Below, piece after piece: positions 1 to 64,000 of a stretch of 64,000 nucleotides of DNA (position 1 is the first letter of the stretch; each line of letters opens with the position of its first letter). Both the position numbers and the translations under genes were made by a program. The notes under the pieces are model-generated. The model had not been told where the DNA came from. It did no database searches and worked only from the letters and a program-made list of their open reading frames with translations. Location of the stretch: NCBI GenBank assembly GCA_035538875.1, contig DATLJP010000052.1, positions 65 to 64,064 on the forward strand, read 5' to 3'. This DNA comes from Chthoniobacterales bacterium. Lineage in GTDB: Bacteria; Verrucomicrobiota; Verrucomicrobiia; Chthoniobacterales; UBA10450.

Positions 1-8
1 GAAGCCAG

Positions 9-81
9 GGTGGTCGACGGGACTCGAACCCGCAACAACCAGAACCACAATCTGGGGCTCTACCATTGAGCTACGACCACC
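9..81 (-). tRNA. tRNA-His (anticodon GTG) with genomically encoded G-1; CCA not encoded
   Basis: The reverse complement folds as a cloverleaf. Elements are G-1 plus acceptor GTGGTCG/CGACCAC, D arm GCTC-AATGGTA-GAGC, anticodon arm CCAGA-TTGTGGT-TCTGG (GTG), T arm GCGGG-TTCGAGT-CCCGT and discriminator C. Length is 73 nt. Confidence 0.9.
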
Positions 82-648
82 GTCGCGGACTCAGATTCTA
101 GTTTTTAGACGCGGGATTGCAAATGCCAGCACAACTTCCGGTGCGTGGCACAATTCCCGCTTCATATGAATGTGATAACCCACCGTTTTGTTGCGACCCA
201 CACCGCACTTGTGTCAGCCGTGCCCAGCTCTTCCTGAAACGACGAGTTCACGCACACCACCCTCGGAATTGTTCTTATCGCCAGGCGGAGTTCGAGAGCG
301 CGCTCACCGAATTGACGAAATCTCTCGGGTTGAATCCAAAAAGCGCAACCCCGCACAATTATCTCGGTATCACTGCGAGTCAGAGAGGCTGGCAGTAAGC
401 GGCTGAAAAAGAATTGCTAGCGCGGATGGCGAGTCTCAAGCTATTCCCGCGGGTTCGCAGTTCATCACCGAGCATTACTGGGTTATACCTGTGTCCGCGG
501 CGGCTGCAACGAGTACCGCGTCGAATACCCACGCTGGAAGATTTGGAACGGTGACGTGGCCGCGTTTTATGGTGAGCAATTCCTCGAACCATAGAGCGTT
601 ACTCCACGCTCCGCATTTATTGCGGACGGTTCGCCGATCGAAGTCTTA

Positions 649-3501
649 CTACGCGAGCAGTTGTCGTAGCACAAACGGCAGAATTCCGCCGTGTCGGTAA
701 TAATCGATCTCGATAGGCGTATCGATTCGCACTCTCACCTGGAAGTAACGCGTTTTCCCGTCTGTCGTTTTCAATTCGATCGTGAGTTGCTGGCCGGGTT
801 GCAGCGTCTCCGACAAACGTTTGATCGAGAATGTTTGCGAACCGTCGATAGCGAGGGATTCGGCAGTCACGCCATCAACAAATTGTAACGGCAACACACC
901 CATGCCGACGAGGTTCGAGCGATGGATTCGTTCGTAGCTTGCAGCGATCACGGCTTTGACACCCAGAAGCTTCGTTCCTTTCGCCGCCCAATCGCGCGAT
1001 GAACCAGTTCCGTACTCGTGTCCAGCCAAAATGATCAGCGGCACGTTTTCCTTTTGGTATTTCAATGCCGCGTCGAAGATCGACATCGTCTCGCCGTCCG
1101 GAAAATGCTTGGTCACGCCGCCTTCTGTTCCCGGAACCATAAGGTTCTTAATTCGAACATTGGCGAATGTGCCGCGTGTCATTACTAGATCGTTGCCGCG
1201 CCGCGAACCGTAGCTATTGAAATCAGACGGATCGATTCCGCGGGACTTTAGATATTCACCTGCCGGCGAACTCGCTTTGATCGCACCTGCCGGCGAGATG
1301 TGATCGGTCGTGACTGAATCCCCGAAAATTCCGAGTGGACGCGCGTTCACGATGTTCTCGATCTTGCCGACCTCCATCGAGAAATCTTTGAAAAACAGCG
1401 GCTCGTGGATGTAATCGCTCTTTTCGTCCCATTGGTAAACTTCGCCGGTGCTCGACGGGATTTCGTTCCATTTTGGATTTTGGTCGGCGAAGGCGCGGTA
1501 AAGTTTGCGGAACACTTCGGGCTTGAGCGCCGATTGCATCGTGTCGCGAATCTCGATGAGTGACGGCCAGAGATCGCGCAGGTAAACGTCGCCATCCTTT
1601 CCTTGGCCAATCGGTTCCTTGCTAAGATCGAGATCCACGCGACCAGCGAGCGCGAACGCGACCACCAGCGGCGGCGACATCAGGAAATTCGCTTTGATGT
1701 TTTGATGCACACGCGCTTCGAAGTTGCGATTCCCCGAAAGTACTGACGCCGCGATCAGATCGTAATTGTTTATCGCTTTCTCGATGTTCGGATGGAGCGG
1801 GCCCGAATTTCCGATGCAAGTTGTGCAGCCGTAACCGACAAGATTAAAGCCTAGCTGGTCGAGATATTTTTGAAGCCCGGTCTTGTTGAGATAATCGGTA
1901 ACAACGCGGGAACCCGGCGCGAGCGAGGTTTTGACCACTGGATCGACTCGCAATCCGCGTTCGACCGCTTTTTTCGCGAGCAATCCCGCAGCCAGCATCA
2001 CGCTCGGGTTACTTGTGTTCGTGCAGCTGGTGATCGCCGCGATCAAGACCGAGCCGTGACCAATTTGGCCTTGGCCGTGACGAAACGGATCCGCCGGCAA
2101 TTCTTTCGCCGGGTCCGGCGTCGGTCGGTTCGCGATCATTTCGAGTTTGTTGCGCTCTTCCGCGGCGCCAAGTTCGCCTTTGTCAGTCGAAGGCATATCG
2201 CCGTCGGTTGGAGCGCTTCCGTTTAATTGGACCAGATGCTTCGCGTTAAGACGGACATCCCGTTTTCCGTAGCCGCCCTCTTCCACCGGCTTTATCAATA
2301 GCGACCGAAAAGTCTCGCCGAGCGCCGGAAGATTGATTCGATCTTGTGGCCGTTTCGGCCCCGCGACAGCCGATTGGACGTCGCCGAGATTCAATTCGAG
2401 ATCGACCGAGTAATCGATCTCGTCCTTTCGCGGCATGCCGAACATTTTCTGGGCGCGGAAATAGTTCTCGAACGCTGCGCATTGTTCTTCCGTGCGACCA
2501 GTCGCGTGCAAATAGGCGACTGATTCGCTATCGATTGGGAAAAATCCCATAGTCGCGCCGTACTCGGGCGACATGTTGCCAATCGTCGCGCGATCGGGTA
2601 CTGGCAACGACGCAGCGCCTTCGCCATAAAATTCCACAAATTTCCCGACAACTTTTTGCGCACGAAGCATTTCGGTGATGTGCAACACAAGGTCGGTTGC
2701 GGTCACGCCTTCGCGCAATCTTCCGGCCATGTGGACTCCAACGACTTCCGGCGTCAGAAAATAAACCGGCTGGCCCAGCATTCCGGCTTCCGCCTCGATT
2801 CCGCCAACGCCCCAGCCGACCACGCCGAGTCCGTTGATCATCGTCGTGTGCGAATCAGTTCCGACCAGCGTGTCCGGGTAGAATATTTCTGACTTTTGAC
2901 CGCTGATCTCTGACTTTTGGCTGAGAACACCTTTCGCGAGATATTCGAGGTTTACCTGGTGAACGATCCCGATTCCGGGCGGGATTAGCTGGAAAGTCTT
3001 GAAGGCCTGCTGGCCCCATTTCAAAAACTGATAACGCTCGTGGTTGCGCTTGAATTCCATTTCCAAATTCAACTGCAACGCGCGCGGCGAACCGAAGAAA
3101 TCGACCTGCACGGAATGATCCACCACGAGATCAACTGGAACCAGCGGCTCGATGATTTTTGGATCGCGGCCAAGCCGTTTCACCGCGCTTCGCATCGCGG
3201 CGAGATCGACGACCAGCGGAACGCCAGTGAAATCCTGAAGAACGATTCGCGCAACTACGAACGGAATCTCTTCATTGGCCGGTTCCTTCGCATTCCAGTT
3301 CGCCAGCGTCTCGACATCTTTGCGCTGGACTTTTACGCCGTCGCAATTCCGCAATGCGGACTCAAGCACAATCCGAATGCTGGCAGGTAATCGCGAAATT
3401 TTCCCGACGCCTTCTTCTTCCAGCGCGGGCAACGAATAGAGAAATCCGTCGCGGCCTTTGCCGGCATCGAACTTCTTCAACGTTTTGAACTCGTCGATCA
3501 C
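649..3501 (-). CDS. acnA: aconitate hydratase A (monomeric, 950 aa)
   Basis: Aconitase motifs are present: [34 protein letters not shown] and [10 protein letters not shown] (Fe-S cysteines). The C-terminal swivel domain shows [10 protein letters not shown]. Confidence 0.95.
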
Positions 3502-3992
3502 TTTAGTTCTGCCAACTTCGCTTTGATCTTGTCGAAGTTTGGAAGTTGTTTTGCGTCGTCGTTACTCTCGACGTATTGGATCACGCCGCTCTTGTCGACG
3601 ATGAAAGCGGAGCGCTTCGGCACGCCGCCCATGCCAAGATTAATTTGCGGTAGAAACGAGTCGTAAGCGACCCCGTAATCCTTCGCCACCTTGTGCTCGT
3701 AGTCGCTCAAGAGCGTGACGTTGATCTTCTCTTTCTGCGCCCACGCTTCCTGCGCGAAGGGGTTGTCTCCGCTGATCCCATAAACCTCCGTATTCATGCC
3801 GCCGTAATTCGGAAGTTCCCTGGTCGTGCTGCACATTTCCTCGGTGCACGTTCCCGTGAACGCCATTGGAAAGAAAAGCAGCAGCGTGTTCTTCTTTCCG
3901 AAGTTCTCGCTCAACTTGATCTTCTGCGGGCCGTCGGCGGTCTTGGTCGAGAGAGTGAAATCTGGCGCTTTGATTCCAACTGCAAGTAGCAT
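3498..3992 (-). CDS. peroxiredoxin (AhpC/TSA/Prx-like thioredoxin fold)
   Basis: 164 aa with APDFTL...[17 protein letters not shown] (peroxidatic Cys context). Its stop overlaps the acnA start by 4 nt (3498..3501). Confidence 0.8.
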
Positions 3993-4114
3993 AAGTAATC
4001 CTCCGGCTTGAGCTTATTGAGGGGAATTTCATTATAGGGTTGGCAGCCCGGGGGTCAAAAATTTTGCGTTGCAAATTGCGGTTTAATCGGGCGTCAGTTA
4101 TGGTAACTTATCGG

Positions 4115-4512
4115 CCGATGGCAGATGATCGCTGGTGAGTCCCGCCTTGGCGGGATTCGCTGGAGGAAAGTCCGAACACCATACGGTAGCATGCCGCGTA
4201 AAATACGCGGGCACCGCGGTTGAAGAATCGCGGCGACGGAAAGTGTCACAGAAAAGACACCGCCGGTTCTTTGAAAGAAGCGCAGGCAAGGGTGAAAAGG
4301 CGAGGTAAGAGCTCACCGCTCGCGGAGCAATTCGCGAGGCACGAAAAACCCCATGCGGTGCAAGACAAAACAGAGGGAGGACAGCCGGTCCGTTTGATCC
4401 TCGGGTATCGTCGCATCATGGCGAATGAAGATTCGCCAGACGTCCGCCACGCCTCCGCGGGACGGGCGAGATAAATGATCATCCACGACAGAATTCGGCT
4501 TACCGCCATCCA
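4115..4512 (+). ncRNA. rnpB: RNase P RNA, bacterial type A (ends approximate)
   Basis: Universal elements are present: GGAGGAAAGTCCGAACAC, AGGGTGAAAAGGCGAGGTAAGAGCTCACCG (P10-12/P4 region) and 3' ACAGAATTCGGCTTACCGCC. P1 pairing is GATGGC (4117..4122) with GCCATC (4505..4510). Only short junk ORFs occur across the region. Confidence 0.9.
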
Positions 4513-4517
4513 AATAT

Positions 4518-4550
4518 GAAGGGGCGTCTTCGGAAACGAAGGCGCCCTTC
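4518..4550. terminator. GC-rich hairpin with GAAA tetraloop between rnpB and the convergent aminotransferase gene (possible bidirectional terminator)
   Basis: gaaggggcgtcttcg-gaaa-cgaaggcgcccttc forms a 14-bp stem with one bulge and one G-U pair. It is followed by GCTTTC on the plus strand and ATATTT on the minus strand. Confidence 0.5.
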
Positions 4551-4601
4551 GCTTTCATACGCGAGAGCATATCTAGTCAAACGGCGAGTTAGACGCTGGA
4601 T

Positions 4602-5864
4602 CTAACCTGTCGCTAAACAATCGTCCAAACAGCGCAGTAGATGCGAAACGGTTTCTTCGGTTTCGTCGCCCATGTTGGAGAGCCGAAAGGTCTTTCCGCG
4701 AACTTTGCCATAGCCGGGATCGATGACGAAATGATGCTTTTCGCGGAGATGTCGCGCAAGATCGAGAACGTCGACGTTTTTGTTGTTTTTGACGCACGTC
4801 AGCGTTTTTGACCGAAAACCTTCTTCAGCGAAGAAGTGGAAGCCGCTTTTGTTTACCCAATCGTGCACCAACGCGTTGGTGCGGACGTGACGCTCGAAGC
4901 GTGCTTCTACTCCTTCTTTGAAAATGTCCTCGAGCTTGGATTGCAAAGCGAAAATGTGGCCGATGCTCGGCGTGGTCGGCGTCATCCAATTTGCTTGTTG
5001 CTTTTTGAATTCGAGGAAATCGAGATAGTAGCCGCGATCTCTTTGTTTCTCAGCGCGGGCGAACGCTTTTTCGGAAACGGAAAAAAGCGAAAAGCCCGGT
5101 GGCAGCGCGAGGGCTTTTTGCGCGCCGGCTAGCATCACGTCGATCCCGAGTGCGTCCATGTCGATCCTCATTGCCGAAAATGACGAAACCGTATCGAGAA
5201 TGAGCATGACATCGGGATATTTTGCTAGCATGCAGGAGATTTCCGGCAACGGATTCATCACGCCGGTCGAAGTTTCGTTGTGAATCAAGGTCACGGCGTC
5301 GAACTTTCCAGAGGCGAGCGCGCGCTCGACACCTTTCTGGTCGATGTGTTTTCCCCATTCGACCTGAAGAGCCTCAGCGTTTTTGCCACAACGCCGCACG
5401 ACATCGAGCCACTTGTCCGAAAACGCGCCGCACATGCAGCAAAGCGCGCCGCGATTAACCAGATTTCGGACGGACGCCTCCATCACGCCCCAGGCCGACG
5501 ATGTTGAAAGAAAAATCGGCTGTTTCGTCCCGAAGAGCGTTTGCAGTCGCGGATGAATGTCGCGGTAGAGATTTTTAAAATCTTCGCCGCGATGTCCGAT
5601 CATCGGCCGCGAAAACGCGGCCATTGTTTTCGCCGAAACCTCTACTGGACCGGGTGTAAAAAGCTTGTCGTGCCGCTGCACCGCCCCAACTTTAGTCACT
5701 CGCCGTTCATTTTCGAATGAAACTGATGCCGCCGCTGCGTTCGAACATGGCGCGGCCGGAGAGAAGCAAGATTTTGAGGTTTGGATAAAAGTGAGCGTTT
5801 CGGGTTGAGCGCCGAGATCCAGGAAAACTCGGAAGGAGCTCCAAACTTGTTGCCATAAGTTCAT
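4602..5864 (-). CDS. class V PLP aminotransferase (serine-pyruvate/alanine-glyoxylate aminotransferase-like)
   Basis: Motifs: LFTPGPVEV...MIGHRGEDF, HNETSTGV and the PLP lysine context AGAQKALALPPG. The first ~55 codons look non-homologous. A GTG at 5697..5699 (VTKVG...) is a plausible true start, giving ~365 aa. Confidence 0.8.
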   Translation of the reverse strand: MNLWQQVWSSFRVFLDLGAQPETLTFIQTSKSCFSPAAPCSNAAAASVSFENERRVTKVGAVQRHDKLFTPGPVEVSAKTMAAFSRPMIGHRGEDFKNLYRDIHPRLQTLFGTKQPIFLSTSSAWGVMEASVRNLVNRGALCCMCGAFSDKWLDVVRRCGKNAEALQVEWGKHIDQKGVERALASGKFDAVTLIHNETSTGVMNPLPEISCMLAKYPDVMLILDTVSSFSAMRIDMDALGIDVMLAGAQKALALPPGFSLFSVSEKAFARAEKQRDRGYYLDFLEFKKQQANWMTPTTPSIGHIFALQSKLEDIFKEGVEARFERHVRTNALVHDWVNKSGFHFFAEEGFRSKTLTCVKNNKNVDVLDLARHLREKHHFVIDPGYGKVRGKTFRLSNMGDETEETVSHLLRCLDDCLATG

Positions 5865-6054
5865 GGCTCTGAGTTACACCTTTCGAAACGGCCTGCGGTA
5901 GGTTGCTGGCGACTCGGGAAACGCATGATCATCGCGGCGGGAGCGACATGGAGCCCCAAGGGCGATGGTTCGCCGCGCTTGCGCGGTAAACTTTCGCGTG
6001 GCATAAGAGCACGCTCGCGCGAGCCGAATCGGTCCGCGCAAGATCCGCAATCAC

Positions 6055-6825
6055 ATGCCAAATGCTCCGCCAACTACCGACGCCACAGTAGAAGCGCGCG
6101 TTCTCTGGTTGCGATACCAAAAGGAAATCGCGGCCGCGTTAACTGTCATTCTTCTGGCGATTATTGGCTTAACTGGCTACCACTTTTACACGAATTGGCG
6201 CAATTCGACGGCCTCTGAGGTGTTGGGCAATGCGAAGACAGAACACGACTACGAAGACGTGATCTCGCGCTATCCAGGAACGCCGGCAGGCGCGAGCGCG
6301 TATCTACTGTGGGCGCTAAAGCAGCGTGACGAAAAGAAATTCACGGAGGCAAACGCGACACTGCAGAAATTCATCGAAGCAAATCCGGATCACGATTTTC
6401 TTCCGACCGCGCGCCTGGCGATGGCCGCGAATCTAGAATCGATGGGAAAAGATGACGAAGCGCTCTCGATTTATCAGTTGGTGGCGAGCAAATACGTAAA
6501 TACTTACAACGGACCGCTCGCATTAATCTCTCAGGTGCCTTTGTTGAAGTCGAAGAACCGCATCGAGGACGCACGCCGAGTTTGTGAAGAGATTCTGACG
6601 AAATATCGGATGCCTGGGCAGCAAACCGAAGCCTCCCGCGACAATCGAATGGAAACAGTTTGGGTTGGGGAGGCGATGCGTCAGTTACGTTCGCTTAAGC
6701 CGCCGGAGCAGCCAAAGCCCCAGCCTGCGGCCGCGGGCGCACCGCCGCCAGTGATCGCTGCTCCTACGGTTTTGCCGGCGGCACCGCCTCCTGCGGGTGC
6801 GCCTACACCAAAGAAGCCGAATTAG
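6055..6825 (+). CDS. membrane-anchored TPR-like protein (YfgM-like architecture) with Pro/Ala-rich C-terminus
   Basis: There is a single N-terminal TM (AAALTVILLAIIGLTGYHFY). TPR-like helices follow, then a PPEQPKPQPAAAGAPPP tail. Confidence 0.5.
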   Translation: MPNAPPTTDATVEARVLWLRYQKEIAAALTVILLAIIGLTGYHFYTNWRNSTASEVLGNAKTEHDYEDVISRYPGTPAGASAYLLWALKQRDEKKFTEANATLQKFIEANPDHDFLPTARLAMAANLESMGKDDEALSIYQLVASKYVNTYNGPLALISQVPLLKSKNRIEDARRVCEEILTKYRMPGQQTEASRDNRMETVWVGEAMRQLRSLKPPEQPKPQPAAAGAPPPVIAAPTVLPAAPPPAGAPTPKKPN

Positions 6826-6899
6826 GGAAGCGGAGGCAGGCGCATCGCCTGCACTCAAGGGTTCGCAGCCGGGAAGGTCGCGACCACCGAGACAATAGA

Positions 6900-7295
6900 T
6901 TATCGCTTCGAGAACTGGAAGCGTTTGCGAGCGCCGGGTTGTCCGGATTTTTTTCGCTCTTTCATTCGCGGATCTCGCCGAAGCAAGCCTTCGCTTTTTA
7001 AGTCGCCTCGCAAATTGCTATCCGCTTGCAAAAGGGCCCGCGCGATCGCGAGGCGCGCTGCGCCCGCCTGACCGGCAACGCCACCCCCGCTTGCGTTAAT
7101 GGAAACGTCGTACGTGTTCACCATTTTCGCTGTCTGCAAAGGCTGAAGCACTATGTTCTGCAACGGCACGCGAGGAAAATAATCTTCGAAGTCACGGCCG
7201 TTGATCTCGATCTTGCCGCTGCCCGGTGTCATCCGAATGCGCGCGACCGAAGTCTTCCGGCGACCAGTGGCGATGAATTCCTGTGCTTGAGCCAT
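6900..7295 (-). CDS. rpsI: 30S ribosomal protein S9
   Basis: 131 aa with GRRKTSVARI and the C-terminal GARKRFQFSKR signature. Confidence 0.95.
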   Translation of the reverse strand: MAQAQEFIATGRRKTSVARIRMTPGSGKIEINGRDFEDYFPRVPLQNIVLQPLQTAKMVNTYDVSINASGGGVAGQAGAARLAIARALLQADSNLRGDLKSEGLLRRDPRMKERKKSGQPGARKRFQFSKR

Positions 7296-7302
7296 AAGAA
7301 CC

Positions 7303-7734
7303 TTAGGCGAGCTTGACAGATTTCGGTCGCTGAGCGGTGTGCGGGTGGGATTCGCCGCGATAAACTCTAAGTTTCCGGTAAACGGCGCGACCGAGGCGAT
7401 TGTGCGGGATCATTCCGCGCACCGCACGCTCGATCAGTAGTTCAGGATGACGCGCTCGACGCGCGCGGACGTTTTCGGATTTGTGGCCGCCGACGTAGCC
7501 GGAAAAGCTCATGAAGTTTTTCTGTTCTTCTTTTTTGCCGGTCACGCGAACCTTGTCGGCATTGATCACGATGACGAAATCGCCGGTATCGACATGCGGA
7601 GTGAAAACCGTCTTCTCTTTTCCGCGCAACAAGTTTGCCGCTTTGACCGCGACGCGACCGAGAACCTGATCTTTGGCATCGATCAGCCACCACTTGCGGT
7701 CGACTTCACTGGTCTTCGCGGAAAACGTCTTCAT
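7303..7734 (-). CDS. rplM: 50S ribosomal protein L13
   Basis: MKTFSAKTSEVDRKWWLIDAKDQVLGR is a typical L13 N-terminus. The start was moved to the internal ATG at 7732..7734, since the ORF track extends to 7785. Confidence 0.9.
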   Translation of the reverse strand: MKTFSAKTSEVDRKWWLIDAKDQVLGRVAVKAANLLRGKEKTVFTPHVDTGDFVIVINADKVRVTGKKEEQKNFMSFSGYVGGHKSENVRARRARHPELLIERAVRGMIPHNRLGRAVYRKLRVYRGESHPHTAQRPKSVKLA

Positions 7735-8140
7735 CGGCGTTTGAAAAAGGGCACGGAAGCTACTGGTCAAGTAGTTGACTGTCAACCGACGGAATCCGGC
7801 CGTTCGGTGGTATCAAACGTGCTTTCTAGAAATTATAATGCCCGTCGGATTTCTAGCCGCCTCTGTCCTCCTCGTGTCGCGCGGCGGCTGATCATTGTGC
7901 TGAACAAATCGACCGACAGCTTGGTCGCGACAGTAATGACCGCAGCAGTCTGGGCGAGCGAATTGGCCGCTACGGCAGTTGGAGCACAACCTGGGGCGAA
8001 ATATTTTCTATAGTCAAGAAACCGCGCGCGGCGTTGTCTTAGCCCTCATAATTGATGGCGGCGTCCAATCACATGGCCATCGCAAGTTACAAAAAAGGCA
8101 GCTAGCCATTTCGGTGACACGAGATTAATTCGTTCTCGCG

Positions 8141-9667
8141 ATGACAAAGACGGCCACTCAAAAAACCGCGATCACCCCCCGGCGCGACGAAGATTTTCCG
8201 GAATGGTATCAACAGGTCGTGCGCGCGGCCGAGCTGGCTGAGCCGAGCGATGTGCGAGGTTGCATGGTAATTCGGCCATGGGGTTACGGGATTTGGGAAA
8301 ACATGCAACATCAGCTCGACGCGATGTTTCGCGCGACCGGGCATCGCAACGCATATTTTCCGCTTTTCATTCCGCTGAGTTACTTCGCGAAAGAAGCTGA
8401 ACACGTGGAGGGCTTCGCGAAAGAGTGCGCTGTCGTGACCCATACGCGCCTGGAAGGGGGTTCGGACGGAAAACTGAAACCGGGCAGCGCGCTGACCGAG
8501 CCGCTAGTAGTTCGACCGACCTCGGAGACAATTATCGGCGCAAGCTATGCCAAATGGGTCCAATCGTATCGTGATCTTCCGATTCTTTTAAACCAGTGGG
8601 CGAACGTGGTGCGCTGGGAGATGCGGCCGCGATTGTTTTTGCGCACGACCGAATTTTTGTGGCAGGAAGGCCATACTGTCCACGAGACCGAACAGCAAGC
8701 GCGCGCGGAAGCGACGCTCATCCTCGAGGTCTACGAGCGTTTCGCGCGTGAACACTTGGCGGTGCCGGTTTTCACAGGCGCTAAATCCGAAAGTGAAAAG
8801 TTTCCGGGCGCGGTAGAAACGCTCACCCTGGAAGCGATGGTGCAAGACCGGAAAGCGATCCAGGCCGGCACGTCGCATTTTCTCGGACAAAATTTCGCTA
8901 AGGCGAGCGGAATCCAATTTCAGAATCGCGATGGTAAACAAGAATTTGGCTGGACCACGAGCTGGGGGATGACCACGCGCATGGTCGGCACCGTGGTCAT
9001 GATGCACAGCGATGACGACGGTCTTGTCCTACCGCCTCGGATCGCTCCGACGCAAATCGTGATCTTGCCTATCGCGCCGAAGGAACAAACGCGCGCGAAA
9101 ATATTGGAAACGTGCGATGCGCTTGGGCTGCAATTGCGAGGCAAACCCTTCCTCGACGCGCCGCTCGAAGTTGAAGTTGATCGACGCGACCTCGGTGGCG
9201 GTGTGAAAAATTGGGAATGGATCAAGAAAGGCGTGCCGATACGGGTGGAAATCGGTCCGCGTGATTTGGAAAAGAACTCAGTTGAAGTTTCACGACGAGA
9301 TCAGCCGACCAAATCGAAGGAGTCTATGTCGATTCAGCGGTTCGCGGCCAATGCGCCGAAGATCCTGATGTCGATTCAGCAAAATCTTTACGATCGGGCG
9401 AAAGAATTTCAGGAAGCAAACACGCGTGTCATTGAATCAAAAAAAGAATTCTACGATTTCTTCACCGCGAAGAGTGCCAACAAACCCGAGATTCACGGTG
9501 GGTTCGCCCTCGCTCACTGGAACGGCTCGCGAGAAGTGGAGCAACAAATCAAGAGTGACCTGAAGGTAACGATCCGGGTAATTCCGTTTGGCGATTCCGA
9601 GCCGGGTAAATGCGTCTTCACTGGTCAACCGAGCGGAAAACGCGTGGTCTGGGCTAAGTCTTATTAG
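8141..9667 (+). CDS. proS: prolyl-tRNA synthetase, archaeal/eukaryote-like type
   Basis: 508 aa. The N-terminus DFPEWYQQVV...IRPWGYGIWE is followed by class II motifs (RPTSET, FLRTTEFLWQEGH, AGTSHFLGQNF). The protein ends in the characteristic Y. Confidence 0.9.
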   Translation: MTKTATQKTAITPRRDEDFPEWYQQVVRAAELAEPSDVRGCMVIRPWGYGIWENMQHQLDAMFRATGHRNAYFPLFIPLSYFAKEAEHVEGFAKECAVVTHTRLEGGSDGKLKPGSALTEPLVVRPTSETIIGASYAKWVQSYRDLPILLNQWANVVRWEMRPRLFLRTTEFLWQEGHTVHETEQQARAEATLILEVYERFAREHLAVPVFTGAKSESEKFPGAVETLTLEAMVQDRKAIQAGTSHFLGQNFAKASGIQFQNRDGKQEFGWTTSWGMTTRMVGTVVMMHSDDDGLVLPPRIAPTQIVILPIAPKEQTRAKILETCDALGLQLRGKPFLDAPLEVEVDRRDLGGGVKNWEWIKKGVPIRVEIGPRDLEKNSVEVSRRDQPTKSKESMSIQRFAANAPKILMSIQQNLYDRAKEFQEANTRVIESKKEFYDFFTAKSANKPEIHGGFALAHWNGSREVEQQIKSDLKVTIRVIPFGDSEPGKCVFTGQPSGKRVVWAKSY

Positions 9668-9715
9668 TTCGATCTTATTGACGCATCGCTGGCTCGTCGT
9701 TTATTTCCGCTCCTG

Positions 9716-9961
9716 ATGCAATTAAAGCTCTATAGCCGCCAATGGTGTTCGTGGTGCATTGACGCCAAGGAATATCTGGAGGCGCGCGGCTATAAATTTA
9801 CTGCGATCGATGTCGGTGAAGATCGACAGGCCTACGAGGAGATGAAGCAGTTCTCGGAGCAGACTTACGTGCCGACATTTGTCGCGGGCGAGCACGTGCT
9901 CGCGAATTTCGACACGGATCAACTGGAAAAGTTCCTGACCGAGCATCGAATCAACCCGTAA
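9716..9961 (+). CDS. glutaredoxin/NrdH-like small redox protein
   Basis: 81 aa with a CSWC active-site motif near the N-terminus and a VPTF motif. There is a TAATG junction with the next ORF. Confidence 0.7.
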   Translation: MQLKLYSRQWCSWCIDAKEYLEARGYKFTAIDVGEDRQAYEEMKQFSEQTYVPTFVAGEHVLANFDTDQLEKFLTEHRINP

Positions 9962-10776
9962 TGCTCTTTAAGCTCTTCATCCTACTCGGCGTAGGAGTTC
10001 TCGCAGTCGCGCTCCGCAGTTTTCAAAGTTCGTTTTCCCAGAAGGCCGGTGCGATCGCGATCCTGAGCGTTTCTTATCTCCTGATTTATTTTGTCACTGA
10101 CAGTCACGTCCTCGGCGCTGTCGCCGCGGCGACATGGTTCTTTTTGCCGTGGGTGGAAATTCTGACCCGCATTCGCACGTTGCGTCTGCCGAAAGAGAAA
10201 CAACTTCGCCCGAAGTCGCCGCCATCCAGCGACACTTTCCCGACATTGAATGAGATCACGCACGAGATTGAGAACGAAGGATTCGTGTACGTCAACGACG
10301 CCGGCTGGGATTGGGAAGATTACCGGCAATTCTTCCGCCTTTTTTACAAAGCGGAGGATCGCACGCAGGCCACGATCTGCCTAAACGAACAACATGATCT
10401 CTCGTTTTATTATTTGCGAATCTCGTCGCGAGCGCGCAGCGGCATCATTTGGACGACGTGGAATTATCCGTTGTCCTACGGCTTGAAGTTAACGCCGCAG
10501 TTTCGAATCAACCGACAGCGTCCGGATCAAACATTTTGGCAGCTTTATCAGAGCCACTGCGCATTTCTGCGGAAAAATAATATCCAGATTGATACGATCG
10601 AAGCTTTGGATGAGGAGACAATTGAAAAAGAGATGGAGCGCGATTTACGTGAACAGATCGCCCACAACATTCACAAAGGTGTGCTCAAACAAACACCCGA
10701 AGGCGACGTGAAATATTCCTGGCGGGGAATGATCTATCTCTGGTGTCAATTTCTGCTCGATCTCGTCCGGCTCTAA
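9961..10776 (+). CDS. hypothetical membrane protein (3 N-terminal TM helices + soluble domain)
   Basis: 271-aa ORF, start-coupled to the glutaredoxin-like gene. No motif recognised. Confidence 0.5.
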   Translation: MLFKLFILLGVGVLAVALRSFQSSFSQKAGAIAILSVSYLLIYFVTDSHVLGAVAAATWFFLPWVEILTRIRTLRLPKEKQLRPKSPPSSDTFPTLNEITHEIENEGFVYVNDAGWDWEDYRQFFRLFYKAEDRTQATICLNEQHDLSFYYLRISSRARSGIIWTTWNYPLSYGLKLTPQFRINRQRPDQTFWQLYQSHCAFLRKNNIQIDTIEALDEETIEKEMERDLREQIAHNIHKGVLKQTPEGDVKYSWRGMIYLWCQFLLDLVRL

Positions 10777-10777
10777 C

Positions 10778-11338
10778 TCATACCTTCATGATCTCAGCTT
10801 CTTTGTGCTTGAAATGATCGTCGATTGATTTGATGAAACGGTCGGTAAGTTTCTGAATTTCATTTTCCAAATGGCGCGCGTCGTCTTCGCTGATACCGCC
10901 GCCAGCTTTCAGTTTTTTCGCTTCATCGAGACCTGTTCGTCGGTTGCTTCGGACGCGGACCCGGGCTTCTTCAGCCATCTTGCCTAACGACTTCGCCAAT
11001 TCCTTGCGACGTTCCTCAGAAAGTTCGGGAATCGGCAGCCGAATGATTTTTCCGTCTAGCGCAGGCGTGATGCCAATCTTCGATTCCTTGAGCGCGCGTT
11101 CAATGTTCTGAACCGTGCCGGCGTCGAATGGCTGCAAGACGAGCAGGCGTGATTCCGGTGTCGTAATTAGCGCGAGCTGTTTGAGTTTCATTGTCGATCC
11201 GTACGCCTGCACGTCGATGTTTTCCACCAGCGCGGGCGACGCTTTGCCCGTGCGTACACCGGAAAATTCGTGCACCAGATAATCGATGTTTTTTTCCATC
11301 GACATCTCGGCTTCAACAAGTATGTCGTCTCGGTCCAC
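10778..11338 (-). CDS. frr: ribosome recycling factor
   Basis: 186 aa with the typical RRF sequence (LVHEFSGVRTGKASPALVENI...) and the conserved frr-pyrH arrangement. Confidence 0.95.
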   Translation of the reverse strand: MDRDDILVEAEMSMEKNIDYLVHEFSGVRTGKASPALVENIDVQAYGSTMKLKQLALITTPESRLLVLQPFDAGTVQNIERALKESKIGITPALDGKIIRLPIPELSEERRKELAKSLGKMAEEARVRVRSNRRTGLDEAKKLKAGGGISEDDARHLENEIQKLTDRFIKSIDDHFKHKEAEIMKV

Positions 11339-11350
11339 GCGCGTAGATTG

Positions 11351-12091
11351 TTACTTCGGCTCCGGTTCGCCGCAAACCAGCGTGCCCACTTGTCGTCCGA
11401 GCACCGCCTCGCGCAAAATTCCGGGCTTGTACATATCGAACACGACAATCGGAATTTTGTTGTCCATGCAAAGACTGAACGCGGTCGAATCCATTACCCG
11501 CAGTCGTTTGCTTAGCGCTTCAGTGAACGTGATCCGGTCAAACCGCTTTGCGTTCGGATCTTTGTTGGGATCGCGATCGTAAACGCCGTCCACCTTGGTG
11601 GCTTTTAAAATCACGTCGGCGCCGATCTCGCTCGCGCGCAGCGCCGCGGTGGTGTCAGTGGAAAAATACGGGTTGCCCGTGCCTGCGGCGAAAATTACCA
11701 CGCGACCAAGCTCGAGATGCCGAATCGCGCGCCCGAGGATGAATGGCTCGGCCACGTTTTTCATTTCGATTGCAGTTTGCACTCGCGCTTCGACGCCCAT
11801 CTTTACGAGCGTGCTGCGCAACGCGAGCGCGTTGATTACCGTTGCCAGCATTCCCATATAATCCGCGGTCGTCCGGTCCATTCCACGAACTGCGGCCGAC
11901 GATCCGCGCCAGATATTTCCGCCGCCGATAACAATGGCGACTTGCACGCCAAGCTGGTTGACATCCCTGATCCGTTCCGCAATTTCGCGAACGACCGCCG
12001 GCGAAATGTTTTCCCGCGCCCCGCGTTCCTGAAGCGCTTCGCCGCTCAACTTGAGCACGACACGTTTGTAGGCAGGCGCCTCGGTCTTCAT
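11351..12091 (-). CDS. pyrH: UMP kinase
   Basis: [13 protein letters not shown] and [17 protein letters not shown] motifs. Confidence 0.95.
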
Positions 12092-12135
12092 CGCAGCGGG
12101 AATGAAACAGGAGAACGCCGCGTTTTGAAAGCAAA

Positions 12136-13038
12136 TTAGCGGATTGCCTGTCCTCGCAGAAAATCCGCAGCACTCATCCGACGCCTTCCTTCTAGCTGAA
12201 CTTCGTTTAGCGACAACGCACGATCGGACGCTGCGATCACAAGTTCCGTGTCTCGGCGCAAAATTTTCCCCGGCTTGCCGCCAAGATCGAAAATCGACGC
12301 GGCGAAAATCTTCAGCCTTTGATGTCTAAACTCGGTAAACGGGCCCGGCCACGGATTGTAAGCACGAATTTTCCTTTCGATGACATCGGCCGGTTCGTTC
12401 CAATTTATCCGACCCGATTCCCGATTCAGTTTCGGCGCATGAGTCGCAAGCGTTTTGTCCTGCGGAACGCGAGGCGCCTCGCCCGCGGCGAGCAAATGCA
12501 GCGATTCGAACAAAGCATCCGGGGCGATTTGTGCGAGCCGATTATGCAACGATCCACCCGTGTCTGTCGGTAAGATGTTGATCTTGCGTTGCAAGAGGAT
12601 GTCGCCGGTATCGAGGCCTTCATCCATGTACATCGACGTGATTCCAGTTTCGCGATCGCCCGCCGCGATCGCAGCCTGAATTGGCGCGGCGCCACGCCAG
12701 CGGGACAACAGCGACGCATGCAGATTGAGACATGCGATCTTCGGAATCTCGAGAACGGCACGCGGCAAGATCTGTCCGTAGGCCATCACCACGATCAGGT
12801 CCGGCGCGAGCGCGCGAATTTCATCGATCGCTTTTTGATCTTTGATCTTCGCGGGTTGCAAAATCGACATTTTGCTACCGGCAAGCGCCGCCTTAATCCG
12901 TGGCGGCGTGTTTTTTTTGTCACGGCCAACCGGTTTGTCGGGTTGAGTGGCGACTGCGACCAGATCGTGCTCGGATCTCTGCAGTGCGAGCAGCGTCGGC
13001 ACACCAATTTCGCCCGTGCCGATAAAAACGATGCGCAT
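12136..13038 (-). CDS. fmt: methionyl-tRNA formyltransferase
   Basis: [16 protein letters not shown] and [15 protein letters not shown] formyltransferase motifs. Confidence 0.9.
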
Positions 13039-13045
13039 CGCGCGC

Positions 13046-13309
13046 CTAACGAATTTGAGGCTTAAGTGGAATCCGTACTTGCCGACGAGGCCGCATCGCC
13101 TGGGCCATCATTTTTTCGCCGGCGGTCACTTCACGTTGGCCAACGGACGAACCACACTCGGTGCAGAGATAATCAAAAATCTCGCGATCAGGCAGGACTA
13201 AGAGCAGTCGCTCGCGTACTGGCGTCGTCGCCCGGCATTTTTCGCAATAGAGCGTGGACGCGGTAAAATTCTCAAACTGCTGCTGCGGCTCGTGCTGGTG
13301 CGGGCTCAT
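13046..13309 (-). CDS. small zinc-ribbon protein (hypothetical)
   Basis: 87 aa with CEKC...(23 aa)...CTEC four-Cys spacing. The start overlaps the adk 3' end by 38 nt. Confidence 0.4.
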   Translation of the reverse strand: MSPHQHEPQQQFENFTASTLYCEKCRATTPVRERLLLVLPDREIFDYLCTECGSSVGQREVTAGEKMMAQAMRPRRQVRIPLKPQIR

Positions 13310-13892
13310 TGCTTATCCCATTAACGCTCGCTAAAATGTCGAACAACACTTTCGCGGGTGGCTGCATCGCGTCAATGACCGTGATGCAATCTTTCGGATA
13401 ATAACTTAGCACTGGCTTCGATTCCTTTTCGTAAGTATCGAGCCGCTTTTGAATGACTTCCTCGTTCGCGTCATCGAGACGATTGTCCTTCAACGCGCGT
13501 TTCTTCAAACGCCGGAACAACGTTTCGCGATCGGGACACGCGAGATGAAAAACTTTTTCCACGTCGATCATGTTTCGCATGATCTTCGCCTGGTTCACGT
13601 TCCGCGGAATCCCGTCGAGCACCAGAATATCGATGTCCGGTTTAAACTTGTGCGCATCGACCGCGGCATCGATCGCTTCCTTCCAAAGCTCGACCGTGAT
13701 GTCGTCCGGGACGAGCTGACCTTTGCTCGAATATTCAAGAAATGCTTTGCCGAGCGGGGTGCGGGTGTCGATGGAGCGAAACACATCGCCGCACGGACAA
13801 TGAAAAAAGCGCGGAATGCTGCCGAGCGTCTTGCCTTGGGTTCCTTTGCCGCTGCCAGGCGCGCCAAACAAAATAAACGTGCGGTATTTCAT
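13272..13892 (-). CDS. adk: adenylate kinase family protein
   Basis: P-loop FGAPGSGKGTQ, then LVPDD and LDGIPRN motifs. 206 aa with a short Ala-rich tail. Confidence 0.8.
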   Translation of the reverse strand: MKYRTFILFGAPGSGKGTQGKTLGSIPRFFHCPCGDVFRSIDTRTPLGKAFLEYSSKGQLVPDDITVELWKEAIDAAVDAHKFKPDIDILVLDGIPRNVNQAKIMRNMIDVEKVFHLACPDRETLFRRLKKRALKDNRLDDANEEVIQKRLDTYEKESKPVLSYYPKDCITVIDAMQPPAKVLFDILASVNGISNEPAPARAAAAV

Positions 13893-13941
13893 CGTGAAAG
13901 TGCTTCGTTATACCGGACTCGCGTCGAATCGGGAAGGGAAG

Positions 13942-14196
13942 TTATTTTGCCGTGGCCGGGTCGATATTGACGCGTCGTCCGCCGCGATCGAACCGGACGC
14001 TGCCGTCGACCAAAGCGAAAATCGTGTAATCACGGCCGAGGCCGACGTTTTTTCCGGGCAAGAATTTTGTGCCGCGCTGGCGGACAATGATATTGCCGGC
14101 GAGAACCATCTCGCTGCCAAATCGCTTTACGCCGAGACGTTTGCTGACGCTGTCGCGGCCGTTCTTAACGCTGCCTTGTCCTTTTTTGTGAGCCAT
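13942..14196 (-). CDS. rpmA: 50S ribosomal protein L27
   Basis: [17 protein letters not shown]-terminus. Confidence 0.95.
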
Positions 14197-14199
14197 GGC

Positions 14200-14514
14200 T
14201 TAGGTTTTTTTGGATTTGGAGCCGCCGGTGATGCTTTTAATCTTCACCCGCGTGAGTTTGCGACGGTGACCGACAGTGCGGTGATAACCTTTGCGGCGCT
14301 TGTATTTGAACGCGACGACCTTTTTGTCTTTGCGCTGTTCGACAACTTCGGCCGTGACCTTTCCGCTATCGCTGATCTTGCCACCGTCAATGTGCATCAA
14401 CACTTCGAACGTGGCCGTTTTGCCCGGCTCAACGTCCAGAAAATCGACGTCGACTGTGTCGCCTTCCGCGACGCGATACTGCCGACTGCCAGTTTTGATA
14501 ATTGCGTAGGTCAT
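14200..14514 (-). CDS. rplU: 50S ribosomal protein L21
   Basis: MTYAIIKTGSRQYRV N-terminus, located directly upstream of rpmA. Confidence 0.95.
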   Translation of the reverse strand: MTYAIIKTGSRQYRVAEGDTVDVDFLDVEPGKTATFEVLMHIDGGKISDSGKVTAEVVEQRKDKKVVAFKYKRRKGYHRTVGHRRKLTRVKIKSITGGSKSKKT

Positions 14515-14616
14515 AAGATCTTTCCCGGGGAGAAAAAGCCGCGCAAAATCTCACAGAACGTGCCCTCTGACAAGCGGAAAGGACGGGCCTTCACCGAACC
14601 GCCACCGGCGATTGCG

Positions 14617-15285
14617 TCAATCGCCCCTACCTGAGATTATCAGCACGATTTCGCCCTTTGGCGGGTGGGATTCGTAATGCGCGAGCAATTCAGCCGCAGT
14701 GCCGCGGCGAAATTCCTCGAATTTTTTGGTCAGCTCGCGCGCAACGCAAACTTGTCGATCTTGCAGAATGTCGATTGAAGCCTTGAGCGTCTTCGTTAAT
14801 CGATAAGGCGATTCGAAATAGATCGATGTTTCCCCGCGCGCGGCGCCTCCGCGCAATTCACGTTCGCGTTGACCCCTTTTGACGGGTAGAAATCCGCCGA
14901 AGAAAAATTTCTCAGATGAAAATCCCGAGCCGACCAGAGCGGTCAGAATCGACGACGGTCCCGGAATGATCGTGAACGGCAGCTCTCGTTTAATGCATTC
15001 GCGGATCAATCGGGCGCCGGGATCCGAGAGTCCTGGAGTTCCAGCGTCGGTGACGAGCGCAATTTTTTCGCTCGCGGCAAGTCGTTCGACCAATTGCGCG
15101 GTTCGCATCGCTTCATTGTGCTCGTGGTAACTGATCAGCGGTTTGTTGATCTTATAGTGCTTCAGCAAGATTCCGGAGCGTCGCGTGTCCTCAGCTGCGA
15201 CAAAGTCGACCTCCTTGAAAACTTCCAGCGCCCGCAGAGTAATGTCGCCCAGATTTCCGATTGGCGTAGCGACGACGTAGAGCAT
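14617..15285 (-). CDS. rsmI: 16S rRNA (cytidine1402-2'-O)-methyltransferase
   Basis: MLYVVATPIGNLGDITLRAL...AEDTR tetrapyrrole-methylase-fold motifs. Confidence 0.85.
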   Translation of the reverse strand: MLYVVATPIGNLGDITLRALEVFKEVDFVAAEDTRRSGILLKHYKINKPLISYHEHNEAMRTAQLVERLAASEKIALVTDAGTPGLSDPGARLIRECIKRELPFTIIPGPSSILTALVGSGFSSEKFFFGGFLPVKRGQRERELRGGAARGETSIYFESPYRLTKTLKASIDILQDRQVCVARELTKKFEEFRRGTAAELLAHYESHPPKGEIVLIISGRGD

Positions 15286-15340
15286 GGCTTAGATAAAATC
15301 GGTTTGCGTCCCGCCGCAACGAGCACGTTCTTGCGGCGCA

Positions 15341-16183
15341 ATGCCTAATTCGCCAGGTGGCCGTTGGTCACGAAAAATAATTCGGTTCGTCGTCGGCTTT
15401 TGCGTTCTTTTTCTAATTGCGCTGTCGATTCTTTATTTCTGCCAGCACGCGGTGGTTTATCATCCGCGTCCGTACGACGAGAGCTATGCCTATAGTTTGC
15501 CGGCCGATGGTGTAGAAATCCGGTATACGGTCGCGAACGCGAAATATGTCGCGTATTACGTTCCCGGGATTCACCCAACGCCGAAACCGCTTTGGGTGGC
15601 ATTTTGTGGCAACGGTTCGCTCGCGCTCGATTGGACAACGATTCTGCGCCAATACTCGCCGAATGATGACGCGTTCCTCTTAATTGATTATCCCGGTTAC
15701 GGGAAAAACGCCGGCTACGCGACGATTGCGAGCACACGCGCGTCCGTGAACGCCGCGCTGAAAGCGCTGACTGCGCGACTTCAGACGGATGAAGATCGCC
15801 TAAGGCTGTGCACGATCGGCCACTCGTTAGGCGCGGCGGTCGCGCTCGACTTCGCGGCTAATCATCGCGTGCAAATGGTCGTTCTGGTTGCACCGTTCAC
15901 AACGCTGCGCGAGGAAGCCGCCACGTTTTTTGGTGATTGGATGGCGCGCATGCTGATCGAAAGTTACGATAATCGCGCGAATCTTTCTGCAGCTAGGAGA
16001 CGCAATCCCGATGCGCGCATCGCAATTTTTCACGGCATCAATGACGAAGTGATTCCTGTCAGAATGGGGCGCGAGCTTGCGCGCGAGTTTCCCTTTGTGG
16101 AATTCTTCCCGGTGAAAGGCGCGGATCATGTGAGCGTGCTCAATCACGCGCACGACGACATCATCAATTGGATGAATCGTTGA
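15341..16183 (+). CDS. alpha/beta-fold hydrolase with N-terminal TM anchor
   Basis: Nucleophile elbow GHSLGAA, with a late D and H (GADHV). Confidence 0.7.
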   Translation: MPNSPGGRWSRKIIRFVVGFCVLFLIALSILYFCQHAVVYHPRPYDESYAYSLPADGVEIRYTVANAKYVAYYVPGIHPTPKPLWVAFCGNGSLALDWTTILRQYSPNDDAFLLIDYPGYGKNAGYATIASTRASVNAALKALTARLQTDEDRLRLCTIGHSLGAAVALDFAANHRVQMVVLVAPFTTLREEAATFFGDWMARMLIESYDNRANLSAARRRNPDARIAIFHGINDEVIPVRMGRELAREFPFVEFFPVKGADHVSVLNHAHDDIINWMNR

Positions 16184-16502
16184 TTCTGTGGAACGGTCCA
16201 AGCTGTAGAGCGGATTTGGTGAACCCTTTATTCCAGTTCGATGACCGCCGCTTCCCCCGGAGCGACTGTTTCTTTCAATCGGGCGCTGGTCGCTGGCACG
16301 GCTATTCGTCAAATGACGATGGCGAATTTAATCGCCACAATCTTGGCCGCGAATATTTGATCGAAGCCGCCCGCGAGCACGCGAAAGAAATGGCCGTATT
16401 CGCGATCATCCTCGCTGCTGCGACGTGGCCTGTGATTTATATGATCTTCACGGTTGTGCAGGTTTTTCACAAAGCTGCCCGCTAGATCGACAGCGCGGAA
16501 TC

Positions 16503-19500
16503 TTAGCGCGGGCCGAGAAATTCGTCGCGGAATTTCGGCGTTGTTTCGGGAGCGAAGCCGTGGCGAGTGATGTTTTCTGTGACGACGCGGGGGACGACAA
16601 ATTGCAAGAGATAATCCGCGCCGCCGGCCTTGGTACCACCGCCGCTCATCTTGAATCCGCCAAACGGATGCCGACCGACGACCGCGCCGGTGCATGAGCG
16701 GTTGATGTAAACATTGCCGGCAATTATCTCGGCTTTAGCGCGTTCGATATTCGCCGGGCTACGCGAGAAAAATCCCGCGGTCAAAGCGAACTCAGTGCTA
16801 TTCGCGATTTGAAATGCTTCGTCGAGATCGCGCGCTTTAATCACGCTAAGCACCGGTCCGAAAATTTCTTCACACGCGATTCGATTCTTCGGATCGACAT
16901 TCGTGAAGATCGTCGGGGGAATAAAAAATCCTTTTTCTGGAACATCGGCGCGCTGGAAAGCGAGGCACGATTCATTTTTGCCGATCTCGATGTACTCGAG
17001 AATGTTTTTGTGCGCCTTGCCGTCGATCACGGGCCCAACCGTGATTCCCGGTTCTTCCGGATTCCCAACTCGCAAACTAGCCGCGGCATTCATCAAGCGT
17101 TCCATCGCGCGCGGATAAATTTCTTCGAGAATAATGAGCCGCGAACAGGCGGAACATTTTTGTCCCTGATAGCCGAACGCCGAATAAATCGTGTCGACGA
17201 TTGCTTCGTCGAGGTCCGCATCGGCGTCGATGATGACCGCGTTCTTGCCGCCCATCTCGCAGATCACCTGCTTGAGCTCGCGCTGACCTTCGCGCGTCTT
17301 GCCGGCACTCTCCCAAATTCGCAGACCGACTTCACGCGATCCAGTGAACGCAATAACGTCGACATCTTTGTGGTCGACTAGGTACGCGCCCATCACTGAG
17401 CCCTTGCCCGGCAAATAATTCAGGACCCCTGGCGGAACGCCCGCCTCCTCGAAAATCTCCATCAACATCGCGCCAACGACGGCGGATTGCTCGGCGGGTT
17501 TCATAATCACGGTGTTGCCGGTCACGAGCGCTGCGGTCGTCATGCCGGTCAAAATCGCGAGCGGAAAATTCCATGGCGCGATGATCATCGCGACGCCGCG
17601 GGGCCAGTAATGCTGATAACTTTCTTCGCCGAGAACGTGTTGCGTGAGTCGCGGTCGGCCGATCAGGCGCATCTGGTGCGCGTAAAACAAACAGAAATCC
17701 ATCGCTTCGCGGATGTCGCCGTCCGCTTCCGCCCACGCTTTGCCGACCTCAAAGACTTCCAGCGCGGAAAGTTCGTAACGCCGGCGATGCAAGATGTCGG
17801 CCGCGCGTTCGAGCAATCGGCATCGCGTTTCAAACGACGTCCATCGCCACTTTTCAAAGGCGTCGCGCGCAGCTTTGACCGCGCGTTCCGCCTCCGGAAT
17901 TCCAGCTTCGGCGACGTGTCCGACAACATCCTCCGGTGAACTAGGATTGATCGAAGCGATCGTTTTGTCAGTCCAAACGCGGTCGCCATTGATCACGAGC
18001 GGATATTTTTGTCCGAGCTGCGTGCGCACATGCGCGAGCGCTTCGCGCATGCGGTCCTGGTTTTGTTGATAAACGAAGTTCACGAGCGGCGCGTTTTCAT
18101 AAGTATCATCCGGCCGCGTGTCGAGGGAAGTGCTGTCCTCGCCAACATCCATACGGCGGGCGCCGTTCCAACTTTGCGTGACGAGTTCGGCCGGATCGCG
18201 CAACAGTTCTGCCTCGGAAACATTGTCGGAAAATTTCGCGCGCAAAAAGCCCTCGTTCGAAGTGTTCTCGAGCAAGCGACGAACGAGATATGCCATTCCG
18301 GGCAGGAGTTCGCCGACCGGGCTGTACTCGCGCACGCGATAACCCATTTTGACGAGCGCGCGTTTCACCGGACCTGCCATTCCGTAGAGCAATTGAAATT
18401 CGAAACGACTGCGATCGATCCCGAGCTGATCGGCCAGCGCTTGTGCGTACGCGATGCTGCGAACGTTGTGCGAGCCGAACGCCGCGGTCACGATTGACTC
18501 GTTCTCGAGCAAGATTCTCGTAAGCACTTCGAAATTGAGATCGCTCTCCGGTTTTTGGAGGAAGACCGGACAAGCCCAGCCGTTCTGGAGCGATCTTATT
18601 TTTTCGAAATCCCAATAGGCGCCTTTGACGAGCCGAACGGCGAAGCGCGTTCGACGTTCACGGCCCCACTCGAGCAAGTCCCGCAGATCGTCTTCGGCGT
18701 CCCGCAAGTAAGCCTGAATCACGATTCCAACATGCGACCAGTCGCGAAATTCAGGTTCGGTAAAAAGCGTTTTGAAAAGCTCTAGCGTGGAATTTTTGTG
18801 CACGTAACTTTCCATGTCGAAGTTGACGAACGCGCCGAGATCGCGCGCACGACGCAGAATCGGGCGTAGTTTTGGCGCTAGATGCGCGATTGAATCCGCT
18901 GGATCGGCCGGATTCATTTGAGAATAGAGCGCCGAAATCTTGACTGAGAGATTAACGACCGGGAATAAGTCGGCGTTCTTGCCGAGTGGATCGCTCCAGC
19001 CGCGGGTTTCACGTCCGAGATGCTCGAGTAATTCGAGGCAGCGCATCGCGTATTCGTTCGCCTCCTGCTCGCTCACCACCGCTTCGCCGAGAAGATCGAC
19101 AGTGAATCCGATTCCCTGTGCGCGGCGTTTGCGCAGCGTCTTTATTACGTCCTCGGGGTTTCGTCCCGCAATGAACTGCCGAGCCATGCCGGAAACGTTC
19201 CAACGCAGGAGCTGGCCGCTGATGAACGGCACGATTTTCGCCGCGCGCACGCCGGTTCGAATCAATGGTGCGTAACCGTTGCGCATATCGGCAAAATATT
19301 CGTCTAGGTGTTGGACGATATCGGTGCCGCGATGGAGCGATGCGAGAACATCAACCAAGCGAAATAGTTGCACTTTGAACTGCTCGTCGCGCATTGAGAG
19401 CGCCATCATGCGCTGGTAGAAGCCGGCCTTGCTAAAAAGCGGCTCAGGATGCTCGTCGACCAATTCGAAAATGCGTTCGCCGCGTCGTCGGACCTCGGCC

Positions 19501-19520
19501 TGCAAAGCGCCCATAGCCAA
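16503..19520 (-). CDS. putA: bifunctional proline dehydrogenase / L-glutamate-gamma-semialdehyde dehydrogenase
   Basis: 1005 aa. The N-terminal PRODH barrel is followed by an ALDH domain with EMGGKNA and GQKCSACSR catalytic motifs. Confidence 0.9.
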   Translation of the reverse strand: MAMGALQAEVRRRGERIFELVDEHPEPLFSKAGFYQRMMALSMRDEQFKVQLFRLVDVLASLHRGTDIVQHLDEYFADMRNGYAPLIRTGVRAAKIVPFISGQLLRWNVSGMARQFIAGRNPEDVIKTLRKRRAQGIGFTVDLLGEAVVSEQEANEYAMRCLELLEHLGRETRGWSDPLGKNADLFPVVNLSVKISALYSQMNPADPADSIAHLAPKLRPILRRARDLGAFVNFDMESYVHKNSTLELFKTLFTEPEFRDWSHVGIVIQAYLRDAEDDLRDLLEWGRERRTRFAVRLVKGAYWDFEKIRSLQNGWACPVFLQKPESDLNFEVLTRILLENESIVTAAFGSHNVRSIAYAQALADQLGIDRSRFEFQLLYGMAGPVKRALVKMGYRVREYSPVGELLPGMAYLVRRLLENTSNEGFLRAKFSDNVSEAELLRDPAELVTQSWNGARRMDVGEDSTSLDTRPDDTYENAPLVNFVYQQNQDRMREALAHVRTQLGQKYPLVINGDRVWTDKTIASINPSSPEDVVGHVAEAGIPEAERAVKAARDAFEKWRWTSFETRCRLLERAADILHRRRYELSALEVFEVGKAWAEADGDIREAMDFCLFYAHQMRLIGRPRLTQHVLGEESYQHYWPRGVAMIIAPWNFPLAILTGMTTAALVTGNTVIMKPAEQSAVVGAMLMEIFEEAGVPPGVLNYLPGKGSVMGAYLVDHKDVDVIAFTGSREVGLRIWESAGKTREGQRELKQVICEMGGKNAVIIDADADLDEAIVDTIYSAFGYQGQKCSACSRLIILEEIYPRAMERLMNAAASLRVGNPEEPGITVGPVIDGKAHKNILEYIEIGKNESCLAFQRADVPEKGFFIPPTIFTNVDPKNRIACEEIFGPVLSVIKARDLDEAFQIANSTEFALTAGFFSRSPANIERAKAEIIAGNVYINRSCTGAVVGRHPFGGFKMSGGGTKAGGADYLLQFVVPRVVTENITRHGFAPETTPKFRDEFLGPR

Positions 19521-19783
19521 AAACTAAACGCGCGTTCATCAGAGGTAAAGGCGAACGAATTCTTGAGGCGACAAAAAAATCGTGGGGATATGATCACTTT
19601 GAGAGGTCAATTCCGAAGCGGCGGTGTGAAAGGCCGCTGCAGAGCAGCTTAGATTCGGGGCAATATTAGAGGCATTTGCATGGCGACCCTGTGGGTCCTG
19701 TGGCTCGGGTCCGCTCAGGCAATTCCCCTTTTTCGAGTGATTGCAGTTTGCTGCTAGCACGGAACTCGATTAGCAAGATCGAC

Positions 19784-20815
19784 ATGCAGTTCAGTGGGGG
19801 GCATCACCAATTCGCGAGTGATAACACCGCGGGAATTTGTCCCGAAGTATTGGCGGCGGTCGAAGAGGCCAATCATGGCGCCGCGGAACCTTACGGCGCG
19901 GATGAAGTGACCGCTCGTGTTCGCCAACTAGTCCGCGATCTTTTTGAAACCGATTGCGATATTTATTTAGTTTCGAACGGAACAGCCGCGAATGCGCTCG
20001 CGCTCGCTCAACTTTGCCAGCCGTTTCACAGCGTCGTTTGTCATCAAAATGCGCACATCCAAACAGACGAATGTGGCGCGCCGGAATTTTTCACACGCGG
20101 CTCCAAGCTCCTGCTCGTCGGCGGCGCTGGTGCCAAGATCGACATCGACCAAGTCGAAGCTGTGATTGCGCGTCAACCCGAAGTGCACGCGCACAAACCA
20201 CGCGTGGTCAGCATTACTCAGGCAACCGAATTCGGCACGATTTATAGTAGCGATGAAATCCATGCCGTCGCTCAATTCGCGCGAAGGCGGCAAATGTTTC
20301 TGCACATGGATGGCGCTCGATTCGCAAATGCAATTGCCGCGCTCGATTGTTCACCGAAAGAGATCACCTGGAACCTTGGCGTGGATGTTCTCTGCTTTGG
20401 CGGGACAAAGAATGGCGCGGCCGGCGCCGAGCTGGTGATCTTTTTTAACAAAGAACGTTCTCGCGAATTCGATTATCGAGTGAAACAAGGCGGCCAACTC
20501 GCCTCCAAGGGACGGTTTTTAGCGGCGCAATGGCTTGGTCTTTTAACGGATGGCGTTTGTCTCAAGAACGCACAGCGTGCCAACGAGATGGCGCGCAAAC
20601 TAGCGGATCGCCTTCGTGCCGCGACGATCGACATCGTGCTGCCAGTTGCGGTAAATGCTGTGTTTGTCCGTTTGTCTGAAGAGCGCGTTCGCGTCTTGAA
20701 TTCGCGCGGCTGGTATTTTTACAAATTCATCGAGCCCGATGTTTATCGTCTGATGTGCTCGTGGGCGACGACTGATCGGGATATTGATCGGTTCGTTGGC
20801 GAACTGTTGCGCTGA
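19784..20815 (+). CDS. ltaE: low-specificity L-threonine aldolase (beta-eliminating lyase family)
   Basis: FASDNTAGICPEV and GTAANALAL motifs, with PLP lysine context FGGTKNG. The start is set at ATG 19784; the ORF track extends to 19676. Confidence 0.8.
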   Translation: MQFSGGHHQFASDNTAGICPEVLAAVEEANHGAAEPYGADEVTARVRQLVRDLFETDCDIYLVSNGTAANALALAQLCQPFHSVVCHQNAHIQTDECGAPEFFTRGSKLLLVGGAGAKIDIDQVEAVIARQPEVHAHKPRVVSITQATEFGTIYSSDEIHAVAQFARRRQMFLHMDGARFANAIAALDCSPKEITWNLGVDVLCFGGTKNGAAGAELVIFFNKERSREFDYRVKQGGQLASKGRFLAAQWLGLLTDGVCLKNAQRANEMARKLADRLRAATIDIVLPVAVNAVFVRLSEERVRVLNSRGWYFYKFIEPDVYRLMCSWATTDRDIDRFVGELLR

Positions 20816-20840
20816 AGGAAAGCAGTCTTATAGAAACGCG

Positions 20841-21228
20841 ATGAAGTGGAGCGTATGCGGGAGTGCGCTGGTTGCAATGGCATTCGTCGGTTGCGGCATT
20901 GGTCGCGCCATTACCGCGCCGGTGCGTTATGTTTTTAGCGGACCGGAGCCGACGCCTGCGCGAAGCACGTCGGACGTGACAAATCCCGGGCACCCTGTCG
21001 CGGGATCGGCCCGTGCAACGCCGCGAGTTGCAGCAAACAAACCGTCGCCGAAGCCTTTGCCATCCCGTCAGCGCAGCGCAATTTTCGGTAGCCAAACCCG
21101 TTCCGGGAAAGCCTGGTTTGGTTTTTAATCCATTTAATGCCAACGGCGGCTACATCGACGTGAGCGGCTTTGCGCCGGGCAGCAAGGTGAAAGACCCCGA
21201 ATCCCACCAAATATTTATCGTCCCGTAA
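20841..21228 (+). pseudogene. small lipoprotein gene apparently split across two reading frames (frameshift, or two overlapping ORFs)
   Basis: Frame A (20841..21128) opens with a lipoprotein signal, MKWSVCGSALVAMAFVGC. Frame B (to 21228) encodes a non-random C-terminal module, KPGLVFNPFNANGGYIDVSGFAPGSKVKDPESHQIFIVP, but has no signal peptide or RBS of its own. Confidence 0.4.
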
Positions 21229-21291
21229 CCCAGCGCCTATTCCGGCGATGGCAATGAACGTTAGCAGACCGCGCATGTCATATTTCGCAGC

Positions 21292-23454
21292 ATGATGCGA
21301 GCTAGCGCTTTTTGCCGCAAAGTTAGGCCAATGGTAATTTTGAGGATGTTTTCGTTGCGGCCCCTCTCGGTCGCGGCCTCCGCGATTTTGTTGGCGCACT
21401 CTGCCTTTGGCCAAACTTATCAGGGCAAGGAGTTGGTCAAAGCCACGCTGCTCGCAGACACTTATGCGATCGTTCCCGGCAAACCTTGCAACGCCGGCTT
21501 GCTGCTGCGAATGGCCCCCGGCTGGCATACCTATTGGAAATTCTCCGGCGACGCCGGCCTTCCGACTGAGATCAAATGGAATCTACCGCCGGGCTGGAAA
21601 GTTGGAGAGATCCAATGGCCGATTCCTTTGAAGACGAACGATCCCGGCGACATCCAAACTTACGGGTATCAAGACGAGGTCATGCTCATTCAGGAAATCA
21701 CCCCACCGGCGAAGATCGATAGTTCGCTAGTGAAATTGTCGGCTCAGGCCGATTGGCTCGTCTGCGAAAGAATCTGCATTCCAGGTAGCGCAAACCTTGA
21801 ACTCGAGCTGTCTACAGCTACGTCAAGCGAACCGAAAAATACCGACCTTTTCGCGCGCTATCGACGCTTAGTTCCACAAGATTTTCCCGCCGCGCAAACC
21901 GCGAGCTCAACTTGGAGTCGCACCGGCAACGATCTTCATCTCAAAGTTACGGGCGAGCAGATCGCGAATTATCAGACGCTCGATTTCTTTCCGTTGCCGC
22001 AGGGCAATACTGTTGTCGGTCATCCGAGCGTCGAATCGCGCCAGGGGAACGAAGTCACTTTTAAGATTCCAATCGAATCTCTGGACAAGAATTTGTCGTC
22101 GATGCCGGGTCTGATCGTCTTTTCGAAGTTTCCGAACGGGAACGAGCGAACGGCGTGGCGACTCGGAGCGTCACAAGTCGCAGCTGCGACCCAACCGTCT
22201 CGAACTTCACGCGGACTTCTCGGGTTTCTCTTTTTTGGTTTTATTGGCGGATTCATTCTGAATCTGATGCCATGCGTTTTGCCGGTTATCTCGCTCAAGA
22301 TATTTGGCTTCATCAAACATGCGGGCAAAGATCGACGAGGAGTTTTTCGTAACGGCGTCGCGTTCATTGCCGGAATTTTTGTCTGGTTCGTTGGATTGGC
22401 GCTGTTGCTCATTGGGCTGAAAGCGGCCGGTCACCAAATCACGTGGGCGGCGCAATTCACGAATCCATATTTCGTTCTCGCTCTTAGCGTAATCGTTCTG
22501 GTGTTCGCGCTCGATCTGTTTGGCGTTTTTGAAATCGCGTTGCCGCAAGCGCTGATGCATAAGATGCTTCACTCGGCCACGCGCGAAGGCGAAGTGGGCT
22601 CGTTTTTTCAAGGTGTGTTCGCCACGGCGCTCGCCACTCCATGCACCGCACCGTTTCTTGGCACCGCCATCGGGTTTTCGTTCACGCAGTCGCCGCTGAT
22701 CATTTTATTAATGTTCGTGGCGGTGGCTGCAGGTATGAGCGCGCCTTATTTTCTGCTCAGCGCGCAGCCGGCGTGGATGCGGTTTCTGCCGCAGCCCGGG
22801 CCATGGATGGTCAACGTGAAGCAATTTATGGGATTTCTGCTGCTCGCTACGCTGGTGTTCCTGATCTACGTACTCGGCGCCCAACGCGGACTCGAGGGCG
22901 CGATCTGGGCGAGCTGCTTTTTGTTGATCGTCTCCGTCGCGTGCTGGATGAAAGGGGCGTTCATCGTGCCGGCGTCATCAGCAGCGAAACGAATGACGTC
23001 GACGGTAATCATGCTCGCGCTTCTGCTAGGCAGCGGCGTTTATTTAATCGGGGACAAATTTCGCGCGGCTATTCCCGACCTCGTGCAAATTCAGCAGGGC
23101 GACTGGCAACCGTTTACGCCTGAGCGTTTGCAGAGCGAACGTGATCAGGGCCATGCTGTGTTTGTCGATTTTACCGCGGCCTGGTGTCTCACCTGCAAAT
23201 TCAACGAGAAAGCGGTCCTCGAAAATTCCGAAGTGCGTGAAGCGTTCCAACGCCACGGCGTTGTGAAATTGAAAGCCGATTGGACCAACGGCGATCCCAC
23301 GATCACGAAATTGCTTCAACAATTCGGCCGGCCAGGTGTCCCATTATACGTGCTTTATCCGGGCAAATCGCAGGAGCCGGTTGTTTTCCCGGAATTGCTC
23401 ACTAAAAATATTATTCTCGATAAACTCGAAACGATAACAGTCGCTTCACGATAA
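21292..23454 (+). CDS. dsbD: thiol:disulfide interchange protein DsbD-like (N-terminal periplasmic domain + CcdA-type TM core + C-terminal thioredoxin)
   Basis: TM-core Cys motif NLMPCVLPVISLK, a second core Cys in LATPCTAPFLG, and the C-terminal thioredoxin motif AAWCLTCK. The true start may be an internal Met (21331 or 21346). Confidence 0.85.
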   Translation: MMRASAFCRKVRPMVILRMFSLRPLSVAASAILLAHSAFGQTYQGKELVKATLLADTYAIVPGKPCNAGLLLRMAPGWHTYWKFSGDAGLPTEIKWNLPPGWKVGEIQWPIPLKTNDPGDIQTYGYQDEVMLIQEITPPAKIDSSLVKLSAQADWLVCERICIPGSANLELELSTATSSEPKNTDLFARYRRLVPQDFPAAQTASSTWSRTGNDLHLKVTGEQIANYQTLDFFPLPQGNTVVGHPSVESRQGNEVTFKIPIESLDKNLSSMPGLIVFSKFPNGNERTAWRLGASQVAAATQPSRTSRGLLGFLFFGFIGGFILNLMPCVLPVISLKIFGFIKHAGKDRRGVFRNGVAFIAGIFVWFVGLALLLIGLKAAGHQITWAAQFTNPYFVLALSVIVLVFALDLFGVFEIALPQALMHKMLHSATREGEVGSFFQGVFATALATPCTAPFLGTAIGFSFTQSPLIILLMFVAVAAGMSAPYFLLSAQPAWMRFLPQPGPWMVNVKQFMGFLLLATLVFLIYVLGAQRGLEGAIWASCFLLIVSVACWMKGAFIVPASSAAKRMTSTVIMLALLLGSGVYLIGDKFRAAIPDLVQIQQGDWQPFTPERLQSERDQGHAVFVDFTAAWCLTCKFNEKAVLENSEVREAFQRHGVVKLKADWTNGDPTITKLLQQFGRPGVPLYVLYPGKSQEPVVFPELLTKNIILDKLETITVASR

Positions 23455-23457
23455 TTT

Positions 23458-24075
23458 ATGAAAACAAAGCTAATCTTCATCCCACTTACCACACTCGCAG
23501 CTTGCGCGCTTTACGCGTCCGACGTCCCACCAGTTGGCAGCGCTGCGCCCGACTTCTCGGTTCCGGACACCAACGGCAAGACGGAGTCGCTTTCGGAATA
23601 CAAAGGCAAATACGTCGTGCTCGAATGGTTCAATCCGGAATGCCCATTCGTAAAAAAGCATTACGGCAGCGACAACATGCAAAAACTCCAGGCTGAGTAC
23701 ACCGACAAAGGGGTCATCTGGCTAACGATCGATTCCAACGCCCCTGGGACTGAAGGCAATCTCAGCGCAGACCAGGCAAAGAGAGTCATGAATTCGTGGA
23801 AAACCAGACAGACCGCGCTCCTTCTTGACCCTCAGAGCAAAGTCGCGAAGCTTTACGGCGCAAAAAACACGCCAAACATGGTCGTGATCAATCCGGACGG
23901 AAAAATCGTTTACGAGGGCGCGATCGACAGCAAAGCCACACCCAATCCGGCAGACATTCCGAGCTCGACCAATTACGTGAAGAACGCGCTCGACGAATCA
24001 CTCGCCGGCAAACCGGTCTCGAACGCGCAAACCAAACCGTACGGCTGCTCGGTTAAGTACAATAAGTCCTCATAA
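23458..24075 (+). CDS. secreted redoxin/thioredoxin-fold protein (AhpC/TSA-redoxin family)
   Basis: A signal peptide is followed by APDFSVPDTNGK...VVLEWFNPECPFVKKHY. The gene starts 3 nt after dsbD. Confidence 0.7.
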   Translation: MKTKLIFIPLTTLAACALYASDVPPVGSAAPDFSVPDTNGKTESLSEYKGKYVVLEWFNPECPFVKKHYGSDNMQKLQAEYTDKGVIWLTIDSNAPGTEGNLSADQAKRVMNSWKTRQTALLLDPQSKVAKLYGAKNTPNMVVINPDGKIVYEGAIDSKATPNPADIPSSTNYVKNALDESLAGKPVSNAQTKPYGCSVKYNKSS

Positions 24076-24128
24076 ATCTGTAGCGGCGGTCTGTGACCGT
24101 CGGGAAAAAATTGTTCTGGAAACGGCGA

Positions 24129-24947
24129 TCACATCGACCGCCGCTTTTGTTTCACCCGCTTCGCGCCAAATCGCCACGCCATCCGCAAGATCCACATTGG
24201 CGTGAGACGAGCGAGGAACATCGCGAGTTTCATTATGGTGCCGGGGATTACGAGCGGTTTGTTCGATTCGATCGCGGCAAGCGCGTCGCGAACGACTTGT
24301 TCGACTGAAACGTAAACGGGAGACCGCGCGGAGTCCGGTTTTTCACCGGGACGTTGCGCTTGTTTTTGGAATTCGGTGTGTACTGGTCCGGGACAAAGCG
24401 CAGTCACCGTAATGCCGGCGCCGCGAACCTCTGCACGCAGTGATTCTGTAAAACTGGTCACGTAAGCTTTGGTTGCGGCGTAAACGTTGAACTCAGGAAT
24501 CGGCAGAAATCCCGCCGATGAGCTGACGTTGAGAATCTCGCCGCTTCTTCGCGAGATCATTTGCGGCAAAAAGGCGCGCGTGAGCGTGGTCAACGCGACA
24601 ATGTTAACCTGCAGCATTTTGTCATTTCGTTGCGGCGGCGAAGTCGTAAACGGCCCGACATCGCCAACTCCGGCGTTGTTAATCAGGAAGTCGATCTCGA
24701 TCTTATTTTGCTCGAGCCAGCGAATGACTTCGTCGACGTGTGATTTGCGGCAGAGATCGACAACGCGCACGTGAACATTCAATTGCGCGTTCCGGTTTAG
24801 GATTTCTTCACGCAGCTCGTTCAATCGTTGCTCGCGTCGCGCGACGAGGACGAGCGTTCGGGCGCGCGTCGTGAGCTGGCGAGCAAATTCACGCCCGATT
24901 CCAGCCGAAGCGCCGGTGATCAACGCGTTGCAGCCATCAAGCTTCAT
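24129..24947 (-). CDS. short-chain dehydrogenase/reductase (SDR)
   Basis: TGASAGIG, NNAG and YAATKAY motifs, plus a C-terminal hydrophobic tail. Confidence 0.85.
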   Translation of the reverse strand: MKLDGCNALITGASAGIGREFARQLTTRARTLVLVARREQRLNELREEILNRNAQLNVHVRVVDLCRKSHVDEVIRWLEQNKIEIDFLINNAGVGDVGPFTTSPPQRNDKMLQVNIVALTTLTRAFLPQMISRRSGEILNVSSSAGFLPIPEFNVYAATKAYVTSFTESLRAEVRGAGITVTALCPGPVHTEFQKQAQRPGEKPDSARSPVYVSVEQVVRDALAAIESNKPLVIPGTIMKLAMFLARLTPMWILRMAWRFGAKRVKQKRRSM

Positions 24948-25509
24948 TCTGTCTAACCTTCACGAATAATGCTGTTGGGATCCCGCCGAGAATTCCGCCA
25001 ATGTGGCCGGCCATGCTGATATCAGGGAGAAGGGAGACAGCGAATCCAACCAGCAGTACAACCCACAATAATCTCCGCGATCGATCGCTGCCGTTTTCGC
25101 GGTGGGAAATTAGTAACGCAGCGCCTAACAAACCGAAGACTCCGCCGGACGCGCCAACTGTCGCGCCATCTTTTGGATACCAGCTGTGCACCAACAAAAT
25201 TACCGCGGCCGAGCAAATCACGCTGACAAAATAAATCAGCGCGCCGCGACCAATGCCGACTTGTTGCTCCACAATCCGACCGATCCACCAAAGCACGCCG
25301 ACATTGAGAAGCAGATGCAGCCAGTTGAAGTGCAAAAACGAATACGTCGCGATTCTCCAGAGTTCTCCATTCAGTTGCCCGTTATCTGGAAGCGCGCCCA
25401 GCTTCAGCAAGGCGGCATCATTCCCAACGCTGTTCGTCGCCAGCTCAATCGCGAAACCTGTGACGATTGCAATAATTAACGAAATGGTTCCGCGACGGCT
25501 GTCGATCAT
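24937..25509 (-). CDS. rhomboid-family intramembrane serine protease
   Basis: Six TM segments. Catalytic GASGGVFGL and AGHIGG motifs, plus a HFNWLHLLLN motif. Confidence 0.8.
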   Translation of the reverse strand: MIDSRRGTISLIIAIVTGFAIELATNSVGNDAALLKLGALPDNGQLNGELWRIATYSFLHFNWLHLLLNVGVLWWIGRIVEQQVGIGRGALIYFVSVICSAAVILLVHSWYPKDGATVGASGGVFGLLGAALLISHRENGSDRSRRLLWVVLLVGFAVSLLPDISMAGHIGGILGGIPTALFVKVRQNEA

Positions 25510-25596
25510 TCATTTGCTTGAATCTGCCAGTCAGGTCCCGAGCACAATAATTTTCTTCGTGCACTTCGTGTCCTTCGTGGTTGAAGTTCCGGTCGT

Positions 25597-26550
25597 ATGA
25601 AAGTCCTCGTGACCGGCGGCGCTGGATTCATCGGCTCCCATTTGGTCGAAAAATTACTCGCGGAAGGTCATGACGTCGCCATCCTCGACGACTTTAACGA
25701 TTTTTACGATCCGAAGATCAAACGCTCGAATATTTCGGCGGTCGCAAAAGAGATCGCGGTGCACGAGATCGATCTTCGCGATGGTAATGCGGTCGCGAAA
25801 GTATTTCGAAACGAAAGACTCGACGCGATTTTTCATCTCGCGGCGCGCGCGGGCGTTCGGCCATCTATTCAACAGCCACAACTGTATTACGATACGAATG
25901 CCTCGGGCACGTTGCATTTGCTGGAAGGCGCGCGGACGAGCCGAGTCGAGCAGTTCATCTTTGCGTCGAGCTCTTCAGTTTATGGGGCGGCGAAGAAGGT
26001 TCCGTTTTCAGAACAGGAACATCTTACACAAACATTGAGCCCGTACGCGGCGACGAAGATTGCAGGCGAGTTTCTCTGCTCGACTTATTCGCATCTTTAT
26101 AAAATGCGGATCGTGGCGCTGCGCTATTTCACAGTTTATGGCGCACGGCAGCGGCCTGATCTAGCGATTTACCAATTCACCCGAAAAGTTTATGCCGGCG
26201 AACCGATCGACCAGTTCGGTGATGGCACAACCCGGCGCGATTACACCTACATCGACGACATCATTCAGGGAACCATGGCCGCGCTGAAATATAGCGGAAC
26301 GATGTTTGACGTTTTCAATTTGGGCGAGAGCGAAACGATTCAGCTCAAGGATTTGATTGCGGCGATCGAAGAAGCGCTTGGGAAGAAAGCGAAGATCAAT
26401 CGTTTGCCGGAACAACCGGGTGACATGCCGCTGACGTGCGCCGACATTTCCAAAGCGCGGAAACTTCTCGGTTACGCTCCAAAAACAAAGTTCGAAGACG
26501 GTCTACCGCGGTTCATCGATTGGTTTGGGAAATCGCGCGCTAAGGAATAA
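25597..26550 (+). CDS. NAD-dependent nucleotide-sugar epimerase/dehydratase (UDP-glucuronate 4-epimerase-like)
   Basis: VTGGAGFIGSHL Rossmann motif and the catalytic YAATKIAGE (YxxxK). Confidence 0.8.
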   Translation: MKVLVTGGAGFIGSHLVEKLLAEGHDVAILDDFNDFYDPKIKRSNISAVAKEIAVHEIDLRDGNAVAKVFRNERLDAIFHLAARAGVRPSIQQPQLYYDTNASGTLHLLEGARTSRVEQFIFASSSSVYGAAKKVPFSEQEHLTQTLSPYAATKIAGEFLCSTYSHLYKMRIVALRYFTVYGARQRPDLAIYQFTRKVYAGEPIDQFGDGTTRRDYTYIDDIIQGTMAALKYSGTMFDVFNLGESETIQLKDLIAAIEEALGKKAKINRLPEQPGDMPLTCADISKARKLLGYAPKTKFEDGLPRFIDWFGKSRAKE

Positions 26551-27548
26551 TGCTTTCGTTCGATCAGCGTGCGTGTTTTATTGGCGGTCAGGCGAAATCG
26601 GGAACGACGCTCCTCGCTGCGCTGCTGGACAATCATCCCGAGCTGCTCGTTCTGCCGCAGGAGACGGCTTACTTCCCGACAGCTCTGACAAAATATCGCG
26701 ACGGTGGTCGCCGCGCACAGTTTGATTATCTCACGCAAAAATCGTTTTCGCGTGTGTTGTTCGGCGGCGCAGCGAAATGGCGCGAACACGAATACAAAGA
26801 TTTCCCGCAGGAGAAATTTCTTGAGATGTTCGAGCGAATCGCATTCGATCCGGTGAACGCGCCGCGTGATTTGCTCGCGTTGATGGTCGAAGCGTATGCG
26901 CAGACAATCGGTGTGCCACTTGATCGCATAAAACGGTGGATCGAGAAGACGCCGGCGAACCGAAATCATGTCGATGAAATCTTCGCGCGATTTCCACACG
27001 CGAAGCTTTTGGTCACGCTCCGTGATCCGCGCGCAATTCTCGCTACGCAGATCGCGCTTGAGAAAACGCGTCAGACAAAGCGGTTCTCGGTCTACTACGT
27101 GATCGCCCACTGGCGGGTGGCTGCGAAATTGGCGCAGCGCGTGCGCGCCGGAGATGTTCCAGGATTGTTCGTGCAGTTCGAACAACTCGTGAGCGAGCCG
27201 GCGAGCGTTACGAAAACTGTCTGTGCTTATCTCGACATTGCATTTAATCCCGAAGTTGTTTTGACGCCGACAAAGGTGGGTCAGTTGTGGGGCGGCAATT
27301 CTGCCGCGCAGATCGCTTTTTCAAAAGTGAGTGCCGAGCCTGCGTCGCGTTGGGAAAAGGAGCTATCGCAAGACGAAATTGGCTGGGTGGAATGGCATTG
27401 CCGCGACCTTATGCCGGAGTTTGGATACGCCCCCCGGCTCAATGCGCGATCGTTGCGGCATTTTACGAAATCGATTCGGGGCGAGCGACCGCGCGAGTAT
27501 CTAAAATCGCGCGCCTATTCGCTCCGAGACGCCTGGATCGATCGCTAG
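26550..27548 (+). CDS. sulfotransferase family protein
   Basis: PAPS 5'-phosphosulfate-binding loop GGQAKSGTTLL and a 3'-phosphate motif TLRDPRA. There is a 1-nt TAATG overlap with the epimerase gene. Confidence 0.7.
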   Translation: MLSFDQRACFIGGQAKSGTTLLAALLDNHPELLVLPQETAYFPTALTKYRDGGRRAQFDYLTQKSFSRVLFGGAAKWREHEYKDFPQEKFLEMFERIAFDPVNAPRDLLALMVEAYAQTIGVPLDRIKRWIEKTPANRNHVDEIFARFPHAKLLVTLRDPRAILATQIALEKTRQTKRFSVYYVIAHWRVAAKLAQRVRAGDVPGLFVQFEQLVSEPASVTKTVCAYLDIAFNPEVVLTPTKVGQLWGGNSAAQIAFSKVSAEPASRWEKELSQDEIGWVEWHCRDLMPEFGYAPRLNARSLRHFTKSIRGERPREYLKSRAYSLRDAWIDR

Positions 27549-27863
27549 AGCTGCCATTTTTTGCCTACTTGCCAAGCCTGCGCCCTTCGCGGATAATCAG
27601 TTTAGATGTCGGGAATTTAATTCTGGGCATCCGTTTCATTGAGGCTAAGAGTATGAAGCGAGGTTCGTTATCTTCGCGATCTGATTGGCTGAGCAAAACG
27701 GGCTGCATCCTGAGACGATTCTATTTCCGACATGACGAGGCGGAGTTTCCAGCGGCGTCGCAGACTGATTGCATTTTGTGGACCTTTCGGGATTCGCGCG
27801 CCGCGGACCGTGCATCACTGGATGCGCTCCGCCCATTGAACAACTTAAAAATTGAGGATCAAC

Positions 27864-28373
27864 ATGAACTCGCATTCATACGGGAGACGCCAGCGCCACG
27901 GGCGCGCTCCGTCTCGACGACGGGGCGGGCGCGGTCGGTTTCAAGATCAACGCGCGCAGGCTCCGAAGCAGAAGACATTTTGGCAACGCATCGTCGCATT
28001 TTTTGGAGGCAACACGGGCGGCCAAAGAAAATCAGCTACCCAATCGCGCAACGGCCAGCAGCAGCAGCTGCTGCTGCGGCCACAGCGTAAACCTGAACCA
28101 GTCGAAGTCACTTCGCCACGTCTCTACATCGGCAATCTGTCATTCGACGCGACCGAGAGCGATCTCTTCGAGCTCTTCAACGGCGTTGGCCACGTGCAGA
28201 ACGCCGAGGTCGTGAGCTATCGTCACAACCAGCGCTCAAAAGGTTTCGCGTTCGTCCAAATGCAGACGATCGAAGAAGCGAAGCGCGCGGTGGAGGAATT
28301 ACACGACAAGGAATTCCTCGGGCGCAAGCTTGTGGTCAGCGGCGCGAAATCGAGCGAACATTCGCGCGGCTAA
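27864..28373 (+). CDS. RRM-type RNA-binding protein with Arg/Gln-rich N-terminal extension
   Basis: RNP2 LYIGNL and RNP1 KGFAFVQM motifs. GAGGA lies 5 nt upstream of ATG 27864. The N-terminal ~85 aa is RRQRHGRAPSRRRGGRGR...QQQQLLL. Confidence 0.85.
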   Translation: MNSHSYGRRQRHGRAPSRRRGGRGRFQDQRAQAPKQKTFWQRIVAFFGGNTGGQRKSATQSRNGQQQQLLLRPQRKPEPVEVTSPRLYIGNLSFDATESDLFELFNGVGHVQNAEVVSYRHNQRSKGFAFVQMQTIEEAKRAVEELHDKEFLGRKLVVSGAKSSEHSRG

Positions 28374-28436
28374 AGCGGCCTGTGATTTTATTCGGGAGAC
28401 GAAGCGCTGATTGAAGCGCGCGTCTCCGGACTTCTT

Positions 28437-29354
28437 ATGCACGACGTTTTTTTCATCGTCGGGCCGACCGCGACTGGCAAGTCGGAAGCCGCCGCTGAGG
28501 TTGCCCGCGAGCTCGATGCCGAAATTGTCAACGCCGACGCGTTTCAAATTTATCGCGGGCTTGATTTGCTGACCGCGAAGCCGGACGCGACGACCTTGGC
28601 GAAAGTTCCGCACCATCTCATTGGGACGACGTCGATCTTGGAGGAGATGAACGCGGAAAAATTTCGGAAACTTGCGCTCCAGGCGATCAGTGAAATTCAT
28701 TCACGCGGTAAATTGGCGATCGGGGTCGGCGGAAGCGGACTTTACATCAAAGCGCTCACGCACGGTTTGTCGGCTGCGCCCGGGTCCGATTCGAAGACGC
28801 GCTCGAAACTAAACAAGTTAACTCTTGAGGAATTGCGCGCGCGATTGAAGAACGTCGATCCGGAACGTGCACGCAAGATCGACATGAATAATCGGCGACG
28901 CATGACGCGCGCTTTGGAGATCTGTTTGCTGACAGGAAAACCAGCGTCAACACAACGGACCGAATGGTCCGCCGCCGAGATGACGGCCGCTAGAGGCGTC
29001 TTTGTTTCTCGGGATCGCGACGAACTTTACGAACGAATCAACCGTCGCGTGGAGAAAATGTTCGAGGCTGGCGTGATTGAAGAGGTGCACGCAGTCGGCG
29101 CGACAAGCGAGACTGCATTGAAGATGATTGGTTTGCGGGAAATTCGCGAACTGATCGACGGGAAGATGTCGATCTGGCAATGCATCGCGCAAATTCAACA
29201 AGCGACGCGGCGTTATGCCAAAAGGCAGTTGACCTGGTTTCGACGGCAAACTAATTTTCAACCGCTGAATTTATCGGTGTTACGTCACGTCGAATCTGTG
29301 AAACGGATTTCGCAACTCGCGAAAACGTTGGGAGCTGCGCAGGGGAATGATTGA
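28437..29354 (+). CDS. miaA: tRNA dimethylallyltransferase
   Basis: P-loop GPTATGKSE, VPHHLI and RRYAKRQLTWFR motifs. Confidence 0.9.
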   Translation: MHDVFFIVGPTATGKSEAAAEVARELDAEIVNADAFQIYRGLDLLTAKPDATTLAKVPHHLIGTTSILEEMNAEKFRKLALQAISEIHSRGKLAIGVGGSGLYIKALTHGLSAAPGSDSKTRSKLNKLTLEELRARLKNVDPERARKIDMNNRRRMTRALEICLLTGKPASTQRTEWSAAEMTAARGVFVSRDRDELYERINRRVEKMFEAGVIEEVHAVGATSETALKMIGLREIRELIDGKMSIWQCIAQIQQATRRYAKRQLTWFRRQTNFQPLNLSVLRHVESVKRISQLAKTLGAAQGND

Positions 29355-30618
29355 AACACGTTCGACAAAAACGCACGAGCGGGCGCTCTTAATCGGTCTC
29401 GAAAAACAAGGTGTCTCGAAGTGGGACCTGCAAGATTCGCTCGAGGAATTGGCCGAGCTCGCGACCTCAGCCGGCGCCGAAGTCGTCGATACGGTTACGC
29501 AAAAATTGGACAGGCCGACCGCGCCGTACTACATCGGCAAAGGCAAAGCTGAATCGCTCAAACCGGCGTTGCAAGATCGGCAAGTCACGTCGGTGATCTT
29601 CGATGATGAACTTTCGCCGGCCCAGGGACGCAACCTGGAAAACTTGCTCGCGCGAAAAGTTCTCGATCGCACCCAATTGATTCTCGACATTTTTGCGCAA
29701 CGCGCGCGCAGCCGCGAAGGACGTTTGCAGATTGAATTGGCGCAATTGCAATACTTACTGCCGCGACTGACGCGCATGTGGCACCATTTGTCCCGACAAA
29801 CCGGCGGGATCGGCACACGCGGTCCGGGTGAAACGCAGTTGGAAGTCGATCGACGCCGCGTGCAGGAAAGAATTGCGCGAGTTGAGCGCGAACTTGAATC
29901 GGTCCGTAAAACGCGCGCTGTGCAGCGACAGGGCCGGAAACGCCATCAATGGCCGGTTGCCGCCGTGGTTGGTTACACGAATGCTGGCAAATCGACGCTT
30001 TTGAATTTGCTCACCGGCGCGGATGTTGTCGCCGAGAACAAACTGTTCGCGACACTTGATCCGACCACGCGGAGTTTCGTTTTGTCTAATAAACAGCGTG
30101 TGTTGCTTACCGACACCGTTGGTTTTTTGCGGAAGCTGCCCCACACGCTGATTGAATCTTTCAAAGCAACGCTCGAAGAAGTGAGCGAAGCTGACCTTCT
30201 CATTCACATTGTTGATCTTTCGCATCCACGGGTGGACGATCAGATGGAAGCGGTCGATAACGTGATTAAAGAACTCGACGCTTTTGGAAAGCAGACATTG
30301 ATCGTCTTTAACAAGATCGATAATCTGGTGAATCGCGAGCTCGGCGACACTTATGTAAAACGCTTCCCGGGAAGTGTCGCGATCTCGGCGCGCACCGGCG
30401 AAAACGTAATCAAGCTTGTCCAGGCATTGCAGGAGGCGCTGAGCGCTTGGCGAATGCGGTCACGTTTCAAAATTCCGGCAAGCGAATCGGCGTTAATCGC
30501 TGAGATTCATCGCGCGGGTCATGTGCTCGAACTGCATTACGAAGGCGACAGTGCGTTGATTGTCGCGCACGTTCCGCCGGAGCTGGCACAGAAACTCGAA
30601 CGCTTTTTGCAAAGTTAA
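29347..30618 (+). CDS. hflX: GTPase HflX
   Basis: An HflX N-terminal domain precedes G motifs GYTNAGKSTLLN, DTVGF and NKID. The gene overlaps miaA by 8 nt. Confidence 0.9.
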   Translation: MIETRSTKTHERALLIGLEKQGVSKWDLQDSLEELAELATSAGAEVVDTVTQKLDRPTAPYYIGKGKAESLKPALQDRQVTSVIFDDELSPAQGRNLENLLARKVLDRTQLILDIFAQRARSREGRLQIELAQLQYLLPRLTRMWHHLSRQTGGIGTRGPGETQLEVDRRRVQERIARVERELESVRKTRAVQRQGRKRHQWPVAAVVGYTNAGKSTLLNLLTGADVVAENKLFATLDPTTRSFVLSNKQRVLLTDTVGFLRKLPHTLIESFKATLEEVSEADLLIHIVDLSHPRVDDQMEAVDNVIKELDAFGKQTLIVFNKIDNLVNRELGDTYVKRFPGSVAISARTGENVIKLVQALQEALSAWRMRSRFKIPASESALIAEIHRAGHVLELHYEGDSALIVAHVPPELAQKLERFLQS

Positions 30619-30653
30619 TTGTCGATTCTGCGCTGTGCGTTCAGCATGACGAC

Positions 30654-31328
30654 ATGACGGCGCGCGAGCGGGTTAAACGATTGATCAAGATGTGGCCGAA
30701 GGCTTATCCGGACGCGCACACCGAACTGAATTTTAAAACGCCGCTCGAGTTGCTGGTCGCGACGATTCTCTCCGCACAATGCACCGACACGCGCGTGAAT
30801 ATGGTCACGCCGCAATTGTTCAAGAAATATCGGAGCGCAAGAGATTACGCGGACGCGCCGCAAGCCGAATTGGAGAATGCTATCAAGTCGACCGGATTTT
30901 TCCGGAGCAAGACAAGAAGCATTCAGGGTGCAACATCGATAATCGTCAAGAAATTCGGCGGCAAAATTCCCGATTCGATGGCAGGCCTTCGCGAGCTGCC
31001 GGGCGTCGGCCGGAAGACGGCCAATGTGGTGCTCGGGAACGCTTTCGGAAAAAGCGAAGGAATCGTGGTCGACACGCACGTCATTCGTCTGTCGCAACGA
31101 CTTGGGCTGACAAAACACAAAGATCCCGAAAAAATTGAGCAGGACCTGATGAAGCTGGTGGCGAAGGAACATTGGACGAACTGGAGTCATTGGTTGATCT
31201 GGCACGGCCGCCGGCGTTGTTACGCGCGCAAACCGGATTGCGCGAACTGCGAAGTATTTCGTCTTTGTCCGAGCGGCAAGATCTTTTTGCGTACCGGCGT
31301 CGCTGAACCACTGCAGACCCGGGATTGA
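30654..31328 (+). CDS. nth: endonuclease III
   Basis: HhH-GPD motif LPGVGRKTANVVL and the C-terminal 4Fe-4S cluster CYARKPDCANCEVFRLC. Confidence 0.9.
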   Translation: MTARERVKRLIKMWPKAYPDAHTELNFKTPLELLVATILSAQCTDTRVNMVTPQLFKKYRSARDYADAPQAELENAIKSTGFFRSKTRSIQGATSIIVKKFGGKIPDSMAGLRELPGVGRKTANVVLGNAFGKSEGIVVDTHVIRLSQRLGLTKHKDPEKIEQDLMKLVAKEHWTNWSHWLIWHGRRRCYARKPDCANCEVFRLCPSGKIFLRTGVAEPLQTRD

Positions 31329-31367
31329 TTTTCCCTCCATTTCGGGGAAAATAGAGCCCCGCCGTCC

Positions 31368-33311
31368 ATGCAGCACGTCTCCGCATTTTCGCGTCCGCAA
31401 ACTGTTCCGCCGGTTCCGGCCGTCCTCGCCAAGCGTAATCTCTGGATCCTGAATAGCTGGCGCGATCTGATTCTTTACGTCGGAACGCCAGTCCTGCTGA
31501 TTCCGCTTTTTGCCGTCGCGCAGACGCGCTGGAGTACGCAGGAGATTTACCTTTTCGTCGCCGCGTTTGGCGCGCTCGGCCATCACCTGCCGGGAATGAT
31601 TCGCGCCTACGGGGACCGCGCGTTGTTCGAGCGATTCAAATGGCGGTTCATCATTGCGCCAATCTTTCTGCTCGTCGTCTGCGTCGGTTTTTATTTTTGG
31701 GACATCAAGACCAATCCGGTCGTGATGATTGTGTTTTTGTGGGGCGTCTGGCACGGAATGATGCAGACCTACGGCTTCGGCCGAATTTATGATGCGAAGA
31801 TAGGTTCGTTCGCGGCCGTGACGCGCAGACTAGATTTCGCCACCTGCGCAATTTGGTTCGCCGCCGGCGTGATCCTGTCACCGGCGCGAATGACCGACAC
31901 ACTGGAAGGATTGTACGGTTGCGGTCTTCCGTTTATTTCGCCGGCCGGAATCGATGCGTTGCAACAAACTTTCCTGGTCGCCGCGATCGCAGTCGCGATC
32001 CTTTGGGTCGGGAACTACGTCTGGATGTGGACCGCTGGCACCCGCCAGAACCCGGTCAAGCTGGCGCTGTTTGTCAGCAGCATCGCCTTTTGGTGGTATT
32101 GCAACAACGGCGTCGCCAACATTCTGGCGGGCATCGCGCTCTTTGAAGTTTTTCACGATGTTCAATACCTTTCGATCGTTTGGATCTACAATCGCAACCG
32201 CGTTGAGAAAGACAGGTCAATTGCCGGCTTCATGCGCTTCATTTTCCGTCGCAGCGGATCGCTGATGGGGCTTTACGTTGGACTGGTACTGGCCTACGGC
32301 TCGATCGGTTATCTCAATTCCTACATCGGAATGGACACGGTCACGCGCGTCCTGACAGGAATCGTCGCAGCATCGGGGCTGCTGCATTTTTATTACGACG
32401 GTTTCATTTGGAAAGTACGCGAGAAATCGACGCGGCAATCACTTGGACTCGAAGGAGGCACGGCTGATGTAAGGTTGGGCGGTTTTTTGCCGGGTTGGGC
32501 AATTCATGGGGCAAGGTGGGCGGTCGCGTTTGTGATTCCGCTCGGAGCGATGTCGTTCGGCAAAGTTTATCACGCCGCTCCAGCGACGGAACGCAATGGC
32601 TACGTTGCGGCCGATCTGCCTGACAGTGCACGGGCGCATTTTAATTACGGTTCGGCCCTTCAACAGCAGGGGCGGCTCGACGAGGCGGAAAACGAATACA
32701 ACGCTGCGCTGCGATTCGATGCCAATTACGTGAAGGTTTACATGAATCTGGGCCAGCTCTTCGTCTCGAAGGCGAAACTGGACGAAGCTAAGAAAAATTA
32801 CGAAAAGGCGATTCAGTTGGAGCCTCGCACCGGCGAAATCCATTCGGGTTATGCTTATCTTCTAGAACGCCTGGGCCGGGCGGACGAAGCGCGCAAGGAA
32901 TACCAGAACGCGATTCGTCTCAGTCCGAAATCGGCGCGGCTGCTTTACACCTATGGAGCGTTTCTCGACAAACGCGGCGAACTCGATGCCGCGATCGTGC
33001 AGTATCAGCGCGCTCTCGAGGTCGATCCGAATTTCGCGGATGCTCATTCCGAGCTCGCGACCGTGCTATTGACCAAAGGCGATTCGCAAAGGGCGGAATT
33101 TCATTATCTGGAAGCGGCGCGACTCGATCCGAAACGCGCCGATGTTCACAGCAATCTGGGCAGTTTGCTTCTGCGCGAGGGCAAAACATCGCAGGCGATC
33201 ATCCAGTACGAAGAAGCGTTGCGAATTGATCCGACGTTGACCGAGGCAACGGAGAATCTTCGTGTCGCGAAACAGAGCGACATTCGATTTCAACCGCGCG
33301 GGCGGCAATAG
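31368..33311 (+). CDS. polytopic membrane protein (~400 aa, about 10 TM, four His motifs) fused to ~6 C-terminal TPR repeats; function unknown
   Basis: TM-embedded motifs GHHLPGMIRAYGD, WHGMMQTYGFGRIYD, FEVFHDVQYLSIVW and HFYYDGFIWK. The C-terminal TPR units are clear (AHFNYGSALQQQGRLDEAENEYNAALRFDANY and following). Confidence 0.6.
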   Translation: MQHVSAFSRPQTVPPVPAVLAKRNLWILNSWRDLILYVGTPVLLIPLFAVAQTRWSTQEIYLFVAAFGALGHHLPGMIRAYGDRALFERFKWRFIIAPIFLLVVCVGFYFWDIKTNPVVMIVFLWGVWHGMMQTYGFGRIYDAKIGSFAAVTRRLDFATCAIWFAAGVILSPARMTDTLEGLYGCGLPFISPAGIDALQQTFLVAAIAVAILWVGNYVWMWTAGTRQNPVKLALFVSSIAFWWYCNNGVANILAGIALFEVFHDVQYLSIVWIYNRNRVEKDRSIAGFMRFIFRRSGSLMGLYVGLVLAYGSIGYLNSYIGMDTVTRVLTGIVAASGLLHFYYDGFIWKVREKSTRQSLGLEGGTADVRLGGFLPGWAIHGARWAVAFVIPLGAMSFGKVYHAAPATERNGYVAADLPDSARAHFNYGSALQQQGRLDEAENEYNAALRFDANYVKVYMNLGQLFVSKAKLDEAKKNYEKAIQLEPRTGEIHSGYAYLLERLGRADEARKEYQNAIRLSPKSARLLYTYGAFLDKRGELDAAIVQYQRALEVDPNFADAHSELATVLLTKGDSQRAEFHYLEAARLDPKRADVHSNLGSLLLREGKTSQAIIQYEEALRIDPTLTEATENLRVAKQSDIRFQPRGRQ

Positions 33312-33481
33312 CTTTTCTGAACCGCGCACTTCATCTCAATCTCGACGACGCCTGGCGAGATGGGTCGTTCGAATTACTGGAGCTTGATGCGCGCGATTGG
33401 GGACCGCCACTGCGTTTCTGCGCGCCGCCCCGAATCGTCGAAAAATTCTACTGCGAATTCGGTCCGCGACTCGCGCCGTTT

Positions 33482-34156
33482 ATGCTCTACGGTTCCGGCG
33501 ATTATCATCACTTAAGCGCGCTTTGGCTTCGCCAATTCACCGCACCGCTCGTTCTCGTTTCGTTTGATAATCATCCGGACTGGGACGTTCGTCCGCCAAC
33601 CTGGGCCTGCGGAGGTTGGATTAATCGCGCGCTCGAGCTTACGCACGTCCAGCACGTCGCGATCTGGGGTTGCGGAAATTTCGAATGTTGGTGGCCGCAC
33701 AATATTTTCGCGAATCGCAGCGCGCAGCGCGACGGCCGACTGGAAGTTCATCCGTGGGCCGACGATCGCCCGGTCAAAGACCGACAACGTCCGGGCGCGA
33801 TCCTGCGAGAAAACTGGCACAACAAATTCGAAAGATTTGTTTCTAATCTCTGCCACGCGAACGTTTACGTGACGATCGATCTCGATTGTCTACGCGCAGA
33901 CGATGCGTTGACAAATTGGGAGAACGGCCGATTCGCCGTCGCCGATCTCCAATGGGCGCTCGAGAAACTGCGCTCGCACAGCCAAATCATCGGTGGCGAC
34001 GTTTGCGGCGCCTATTCAGAACCGAAGTACGCACGCTGGAAGCAGCAATTCGTATCGAATTGGGATCATCCGAAGCTCGAACTCCCGAATCCTCATGAAA
34101 GTCGGAAGATAAACCTGGCCGCTCTTGAAGGATTGTGGCCGGCGTTAGCTAATTGA
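33482..34156 (+). CDS. arginase/ureohydrolase-fold-like metallohydrolase (N-terminus probably extends to ~33317)
   Basis: Motif pattern GSGDYHH / SFDNHPD / TIDLDCLRADDA / GGDVCGAYSEP resembles the arginase-family metal ligands. The in-frame upstream sequence is protein-like but has no ATG, GTG or TTG. Confidence 0.5.
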   Translation: MLYGSGDYHHLSALWLRQFTAPLVLVSFDNHPDWDVRPPTWACGGWINRALELTHVQHVAIWGCGNFECWWPHNIFANRSAQRDGRLEVHPWADDRPVKDRQRPGAILRENWHNKFERFVSNLCHANVYVTIDLDCLRADDALTNWENGRFAVADLQWALEKLRSHSQIIGGDVCGAYSEPKYARWKQQFVSNWDHPKLELPNPHESRKINLAALEGLWPALAN

Positions 34157-34489
34157 AACGAGCACGACGCCGGCAGTGATTAGCAGCGTGCCGATCACCA
34201 GTCGGAACGTTAATTTCTCCCTCAAAACGATCGCTGCCATTAAGCTAATGATAATGACGCTCAAGCCCTGAAATGGGTAAAGGTAACTCAGATCGAAGCG
34301 TTGCAGTAAACCAAGGTTTAGGAAGAACGAGATCGCCATCACAAATATTCCGGCGCTCAGGGGAACAATCATCCTTCGGTCTCGAAATCCTACTGTCCTC
34401 GACAACTCCATCGCTCGTTTAAAGAAAAGCTCACCGGCCACGAACGTGCTGAGCCAGGTCAAAATGAGAACGAACGCCCACCACGTCAC
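34145..34489 (-). CDS. half-size 4-TM EamA/SMR-like membrane protein (ArnE/ArnF-like), subunit 2
   Basis: The GTG start at 34487..34489 is preceded by GGAGGA 7 nt upstream. It overlaps the stop of the upstream paralogue (GTGA). 114 aa with 4 TM. The 206-aa version in the ORF track is rejected. Confidence 0.65.
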   Translation of the reverse strand: MTWWAFVLILTWLSTFVAGELFFKRAMELSRTVGFRDRRMIVPLSAGIFVMAISFFLNLGLLQRFDLSYLYPFQGLSVIIISLMAAIVLREKLTFRLVIGTLLITAGVVLVSIS

Positions 34490-34890
34490 AAACGTTCCTC
34501 CAGGCGGGCTGCCGGTTTGGCGACGATAGCCAGTCCAATAATGACCAGGGCGATACCGCACCATCGCAGCAGAGAAATGCCTTCTCGAAGAATAAGCCAG
34601 CAGCTTATCGGGACGAGCACATCGACTAGACGCGACAATGGAAAGGCGATAGAGAGCGGGATGTATCTCAGGATGTAGAGCCAGATTACCAGGTCGAAAA
34701 GAATGAAGACGATTGCCAGCCAAACCAACGGTGAGGTTAGACCGGTTATTCCAGTCCAGGACCAACTCTTAGAGAAATCTGCCGTCGACTTGGCGCCTAC
34801 CTTTAGCAGCAATTCGTAAACAACGACGCCAATGATGTTCACTCCAAGCAAAAACCACGGATTGCCAAAACCAGAAGGGCGTTTACACAT
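34486..34890 (-). CDS. half-size 4-TM EamA/SMR-like membrane protein (ArnE/ArnF-like), subunit 1
   Basis: 134 aa with 4 predicted TM helices. It lies 10 nt downstream of the FemAB-like gene. Confidence 0.65.
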   Translation of the reverse strand: MCKRPSGFGNPWFLLGVNIIGVVVYELLLKVGAKSTADFSKSWSWTGITGLTSPLVWLAIVFILFDLVIWLYILRYIPLSIAFPLSRLVDVLVPISCWLILREGISLLRWCGIALVIIGLAIVAKPAARLEERL

Positions 34891-34900
34891 GATGTCGATC

Positions 34901-36130
34901 CTAACAATGGTAGTCCGGCCTCGGACCTGATAGCTGCTCAGCGTTCGGAAATTTTTTCAGAATCGGATCGTGCCGCGTCGGTTCCAAATATTTCAATGCA
35001 AATTGGAAGATCGGATTGAGCGATGAGCGCGTGTGCAGCACGTAAAGATCGAGTGGCGCGAGCTCGTGGCCGAGATGTAATTTGGGGTCATAATTGAGCG
35101 GGCCGCTCACGTAGTAGCGCAACCTCTGATCAATCGCCCAGCGAATCACATCGCGCATCGTGTAAAAATAGAGATGCAGATCAAGCGCGATGCCGTAATC
35201 GAGTCCGATACACTCGTCGTAAATCGTGTCGCCGTAAATCAGACAAAGGCTGAACGCAACGATGCGATCTCCGATTCGCCAAACAAAAAAGCGCGCCCGG
35301 TCCGGCATCTCTTTCGCGATGCCGGCAAAGAATTCGCGACTTAGTTTTTCAAACTTCATTGGCGAACGTTCGTGAACTTGGAGGTAGAGCGGATAAATCG
35401 CATCAACGTAAGGCGCTATATTGTCCACGACCTCCATGTCGATCTTGGCCGCGGACTCGGTTTTTCGGAACTTCCGCCGCAAACTTTTGCGGCTGATATA
35501 ACCGAGTTTGCCCAAATATTCGTCGAAATTCTGAAACGACAGCGCGAGCCGCGTCATCGGCATGCTCGGTACGCGCGCGTAGCTATACTCGGACAGAATG
35601 GCCAGAGGTTCGCGGTATTTGGCGAGGAAGTCTTTAAGAACAACGAGCGAAGCTCTGTTTGCGCGCGCATAGTGGCGCAGCGTCTGTCCCAACGCTTCGG
35701 CGATCCATCGTTCAGTTTCGGAATTTGCGGCATCGAGTTCACCGGCTCCTGCGGCGCAACCGATCATCAGGACGCGCATTGTGAGAAAGCGCGGAAATTC
35801 TTTCCGGACACGATCGACAATCGCGCGGAAAGGTCCGCGCACTCCCTCAATCAGACTTTGTCGAACAAAAAGAATTGGCTGGATCGCGCGCGCCTGTCCG
35901 GAAGTGTCTTCGAGAACGACGTAGCGATATTCGAAATTATTCGCGAGCGTTTGTTCAATCAGCTCGTAATAGCGGTGATCTTTACACTTATCCTGAAACG
36001 CGCACTTCCACGCGTCCAGATTTCGGACCTCGGCTAACCTCAGGATTTTGGCCGTCCCTTGAGCAAAAGGAACGACGGCGTCATGGTGCATTTCGATCGA
36101 CGTTCTGCACTTGAAGCACGCCCCAGACAT
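34901..36130 (-). CDS. FemAB-like / BioF2-like GNAT-fold acyl(aminoacyl)transferase
   Basis: 409 aa. The C-terminal half (FFVWRIGDRIVAFSLCLIYGDTIYDECIGLDY...LYFYTMRDVIRWAIDQRLRYY) has the layout of the FemAB-related Acetyltransf_6-type domain. This is recognised from memory only. Confidence 0.55.
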   Translation of the reverse strand: MSGACFKCRTSIEMHHDAVVPFAQGTAKILRLAEVRNLDAWKCAFQDKCKDHRYYELIEQTLANNFEYRYVVLEDTSGQARAIQPILFVRQSLIEGVRGPFRAIVDRVRKEFPRFLTMRVLMIGCAAGAGELDAANSETERWIAEALGQTLRHYARANRASLVVLKDFLAKYREPLAILSEYSYARVPSMPMTRLALSFQNFDEYLGKLGYISRKSLRRKFRKTESAAKIDMEVVDNIAPYVDAIYPLYLQVHERSPMKFEKLSREFFAGIAKEMPDRARFFVWRIGDRIVAFSLCLIYGDTIYDECIGLDYGIALDLHLYFYTMRDVIRWAIDQRLRYYVSGPLNYDPKLHLGHELAPLDLYVLHTRSSLNPIFQFALKYLEPTRHDPILKKFPNAEQLSGPRPDYHC

Positions 36131-36213
36131 GCAGCAATGGTTTTTCCAGGATGCTGAAATCCATTGTCGTTAGTGTTGGCGCGTTCCTCATCGGCGCAAC
36201 CGCGAAAACAACT

Positions 36214-36272
36214 CAGCCCCAGTTTTTCAACAAGCGGACTGCCGCTCGTTGTGAATCAAAAAACTGGGGCTG
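36214..36272 (-). terminator. long imperfect hairpin downstream of acpP
   Basis: The perfect 14-nt arms CAGCCCCAGTTTTT (36214..36227) and AAAAACTGGGGCTG (36259..36272) enclose an inner CAACAAGCGG/CCGCTCGTTG stem. On the minus strand a U-rich AGUUGUUUU follows. Confidence 0.5.
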
Positions 36273-36319
36273 CGTCTGCGTACTTGCTGCTGCTGCGAAT
36301 TCTTGGCTGCGGAAGACTG

Positions 36320-36592
36320 CTAACTGGCAGCGGCTTCATCGCCGCCGGCCGACTTGGCGCGCTCTTTAATGTAATTGATCACGTCGCCCACGGTTTGTAA
36401 TTTCTCAGCGTCCTCGTCCGGCACCTCCACTGAAAATTCCTCTTCGAACGCCATCACCAGTTCCACGATATCGAGTGAATCGGCGCCCAAATCCTCGATG
36501 AACGACGCTTGGGGCGTGACTTGCTCCGGATTGACCCCGAGCTGTTCCACGATGATGTCCTTGACCTTTTCCTCAATCGTTTTGTCAGCCAT
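36320..36592 (-). CDS. acpP: acyl carrier protein
   Basis: 90 aa from ATG 36592, with the [20 protein letters not shown] phosphopantetheine-Ser motif. Confidence 0.9.
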
Positions 36593-36771
36593 AAATAAAA
36601 ATTTTTGGGTTGGAGCGCAACGCTTACCCCACGCCTTGCCGGACCGCAAGCAAAAGATTGTCGGTCATGTCGACCGAAGTGGAAACCTATCAAAGTGTTT
36701 CTGAGATCGATTGAACTCGTTCGTCTCCAGCGAAAGATTTACTTCGCGGTCTGTTGGCGTAGAAGAGAGGA

Positions 36772-38346
36772 GTGCCTGACGCACCTGTTGAACTCGACGA
36801 ATTGGTCGATCTGAAAATGCTGCCGGCGTGGGTCAACGAACCGCCGCCGGGTCAGCGTTACGCAGGGCATGATGGCGAAGGTGAGCGCGAGCGCCGTGGA
36901 CGTGATCGTCGGCCGCGTGACAAATGGCGATCCAATCGAAAAGGAGCGCGCCGCGAGTTCGACCGTCCGACTTCGAAAGAAAAACGGCCGGATCAACCGC
37001 GACCGTATGATCGAAGACCTGCGCGCGGTCATGATGGATATCGCAAAGATCGACGTCATAAGCCGGTGGAGAAACCGTTGCCACCGATCGCGGTTAAGTT
37101 TCTGCCGCGCGCAGCCGCGTTCGAAAATGTGGTCGCGCAAATCAAATCCAGCTCAGTTGCCTATTCGCTCTTCGCCCTCGCGCGCTTGTTTTTGGAAAAG
37201 GCGCCCCGTCACGATGTGAAATTGAGCGCCCCGCCGGAAGTTTCACTCTTTCAACTCGGTGAGAACGGCGCCGTTTCGGTCGATCGGCATTTTCTTGAGC
37301 GGAGCGCGTTTCGTTTCGCGCAGGGCGACTTTTACCAGGTCGACATCACTGAGACTGAGCCGATTAAGGGAAATTTCACCAACGTCGCGCGTGACCGATT
37401 GAGCGGGGCGCTGCTCGGCCCAACCAATCATCACGATTATCAACGGCGTTTAAGAAATCTTTACGAGCAGCGTTTCAGCCGGCGAATGAGTTTCGCCGAT
37501 TACCAGCGCCAGATTCAAATCGTCACCGATCCCAGCGAGATCGAGAAGTGGAAGGAAGATGCGCGCAAGGTGACGACTTATTCGACTCTGCGCGAAGAAC
37601 CGCCGGAAACATTTGCCTCCGCGATTGAAGCCGAGCGGCATTTTGAGAAAAGTCATTTGCCGGGGCTCGTGCGCTCGATTTCGGAATTGGTCATCGATGG
37701 TCCGGCGAGCCGGCGGATGCACGATCGCGCCCTCAATCGATTAATCGAAAACGAATGGAATCGCGAAACGAAATCTCCGTCGCCGATGATGCAGGAACTC
37801 GCGGCGCGTTTTCGCGAAGGCGGCCTCCACGTTTTTCGGCATAGGCGAGGAATGCTGTTCGTCTCGTCGATTTATCCGCGCGCATTCGCCAACGAACAGA
37901 CCGCTGTCTCATCACAGGTCCGAACAATTGTCGAGGCAATTGCGGCCCAACCACGAATTGGCCGCAAAGAACTGGCCGACAAATTAATTGTCGATCTTAC
38001 CGGCGAGGAAGCAGAGCGCGCGAAGCTGGCACTTGCTTCGAATCTACTCTGGCTTATTTCGGCCGGTCACGTGATCGAGTTCAACGACGGCTCGCTCGAT
38101 CTGCCACGGGAAAAAGCGAAACCAAAAGCGGCCGAACAAAAGGAGGCCGCGGCGGCATCCATGTCGGCCGCGGAACAAGAGGAACGTGTGGAGGCAGGCG
38201 CGCCGCTGGCGTCAGAAAATTGTAGGGCGCCTGTGTCAGACGCCGACGCAGATGGCGTTTCACAGAAAGGCCCTACAACAGAAGAGTTCGTCGGCTCGAC
38301 AGAGTCTCGCCCCACCGAGGAACCAACACAAATCGGCGGCAGCTAG
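36772..38346 (+). CDS. hypothetical protein with Arg/Lys-rich disordered N-terminus (~110 aa) and a ~400-aa globular region
   Basis: 524-aa ORF with a GTG start; ATG 36817 is the alternative. No catalytic motif recognised. Confidence 0.5.
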   Translation: MPDAPVELDELVDLKMLPAWVNEPPPGQRYAGHDGEGERERRGRDRRPRDKWRSNRKGARREFDRPTSKEKRPDQPRPYDRRPARGHDGYRKDRRHKPVEKPLPPIAVKFLPRAAAFENVVAQIKSSSVAYSLFALARLFLEKAPRHDVKLSAPPEVSLFQLGENGAVSVDRHFLERSAFRFAQGDFYQVDITETEPIKGNFTNVARDRLSGALLGPTNHHDYQRRLRNLYEQRFSRRMSFADYQRQIQIVTDPSEIEKWKEDARKVTTYSTLREEPPETFASAIEAERHFEKSHLPGLVRSISELVIDGPASRRMHDRALNRLIENEWNRETKSPSPMMQELAARFREGGLHVFRHRRGMLFVSSIYPRAFANEQTAVSSQVRTIVEAIAAQPRIGRKELADKLIVDLTGEEAERAKLALASNLLWLISAGHVIEFNDGSLDLPREKAKPKAAEQKEAAAASMSAAEQEERVEAGAPLASENCRAPVSDADADGVSQKGPTTEEFVGSTESRPTEEPTQIGGS

Positions 38347-38606
38347 ATCGCGCCGGCTTTTTTCAACGCTTTGTAAGCACCGTTCTTGTTGATCGTCTTC
38401 AGGCCGCGCGCGGTCACGCGCACGCGGACAAATTTCTTCATCTCTGGCACCCAGATCCGGTGCTCGTGCAGGTTCGGCGCGAACAATCGCGGCACATTCT
38501 TGGTCACGTGCCGGCCGACGCCGCCCTTTTTCTTGGCCATACCACGGCGGTGAATCTCGCTACCGCGCGTAGGCCTTGATCCAGTAATAGCGCAAATTCT
38601 CGACAT
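38343..38606 (-). CDS. rpmB: 50S ribosomal protein L28
   Basis: MSRICAITGSRPTRGSEI...HRIWVPE. The start is set at the internal ATG 38606. Confidence 0.9.
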   Translation of the reverse strand: MSRICAITGSRPTRGSEIHRRGMAKKKGGVGRHVTKNVPRLFAPNLHEHRIWVPEMKKFVRVRVTARGLKTINKNGAYKALKKAGAI

Positions 38607-38744
38607 GGTGCTTAAAACGGGGGCGCACAAGATGCCGCGCGAAACCGGATTGTCAAACGATTTAACCACGAATAGACACAAATGATGTGACAACGTGCTC
38701 GTTAATCCTTATTCGTGTGTATTCGTAGTGGTTGAACTGAACAA

Positions 38745-39779
38745 ATGAGTCAAAAGAGCAAGCTGCGAATTGGGATCGTCGGAGCGGGGAACATCGTGAA
38801 GAAGCGGCATTTGCCCGCGCTGAAGAAAAACCCCGATGTCGATATCGTTGCCGTCTCGAACTCGACCTACGAAAGCAGCGAGCAGTTTTGCAAGGAACAT
38901 TGCAAAGGCGCCACACCGATGGCGAACTGGGCCGATCTGCTCGCGTTGCCCGATCTCGACATTATCTGGATCGGCACGCCCCCGTACATGCATTCGGCGG
39001 TTACGATTTCCGCGCTCGAAGCCGGAAAACATGTTTTTTGTCAGGCGCGCATGGCGATGGACCTGGCCGAAGCGGAGGAAATGCTTGCCGCCTCGAGACG
39101 TTATCCCGAGCTGGTGACGATGCTTTGTCCGCCGCCGTTTGGGATGCGTGCCGATCTACTGATCAAAAAATCGCTCGCCGAAAATTTCATTGGCAAACCG
39201 CACGCTGTGCGTCTGCAAAGTTTCACCGGCGTTTACTTGAATCCGGAAGCGCCTGCGCATTGGCGGCAGAAGATCGAGATCAGTGGGCTCAACGTCCTCA
39301 CGCTGGGAATTTACGTGGAAGTGATGCAGCGTTGGCTCGGCGACCTCGCCGGCGTGTTCGCGCGCGGAAAAATTTTGAACGCCGATCGGCGCGGTTACCA
39401 CGTCATCATTCCTGACATGCTCAACGTGCTTTGCGTTTTCGAAGACGGGGCTGAAGGCGTGCTCGAGTTCAGCGGCGTCCATGCTGGCGCGGCGAACGAT
39501 CGGTTGCGAATTTTCGGCGACCGCGGCGCGTTGCTTTACGATTTTACCAACGAACGCGTTCGCAGCGTGAAGTATGGCCGCCGCGAAATGGAGGACGTCG
39601 ACGTTCCAAAGGAGCTGGTCACCGAGTGGAGCGTGGAGAATGATTTCATCGCAGCGGTGAAATCAAAAGGCGGCGTCCGGCCGCGACCAAGTTTCGAGGA
39701 TGGCGTCCGTTACATGCGTGTCGTACAAGCCGTGGCCGACTCCCGCGCTCGTAACGAATGGGTCGACATTAAGAAGTAA
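38745..39779 (+). CDS. Gfo/Idh/MocA-family NAD(P)-dependent oxidoreductase
   Basis: N-terminal Rossmann LRIGIVGAGNIVKKRHLPAL and the EKP-like CQARMA region. Confidence 0.8.
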   Translation: MSQKSKLRIGIVGAGNIVKKRHLPALKKNPDVDIVAVSNSTYESSEQFCKEHCKGATPMANWADLLALPDLDIIWIGTPPYMHSAVTISALEAGKHVFCQARMAMDLAEAEEMLAASRRYPELVTMLCPPPFGMRADLLIKKSLAENFIGKPHAVRLQSFTGVYLNPEAPAHWRQKIEISGLNVLTLGIYVEVMQRWLGDLAGVFARGKILNADRRGYHVIIPDMLNVLCVFEDGAEGVLEFSGVHAGAANDRLRIFGDRGALLYDFTNERVRSVKYGRREMEDVDVPKELVTEWSVENDFIAAVKSKGGVRPRPSFEDGVRYMRVVQAVADSRARNEWVDIKK

Positions 39780-40236
39780 TCGCTCTTTCCTCCCGAATCA
39801 ACGGAGACGATGAGGGCTCTCACACGAGATGATTGATCATACTAATTACTTTGTGTGATCCGCGCTTCGGCTATGGACCCTTCGCTTGGGCCCAGGATGA
39901 CACGTGCGTGATATTCTGGTGATTGGGCGAGTCCCCTCTTCGCTGTCTCACTCCTGTTAGTGCTTGCGTCGTCGGTGCAAGTCCTGACTGTGCAGCCGGG
40001 TCGTAAGTTTGCAGCACGGCATGGTGTTCACGCTTGGCGATCGCTGACTCTTGCATCGACCGGAGCGGGACAATCACTCCTGTTACGATGGATCCTTTCG
40101 ATAAGCGACGAGGTAATAAAAGTTTCCCGACCATGCAGACCTCCGCGCGAACTGCGCCCGAGTTCTAGCATTGTGGCTCGCGAAGAGCAATTGTTCCGCG
40201 CTTGGAATTTAACCAAAATGATTCCAAAGTGGAGGT

Positions 40237-42291
40237 ATGCGAGCGGTTGGCTCACGTTCCCTCATTCAACGCGAAATTGGGAGCGATCGAGTGTGCATCC
40301 TCACGTTCGACCGGCCCGAATCAGGCGCGAACATTTTCGATGCCGCTACCATGTCGGAGCTCAGCGAGCATGTCGATGCGATCGAGCGCGACAGTTCGCT
40401 CCGCGGATTGATCATTACCTCGGCGAAGAAATCGATCTTTATCGCGGGCGCCGATTTGAAGACGTTACGCAGACAGGCCCAAACCGGTGAGATGCGCGAT
40501 TTCATCGCCGGAGGTCAGCGCGTTTTCAATCGCATCGCTGCGCTGAAGATTCCGACGGTGACGGCGATCCATGGCGCGTGTGCAGGTGGCGGGTACGAAA
40601 TCACGCTGGCGTGCGATTGGCGCGTCGCGTCCGACGATCCGGCCACGCGGATCGGATTACCGGAGACAACACTCGGTCTGATTCCAGCATGGGGCGGGAG
40701 CACGCGCTTGCCGCGATTGATTGGTGCGGAGAAAGCCGTCGAAGTGATTCTGAAGGGCAAGCTTTATTCTGCCGCGGAAGCGCAAAAGCTCGGTCTCGTC
40801 GACGAAATCGGACCCCGCGATCTGCTTCTCGATCTTGCTCGGAAAAAATTGGGCGAGGGAAAAAGAAAAGCTTCCACGCTGGCGAAAATGGAAAAGGAAA
40901 TCCCAACCCCACGCGCGAATGGCAACGCCGCGCCCGCGCGCGCCCTCGAGATCGTGAACAAGACGCTCACGATTTCGCCGGACGAATCGATGAAGCTCGA
41001 ACTCGATGCGATTGTTGATCTTGGCAAAACAGAATCGACCCAGAATTTGATCCGGAATTTCTTCCTGGCCGAAAAATACAAAAAAGGAGGTTCAAGCAAA
41101 CAATTCGACAAAGTTGCGCACGCGGCGGTGATCGGCGCCGGCGTGATGGGTTCCGGAATTGCGCAATGGCTGAGCTCGCGCGGCGTAACCGTGATTCTGC
41201 GCGACGTGAGTCGCGAAGTTCTCGATCGTGGGCTCGCAAACATCGAGCAGACTTACACCGATGCAGTAAAGCGCGGTTTGATGACGGAAGAGAAAGCCAA
41301 GCGGGGCCGCGCCCGCATCATTTGCTCGACCGCGCCGATGGAATTGCGCGACGTCGCATTCGTGATCGAGGCCGCGTCAGAGAAAATGGAGATCAAAAAG
41401 GAAATCTTCCGCGAGTTGTCGATGCAGGCGGGGCCAAAGACAATTATCGCGACGAACACGTCCGCGCTTCCGGTGAGCGAACTGGCCGACTGCACCGTGT
41501 CGCCTGATCGCGTGATCGGTTTGCATTTCTTTAATCCCGTCAGCCGAATGAAACTCGTTGAAGTTGTCGTCGCAAGGGAAAGCTCGGACGACACGAAAGA
41601 GCGCGCTCTGGCGTTCACGAGACAAATTGGGAAACTCCCGGTCGTCGTGCGCGACAGCCCCGGGTTTTTGGTGAATCGCGTTCTGTTTCCGTATTTGGTG
41701 GACGCCACTGAATTGTTCGAGGCCGGCGTTAACGCGGAGAAAATCGACCACGCGCTTCTGAAATGGGGAATGCCGATGGGGCCGTTGCGCTTGATCGACA
41801 AAATTGGAATCGATGTCACGGTCGATATCGCGACGACCCTTGAAAAAGCATACGGCCGGCGCGATCGCCCGCCAGAGATTTTGAGAAAGATGCGCGCAGC
41901 GAAATTGCTCGGTCCGAAAACGGGAAGTGGTTTTTACAAATACGAGGGCAAAGCTCAATCGCCTAACGAATCGCTGGCGCAATGGCGGCGTGACGATGCT
42001 CCAAAGGAAGATGTTGATCTGGCGAATCGTTTGATGTTTTTGATGGTCAACGAAGCCGCTCGTTGCATTGAAGAAAAAGTTGTCGAATCGCCTGCGGACG
42101 CTGATTACGGAATGATTCTCGGGACCGGATTTGCGCCGCATCGGGGCGGACCGTTGCGTTTCGCCGAAGATTTCGGCTTAGAGAAAATTGCCGAAGAAAT
42201 GAGCCGTCTCACCAAAACCGATGGCAAATTTGAGCCATGCGAGATCTTGAAGAAGCACGCGCGGGACGGAACGAAGTTCAACGAATCATGA
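40237..42291 (+). CDS. fatty-acid oxidation multifunctional protein (enoyl-CoA hydratase + 3-hydroxyacyl-CoA dehydrogenase), FadJ/FadB-like
   Basis: Crotonase motifs IFIAGADLK and GACAGGGYEITLACD, followed by the NAD-binding VIGAGVMGSGIAQW and HFFNP. Confidence 0.9.
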   Translation: MRAVGSRSLIQREIGSDRVCILTFDRPESGANIFDAATMSELSEHVDAIERDSSLRGLIITSAKKSIFIAGADLKTLRRQAQTGEMRDFIAGGQRVFNRIAALKIPTVTAIHGACAGGGYEITLACDWRVASDDPATRIGLPETTLGLIPAWGGSTRLPRLIGAEKAVEVILKGKLYSAAEAQKLGLVDEIGPRDLLLDLARKKLGEGKRKASTLAKMEKEIPTPRANGNAAPARALEIVNKTLTISPDESMKLELDAIVDLGKTESTQNLIRNFFLAEKYKKGGSSKQFDKVAHAAVIGAGVMGSGIAQWLSSRGVTVILRDVSREVLDRGLANIEQTYTDAVKRGLMTEEKAKRGRARIICSTAPMELRDVAFVIEAASEKMEIKKEIFRELSMQAGPKTIIATNTSALPVSELADCTVSPDRVIGLHFFNPVSRMKLVEVVVARESSDDTKERALAFTRQIGKLPVVVRDSPGFLVNRVLFPYLVDATELFEAGVNAEKIDHALLKWGMPMGPLRLIDKIGIDVTVDIATTLEKAYGRRDRPPEILRKMRAAKLLGPKTGSGFYKYEGKAQSPNESLAQWRRDDAPKEDVDLANRLMFLMVNEAARCIEEKVVESPADADYGMILGTGFAPHRGGPLRFAEDFGLEKIAEEMSRLTKTDGKFEPCEILKKHARDGTKFNES

Positions 42292-44222
42292 AATCGTCAC
42301 TGGACGCGCCCGCGAAACAAAACAGCGGGGAGCCGAAGGCCAAATCGCAAAAAGCCGTGCCTGCGTCGGTCATAGACACTTCCAAAATGTCGAAGGGGAA
42401 GCGCGAAGCGCTCGAGCTCGCCGAAGCGTCGCGCGATCCGCTGGATGAGCGTGGCAGTTTCGCGAGCAACCTCTTCATTGGCCGTTACGATTTTGATCGA
42501 ATTTATCCGTGGCCGGCGCAAAGCGTGGAAGATCGAGAAGCGGGAAAGGAGTTTCTCGCGAATCTCGAAAAATATCTCCGCGAGAATGTCGACCCCGACG
42601 AGGTCGATCGCACCGGCGAGATTCCGCAGAGGAACATTGACGATCTTTTCGCTATGGGCGCGTTCGGCGTCAAAATCCCGAAGCAGTACGCAGGACTCGG
42701 CTTGTCGCAGGTCAATTATGGGCGCGCCGCGATGTTGCTCGGGAGCTGGGACGAAAATCTCACAGCGCTTGTTTCGGCTCATCAATCGATCGGCGTTCCG
42801 CAGCCGCTGCTGCTTTTCGGAACGGACGAACAAAAGAAGAAGTACTTGCCGCGCGTCGCGCGCAAGGAAATCTCGGCATTCGCGCTAACGGAATGGAACG
42901 CCGGCTCCGATCCGGCGAACATGAGTTTGCGCGCCGACCCAACCGAAGACGGCTCGACGTTCATTTTAAACGGTGAAAAACTTTGGTGCACGAATCTGAT
43001 CAAGGCCGGTGTGCTCGTTGTCATGGCAGTGACACCGCCGAAGATCGTTAACGGCAGGGAGCGCAAACAAATCACTGCGTTCATCGTCGATATTGATTCA
43101 CCTGGGTTGGAGATCACATACCGTTGCCGGTTCATGGGATTGCGCGCGCTTTACAACGGCATCGTGAAATTCACGAACGTGCGCGTGCCGCGCGAAAATA
43201 TGATCGCGAAGGAAGGCCAGGGGCTAAAAGTCGCGCTGACGACTTTGAACACCGGTAGACTCACAATTCCCGCCGCCTGCGTCGGTTTGTCGAAACGTTT
43301 GCTTGAGATTTCGCGCAAATGGGCGAGCGAGCGAATTCAATGGGGCGGACCAATCGGACGACATTCAGCGATCGCCGGAAAAATTGCGGAGATGGCCGGC
43401 AACACTTTTGCGATGGAGGCGATCACGTTTCTGACTTCTGGCTTGGTGGATCGAAAGGCAGGCGATCTCCGAATCGAGACTGCGATGTGCAAACTGTGGT
43501 CGACCGAAACGACATGGAAAATTTCCGACGACGCGATGCAGGTGCGTGGCGGTCGCGGTTATGAAACGGCGCAATCGCTCAAAGGTCGCGGCGAAGAAGG
43601 AATCCCGGTCGAACGTTTCCTGCGCGATTGTCGGATTAATATGATTTTCGAAGGCTCGAGCGAAATCATGCGGCTTTTTATCGCCCGCGAAGCGCTCGAC
43701 CCACATTTGAAAGTCGGCGGTGCGATTTTCAACACGACTTTGCCAATGTCCGAGCGATTGAAAGCCGTGTTCACGTCGGGGAAATTTTACGCCGGATGGT
43801 ATCCGCGCCAGTGGTTCTCGACCGGTGCCGGCAAGGTTGACAGTCTCCATTGCGATCTGCGACGACACGTGAATTATTCCGCGCGAGCGAGCAAAAGACT
43901 CGCGCGCGGATTGTTTCATGCGATGGCGCGCTTTGGCCCGAAACTCGATCGCGAGCAACTTTTGCTTTCGCGCTTTGTCGGAATTGCGACCGAGCTTTTC
44001 GCAATCGCTGCGACCTGCTCCTTCGCCCAATACAAGATCGATCACGGCGAACCCACCGATGAAATTTTGTCGGCCGCGAATTACTTTTGCAATTCGGCGA
44101 AGGCGCGGATCGACCACTTCTTTGCCGGCACGCGCCGGAATCCGGACAAGCGCGGCTACCAGTTCACCCAGGAACTGCTGAGCGGGAAGCATTCCAGCTT
44201 ACGCGAGGGGATCGTCCGTTAA
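42288..44222 (+). CDS. large acyl-CoA dehydrogenase (FadE-like, with C-terminal extension)
   Basis: ALTEWNAGSDP, GGRGYE and FEGSSEIMR motifs. ATGA start/stop coupling with the fadJ-like gene at 42288..42291. Confidence 0.85.
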   Translation: MKSSLDAPAKQNSGEPKAKSQKAVPASVIDTSKMSKGKREALELAEASRDPLDERGSFASNLFIGRYDFDRIYPWPAQSVEDREAGKEFLANLEKYLRENVDPDEVDRTGEIPQRNIDDLFAMGAFGVKIPKQYAGLGLSQVNYGRAAMLLGSWDENLTALVSAHQSIGVPQPLLLFGTDEQKKKYLPRVARKEISAFALTEWNAGSDPANMSLRADPTEDGSTFILNGEKLWCTNLIKAGVLVVMAVTPPKIVNGRERKQITAFIVDIDSPGLEITYRCRFMGLRALYNGIVKFTNVRVPRENMIAKEGQGLKVALTTLNTGRLTIPAACVGLSKRLLEISRKWASERIQWGGPIGRHSAIAGKIAEMAGNTFAMEAITFLTSGLVDRKAGDLRIETAMCKLWSTETTWKISDDAMQVRGGRGYETAQSLKGRGEEGIPVERFLRDCRINMIFEGSSEIMRLFIAREALDPHLKVGGAIFNTTLPMSERLKAVFTSGKFYAGWYPRQWFSTGAGKVDSLHCDLRRHVNYSARASKRLARGLFHAMARFGPKLDREQLLLSRFVGIATELFAIAATCSFAQYKIDHGEPTDEILSAANYFCNSAKARIDHFFAGTRRNPDKRGYQFTQELLSGKHSSLREGIVR

Positions 44223-44674
44223 CCTGTTTCGCGCCAATGTCGCGAACGTTCCGGTGGTTCGCGATTCCGTGCATTCTTGCCTACTTCGTCTTGCGACCAG
44301 ACCGCTCTCGGGCTGACATTACGATCAATTTTTCAAGAATAAGGATGTGCCTGCTGCTCTGGCGAGTCATTACGGTCTCCAGAAAAGGTCCAAAACAATC
44401 GCTGCGCCTAGTTTGGGGGAACGCCGCACGGCCAACGCCAAAGAGATGGGACTCCTGACCGCGTGGGCCGAAAGCTTGCATGGAAGGAAGCGCGACCTGC
44501 TTAAATAGCGACGTGGAGGGCATGAAGGCTTTCACGGCCGAGGTCGCGGAATTCGATGCCGCGCTCGCAAAAGCGACCGCGGAATAAAGCGCGATCTGGC
44601 CGCAAACACAAAAGAAGTAGGACGTCACCCCGCGTCCGGTTGACCAACTTCGCGCCAAAAGCTAATCTCAACGG

Positions 44675-46063
44675 ATGAGTATGCCGCCCATGCTCACCCA
44701 GGCGGCCCGCAGTTCGCGGCCGCGTTTGAGCAGGAGTAAAAATAGAAAATCTGTCGGTCCGGCGCGTGTTTTGGACACGCTCAGCAGGCACATTTTGCTC
44801 GATGGTTTCAAGATTGTTCTCGACCAGGAAAGGAGCTCCGGCTCGCATCTGGTAGACGCCGCGAACGGCCATCGCTTGATCGATCTTTACGGTTTCTTCG
44901 GATCGCTGACGATCGGATTTAACCATCCCTACTTCGATCAACCAGAAGTGCAGCGCGATCTGCTGCGCGCGGCGAAGGCGAAGGTCGCCAACTCGGACGT
45001 TTATTCGGAATCCTACGCGGAATTTGTGGAAACGTTTGCGCGCGTTGCCGGCTTGCGGCCGTTAAGTAAATATTTGTTCATCGAAGGCGGTGCGCTCGCG
45101 GTCGAGAACGCGCTGAAAGCGGCGATGGATTGGAAAGTGCGAAAGAACATGGCCGCCGGTCATGGCGAACGCGGCACGCAAGTTTTGCATTTCCGGCACG
45201 CGTTTCATGGACGCAGCGGTTACACCATGAGCCTAACCAATACCGATCCGCGCAAGACAGATTTGTTCGCGAAATTTGATTGGCCGCGCGTCTCGTGTCC
45301 GCACATCGATTTTTCGTTGGCTGAGCCTGAGCGCGAAAAGGACGTGATCGCGCGCGAGAAAAAAGCCGAGCAGGAAATCCGCGATTGGATTGACAAACGC
45401 CGGATCGACATCTGCGCCATTATTATCGAGCCGATCCAGGGCGAAGGCGGCGACAATCATTTCCGTGGCGAATGGTTGAAGAAACTTCGACGAATCTGCG
45501 ACGAAAACGATATCCTGCTCATTTTTGACGAAGTGCAATGCGGCATGGGCGCCACTGGAAAAATGTGGTGCTGTCAGCATTTCGACATCCTGCCAGATCT
45601 GCTTTCGTTTGGGAAAAAGGCCCAAACATGCGGCGTGATGGCTGGTCCGCGGCTCGATGAAGTGAACGACAACGCCTTCCGGTTGCCCAGCCGATTGAAT
45701 TCGACCTGGGGTGGAAATCTGACCGATATGGTCCGATCGATGCATTACATGCACATCATTGAAAAAGAATTTCTGGTCGAGAACGCAGCCAAGGTTGGCG
45801 CGTATTTTTTGGATCAGCTGTGCGACCTGCAGCGTTACGAACCAATGATCACTGCTGTGCGCGGTCGCGGCTTGTTCCTCGCGTTTGATCTCCCAGATGC
45901 GGACACGCGCGAGCGATTTTGGAAGGGCTTGTTCGATCTTGGCGTGCTGGCTTTGCGTTCCGGCGAACGCTCGATTCGTTTTCGTCCGGCGCTCGATATC
46001 ACCGCCGAAGTTGTGGATGAAGCGATGGGTTTAATTCGGCAATATTGCCGCAAACGCAAATAG
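44675..46063 (+). CDS. lat: L-lysine 6-transaminase (lysine epsilon-aminotransferase), class III PLP
   Basis: Blocks match characterised LATs as I remember them: GGALAVENALKAAMDWK, FHGRSGYTMSLTNT, EPIQGEGGDNHF, LIFDEVQ, SFGKKAQTCGVMAG, PSRLNSTWGGNLTDMVR. Confidence 0.8.
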   Translation: MSMPPMLTQAARSSRPRLSRSKNRKSVGPARVLDTLSRHILLDGFKIVLDQERSSGSHLVDAANGHRLIDLYGFFGSLTIGFNHPYFDQPEVQRDLLRAAKAKVANSDVYSESYAEFVETFARVAGLRPLSKYLFIEGGALAVENALKAAMDWKVRKNMAAGHGERGTQVLHFRHAFHGRSGYTMSLTNTDPRKTDLFAKFDWPRVSCPHIDFSLAEPEREKDVIAREKKAEQEIRDWIDKRRIDICAIIIEPIQGEGGDNHFRGEWLKKLRRICDENDILLIFDEVQCGMGATGKMWCCQHFDILPDLLSFGKKAQTCGVMAGPRLDEVNDNAFRLPSRLNSTWGGNLTDMVRSMHYMHIIEKEFLVENAAKVGAYFLDQLCDLQRYEPMITAVRGRGLFLAFDLPDADTRERFWKGLFDLGVLALRSGERSIRFRPALDITAEVVDEAMGLIRQYCRKRK

Positions 46064-46065
46064 CG

Positions 46066-47601
46066 ATGCAATCAGTCTTTGAGAAGCTCGCGCTGAGCGG
46101 GGATAACGCAGGAGTCTTTGACGGCGAATGGCGCGGCGGCGGCGCGAAAATCGATAAGTTCTCGCCAATCGATGGGACGAAACTAGCGAGCGTTCGGACT
46201 GCGTCGGACGATGATTACAAAAGGGCAATCGTGCGCGCGCAGGAAGCGTTTGAGAAATGGAGAAAAACTCCCGGACCGGTGCGTGGTGATACTGTTCGCC
46301 GCTTAGGAAACGCTCTTCGCGATTTGAAACACGAGCTTAGCCAGCTCGTGACACTTGAGACCGGGAAGATCATCGCCGAAGGGGAAGGCGAAGTGCAGGA
46401 GATGATCGACATTTGCGATTTTGCGGTCGGCCAATCGCGGATGCTTTACGGGCTGACGATTCAATCCGAGCGGCCGAGTCACCGTCTGATGGAACAGTGG
46501 CATCCGCTCGGCCTCGTCGCCGTGATCACTGCGTTTAATTTTCCGGTCGCGGTCTGGTCCTGGAACGCGGCACTCGCTGCTGTTTGCGGCGACGCAACAA
46601 TTTGGAAGCCGTCAGAGAAAACTCCGCTGACTGCGATTGCAGTGACAAAGATTGCCGAGCGGGTTTGCCGCGAAGCCGGAGCTGATCCGGCGATTTTTAG
46701 CTTACTGATTGGAGATCGCAGGACAGTTGGCCAAAAATTGGCGGACGATGCCCGAATTCCTTTGATCTCGGCGACCGGTTCAGTCGCGATGGGACTGAAC
46801 GTTGCGAAAACGGTTCATGGTCGCCTTGGCAGGACGATCATGGAGCTCGGCGGCAATAACGCTCTGATTGTCGCGCCGACCGCCGATATCGATCTAGCGA
46901 TGGAATCAATTTTCTTCGGCGCAGTCGGAACGGCCGGTCAACGTTGCACTTCGACGCGGCGCGTGATCATGCATGAGTCGGTCGCGGACAAAGTCCGCCA
47001 AAAATTACTGCGCGCATACAAATCGCTCCCGATCGGAAATCCGCTCGATCGAAAAACTTTGATGGGGCCGTTGATCGACAAAAAAGCGGTCGATGCGGTG
47101 CAGGATTCGATTCAGAAACTGAAAGCCGAAGGCGGCGAAGTTCTTTACGGCGGCGAACCGATGGATTTGCCGGGCGGCTGCTATATGAAGCCGTGCCTCG
47201 CAAACGCAAAACCGAATTTCAGAATTGTGCAGGAAGAAACGTTTGGGCCGCTGCTTTATTTGATGACATATCGCGATTTTGATGAAGCGATCGCGATACA
47301 AAACGGCGTGCCGCAGGGCCTAACGAGCTCCATTTTCACAAATGACGTGCGCGAAGCGGAGAGATTTGTCAGTGCGGTTGGCAGCGATTGCGGCATTGCG
47401 AATGTGAACACCGGCACGAGTGGTGCCGAGATCGGCGGTGCGTTCGGTGGCGAAAAGAATACGGGAGGCGGGCGTGAGAGCGGCAGCGATTCATGGAAGA
47501 GCTACATGCGCCGACAAACCAACACGATTAACTTCTCCTCCGAGCTTCCGCTGGCTCAGGGAATCCAGTTTGGCGCGGGCGAAGGAAGCGGAGCGGTTTA
47601 A
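46066..47601 (+). CDS. pcd: delta-1-piperideine-6-carboxylate / 2-aminoadipate-6-semialdehyde dehydrogenase (ALDH7 family)
   Basis: ALDH7-type N-terminus (GVFDGEWRGGG...SPIDG), with ELGGNNA and GTAGQRCTSTRR catalytic motifs. The gene starts 3 nt after lat. Confidence 0.8.
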   Translation: MQSVFEKLALSGDNAGVFDGEWRGGGAKIDKFSPIDGTKLASVRTASDDDYKRAIVRAQEAFEKWRKTPGPVRGDTVRRLGNALRDLKHELSQLVTLETGKIIAEGEGEVQEMIDICDFAVGQSRMLYGLTIQSERPSHRLMEQWHPLGLVAVITAFNFPVAVWSWNAALAAVCGDATIWKPSEKTPLTAIAVTKIAERVCREAGADPAIFSLLIGDRRTVGQKLADDARIPLISATGSVAMGLNVAKTVHGRLGRTIMELGGNNALIVAPTADIDLAMESIFFGAVGTAGQRCTSTRRVIMHESVADKVRQKLLRAYKSLPIGNPLDRKTLMGPLIDKKAVDAVQDSIQKLKAEGGEVLYGGEPMDLPGGCYMKPCLANAKPNFRIVQEETFGPLLYLMTYRDFDEAIAIQNGVPQGLTSSIFTNDVREAERFVSAVGSDCGIANVNTGTSGAEIGGAFGGEKNTGGGRESGSDSWKSYMRRQTNTINFSSELPLAQGIQFGAGEGSGAV

Positions 47602-49031
47602 CGAGCCGTCGTTAGTTCGAAAAGCCCGCCGAGATCTTTGGCGGTATCAATGCTCATAATGCATTTCTGCAACTTTATGCATTGATTCTTGCCGATCACG
47701 TCGCCGCCGAGCGCGGTGAATTTCACCGCAATCTCATCCTCGGTCATCGGATCGCGGGGGTCGCCCTTCGGAACATCGACCTGCGTGAAGTGCGACTTGC
47801 CGTCATTGGTCGTAATCGTCACGCGGCTCGGCTGAAACTTCGGAAAGAGCGCTTCAAATTCTTCGTTCGCGACCACTTTCACTTTGTCCATGATTGGAAC
47901 GAGGGACCTATCGCGAACACGTTCTTCCTTGAATTGCAACGGCGTTACCATTCCGTCAACGAGTCCGACGGCCATGCAATAAGGCAGCGAATGGTCGGCC
48001 GTTTCTTTTGATTCAGGACGATATTTGTGCGGATCGCCGAGGATGTCGGCGGCACGCGCAATCACTTCGACTTTGATTTCTTTCACGTCGTCGGCCTCGA
48101 TCTTATGTTCTTTGACCGTCTTCATCATCGCGGTCAACGGCGCGTGACTCAGCGCTTCGATCGGAAAACTTTTCATCCCGCAATCGAGAATCCGGTAGTG
48201 AGACTTCGGTGAATGCGGAAGATCTTTGACCAATTCCTCGTCGTCGAACGCTGCGGGCTGACCTTTGTATTGAACATGGTGGAATACAGCGAACAGTCCT
48301 TCCTTGCCGTCAATGATGTGCTCTGGTCCGGAAAATCCGGCGCGGGCGAGCAGCGCGCTTTCTGCGCCCATGCGACCGGCCCACGGATCGACCGTGTTCT
48401 TCATGTTGGTGAGCTTTCCGGCAGTCACTGCTCCCGGACAAAACGTGCGCGCCGCGCTAATGCCGATGGCCGAGACCATTTGATCGCCAGTGAGATTCAA
48501 GACGCGGCCGGCTGCGACCGGCGCTGCGAACGCGCTCAACGTCGCATGATGCCAGCCATATTCGCGCACTCCGGGTCGCCCGATTTCGCAGAGACGCATT
48601 TCAATTTCGTAGGCAATGATTGTTGCCAAAATCAGATCCTTGCCGCTCAATCCTTCGCTTTCGCAGAGCGCGAGCGGCGCCGCGATGAGATCGCTCGGAT
48701 GGCACGGGTCCGCTTTCCAATAAACGTCGTTGTAATCCATTGCGCGGATCATGTGGCCGTTTAGAAACGCGGCATCGACCGGATTGGTTTTGAAGCCGGA
48801 GACGAATGCAGTCGCTTTGCCGTTGCCGCCGCCCATCGCCCGATAGTGTTTCAGCAAAATCTTCGCGTCGTCTTGCTGGCTGCCGCCCAGCGCGCAGCCG
48901 ATCGAGTCAAACCAAAATAATTTCGCAGCTTGGATCGCCTCCGTCGAAAGATGTTCGTATTTCAGCGTGCGCGCCCATTCAGCAATAACGCCCGATAGGA
49001 GACGTTTTGATTCAGTTGCGTGCTTTGCCAT
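47598..49031 (-). CDS. MmgE/PrpD-family dehydratase (2-methylcitrate-dehydratase-like)
   Basis: 477 aa from ATG 49031, with PrpD-like blocks (FDSIGCALGG, DYNDVYW, CHPSDLIAAPLA, GWHHATL). It is the last gene of the six-gene operon. Confidence 0.8.
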   Translation of the reverse strand: MAKHATESKRLLSGVIAEWARTLKYEHLSTEAIQAAKLFWFDSIGCALGGSQQDDAKILLKHYRAMGGGNGKATAFVSGFKTNPVDAAFLNGHMIRAMDYNDVYWKADPCHPSDLIAAPLALCESEGLSGKDLILATIIAYEIEMRLCEIGRPGVREYGWHHATLSAFAAPVAAGRVLNLTGDQMVSAIGISAARTFCPGAVTAGKLTNMKNTVDPWAGRMGAESALLARAGFSGPEHIIDGKEGLFAVFHHVQYKGQPAAFDDEELVKDLPHSPKSHYRILDCGMKSFPIEALSHAPLTAMMKTVKEHKIEADDVKEIKVEVIARAADILGDPHKYRPESKETADHSLPYCMAVGLVDGMVTPLQFKEERVRDRSLVPIMDKVKVVANEEFEALFPKFQPSRVTITTNDGKSHFTQVDVPKGDPRDPMTEDEIAVKFTALGGDVIGKNQCIKLQKCIMSIDTAKDLGGLFELTTAR

Positions 49032-49050
49032 GACGCTGTCGATGTTGTGA

Positions 49051-50205
49051 TTAACTGGCGTAATCGGCGATCGCTTTCGCGACTTCAAGCGTGGAGTTTT
49101 TGCCGCCCATGTCGTAAGTGCGCATTTTTCCTTCCTTAATCACGCGGGCGATCGCGTTTTCCAAACGCGCTGCCTTTTCCGCTTCCTTGAGCCAATCAAG
49201 CATCAGCTTTGTCGTTAAAAGCATCGCGATCGGATTGACCTTGTATTGAGCGGCATATTTCGGAGCCGAGCCGTGTGTGGGTTCGAACACGGCGTAGTTG
49301 TCGCCGAGGTTCGCGCTCGGCGCGAATCCGAGTCCACCGACTAAACCCGCGCATAGATCGCTCACGATGTCGCCAAACATATTTTCTGCGACAAGCACTG
49401 AGTAATCCTGCGGGTTCTTGAACATCCACATGCAGATCGCGTCGATGTTCGCGTCGTCGGCGCGGATGTCGGGAAAACTTATAGCAACATCGCGGAAGCA
49501 GCGCATCATCAAGCCGCCGGTCTCGCGGAGCACATTCGGTTTTTCGATCAGTGTGACGCGTTTGCGTCCGGTTTTCCTCGCGAACTCAAACGCTTGTTTG
49601 CAAATGTTAGTGCAACCCTGCACGCTCATGATCCGCGTCGAAAGCGCTATGTTCTCGAGTCCGGCTTTGTCTCTCCATTTCTTCATCTTCGGATTAGCGC
49701 AGAGCGCCGTGTAAACCGACTCCGGCAACGGGAAAAATTCGACGCCCCCGTACATGCCCTCAGTGTTTTCCCGAAACACGACTTGATCGATCAGCACATC
49801 TTCGCCGCTCGGGTTAGTGACTTTGTTGCCGCGAAAATTCAGTGGATTACCTGGATAACTTTTACACGGCCGCATGTTGGTGTGGAGATTGAACAACTGC
49901 CGCAGCCCAACGATCGGCGAAAAATAAACGAGCCCTTTGCCTTTGAGTTCAGGCGCCAATTCTTCCTTCGCTTCGGATTGAGGTTTGCTCGTGATCGCGC
50001 CAAAGAGGCCGCAGGTCGTTTCTTTCAGCACTTTGACCGTGCGGTCGGGCAGCGCGTTGCCTTCCTTGCACCAAAACTCCCAGCCGATGTCGCAGGGCAC
50101 GTATTCAGCGTCGAGTTTGATCTGATCCAAAATGAGGCGCGCAGCCACCATCACGTCATGTCCCACGCCGTCACCTGGCATCCAAGCAATTCGATATTTC
50201 GCCAT
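49051..50205 (-). CDS. isocitrate/isopropylmalate/homoisocitrate-dehydrogenase-family beta-decarboxylating dehydrogenase
   Basis: GDGVGHDV, SPIVGLRQLFNLHTNMRP, FRENTEGMYGG and NMFGDIVSDLCAGLVGGLG motifs. Confidence 0.85.
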   Translation of the reverse strand: MAKYRIAWMPGDGVGHDVMVAARLILDQIKLDAEYVPCDIGWEFWCKEGNALPDRTVKVLKETTCGLFGAITSKPQSEAKEELAPELKGKGLVYFSPIVGLRQLFNLHTNMRPCKSYPGNPLNFRGNKVTNPSGEDVLIDQVVFRENTEGMYGGVEFFPLPESVYTALCANPKMKKWRDKAGLENIALSTRIMSVQGCTNICKQAFEFARKTGRKRVTLIEKPNVLRETGGLMMRCFRDVAISFPDIRADDANIDAICMWMFKNPQDYSVLVAENMFGDIVSDLCAGLVGGLGFAPSANLGDNYAVFEPTHGSAPKYAAQYKVNPIAMLLTTKLMLDWLKEAEKAARLENAIARVIKEGKMRTYDMGGKNSTLEVAKAIADYAS

Positions 50206-50252
50206 AGGATGTCGATGTTATCGGCGTGTGTCGCGCTCGCAAGCGAGTCAGC

Positions 50253-52229
50253 TTACCTTTTCGCGCGAAGAGAGGAAGCAACCAGATTTTCGGCGCCGCC
50301 CGCAACAATCAATTCCTGAGCGGTGGGACTCAGCGGCGGGAAAGCGAATGATTTTTCGCCAACGGTGAGGACGGAACTGGCGTAGTCGATTGTGATTTCC
50401 GGACCAACTGTGGTCGGCGCGCGATTCTTCAACGTATTGCGCAAGTGCGCCACCAAATCCGGACATTCAAAAGCTACGAAGCCGTTGTTGAACGCGTTGC
50501 GTTTGTAGGTCTCGGAGAAACTTGCGGCGATGACGCAGGGAATTCCCTTAAATTTCAACGCCGTTGCCGCCTGTTCGCGGCTCGAACCGCTTCCGAAATT
50601 CAATCCGCCGACTACGACATCGCCTTTTTGATAGAGCGCGTTGAAATTCGGGTCGTAATTTTCAAATGTGACCGCCGCCATTTCCTCTGGGGTCATGTCG
50701 TCGCGATAAGTGTGTTTGCTGCCGTAGATCCCATCTGTGTTCAGATTGTCTTTGTCGATCAAAAGAACACGGCCGTGCACTTTCGGCGGGAAACCCGCGA
50801 TGATTTCCACCGAACTCGCCGACTTCGCTTTCTTTTCGGTGCGACGAACTGCGATGCCCGCGGGGCGCTCGGAAAATGTCTGCGGCGCGCAAATGAATCC
50901 AGCCAACGCGCTCGCCGCGACGACCGCTGGCGAACCCAAATAAACGAGCGCCTCGCGATCGCCCATACGGCCTTTAAAATTTCGGTTTGTAGCGCTGATC
51001 GCAGTTTCGCCTTTTTGAACTAAACCGCGGCCCAGACCGATGCATGCTCCGCAGCCCGGCGGTAATGGAATTGCGCCGGCATCTATTAAAGTTTTCCAAT
51101 CGCCATTCGATTCCGACTTCGCCTGCACTTCGGCGCTGGCCGGCGCCAGATAAAATTCAACGCCGTCGGCAATGTGTCCGCCCCGTGCACGCACAACTTC
51201 GGCGGCGTCGTGTAAATCCTCAAACCGCGCGTTGACGCAGGACAGCAAATAAGCCTTCTGAATCGGGACGTGTTTTCGTTCGATTTCGGGAAGCGAGACG
51301 ATCGTTTTCACTTCGTTAGGCCCGGAAACGTGCGGAACCACACTCGTGAGATCGAGATCGAGTTCGATAGCGTAATCGGCATCTGGATCAGCACTGGTCT
51401 CGCTTTGATTCTTCCACCAAGTGTCGATGTCGATCTTGTTATAACCTGATCGGCTTTTCGGGCCGCGCTTTCCGGGACGGTTCGGATTGGTGAACTCGGG
51501 GACGCGCGACCGAAGGTAATTTACAGTGACTTCATCGAAAGGAAAGACGCCGGCGAGCGCGCCCCACTCAGTCGTCATGTTAGCGATCGTCATGCGCTCG
51601 GACATGGAAAGTGCCAGCACTCCGTCGCCTACGAATTCCACCGCGTGATTGAGCACCTCGTCTTTGTTGAACAAGCCGCACAGCGTGATGATCACGTCTT
51701 TGCCCGTAACGCTGGGTGAAAGTGTTCCTTTGAGCCGGACCTTCGCGACCGACGGGACTTGCCACCAGGTGACTCCGGTTGCCCAAATGCTTGCGGCGTC
51801 GGTGCGCACGACCGGCGTGCCGAGCGCGGCCATCGCGCCGTATAAATTTGAATGCGAATCACTCGCCACCACCAGTGCACCGGGGACCACGTAGCCCTGC
51901 TCGACCATCACCTGGTGGGAAATTCCGGTGCCAGCTGGGTAAAAATCAATGCCGTGTTCGGCGGCGAACGCCGCGATCTTGGCGTACTTCTCGAGATTTT
52001 TTGGCGTCGTGTTTTGAATGTCGTGATCGATCGCGAACACCGGTTGTGCCGGATCGGCGATTTTGGTTGCACCGATCTGTTTGAACTTCGGAATCACCGC
52101 GCCGGTGTTGTCGTGCGTCATCACGTGCCGCGGACGGATCGAAACAAAATCGCCAGCGCGCACCATCGCGCCTTTCGGAAGTCCATCCGCGTGTCGTGCG
52201 GCAATTTTTTCGACCAGCGTCAGGCCCAT
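50253..52229 (-). CDS. aconitase-superfamily hydro-lyase, fused large+small domains, fungal homoaconitase (Lys4/LysF)-like
   Basis: 658 aa. Blocks: RPRHVMTHDN, FAIDHDIQN, GIDFYPAGTGISHQVMVEQG, ASDSHSN, TDAASIWATGVTWWQVP, DVIITLCGLFNKDEVLNHAVEF, Fe-S Cys PPGCGACIGLG, SATNRNFKGRMG. These resemble fungal homoaconitase more than LeuC/LeuD, judged from memory. Confidence 0.75.
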   Translation of the reverse strand: MGLTLVEKIAARHADGLPKGAMVRAGDFVSIRPRHVMTHDNTGAVIPKFKQIGATKIADPAQPVFAIDHDIQNTTPKNLEKYAKIAAFAAEHGIDFYPAGTGISHQVMVEQGYVVPGALVVASDSHSNLYGAMAALGTPVVRTDAASIWATGVTWWQVPSVAKVRLKGTLSPSVTGKDVIITLCGLFNKDEVLNHAVEFVGDGVLALSMSERMTIANMTTEWGALAGVFPFDEVTVNYLRSRVPEFTNPNRPGKRGPKSRSGYNKIDIDTWWKNQSETSADPDADYAIELDLDLTSVVPHVSGPNEVKTIVSLPEIERKHVPIQKAYLLSCVNARFEDLHDAAEVVRARGGHIADGVEFYLAPASAEVQAKSESNGDWKTLIDAGAIPLPPGCGACIGLGRGLVQKGETAISATNRNFKGRMGDREALVYLGSPAVVAASALAGFICAPQTFSERPAGIAVRRTEKKAKSASSVEIIAGFPPKVHGRVLLIDKDNLNTDGIYGSKHTYRDDMTPEEMAAVTFENYDPNFNALYQKGDVVVGGLNFGSGSSREQAATALKFKGIPCVIAASFSETYKRNAFNNGFVAFECPDLVAHLRNTLKNRAPTTVGPEITIDYASSVLTVGEKSFAFPPLSPTAQELIVAGGAENLVASSLRAKR

Positions 52230-52246
52230 GGCGATTTTGTCAAAGA

Positions 52247-52849
52247 TTACTTCTTGCCCACGCGCTTGCCAAGGAGCTTGGCGATGTCGAAGTCCACAAA
52301 ATCAGCGTGATGAAAGATGATCGACTCGATTGAGCGCTCCACTTTGTCTCCTTCGTGGCTGTGCGTCGCGATCACATGCATGACTTCGGCGGGAATTCCG
52401 TGTTTGTAGGCCAGCGCGACGCCGCTGAACGGGTGCCGCAGGCGTTGTCCAAATTTCCCCTGGACCACTTTGCCTGACGTGTCCTTGTCGTACTCAAGCG
52501 GTTTGCCGACATCGGCCAGGAGCGCTCCGGCGATGAGATGATCGCGTTGGATCGGAATGCTGCATCGAAACGATCTCCTAAGCACGTCGGCGATGGCGAT
52601 ACATTGCCGCGCGCAGGAATTCAAGTGCTCCACGAACGTCATCTCGATATCGCCAGCTAGCAGCGTGAACTTCACCGCGCGCAATTCGGCAAAGGTCCAG
52701 CCCTTTTTGCCGCAACCGGTACTGATCGCTTCGCTCCACACTGCCGCCACTTTTTCGCGCAATGACTTCTGTTTGATCTTCATCAAGCTAGGAAACAGCT
52801 TTGCGATTTCTTTAACGCCGTAGGTTTTTTGCTGGGTCGTTGTTGTCAT
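52247..52849 (-). CDS. HD-superfamily-like protein with variant dyad (AD instead of HD)
   Basis: His/Asp pattern FVEH...LLADVGK...RHPF...THSHEG...FHHADFVD. 200 aa. Confidence 0.5.
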   Translation of the reverse strand: MTTTTQQKTYGVKEIAKLFPSLMKIKQKSLREKVAAVWSEAISTGCGKKGWTFAELRAVKFTLLAGDIEMTFVEHLNSCARQCIAIADVLRRSFRCSIPIQRDHLIAGALLADVGKPLEYDKDTSGKVVQGKFGQRLRHPFSGVALAYKHGIPAEVMHVIATHSHEGDKVERSIESIIFHHADFVDFDIAKLLGKRVGKK

Positions 52850-52865
52850 GATTGTCGATCTTTGT

Positions 52866-54578
52866 TTAGGATGAAATTCTTCTCGGCGGCGGTCCGTCGT
52901 AGCCGTGTTTGACCGGGTCGATTCGCCTCATTGGCTTTTCGCGAGTCTGTTCTTCGATCACGTGCGCAATGAGTCCGGGCGCGCGCGCGATCATGAAAAT
53001 ACCGTTGAAGGCCACCGGATTCATTCCGAGATCGGCCAGAATTGCCCCGATCGCGCCGTCGACATTGATCGGCAACGCTTGCTTGGCATCGGCGAATGAT
53101 TTTTCAACTGCGCGCGCCGCTTTCATGTGCATGCCGTCCACGCCCGCTTCGCGGGCGAGCTCGAACAATCGCACTGTGCGTGGATCTTTGGTGTGAACGC
53201 GATGCCCAAAACCCGACATCCGTTCGCCAGTTTCGCGCATCGCGGCAAGCGTGCGGGTCGCGGCTTCGTCGATTGAAATGGATTCCCGCGTAGAACGATC
53301 AGCGATTACTTTCAGTTGGCGCGCGCAATCTTCGATCGCACCGCCGTGATACCGATTGATCGACATAATGCCGGCGGCGACGGCTGCGCTTAAAGACGCA
53401 CCGGTTGAAGCGACCGTTCGCGCGGCCAAAGCGCTCGGCGGCGTCGCCCCGTGATCGATCGACGAAACGAGAATCGCGTCCATCAACCGGGCGACCTCTG
53501 GCTTCGGCAACTCGCCAGTCAAAATCAAATATGCCGCCGCGCCGAACGAAACGCGTCCCATCAGTTCGGCGATGTCATAGCCGCGCACGGCAACGCGATT
53601 CGGCTCAACGCGCGTGACTGCCGTGTTCCAGACTGCGTTCTTGTCGGTTTCACTCATCAGACTTTCTCCTTTCATTCGTTTCAAAATTTCAACGACCGCA
53701 GCCGGCAGTTCGCCGAAAGCATCGACCACGGTGGCACCGGCTTCACGCAAAGCTTTCACTTTTCCGGGCTGCGTGCCATGACCGCCTTCAATGATTGCGC
53801 CGGCATGGCTGAAGCGCGTGCCTTCGCGCGCCGCCTTTCCGCCGATATATGCAATCACCGGCTTGGTCACCTTTCGATTCCGAATCAACTGGGCGAGTTC
53901 TTCCTCCTGTGACGAACCGATTTCGCCAAAGATCACGATCGCTTCGGTAAGCGGATCTGCTTCAAACATGAGCGCCGCATCGGGAATGCGAATTCCGAGG
54001 ACCGCGTCGCCGCCAATGTGGACGATTGTCGAAATGCGCACGCCCGCTTGTCCTAAATAATAGCCGGTGCTTGACGCCATCCCGCCCGAACGGCTAATCA
54101 CGCCGACGCCTTTCGGAATTCCGGGTTTAAACCATTGCCGCGCACTCTCGGCCCGACCACCGATCATTCCGACGACGGCTTTGCCCGGACTCAAAACGCC
54201 GAGTGTATTCGGACCAAGAAACGTTGCGCCGTTGGCTTTGGCTGCGGCGGCAATTTCCATGGCGTCCCAAACCGGAACGCGATCCGGCACGAGCACGGTA
54301 AGTTTGATTCCGGCTTCAATCGCTGAGATGGCAGCATCTTTCGCACCTACTGCGGGCACGAAGAGGACAGAAATGTCGATCTTGTGCAAGGAATTGGCCG
54401 CATCCCGTGGCGTGTTGAATACGGGAACGCCAAGCACGTTCTCGCCGCCTTTCCCGGGCGTTACACCGGCGACCACGTTTGTTCCGTATTCGCGCATCAA
54501 TCGCGTCCGTGCGCGGCCTTCGCGTCCCGTGATTCCCTGCACTAGGACGCGTTTCGTTTCGTCGACCAAGATCGCCAT
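52866..54578 (-). CDS. ATP-citrate-lyase alpha-like subunit: SucD-like CoA-ligase domain fused to citrate-synthase-fold (citryl-CoA-lyase-like) domain
   Basis: The N-terminal half has VQGITGREG, GPNTLG, SRSGGM and the phospho-His loop FSHAGAIIEG. The C-terminal half has IDHGATPPS, NRYHGGA and the citrate-synthase signature GFGHRVHTKDPR. Confidence 0.8.
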   Translation of the reverse strand: MAILVDETKRVLVQGITGREGRARTRLMREYGTNVVAGVTPGKGGENVLGVPVFNTPRDAANSLHKIDISVLFVPAVGAKDAAISAIEAGIKLTVLVPDRVPVWDAMEIAAAAKANGATFLGPNTLGVLSPGKAVVGMIGGRAESARQWFKPGIPKGVGVISRSGGMASSTGYYLGQAGVRISTIVHIGGDAVLGIRIPDAALMFEADPLTEAIVIFGEIGSSQEEELAQLIRNRKVTKPVIAYIGGKAAREGTRFSHAGAIIEGGHGTQPGKVKALREAGATVVDAFGELPAAVVEILKRMKGESLMSETDKNAVWNTAVTRVEPNRVAVRGYDIAELMGRVSFGAAAYLILTGELPKPEVARLMDAILVSSIDHGATPPSALAARTVASTGASLSAAVAAGIMSINRYHGGAIEDCARQLKVIADRSTRESISIDEAATRTLAAMRETGERMSGFGHRVHTKDPRTVRLFELAREAGVDGMHMKAARAVEKSFADAKQALPINVDGAIGAILADLGMNPVAFNGIFMIARAPGLIAHVIEEQTREKPMRRIDPVKHGYDGPPPRRISS

Positions 54579-56114
54579 CTAGCGCGCGCCCCCGATCAGT
54601 TCGTCCAGTCCCGGGACATCAAGCTGCAAATAAAATCCTTCGATCTCGGCGAGCCGACATTCAATCTCGCACGCGACAAGCTCGGAATCTTTGTTCGCGA
54701 ATTCTTCGCTCGGCAATCCTATTGCCGGTTTGCCTTCGCGATCAACCACTAGACCGCCGGAATGACTTTCAACTGCCGTGCGAATCTGCGGCCATTTCGG
54801 ATTGTCGATCCAAACGCGGCCGCCTTTCACTTCAAACTTCGTGACCGAATTACTCTCGATAAACTTCGGTGCACGCGGACTCCGCGGTTTCCAGCTTTTG
54901 CCTTTTGCTTCTGCAACCAGCTCGGCGAACCGATTTGCGATCGTCGCGGGCGCGTCGGTTTTGCGATAGCCTTCAATCCGCGCACCAAGCAGTTTGGACA
55001 TTCGCGCTAGAATTTCAACAGCGCGATCCTCGGTGTTGCCGCCGAGACGAATAACCGCTGGAATATCGAGATCGAGTTCCCAAAATGCTTTGGCCAATCC
55101 ATAAGCGGACCAATATTGCTCCTGACTCGCGACGCCGGAGCCCGATCCGAAATAACCAACGAGATCCGGTTGCGCCAAAATAATCCGAGCCGCGCGATAA
55201 ACTTTGGACGCGGATGGGTTACCGCTCGTGTCGGTGAAATTGGCGATCGTAAACCCGGCGTTGACGATCGCGTCCATCGACATCATCGATCCGCCGCCGC
55301 CCGCGCCATGAAAGCCCGCAAGACCCTTCGAATCTTTAGCGGCAGCGGTCGCCAACTGAGCGAAATAAAATGTTCCGCGGTGATCGCTTTGTTCCACGGC
55401 GTAAGCGATGCGTTCGAGAGCTGTAGGCGGATGATCAAACTCGCGCGCAATCTCAATTTTCAATTCGGGATGCTGCGCGACGGCGTAATCATCAATCGTG
55501 ATGCGGCAATCCGCGGCAACAAATTCACCACTCTTCGTCAGAACGAGCGGATTAATTTCGAGTGACCGCGCTTCGGTGCTGCGCGCGGCAGCAAATAATT
55601 TCCGAACCGAATCGGCGAGTTGCTTCGCTTGTTCTTTTCTAAGTCCGCATGAATCAACCGCTTCGTTCAGCGCCGAATCAAGCGGTCCGGTTTTTACATC
55701 GCAAGCGATCCGGTGCGCTGATGCGGCGCGCTCTTCGACTCCGGTTCCGCCGCCGGCCGCAAAAATGATTACCGGCGCGCGGGCCGCGTCATCGATCGCA
55801 AGCGACAGAAAAAATTCCTGTTCGATGTTGATCTTTTCTTCAACCAGCACGGCTTCCACCGGAAATTCTCCGACTTTCATCGCCAGCATGCGTTTCGCGT
55901 GACTGCGCACCTCATCCGCCTTTTTCGCGAACGCGACTCCGCCGATGCCGGCCCGGCCAGTCGTCCACGCTTGAATCTTGATCACGACTTCGCCGCCAAG
56001 GGCTTTGGCCGCAGCCACCGCATCATCAGGAGTTAAAGCAGCGCGACCACGTGGAATTGTGAATCCATTCGCGGCCAAGATCGCTTTGCCTTGATACTCG
56101 TGAAGTCGGGCCAT
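54579..56114 (-). CDS. ATP-citrate-lyase beta-like / citryl-CoA-synthetase large-subunit-like ATP-grasp protein with ~95-aa extra C-terminal domain
   Basis: The SucC-like N-terminus MARLHEYQGKAILAANG precedes an ATP-grasp core. An ACL/CCS-type block FYFAQL...GFHGAGGGGSMMSMDAI is present. The stop abuts the start of the alpha-like gene. Confidence 0.75.
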   Translation of the reverse strand: MARLHEYQGKAILAANGFTIPRGRAALTPDDAVAAAKALGGEVVIKIQAWTTGRAGIGGVAFAKKADEVRSHAKRMLAMKVGEFPVEAVLVEEKINIEQEFFLSLAIDDAARAPVIIFAAGGGTGVEERAASAHRIACDVKTGPLDSALNEAVDSCGLRKEQAKQLADSVRKLFAAARSTEARSLEINPLVLTKSGEFVAADCRITIDDYAVAQHPELKIEIAREFDHPPTALERIAYAVEQSDHRGTFYFAQLATAAAKDSKGLAGFHGAGGGGSMMSMDAIVNAGFTIANFTDTSGNPSASKVYRAARIILAQPDLVGYFGSGSGVASQEQYWSAYGLAKAFWELDLDIPAVIRLGGNTEDRAVEILARMSKLLGARIEGYRKTDAPATIANRFAELVAEAKGKSWKPRSPRAPKFIESNSVTKFEVKGGRVWIDNPKWPQIRTAVESHSGGLVVDREGKPAIGLPSEEFANKDSELVACEIECRLAEIEGFYLQLDVPGLDELIGGAR

Positions 56115-56219
56115 GGATGGGTGCTATTCCATTATCCTGGCCAATTTTCAAAACTGTTTCAGCATTCCAAAAAGATATGGCGCTGTTGAAAAGCTTTGGG
56201 CTTTAATCAGCCGCTGGCA

Positions 56220-57383
56220 ATGACTTCGCTCGATTATTACGGCATCGAAGAACTGCTCACGGACAACGAACGGGCAGCGCGTGAGCGGGCGCGGCGTTTT
56301 GTGCAAGAGCAAGCGATGTCGGAAATCGTGCCTTGTCATCGCGCGGCCAAGTTTCCAGAAAAGCTCATCCCGCAAATGGGCGAGTTGGGTTTTTTTGCGC
56401 CGTATTTGAAAGAGTACGGTTGCGCGGGCGTGAGTTACACGGCGTTCGGGCTCATGATGCAGGAGCTTGAACGAGGCGACTCCGGGCTGCGTTCGCTCGC
56501 GTCGGTCCAGGGTGCACTTGCCATTCACGCAATTCATTCCTTCGGAACGCCCGAACAACAAACGCGTTGGCTTCCCGGATTGGTCTCAGGCAAACGCATC
56601 GGTTGTTTCGCGCTAACCGAGCACGGACACGGCTCAGATCCCGCCGGAATGGAAACGCGCGCGACCCGAGACGGCGATCATTATGTCTTGAATGGCAGCA
56701 AATGTTGGATTGGAAACGCGTCGATCGCCGACGTGAAAGTTGTTTGGGCGAAAGACGACGATCGAAAGGTCGGAGGATTCATTGTCGAGAAAGATGCGCC
56801 CGGATTTCGCGCGCAGGACATTGAAGGAAAATTCAGTCTGCGCATGTCGCGAACATCGGAGTGCTGGTTCGAAAATTGTCGCATTCCGATCGGAAACCGT
56901 TTGCCGAACGCGAAGGGCCTGCGCGCGCCGCTATCGTGTTTATCGCAGGCGCGCGTGAGCATAACCTGGGGAGTGATCGGCGCGGCGATCGATTGCTACG
57001 AGACGGCGCTCGCCTATGCAAAGTCGAGAAAGCAATTTGATCGGCCAATCGCCGGTTTCCAACTGGTGCAGGAAAAACTGGTTTGGATGGTGCAGGAAAT
57101 CACCAAGGCTCAATTGCTCGCCTTGCGCCTCACTCGCATGATGGAAGCAGGCACGGCGCGTCCCGAACAAATTTCCCTGGCCAAACGCAACAACGCCTGG
57201 ATGGCGCTCGAATGTGCGCGGAGGGCACGGGACGTTTTGGGTGCGGTCGGCATCACGGATCGCTATTCGGTCATTCGGCATTTGCTGAACCTTGAAACAG
57301 TCTGCACTTACGAAGGCACGCACGATATTCACATGCTGGTCGTTGGCCGCGACATCACCGGGATCAGTGGCTTTGGCGGCTGA
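56220..57383 (+). CDS. gcdH: glutaryl-CoA dehydrogenase
   Basis: ALTEHGHGSDPAGMETRA and TYEGTHDIHMLVVGRDITG blocks are typical of GCDH. The start is ATG 56220; the ORF track uses TTG 56196. Confidence 0.8.
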   Translation: MTSLDYYGIEELLTDNERAARERARRFVQEQAMSEIVPCHRAAKFPEKLIPQMGELGFFAPYLKEYGCAGVSYTAFGLMMQELERGDSGLRSLASVQGALAIHAIHSFGTPEQQTRWLPGLVSGKRIGCFALTEHGHGSDPAGMETRATRDGDHYVLNGSKCWIGNASIADVKVVWAKDDDRKVGGFIVEKDAPGFRAQDIEGKFSLRMSRTSECWFENCRIPIGNRLPNAKGLRAPLSCLSQARVSITWGVIGAAIDCYETALAYAKSRKQFDRPIAGFQLVQEKLVWMVQEITKAQLLALRLTRMMEAGTARPEQISLAKRNNAWMALECARRARDVLGAVGITDRYSVIRHLLNLETVCTYEGTHDIHMLVVGRDITGISGFGG

Positions 57384-57424
57384 GTCGCGTATGACAGCGC
57401 GCCGAGATTGGCTAAGCTAATTGC

Positions 57425-58663
57425 ATGAGCGAGTCAGTTTACATTCTCGGCGGCGGGCGCACCGATTTTAAGCGCAACATGAAGAAGGAAGGGAAGACCA
57501 TTCGGCATTTGATTGTCGAAGCCGGCAAGAAAGCGCTCGACGATGCCAAGATCGACGCGGGCGAGATTGAGGCGGGCGCGGTTGGAAATTTCAATGCCGG
57601 CCAGTTCACGAAGCAATTGCAGCTCGGCGCCTTCATTCCAGAGATCGATCCGAAGTTGCGCGGGATCCCGACGATGCACATCGAGGCCGCATGCGCTTCA
57701 GGCGCGCTTTCGGTTCTGCTCGGTGCGCAGTGGATCATGGGCGGAATTTACGATGCCGTGCTCGTCGTTGGTGCAGAGCAGCAGAAGACGATGTCATCGC
57801 TCGACGGATCCGATGTGCTCGGCGCGGCGGCCGATTATCACAACGAAAAACCGGAATACGGCGATTTCATGTTCCCGAAACTCTTTGGACGTATCGCCCA
57901 GATCTACATCGACAAATACGGGGCAAAGGAATCGGACCTGGCGACCGTGGCCTGGAAAAATTACGCACACGCGAAAATGAATCCGCTGGCGCAAATGCGC
58001 GATGCCGATTTAACCCTCGATTGTGCCTCGCAAGTATCCGACAAAAATCCGAGCGTCGCGCCGCCACTCAAAGTTTCGGATTGTTCGCAAATCACTGACG
58101 GCTCGGCGTCGCTCGTCCTCGTGTCCGGCAAATATTTAGACAAGATCGGCCGCGACAAAAAGAAAACGCCGCGACTGCTCGGTTTTGGTCACGCGACCGA
58201 TTATTTGCCGCTCGACAAAAAAGACGCGCCGACATTTTCGATCGCGCGCAAAGCAGCGGAGAGAGCTTTCGGAATGGCGAATTTGAAACCGCGCGATTTA
58301 AATGGCGCCGACGTTCACGATTGTTTCTCGGTCACTGAGATTGTGGCTTACGAGATTCTCGGACTGGCCGAACCCGGCAAAGGCGCCGAGCTCGCAAAAA
58401 GTGGTGCGACCGCATTGCCGCAAGTCCGTAATGAGAAAATGAAAGGCAAGTTTGCGTTTGAAATTCCAGTGAATCCCGGTGGCGGTTTAATTGGTGACGG
58501 CCATCCCGTCGGTGCGACGGGGGTTCGACAGGTGTTCGAAGCTTATCAGCATCTGACCGACCAGGCAGGCCAACGGCAGATTCCAAACTCGAAGCGGTAT
58601 CTCACGTTCAACATGGGCGGCAGTCTAACGACGTCCGTCGCGATGTTGTGGGGACGCGACTAA
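57425..58663 (+). CDS. thiolase-family protein (SCP-x/nonspecific-type 3-ketoacyl-CoA thiolase)
   Basis: Active-site Cys in IEAACASGA, and C-terminal GGGLIGDGHPVGATG and NMGGS motifs. Confidence 0.8.
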   Translation: MSESVYILGGGRTDFKRNMKKEGKTIRHLIVEAGKKALDDAKIDAGEIEAGAVGNFNAGQFTKQLQLGAFIPEIDPKLRGIPTMHIEAACASGALSVLLGAQWIMGGIYDAVLVVGAEQQKTMSSLDGSDVLGAAADYHNEKPEYGDFMFPKLFGRIAQIYIDKYGAKESDLATVAWKNYAHAKMNPLAQMRDADLTLDCASQVSDKNPSVAPPLKVSDCSQITDGSASLVLVSGKYLDKIGRDKKKTPRLLGFGHATDYLPLDKKDAPTFSIARKAAERAFGMANLKPRDLNGADVHDCFSVTEIVAYEILGLAEPGKGAELAKSGATALPQVRNEKMKGKFAFEIPVNPGGGLIGDGHPVGATGVRQVFEAYQHLTDQAGQRQIPNSKRYLTFNMGGSLTTSVAMLWGRD

Positions 58664-59057
58664 GAAGAGATCTTGCGGAGCTGCGCGACGCGGTCTCGAA
58701 CCGCCTTGCAGCAGCGCTTGCGCTCGCGAACGGGATCTGATTCGGGTAAAGATTTGCGCTTCGTAGGGCGCGCGCGCGGGTTGCAAACAACCTTCCACGA
58801 AATCCTTTGCCAATGCAGTTCTTGCCTACTTTGGGCTGGTGTGAAGCTGTTGGGCTTCAGCAAGTAATTGGTCCCGGATCGCGATGCAGGCGTTGATCTC
58901 GGCGGCGGAATAAGCGGACCCGAAGGCGAAGCTGAGCGTTGGCACTGGGCGGGATTTTAGGCTTAGCTGCCGGTTTGGTGGAGATGGTAGCGAGAAGCAT
59001 AAATGCTCCAAGAGTATTTCTCGCGCTCGGGCTTTTCAGTCGCGGACTTCGCCTGAT

Positions 59058-59426
59058 TTAGAGAATCACGTAGATCAAGCCGATGCCGAACACGAGCGCC
59101 GCTGCTCCGTAAAGCATTTGGACGGTCCGCGGTCGCCCCAGCCACCAGTCGATCATTCGGCGATGCCGATCTAAGCCGAGAATCGGCATTACAGTCGCCA
59201 CGATGAGGATGATTAAACCGAGAATGCGTAGCAAAATCGGCGCTTTCGATTCCGCCGCCGCGGCCAGCAATCCCAACGCCAGGACCGCGCGAATCGCCGC
59301 CGCGATCCACATTCCGGTCTTGTCGGCGAACAGGCGGGTCAGATCGTGCGCCAACGCCGGCTTAACAATGATGACCACCCCCATGGACGCGATGGCGGCG
59401 CATAATATTAATGCCAACGCAATCAT
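59058..59426 (-). CDS. small integral membrane protein (4 TM), unknown function
   Basis: 122-aa hydrophobic ORF with no motif recognised. Confidence 0.5.
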   Translation of the reverse strand: MIALALILCAAIASMGVVIIVKPALAHDLTRLFADKTGMWIAAAIRAVLALGLLAAAAESKAPILLRILGLIILIVATVMPILGLDRHRRMIDWWLGRPRTVQMLYGAAALVFGIGLIYVIL

Positions 59427-59471
59427 TTTCGGATGCGTTCTCTTTTCGCATGCTGGAAGTTAATTTGGAAT

Positions 59472-59867
59472 ATGAAAATGAAAGTACCGTTTGAGCTTGG
59501 CGTTGTCGGGCACTTCGGCCTGGCGGTGCGCAATCCAACGAAGAGTGCGCACTGGTTCCAACGCGTACTCGGTTTGCGCAAAGAATTTGAATTCGAAAAT
59601 GGAGTGGCCGTTGGGAACGACAACGTCACAATCGCGCTCTTTAAAGGAAAGCCGTCGCCGAAAACGATCGACCACATGTCATATCATCTGCCGAACATGT
59701 CTATCTTGCGCAAAGCACTCGCGCATTTGAAAAAGCACAAGGTCGACATCGAAGATCCGGGGGATGAGATTGGGCCGGAAGCACCCGGTTCATCGCACAT
59801 GGGTCTCTGGTTTCACGATCCCGACGGCTATCGGTGGGAACTCAGCGTCCAGGGCGCCGGCCGCTGA
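59472..59867 (+). CDS. VOC-family (glyoxalase/bleomycin-resistance/dioxygenase fold) protein
   Basis: GHFGLAV, DHMSYHL and FHDPDGYRWEL metal-ligand pattern. The start is set at the internal ATG 59472. Confidence 0.75.
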   Translation: MKMKVPFELGVVGHFGLAVRNPTKSAHWFQRVLGLRKEFEFENGVAVGNDNVTIALFKGKPSPKTIDHMSYHLPNMSILRKALAHLKKHKVDIEDPGDEIGPEAPGSSHMGLWFHDPDGYRWELSVQGAGR

Positions 59868-59999
59868 GCAACTCGGTTTTCTCTTCCTTAAAAGAAAACG
59901 TCGTCTCGAGCCCGTTGATCTGCGCTTGTCGAAAATCGCAAAGCCGAGATTGAAGCGTTCGTTTCGAAACCTCAACCGCCAACCCCAACCGGGCTGAGA

Positions 60000-60263
60000 A
60001 TGATCGAGGTTGAGGCATGCAATTCTGCGGTTAGAATGTGCTTCGGGATGCTTGATCTTGCTTTGGGTTGCCTGAAATGGGCCGCGGTCGGTTTTATTGT
60101 CGCGTTTGTGCTGATGAAGCTTTACGAAGGCAGTCACATTCATGACGATATCCCGCGACCCGAATTCAAAGTTCGGCAATCTCGCCGCGCCGCCCTGGTG
60201 TTGTCTTGCTTTGCAGCGGTGCTTTCGGCTGCGGTCTGGCTCTTAGTCCAAAAGTTGGATTAG
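60000..60263 (+). CDS. small two-TM hypothetical protein
   Basis: 87-aa ORF with two hydrophobic helices. Support is weak. Confidence 0.3.
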   Translation: MIEVEACNSAVRMCFGMLDLALGCLKWAAVGFIVAFVLMKLYEGSHIHDDIPRPEFKVRQSRRAALVLSCFAAVLSAAVWLLVQKLD

Positions 60264-60311
60264 CGAATCTTGGTGACGCGCATTTTCGCGTTACAATACG
60301 AGTCAATTGAG

Positions 60312-61358
60312 ATGACTGCGACGACTGAAGCTTATGCCGCTGCTTCAGCGAAATCGCCACTGACGCGGTTTTCTTTCACCCGTCGTGATGTTTTGCCTGA
60401 CGACGTAAAGATCGACATCCTGTTCTGTGGTGTCTGCCACTCGGATGTTCACACCGCACGCGACGAATGGCGCGGAACAACTTATCCGTGCGTGCCAGGC
60501 CACGAAATTATCGGCCGCGTCGTTGCCGTCGGTTGCAACGTCAAAAAGTTCAAGGAGGGCGACCTCGCCGCGGTCGGCTGCATGGTCGATGCCTGCCGGG
60601 ATTGCCGGAGCTGCCACGAAAACCTCGAACAGTTCTGTGAGGATGTTGTTTTCACCTACAACAGCCCGGACGAACATACCGGTGGCGTCACTTACGGCGG
60701 TTACTCAACGAACATTGTCGTGAACGAACATTTCGTTCTACGCGTGCGAGAGGATGTTGATCTTGCCGCGAGCGCACCGTTGTTGTGCGCTGGGATCACG
60801 ACATACTCGCCGCTGCGTTACGGTAAAGTTGGCAATGGCCAAAAGGTCGGCATCGTCGGACTCGGCGGCCTCGGACACATGGCGGTGAAATTTGCCAATG
60901 CGTTCGGCGCCGAGGTCACGCTCTTTACTACGTCGCCGAACAAGACTGCGGACGCAAAACGGCTCGGCGCCTACGAAGTTGTCATTTCCAAAGATGAAGA
61001 CGCGATGAAGGCACACGCCAAGAGTTTCGATTTTATTCTCGACACCGTTTCAGCCAAACACGATCTCAACGTGTATCTCAACCTTTTGAAGCGCGATGGT
61101 ACGCTTTGTTTGGTTGGAGCATCGCCGAATCCCATCCCGCTCGACGTATTCAGTGTGATCCGGTGGCGTCATCGCTTGACCGGATCCCTGATCGGCGGAA
61201 TCGCCGAGACTCAGGAGATGCTCGATCTCTGTGCGGAGCGCGGCATCACCTGCGATGTCGAACGAATCAACATCAACTACATCAACGAAGCGTACGAGCG
61301 AATGCTCCGGAGCGACGTGAAATACCGCTTCGTCATCGACATTGCGTCGCTGAAGTAA
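60312..61358 (+). CDS. zinc-dependent NAD(P) alcohol dehydrogenase (cinnamyl-ADH-like)
   Basis: GVCHSDVH, GHEIIGRV, the structural Zn motif CRDCRSCHENLEQFC and the Rossmann GLGGLGH. Confidence 0.85.
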   Translation: MTATTEAYAAASAKSPLTRFSFTRRDVLPDDVKIDILFCGVCHSDVHTARDEWRGTTYPCVPGHEIIGRVVAVGCNVKKFKEGDLAAVGCMVDACRDCRSCHENLEQFCEDVVFTYNSPDEHTGGVTYGGYSTNIVVNEHFVLRVREDVDLAASAPLLCAGITTYSPLRYGKVGNGQKVGIVGLGGLGHMAVKFANAFGAEVTLFTTSPNKTADAKRLGAYEVVISKDEDAMKAHAKSFDFILDTVSAKHDLNVYLNLLKRDGTLCLVGASPNPIPLDVFSVIRWRHRLTGSLIGGIAETQEMLDLCAERGITCDVERININYINEAYERMLRSDVKYRFVIDIASLK

Positions 61359-61373
61359 CTCCGCACAGGGGAC

Positions 61374-62126
61374 TCAGCCCATGTAGAAACCCCCGTTGAC
61401 GTTGAGCACGTGGCCGGTGATGTAACTCGCCATCGGTGACGCGAGAAATAACGCGGCATCGACGATCTCGTGAACATCGCCGAGCCGACCGAGCGGAATT
61501 TGTTTTTTGAAATTCTCAGTCACTTCGTCCGGCATGCCTTTGCTCATCCCGACGTCAATGAATCCTGGTGCGATCGCGTTGACGGTGATGCTCTGACGCC
61601 CGAGCTCCCGCGCTGAAACTTTGGTCAGCGCGATGATGGCGGCTTTGCTCGATGAATAATTCGCCTGACCGAACAAACCCATTTGTCCACTGACCGACGA
61701 CATGTTTATGACGCGGCCGCCGCTTCGCAAAATCGGCATGGCTTTTTGCGTGACGTTGAGTGTGCCGGTGAGATTAACGCGAATGATGCTCTCAAATTCC
61801 TCGAGCGACATCTTCTTGATCGTGCGGTCGCGAATGATGCCGGCATTGTTCACGAGGATGTCGAGGCCACCATATTGGCCCTGGATCTGCTTCATCATCG
61901 CCTCGACCTGTTGCGGTTGGGTGACGTCGCAATCGATTACCAGTGGATCCTTCAATTCTTGCGCCACCTTGTCCGCATCGGCTTTGTTCTGGCCCTGTGG
62001 ATCGGTAAAATAATTCACGACGCATTTTGCGCCGCGCTTGCCGAACGCTTTGACCATTTCCGCACCGATACCGCGCGAGCTGCCGGTCACGAGCACAGCT
62101 TTTCCTATGAAATCGAGATCAGACAT
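61374..62126 (-). CDS. SDR, 3-oxoacyl-ACP-reductase (FabG)-like
   Basis: TGSSRGIG, NNAG and YSSSKAA motifs. The start is set at the internal ATG 62126 (250 aa). Confidence 0.85.
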   Translation of the reverse strand: MSDLDFIGKAVLVTGSSRGIGAEMVKAFGKRGAKCVVNYFTDPQGQNKADADKVAQELKDPLVIDCDVTQPQQVEAMMKQIQGQYGGLDILVNNAGIIRDRTIKKMSLEEFESIIRVNLTGTLNVTQKAMPILRSGGRVINMSSVSGQMGLFGQANYSSSKAAIIALTKVSARELGRQSITVNAIAPGFIDVGMSKGMPDEVTENFKKQIPLGRLGDVHEIVDAALFLASPMASYITGHVLNVNGGFYMG

Positions 62127-62223
62127 TCTTAGACAGAATAAATAGACAAAATGAACCGAATCATTTGCAAACCAATTCTGGTCATTGTGTTCATTCTGTC
62201 GAAATATTAGCTTTTTCGCCCCG

Positions 62224-63375
62224 ATGGCTTCGCCAATCCGAATTTTGACGGCGGTCCCGATTTGTGATGGGCACGACAGCGCGATCAACACCATCAATCT
62301 CGAGTTTATCCGACACGGGATTGAAGTCGTTTATCTCGGCTATCATCGCTCGGTCGGGGACATCGTCCGCGCCGCGATTCAAGAAGATGTGCGCGCGATC
62401 GGGATTTCCAGTTACAACGGAGGGCATATCGAGTTTTTCGCGGAGGTTGTCGATCTCCTCCGCAAGAAAGGGGCAGACGACATCAAGGTTTTCGGCGGTG
62501 GCGGCGGTACGATTACCCATAAAGACGCTGCGATCATGCGGCGAAAAGGCGTGGACGAGATTTTCTTTGCCGGCACGTCGCTGGAAGAGATGGTCAAGTT
62601 CGTTCACCAACGTTACGGCAAACCGCGGACCAAATGGCCCCATCCGAAATCCCCGGACCGGGAACTCGCGCACGAACTGACCCAAATCGAAGACGCCAAC
62701 GCGAAGATCCGAAATCCGAAATCCGAAATCCGAAATGCCAGGGTTGTCGGCTTCACCGGTCCCGGCGGCGCGGGCAAAACGACATTGATCGATGAGTTGG
62801 TGCTGCGCTTTCTGAACAAAGATCGACAATCGCGCGTTGCGATACTGTCGCACGATCCAAGCGTAGTCGGGGAAGGTGCCCTGCTTGGCGATCGCGCGAC
62901 AATGATTAATTCACAAAACGATCGCGTGTTTATGCGAAGCATGGCTACGCGCGGGCAGGCCGGCGGACTGTCGCCCGCGACGCATGATTGTCTCGCTCTT
63001 CTTGCCCGCTCGGGTTTTGATTACGTCATCATTGAAACGGTCGGCACTGGTCAGGAAGCGATGCCGTTTCAGAAAAACAGAATTGTCGATCAGACGGTAC
63101 TCGTGATGAATCCGGATTACGGTAGCAGACTGCAATTACAAAAAATCGTAATGCTTGACCTCGCTGACATCGTGGTTGTTAACAAAAGCGATTTACAACG
63201 GGCGAAGACCGCGCACACCGAGATCGAGCAACGCCTCGAGCAAAATCGGCGGGCACAACGTCTCCTCGATACAGTCGCAAAAAGGCATCGAGACGCTGGC
63301 GTCGACCGATTGTTCGATTTAATTTCAGCAAATACCAAATCGAAAGGCAGCGCGAAGGCGCGGCGAAGGAAATGA
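62224..63375 (+). CDS. IcmF-type mutase, N-terminal module only: B12-binding domain + MeaB/ArgK-like G-protein chaperone
   Basis: B12 loop CDGHDSAIN, then P-loop GPGGAGKTTL, ETVGTGQ and NKSDL. The ORF ends in ATGA coupling with the next ORF. Confidence 0.8.
   Translation: MASPIRILTAVPICDGHDSAINTINLEFIRHGIEVVYLGYHRSVGDIVRAAIQEDVRAIGISSYNGGHIEFFAEVVDLLRKKGADDIKVFGGGGGTITHKDAAIMRRKGVDEIFFAGTSLEEMVKFVHQRYGKPRTKWPHPKSPDRELAHELTQIEDANAKIRNPKSEIRNARVVGFTGPGGAGKTTLIDELVLRFLNKDRQSRVAILSHDPSVVGEGALLGDRATMINSQNDRVFMRSMATRGQAGGLSPATHDCLALLARSGFDYVIIETVGTGQEAMPFQKNRIVDQTVLVMNPDYGSRLQLQKIVMLDLADIVVVNKSDLQRAKTAHTEIEQRLEQNRRAQRLLDTVAKRHRDAGVDRLFDLISANTKSKGSAKARRRK
62707..62736. repeat. heptanucleotide tandem repeat (ATCCGAA) x4 plus a partial copy, inside coding sequence
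   Basis: Direct reading of 62701..62740: g-atccgaa-atccgaa-atccgaa-atccgaa-at. It encodes IRNPKSEIRN in the B12-to-GTPase linker. Confidence 0.95.
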
Positions 63376-64000
63376 GCAAGCTCGGGCAAGTTGTTGAATC
63401 GGTTGAGAAGTACAACCAGTTCGTTCTGGACCAAGTGAAGCGCGCGCGCAAGGACGAAGAGTTCGGTCACGAACTGCTCGGCCGCTGGAACAACATCAAA
63501 GCGAAAATTCCGCTCACCCGAGCACCGACTGGATTGCCACTGCCAAGACTCGCGTTGCCGGAGATCGATGAGCCTGGTGAAATCGCGCGTTATTTATTTG
63601 GCGAAGGATTGCCCGGCGAATTCCCGTTTTTGAACGGCGCGTATCACGAAATGTACCTCGAGCCGATTCGTGAAGTCGAAAGTTTCGAGAGAAACGGCGA
63701 ATCGAAAAAAAGTTCCGCCAAGAAAATTCCGCGGGCCGAAGAACCGACCCGTTTGTTTTCTGGTCTCATGCTGGCCGAAGATACGAACGAGCGTTTCCAT
63801 TATCTGACTCGGCATCAGCGGACACATCGACTGAGCACCGCGTTTGACGGCCCGACTCTTTACGGGATCGACAGCGACGCAGACGGCGTTTTCGGAAAAA
63901 TCGGCGAGGGCGGCGTCGCGATCGACACCGTCGAAGATATGGTCCGGCTTTACGACGGGTTTGATCTCGGTTCAGCGAATTTTTCCGCGTCAATGACGAT
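63372..64000 (+). CDS. IcmF-type acyl-CoA mutase, linker + substrate-binding barrel module (partial, runs off window)
   Basis: Manual translation gives MSKLGQVV...GEFPFLNGAYHEMY...EPTRLFSGLMLAEDTNERFHYLT...RLSTAFDGPTLYGIDSD...GVAIDTVEDM. These are mutase-family motifs. There is no stop before the window end. Confidence 0.75.
   Translation, partial: MSKLGQVVESVEKYNQFVLDQVKRARKDEEFGHELLGRWNNIKAKIPLTRAPTGLPLPRLALPEIDEPGEIARYLFGEGLPGEFPFLNGAYHEMYLEPIREVESFERNGESKKSSAKKIPRAEEPTRLFSGLMLAEDTNERFHYLTRHQRTHRLSTAFDGPTLYGIDSDADGVFGKIGEGGVAIDTVEDMVRLYDGFDLGSANFSASMT

Follow-up and report, generated by a model that had tools for sequence, protein, structure and literature searches.

The window, a 64,000-nt stretch of DNA from a soil Verrucomicrobium (Chthoniobacterales, Candidatus Udaeobacter clade), carries six co-directional minus-strand genes, all confirmed as real (Table 1). 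In transcription order their intergenic gaps are 0, 16, 17 and 47 nt, and the last is 19 nt with ATG 49031 as the start of the PrpD-like gene. This start, giving a protein of 477 aa, is the one found in independent gene calls on near-identical contigs; the longest ORF, from TTG at 49088, would overlap the upstream gene. The motifs GAGGGGS, SHAGAI, GFGHRVHTKDPR, HVMTHDN, IDHDIQN, DFYPAGTGISHQ and LCGLFNKDEVLNHAVEF were found in the translations. The gene order, gaps and motifs described in the first-pass annotation were thus confirmed, and its enzyme-family calls for the six genes were upheld by Pfam and NCBIfam.

The operon converges on pcd, with stop regions overlapping by 4 nt at 47598-47601, and diverges from gcdH by 81 nt (gcdH TTG 56196) or 105 nt (gcdH ATG, 387 aa). 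No consensus sigma-70 promoter was found in the aclB/gcdH intergenic region. The lysine-catabolic setting that had been proposed is real: genuine LAT, P6C dehydrogenase and GcdH are encoded in the window, together with a thiolase and a FadB-like protein. The gcdH, FadB-like and thiolase genes already encode a complete conventional outlet for 2-oxoadipate, and a 2-aminoadipate aminotransferase gene is absent from the cluster. The separate acnA that had been noted is indeed of the AcnA type.

Table 1. Features of the operon and its surroundings in the window.
Feature	Position	Strand	Evidence or remark
aclB-like, SucC-like ATP-grasp subunit, 511 aa	54579..56114	-	Pfam, PDB sequence search
aclA-like, SucD domain + citrate-synthase-fold lyase fusion	52866..54578	-	NCBIfam, PDB sequence search
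Variant HD-domain protein, 200 aa	52247..52849	-	Pfam HD, TIGR00277
Lys4-type homoaconitase-like Fe-S dehydratase, fused large + small domain, 658 aa	50253..52229	-	TIGR00139
HICDH-like beta-decarboxylating dehydrogenase, 384 aa	49051..50205	-	Pfam Iso_dh, substrate loop
MmgE/PrpD-family protein	47598..49088, probable start 49031	-	Pfam MmgE_PrpD_N, _C
aclB/gcdH divergent intergenic region, AT-rich, 81-105 nt	56115..56195	.	sequence read
L-lysine 6-transaminase (LAT)	44675..46063	+	TIGR03251 equivalog, 582 bits (cutoff 521)
L-piperideine-6-carboxylate (2-aminoadipate semialdehyde) dehydrogenase, pcd	46045..47601	+	NF050084 equivalog, 780 bits (cutoff 730)
Glutaryl-CoA dehydrogenase (gcdH)	56196..57383	+	427 bits to GCDH 3sf6, 373 to human GCDH
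Thiolase	57425..58663	+	NF004936, 365 bits (cutoff 375); Thiolase_N, Thiolase_C_1 domains
FadJ/FadB-like enoyl-CoA hydratase/3-hydroxyacyl-CoA dehydrogenase	40237-42291	+	co-directional with lat-pcd
Long acyl-CoA dehydrogenase	42237-44222	+	co-directional with lat-pcd
AcnA-type aconitase	649-3501	-	separate from operon

The ACL-like ligase/lyase pair

The aclB-like protein matched Pfam ATP-grasp_2 (133 bits) and, weakly, Citrate_synth_N. In the PDB sequence search it scored higher against SCS-beta (154 bits) than against the CCS large subunit (96 bits) or Chlorobium AclB (84 bits), and its C terminus carries an additional stretch of about 140 aa that is conserved. Alignment placed its ACL-like G-rich loop GAGGGGS where SCS has GNGAGL; the loop aligned with SCS NIFGGI, which presumably contributes to carboxylate binding, is unlike that of both SCS and ACL. 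Homologues of 509-534 aa in Phycisphaerae-like lineages share 59-63% identity.

The aclA-like protein combines a SucD-like CoA-binding/phospho-His domain (residues 1-300, with H258 in SHAGAI) with a citrate-synthase-fold domain of citryl-CoA lyase (CCL) size (residues 308-570), a fusion that is rare among 50%-identity clusters. It passed the CCL subfamily models NF004869 (258 > 212) and NF004866 (253 > 245) but failed the CCL equivalog models (NF004864, 209 < 261), so that the assignment holds at subfamily level; against the NCBIfam SCS-alpha model it scored 265 bits, under the cutoff. The best PDB sequence matches were SCS-alpha (258 bits), Hydrogenobacter CCL 6hxp (185) and Chlorobium ACL-alpha (177). 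The columns for the catalytic His/His/Asp and Arg are invariant, and the lyase domain is, as judged from the alignment, one whose catalytic residues are kept. The description of the pair as ACL-like therefore stands for the family, but the SucD-like half is closer to genuine succinyl-CoA synthetase alpha than to ACL alpha.

The Lys4-like protein and its HD partner

The Lys4-like protein scored 739 bits against the homoaconitase equivalog TIGR00139 (trusted cutoff, 529.9) and fell under the cutoff in all LeuC, HacA and Acn models of NCBIfam; the AcnD models likewise failed. Its orthologues in loci L083 and L086 reached 722 and 707 bits with TIGR00139, and homologues bear the name homoaconitase at NCBI and JGI. 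Its earlier likening to Lys4, tested against LeuCD, HacAB and Acn, thus proved sound. Lys4-type enzymes perform the homoaconitate/homoisocitrate step only.

The HD protein matched Pfam HD (29 bits) and TIGR00277 HDIG (28.6 bits), and its canonical HD dyad reads AD (LLADVGK). A PDB sequence search returned zero matches, and Foldseek found nothing below E = 1 with its AF2 model (pLDDT 69.7). The Verrucomicrobiota and Phycisphaerae-like versions of the protein share 67-70% identity, and many His and Asp residues are invariant. In 72 of 73 loci the Lys4-like gene has the HD gene within 3 kb on its upstream side, and no other gene is linked to it as tightly. This linkage contradicts the view of the HD protein as an incidental member; it is an obligatory partner of the Lys4-type enzyme.

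The HICDH-like dehydrogenase

The dehydrogenase matched Pfam Iso_dh with 261 bits, and its top NCBIfam match was the AksF2 HICDH model (317 bits, under cutoff); the substrates of methanogen AksF2 are the homo(1-3)isocitrate series. Inspection of the substrate-specifying residues showed that the Ser equivalent to S113 of E. coli IDH is retained but that N115 is replaced by Ile, so that the isocitrate-binding Asn of IDH (S-I-N-V in 6ltf) is lacking; Val stands in place of Arg85 of Thermus HICDH. The loop Y94-F-S-P-I-V-G-L-R102 (YFSPIVGLR) matches that of S. pombe HICDH 3ty3 (YSSPIVALR), with identical key positions; it is hydrophobic (Ile-Val), as in IPMDH. The sequence HGSAPKYA, conserved in 31 of 32 orthologues, stands where NAD-dependent homologues have GSAPDIAG. 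The predicted cofactor motif (APKY) is accordingly of the NADP type, whereas NAD-dependent HICDH/IDH homologues carry APDI. A lineage-specific insertion spans about residues 110-185.

The MmgE/PrpD-family protein and stereochemistry

The PrpD-like protein matched Pfam MmgE_PrpD_N (221 bits) and MmgE_PrpD_C (142 bits), but remained far under the cutoffs of the PrpD equivalogs (60-104 bits). In the PDB sequence search, IDS-epimerase (101 bits) and Irg1/CAD (80-93) ranked above PrpD (38-53). Membership of the MmgE/PrpD family, as first annotated, was thus retained, but a close relationship to PrpD was not, the protein being nearer to IDS-epimerase/cis-aconitate decarboxylase. It shares 73-74% identity with its PrpD-like counterparts in the L085 and L086 modules.

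Given that the lyase has a si-type citrate-synthase fold, (S) is the homocitrate isomer that it would be expected to act on. Since an aconitase-family enzyme could not dehydrate (S)-homocitrate toward the acetyl-derived arm, a PrpD-type dehydratase would be expected to travel with the module, and the PrpD-like protein is a candidate (S)-homocitrate/cis-homoaconitate (de)hydratase. We propose a parallel with the methylcitrate cycle, where a PrpD-type dehydratase is likewise paired with a si-type synthase product; si-type methylcitrate needs PrpD, aconitases being incapable of the required elimination (PMC3556520).

Conservation and gene neighbourhoods

A relative of aclA is encoded in 484 loci, with 85-92% identity among the 80 best-matching species-level loci. 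Neighbourhoods were compared in 37 well-flanked, species-level loci of the Udaeobacter clade, with at least 8 kb on each side of aclA. In these, aclA is adjoined by aclB in 33 and accompanied by HD in 27, the Lys4-like and HICDH-like genes in 24 each, gcdH in 17, lat and pcd in 13 each (about 35%) and the PrpD-like gene in 12.

The lat-pcd pair was found in two independent architectures: convergent with the module, as in the window, or co-directional as lat-pcd-aclA-HD-lys4-idh, with less than about 60 nt between pcd and aclA. This co-directional arrangement occurs in L031, L047, L049 and L080. Genes for a FadB-like protein and an acyl-CoA dehydrogenase precede lat-pcd-aclA in L031, L079 and L080; in L047 a fadB-like gene does so without an acyl-CoA dehydrogenase match. 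The supposed co-occurrence of the six-gene set with lat/pcd is therefore supported by two gene orders but is missing from about two thirds of the well-flanked loci.

The module core (ACL-like, HD, Lys4-like, HICDH-like and PrpD-like) recurs in Phycisphaerae-like Planctomycetota, whose ligase/lyase homologues NCBI labels citryl-CoA lyase. L086 encodes, in one direction, aclB, a CoA-transferase, aclA, HD, a TnaA-like protein, a standalone CCL and the Lys4-like, HICDH-like and PrpD-like proteins. In L083, aclBA is followed by HD, a Sacchrp_dh-family gene and the Lys4-like and HICDH-like genes; the best solved relative of the Sacchrp_dh-family protein is Pyrococcus lysine 6-dehydrogenase, which places the module beside another lysine epsilon-deaminating enzyme family in a second phylum. 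In L085, L086 and L088 the module adjoins tryptophanase/TPL-family and tyrosine-decarboxylase-like genes in place of lysine genes. Between aclA and HD there are 16 nt in the window and 12 nt in L085; in L086 the two genes overlap by 4 nt. About one quarter of the aclA-anchored loci have aclBA amid housekeeping genes (DAHP synthase, mfd, pdxA); many loci (including L015, L019, L021, L028, L082 and L087) have aclBA on its own, and L001 has the HD, Lys4-like and HICDH-like genes on their own.

A candidate reverse homocitrate shunt

The best explanation, to which we give about an even chance, is that these genes specify a reverse homocitrate shunt, coupled to ATP and NADPH, from lysine-derived 2-oxoadipate to central metabolism. 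LAT and P6C dehydrogenase would yield 2-aminoadipate, which an aminotransferase outside the cluster would convert to 2-oxoadipate. The HICDH-like enzyme would carboxylate 2-oxoadipate reductively with CO2 and NADPH to homoisocitrate; the Lys4-type enzyme would dehydrate this to cis-homoaconitate, and the MmgE/PrpD-family enzyme would hydrate the latter to homocitrate. The SucC-like subunit and SucD-like domain would then form homocitryl-CoA from homocitrate, ATP and CoA via phospho-His, and the fused lyase domain would cleave it to 2-oxoglutarate and acetyl-CoA, alongside the glutaryl-CoA branch that is also encoded here (GcdH, FadB-like, thiolase). If so, the shunt regenerates the amino acceptor and renders lysine carbon anaplerotic, as the initial part of the fungal lysine-synthesis pathway run backwards at the cost of ATP. 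No description of such a route was found in the literature. Of the route as first proposed, the gene set, the families, the active-site motifs and the linkage were borne out; the substrates, including that of the ligase/lyase, the stereochemistry and the direction of flux are what we infer.

The reaction sequence is favoured by the Lys4-type score, the fungal-HICDH loop, the lyase catalytic residues, the ACL-like G-rich loop, the pairing of Lys4-type and PrpD-type half-reactions and the linkage in both the Udaeobacter clade and the Phycisphaerae-like lineages. The reverse direction is favoured by the NADP-type motif, by the position of the module, which shares a transcript with catabolic lat-pcd or converges on it and points away from gcdH-thiolase, and by the CoA-transferase and standalone lyase within L086. 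Energetics also favour cleavage, the direction in which an ATP-consuming ligase-lyase design is exergonic; the standard energies are -8 kJ/mol (dG'0) for ACL and +38.8 for citrate-synthase-type cleavage (PMC13147460). Counted against the reverse route are the loci lacking lat-pcd, the aclBA genes amid housekeeping genes, the TnaA/TPL-type neighbours, the conventional 2-oxoadipate outlet, the aminotransferase outside the cluster and the affinities of the PrpD-like protein; a core biosynthetic role would likewise be consistent with the very high conservation and the wide distribution. In addition, ambient CO2 leaves little thermodynamic room for reductive carboxylation.

Alternative explanations

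The main rival, which we consider unlikely, is forward chemistry, in which the CCL domain would condense acetyl-CoA with 2-oxoglutarate, the SCS-like part would free (S)-homocitrate and make ATP, and the PrpD-like, Lys4-like and HICDH-like enzymes would lead on to 2-oxoadipate, for a fungal-like alpha-aminoadipate lysine route or as a glutaryl-CoA feed. In its favour, the Lys4-type and fungal-HICDH-type enzymes have biosynthetic orthologues, conservation of the module is high and its setting is often one of housekeeping genes, and the product of the Sacchrp_dh-family gene of L083 could work as a reductive aminating enzyme of the Lys9 or LysDH type. According to one report, a Ca. Udaeobacter MAG has no lysine biosynthesis pathway that could be recognised (PMC7343977), and the whole module, near equilibrium by the published energies (PMC13147460) and a rough estimate of our own, may be reversible. 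However, an ATP-forming synthase would run uphill, against the -8 kJ/mol of cleavage, the more so at the cellular ATP/ADP ratio; the NADP-type motif is opposite to all characterised NAD-dependent HICDHs; neither a Lys2-like 2-aminoadipate reductase nor LysW/LysX-type genes were found in the surveyed neighbourhoods; and catabolic gcdH, thiolase and FadB-like genes adjoin the operon. P6C dehydrogenase, whose gene is co-transcribed with aclA in four loci, catalyses a physiologically irreversible reaction, and to our knowledge all homocitrate synthases described so far are hydrolysing enzymes of the re-type LeuA family.

Rather improbable is a one-carbon shortening of 2-oxoacids or a tricarboxylate cleavage with another substrate, such as 2-oxopimelate/(homo)2-citrate, a methylcitrate-like compound or another alkyl- or carboxyalkyl-malate, 2-oxoadipate being one possible input or none. 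The sub-cutoff AksF2 match, the IPMDH-like loop, the insertion, the divergent MmgE/PrpD member and the TnaA/TPL-family linkage would suit it, but the loop equals that of fungal HICDH at key positions, the dehydratase passes the homoaconitase equivalog while failing the LeuC, methanogen HacA and AcnD models, and the module is tied to lysine epsilon-amine-oxidising enzymes in two phyla.

Slightly less probable still is a citrate-specific CCS-CCL fusion (ATP-citrate lyase) that lies by chance near an independent HD/Lys4-like/HICDH-like unit and would supply acetyl-CoA and oxaloacetate or act as an ATP-conserving citrate synthase. The CCL subfamily matches, the NCBI label and the loci in which either unit stands alone agree with this, whereas the failed equivalog models, the divergent NIFGGI-aligned loop, the tight aclA-HD junction in three lineages, the near-constant position of the HD gene directly upstream of the Lys4-like gene and the separate AcnA in the window speak against it; moreover, none of the neighbouring genes carries an IDH-type substrate loop.

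A reductive TCA cycle for autotrophic CO2 fixation, for which the set does offer ACL-like, aconitase-family and NADP-type IDH-family enzymes, is disfavoured to the point of dismissal: the markers named earlier for this context, 2-oxoglutarate:ferredoxin oxidoreductase and fumarate reductase, were found in neither the window nor the surveyed neighbourhoods, the dehydrogenase lacks the isocitrate-binding Asn, the dehydratase is Lys4-type, and the surroundings are genes of amino-acid and acyl-CoA catabolism.

Gene organization of the operon and its surroundings

The first-pass annotation had placed six co-directional minus-strand ORFs between lat-pcd (L-lysine 6-transaminase and P6C dehydrogenase) and gcdH, and our reading of the ORFs and translations of the window bore this out. 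Every sequence block quoted there was present in the translations, and the AcnA-type aconitase gene reported elsewhere in the window was found as well. The first four gaps within the operon are 0, 16, 17 and 47 nt, and the fifth is 19 nt when the prpD-like gene is started at the ATG at 49031. That start, giving a 477-aa protein, was chosen by independent gene calls on near-identical contigs; the same calls give a gcdH product of 387 aa. The 3' end of the operon overlaps that of the convergent pcd by 4 nt, and 81-105 nt of AT-rich DNA separates its 5' end from the facing gcdH.

lat and pcd overlap by 19 nt, and both exceed curated equivalog cutoffs (TIGR03251, 582 against 521; NF050084, 780 against 730). 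With 427 bits against 3sf6, the gcdH product is a true glutaryl-CoA dehydrogenase. Around the operon, a stretch of 25 kb forms a catabolic island for amino acids and acyl-CoA, with a FadJ/FadB-like gene, a long acyl-CoA dehydrogenase, LAT and P6C dehydrogenase upstream and glutaryl-CoA dehydrogenase, thiolase, a glyoxalase-family protein, a Zn-ADH, an SDR and an IcmF-like mutase downstream. The remainder of the window holds housekeeping genes and PutA. A scan of 44400-58900 returned one promoter-like site against 5.7 expected, and 30 terminator-like sites against 22.9 ± 4.8. The nearest homologues of the Lys4-like, HD and ACL-like proteins belong to soil Chthoniobacterales and Candidatus Udaeobacter MAGs, in searches of the best 120 matches each, every one of which was filled by a single clade.

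Coordinates of the genes discussed, in the window or in related loci (L handles), and number of loci in which each gene lies near aclA, among the 37 whose flanks reach 8 kb or more on each side
Feature	Sequence	Coordinates	Strand	Near aclA
AcnA-type aconitase	window	649-3501		
PutA	window	16503-19520	-	
Beta_elim_lyase protein	window	19676-20815	+	
lat	window	44675-46063	+	13/37
pcd	window	46045-47601	+	13/37
prpD-like	window	47598-49088	-	12/37
idh (HICDH-like)	window	49051-50205	-	24/37
lys4-like	window	50253-52229	-	24/37
HD	window	52247-52849	-	27/37
aclA	window	52866-54578	-	
aclB	window	54579-56114	-	33/37
gcdH	window	56196-57383	+	17/37
thl (thiolase)	window	57425-58663	+	20/37
IcmF-like protein (family f29)	window	62185-63375 and beyond	+	
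DUF6958 case	L001	8759-9684		
Gene divergent from aclB (family f8)	L010	5794-8175		
CoA-transferase-like	L086	8687-9967		
TnaA/TPL-family paralogue	L086	12315-13667		
Standalone citryl-CoA-lyase-like	L086	13995-14822		
TnaA/TPL-family paralogue	L085	12328-13680		
TnaA/TPL-family paralogue	L088	~1329-2800		

An ACL-like ligase/lyase pair

The products of aclB and aclA share with ATP-citrate lyase (ACL) and with CcsAB-Ccl a two-subunit ligase of the ATP-grasp/succinyl-CoA synthetase (SCS) type with a phospho-His loop, and a truncated citrate-synthase-fold lyase fused to the alpha subunit. In the ligase subunits, Pfam CoA_binding, Ligase_CoA and Succ_CoA_lig domains accompany the ATP-grasp_2 domain of the aclB product. 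In a PDB sequence search the latter scored higher against SCS-beta (154 bits) than against the large subunit of citryl-CoA synthetase (CCS; 96) or AclB (84). Where SCS has GNGAGL, it carries a G-rich loop of the ACL type, GAGGGGS; the NIFGGI region of SCS is likewise replaced, and the loops of the subunit differ from those of both SCS and ACL. Unlike ACL and CCS-CCL, the subunit carries a C-terminal extension of about 140 aa, which is kept across phyla.

The N-terminal 300 residues of the aclA product score 258 bits against SCS-alpha, 177 against ACL-alpha and 157 against the small CCS subunit, and H258 of its SHAGAI motif aligns with the GHAGA phospho-His loop of SCS. The C-terminal 260 residues have the size of citryl-CoA lyase (CCL) and score 185 bits against the Hydrogenobacter enzyme (6hxp). 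This half passes two NCBIfam CCL subfamily models (NF004869, 258 against 212; NF004866, 253 against 245) and falls short of the CCL equivalog models (NF004864, 209 against 261). The catalytic His, His, Asp and Arg columns (H376, H459, D507, R467 and R532 in alignment A1) are invariant. Since the protein is without the N-terminal part of citrate synthase, it should, judging by the ACL and CCL literature, be a lyase rather than a hydrolysing synthase. The fusion looks independent of that in classical ACL; the N-half is nearer to true SCS-alpha and the C-half nearer to the free-standing Hydrogenobacter CCL than to Chlorobium or human ACL. Few full-length fusions of this kind were present at 50% clustering.

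The partners of the pair also differ from those of ACL and CCS-CCL: Lys4-, HICDH- and PrpD-type proteins and an HD protein replace aconitase and IDH, the context is lysine and acyl-CoA catabolism and not autotrophy, and the predicted substrate is homocitrate. None of the rTCA genes sought as partners (OGOR, fumarate reductase, aconitase, IDH) was found in the module context, in the window or in the surveyed neighbourhoods of about 20 kb each; the neighbours there were genes of lysine and acyl-CoA catabolism or housekeeping genes. A contig of 6.5 kb labelled as a Nitrospirota MAG (L039; JBLMXH010000094.1) carries aclB-aclA 86% identical to those of the window and is most likely mis-binned Chthoniobacterales. 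Such ACL-like genes in Nitrospirota bins could be mistaken for rTCA markers.

A Lys4-type dehydratase and a HICDH-like dehydrogenase

The assignment of the fused aconitase-family protein to the homoaconitase type was confirmed: it reached 739.4 bits against the TIGR00139 homoaconitase equivalog model (cutoff, 529.9), and the LeuC, HacA and Acn models of NCBIfam all stayed under their cutoffs. Like fungal Lys4, it joins the Aconitase and Aconitase_C domains in a single chain (658 aa), and the three Cys ligands of the 4Fe-4S cluster are present in its SCVNAR and GCGAC motifs. The fungal enzymes catalyse only the homoaconitate/homoisocitrate half-reaction (PMC3556520).

The dehydrogenase is overall equidistant from NAD-IDH (207 bits) and Thermus homoisocitrate dehydrogenase (HICDH; 200 bits), and its N-terminal domain aligns best to the latter (57 against 29 bits). 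Its specificity loop, Y94-F-S96-P-I98-V99-G-L-R102 (YFSPIVGLR), matches YSSPIVALR(KK) of S. pombe HICDH, SPIV-x-LR being common to both, and so appears to be of the HICDH type rather than that of IDH or isopropylmalate dehydrogenase (IPMDH). The Phycisphaerae-like orthologues keep it as YFSPIVKLR. At the substrate positions to which the first-pass annotation had pointed, a Ser and Ile98 stand at S113 and N115 of E. coli IDH, and a Val stands at Arg85 of Thermus HICDH. With Ile98 at the N115 position, the Asn that contacts the isocitrate gamma-carboxylate is missing. Glu87 of T. thermophilus IPMDH, a position that no IPMDH alignment covered, would presumably correspond to Ser96.

The curated HICDH equivalog cutoffs were not reached (AksF2, 317 against 540; AksF, 274 against 500; iso_homocit_dh, 142 against 680), and there was no fungal-type HICDH model among the NCBIfam matches. 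In this clade GSAPKYA (31 of 32 orthologues) takes the place of the GSAPDIAG of Thermus HICDH and NAD-IDH; it is the K344/Y345 signature of NADP-dependent E. coli IDH. The motif points to NADP as the cofactor, against the NAD+ dependence that, to our knowledge, all characterised HICDHs share. The dehydrogenase also carries an insertion. Independent calls on near-identical contigs start it eight codons later (376 instead of 384 aa); the start at 50205 is probably right, since in the 384-aa form the alignment to the Thermus HICDH N-terminus already begins at residue 3 (KYRIAW and AYRICL).

The MmgE/PrpD-family protein and the HD protein

Both MmgE/PrpD Pfam domains are present in the prpD-like product, and all PrpD equivalog cutoffs were widely missed (104 against 950, 78 against 575 and 60 against 458). 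Its nearest solved relatives are IDS-epimerase (101 bits) and cis-aconitate decarboxylases (80-93); PrpD (38-53) ranks behind them. Its Pfam domains thus place it only at the level of the MmgE/PrpD superfamily. A function of the cis-aconitate-decarboxylase type was rejected, as decarboxylation of homoaconitate would leave the citrate-synthase-fold lyase without a substrate.

The HD protein gave weak Pfam HD and HDIG matches and does not conform to the H...HD...D metal-binding motif; the canonical HD dyad is A112-D113 in all lineages. It is 67-70% identical between phyla, with many invariant His and Asp residues, and soil contigs in ENA with the identical protein have the gene order of the window. 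A PDB sequence search returned no match. The alignment behind an AlphaFold2 model was shallow (30 sequences, 82-100% identical) and its pLDDT only 69.7, and Foldseek of this model against the PDB found nothing below E = 1, with a faint likeness to the HD domain of SAMHD1. Of 73 loci that extend 3 kb or more upstream, 72 have the HD gene shortly before the Lys4-like gene.

A small DUF6958 protein sometimes precedes, or is fused to, the HD protein. As a separate protein of about 93-105 aa it stands before HD in about 30 of the 86 loci L082-L167, which include 80 Lys4-anchored metagenome loci, and in some genomes the fusion is 295 aa long (PF22278 and PF01966). Cases occur at the related locus L001 and in proteins P0467, P0468, P0476, P0478, P0488 and P0489; the protein is absent at the HD locus of the window. 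It may serve as a regulator or be a third subunit.

Distribution of the module

A scan of GTDB species genomes returned 484 relatives of aclA, the best 80 of which are 85-92% identical and all from the Udaeobacter clade. When the window proteins were mapped onto related loci, three arrangements recurred. The first, that of the window, has thl-gcdH divergent from aclB-aclA-HD-lys4-idh-prpD, which converges on pcd-lat. In the second, fadB-acad-lat-pcd-aclA-HD-lys4-idh(-prpD) are co-directional, with aclB elsewhere and less than about 60 nt between pcd and aclA in four loci. The third has aclBA amid housekeeping genes (DAHP synthase, mfd, SurA-like, pdxA) and a separate HD-lys4-idh unit, as in L001. 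A metagenome scan with the Lys4-like protein of the Planctomycetota-like locus L086, aimed at non-Udaeobacter lineages, recovered for the most part soil contigs of the Udaeobacter type, at 64-67% identity to that protein, and enlarged the counts more than the diversity.

At 72% identity, the matches listed for aclA include a clade from Phycisphaerae (Planctomycetota), named citryl-CoA lyase at NCBI, and five Phycisphaerae-like contexts were examined (L082, L083, L085, L086 and L087). L086 reads in one direction as aclB, a butyryl-CoA:acetate-CoA-transferase-like gene, aclA, HD (overlapping aclA by 4 nt), a tryptophanase/TPL-family paralogue, a standalone CCL, a Lys4-type gene (707 bits), and HICDH-like, DinB-like and PrpD-like genes; upstream of this series, and divergent from it, stand a true tyrosine phenol-lyase gene and a TyrDC-like gene. 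The arrangement in L085 is a shortened form of that in L086. L083 has aclB-aclA and, about 2.4 kb on, HD, a Sacchrp_dh-family gene, a Lys4-type gene (722 bits) and a HICDH-like gene, and in L082 and L087 HD is several kb distant from aclBA. For the Sacchrp_dh-family protein, the sole relatives of solved structure are Pyrococcus PH1688 (a characterised lysine 6-dehydrogenase), the SDH domain of human AASS and a putative saccharopine dehydrogenase. These are lysine-6-dehydrogenase and saccharopine-dehydrogenase types only, and a role as carboxynorspermidine dehydrogenase was rejected. The Udaeobacter-clade and Phycisphaerae-like loci together indicate a module conserved in two PVC phyla, each of which sometimes, not always, has an adjoining lysine epsilon-amino-oxidising enzyme.

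In three Planctomycetota-like modules (L085, L086 and L088), the TnaA/TPL-family paralogue immediately follows HD or immediately precedes the Lys4-like gene. Against a tryptophanase subfamily model it scores 657 bits, but it is under both the TnaA and TPL equivalog cutoffs. A true TPL and a TyrDC-like decarboxylase are nearby, and these genes have no obvious tie to homocitrate chemistry. In L086, the CoA-transferase-like gene lies between aclB and aclA, and the standalone CCL-like gene (275 aa) upstream of the Lys4-like gene. These two could form an ATP-independent, citrate-lyase-style bypass for homocitrate-type cleavage.

A proposed reversed homocitrate route from 2-oxoadipate

The first-pass annotation had proposed that the module turns lysine-derived 2-oxoadipate and CO2 into 2-oxoglutarate and acetyl-CoA through homocitrate. 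We regard this as the best-supported explanation, about equally balanced between being right and being wrong. 2-Oxoadipate would be converted to homoisocitrate, cis-homoaconitate, homocitrate and homocitryl-CoA, which would be cleaved to 2-oxoglutarate and acetyl-CoA. An aminotransferase for 2-aminoadipate is missing from the cluster. The shunt would be an anaplerotic branch that gives a C5 skeleton and regenerates the amino acceptor, and glutaryl-CoA would be the energy-yielding branch; the adjoining gcdH, FadB-like and thiolase genes show that this conventional branch coexists with the module.

A stereochemical argument, which goes beyond the first-pass annotation and which we infer from established stereochemistry, bears on the choice of partners. 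Enzymes of the citrate-synthase fold are si-type and, if 2-oxoglutarate replaced oxaloacetate, would put the acetyl-derived arm in the pro-S-like position, that is, would handle (S)-homocitrate; the re-type biosynthetic synthases of the LeuA family give (R)-homocitrate. Aconitase-family enzymes dehydrate only toward the arm that is not acetyl-derived. The lyase, the PrpD-family protein acting as a (de)hydratase and the Lys4-type enzyme would therefore make a stereochemically self-consistent trio. The methylcitrate cycle likewise combines a si-type citrate-synthase-fold enzyme with an MmgE/PrpD dehydratase for the first half and an aconitase-family enzyme for the second, and the necessity is common to both (PMC3556520). 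As a passage of that paper, citing Brock 2002, has it, the product of si-type PrpC needs PrpD because aconitase is unable to perform the required elimination, and aconitase finishes the second half. The module differs from that cycle in its probable substrates (the C7 homocitrate series, not methylcitrate), in ending with a decarboxylating dehydrogenase and not the lyase PrpB, and in having an ATP-dependent ligase-lyase instead of a synthase.

In the fungal pathway, too, the homocitrate/homoaconitate half-reaction needs its own enzyme (PMC3556520); there aconitase supplies the first dehydration, and in the module the PrpD-family protein is the likely partner. Unlike the fungal genes, those of the module are bacterial (PVC superphylum), have an NADP-type and not an NAD-type cofactor motif, encode an ACL-like enzyme in place of a LeuA-type homocitrate synthase and lie beside the catabolic lat, pcd and gcdH, and the proposed direction is the reverse of biosynthesis.

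Direction is where a live rival stands, namely that the module runs forward, in the biosynthetic sense. Summed over its steps the module is near equilibrium, it is very conserved and widespread and often lies outside catabolic contexts, and a Ca. Udaeobacter MAG has been reported without a recognisable lysine biosynthesis pathway (PMC7343977), all of which would suit forward operation. An ATP-forming synthase would, however, be strongly uphill at cellular ATP/ADP ratios, P6C dehydrogenase is irreversible, and no Lys2- or LysX-type gene lies beside the module at any surveyed locus. Cleavage and reduction are favoured by the ATP-dependent ligase-lyase architecture; for ACL, cleavage has a ΔG'0 of -8 kJ/mol, against +38.8 kJ/mol when unassisted (PMC13147460). 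They are favoured also by the switch of the cofactor site to the NADP type, where biosynthetic members of the family use NAD, by co-transcription with lat-pcd in the second arrangement, by convergence on lat-pcd in the first and by the divergent pairing with gcdH and thiolase. The CoA-transferase and free CCL of L086 argue the same way, such a pair being the classic ATP-independent means of cleaving these acids. Service as an ordinary TCA set, which had been argued against from the outset, or as part of an rTCA cycle was rejected, with a dehydrogenase without the IDH Asn, a Lys4-type dehydratase and no OGOR or fumarate reductase nearby.

On the most far-reaching reading, PVC bacteria including Ca. 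Udaeobacter may link 2-oxoadipate and CO2 near-reversibly to 2-oxoglutarate and acetyl-CoA, with coupling to ATP and NADPH, in a way not recognised before: through a new enzyme activity (an ATP-dependent homocitrate lyase), (S)-homocitrate, a new MmgE/PrpD-family hydratase and a new HD-fold partner of Lys4-type homoaconitase. Lysine would then be glucogenic, and its degradation would fix one CO2 per molecule. We offer this combined reading tentatively, its failure in some part being slightly the likelier outcome.

Relation to known outlets and significance

The known outlets of 2-oxoadipate are glutaryl-CoA (reached by oxidative decarboxylation and passed on to GcdH), HglS/2-hydroxyglutarate and fermentation routes. 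The HglS route of Pseudomonas putida leads through D-2-hydroxyglutarate to 2-oxoglutarate, the end product also proposed here. The glutaryl-CoA and HglS outlets likewise start from 2-aminoadipate of the LAT/P6C-dehydrogenase type, and GcdH is encoded next to the module. In contrast to both, the proposed route would use none of their enzymes, fix CO2, spend ATP and NADPH and keep all six carbons. Full-text literature, with most subscription journals outside the search, gave no account of this cluster, of an ATP-dependent homocitrate lyase or of a reversed homocitrate route. Each component comes from a known family, and the module follows the logic of the ACL, methylcitrate and aminoadipate pathways, so we do not rate it a categorically new system.

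If the route is true, it would be a carbon-conserving, CO2-fixing fourth outlet for lysine-derived 2-oxoadipate, a new substrate class for ACL-type enzymes and the first physiological role for the 'wrong' homocitrate enantiomer, and it would assign functions to a widespread divergent MmgE/PrpD clade and a conserved HD protein. The genes occur in at least 484 species-level genomes of the scan, mainly soil Chthoniobacterales. Ca. Udaeobacter has been described as globally abundant in soil, and soil Chthoniobacterales as living largely on imported amino acids; the route would thus matter for how carbon and nitrogen turn over in soil and for the dark CO2 fixation of heterotrophs. Run in reverse, as an ATP-conserving homocitrate synthase, the enzyme would be of interest for engineering adipate or lysine pathways. 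The present automated labels (succinyl-CoA synthetase, citryl-CoA lyase, homoaconitase) could mislead into false rTCA or AAA-biosynthesis calls.

Other genes of the window and of related loci

Two further window genes encode a trifunctional-type PutA (proline dehydrogenase and P5C dehydrogenase; 1005 aa) and a Beta_elim_lyase protein of threonine-aldolase size. They add to amino-acid catabolism and are consistent with an amino-acid-scavenging lifestyle. In many related loci, the place that gcdH has in the window, upstream of aclB and divergent from it, is taken by a gene of about 790 codons (family f8). Its product has, by eye and from sequence alone, the look of an adenylate/guanylate cyclase with TPR, and it may be a regulator of the module. 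The IcmF-like gene of the window encodes a fused B12-binding/MeaB protein, which in related loci is adjoined by a large isobutyryl-CoA-mutase-like part of about 603 aa. The pair is kept near the gcdH-thiolase side together with the SDR, the Zn-ADH and the glyoxalase/VOC-family protein (possibly an epimerase), which suggests that the island may hold an additional pathway of acyl-CoA rearrangement.
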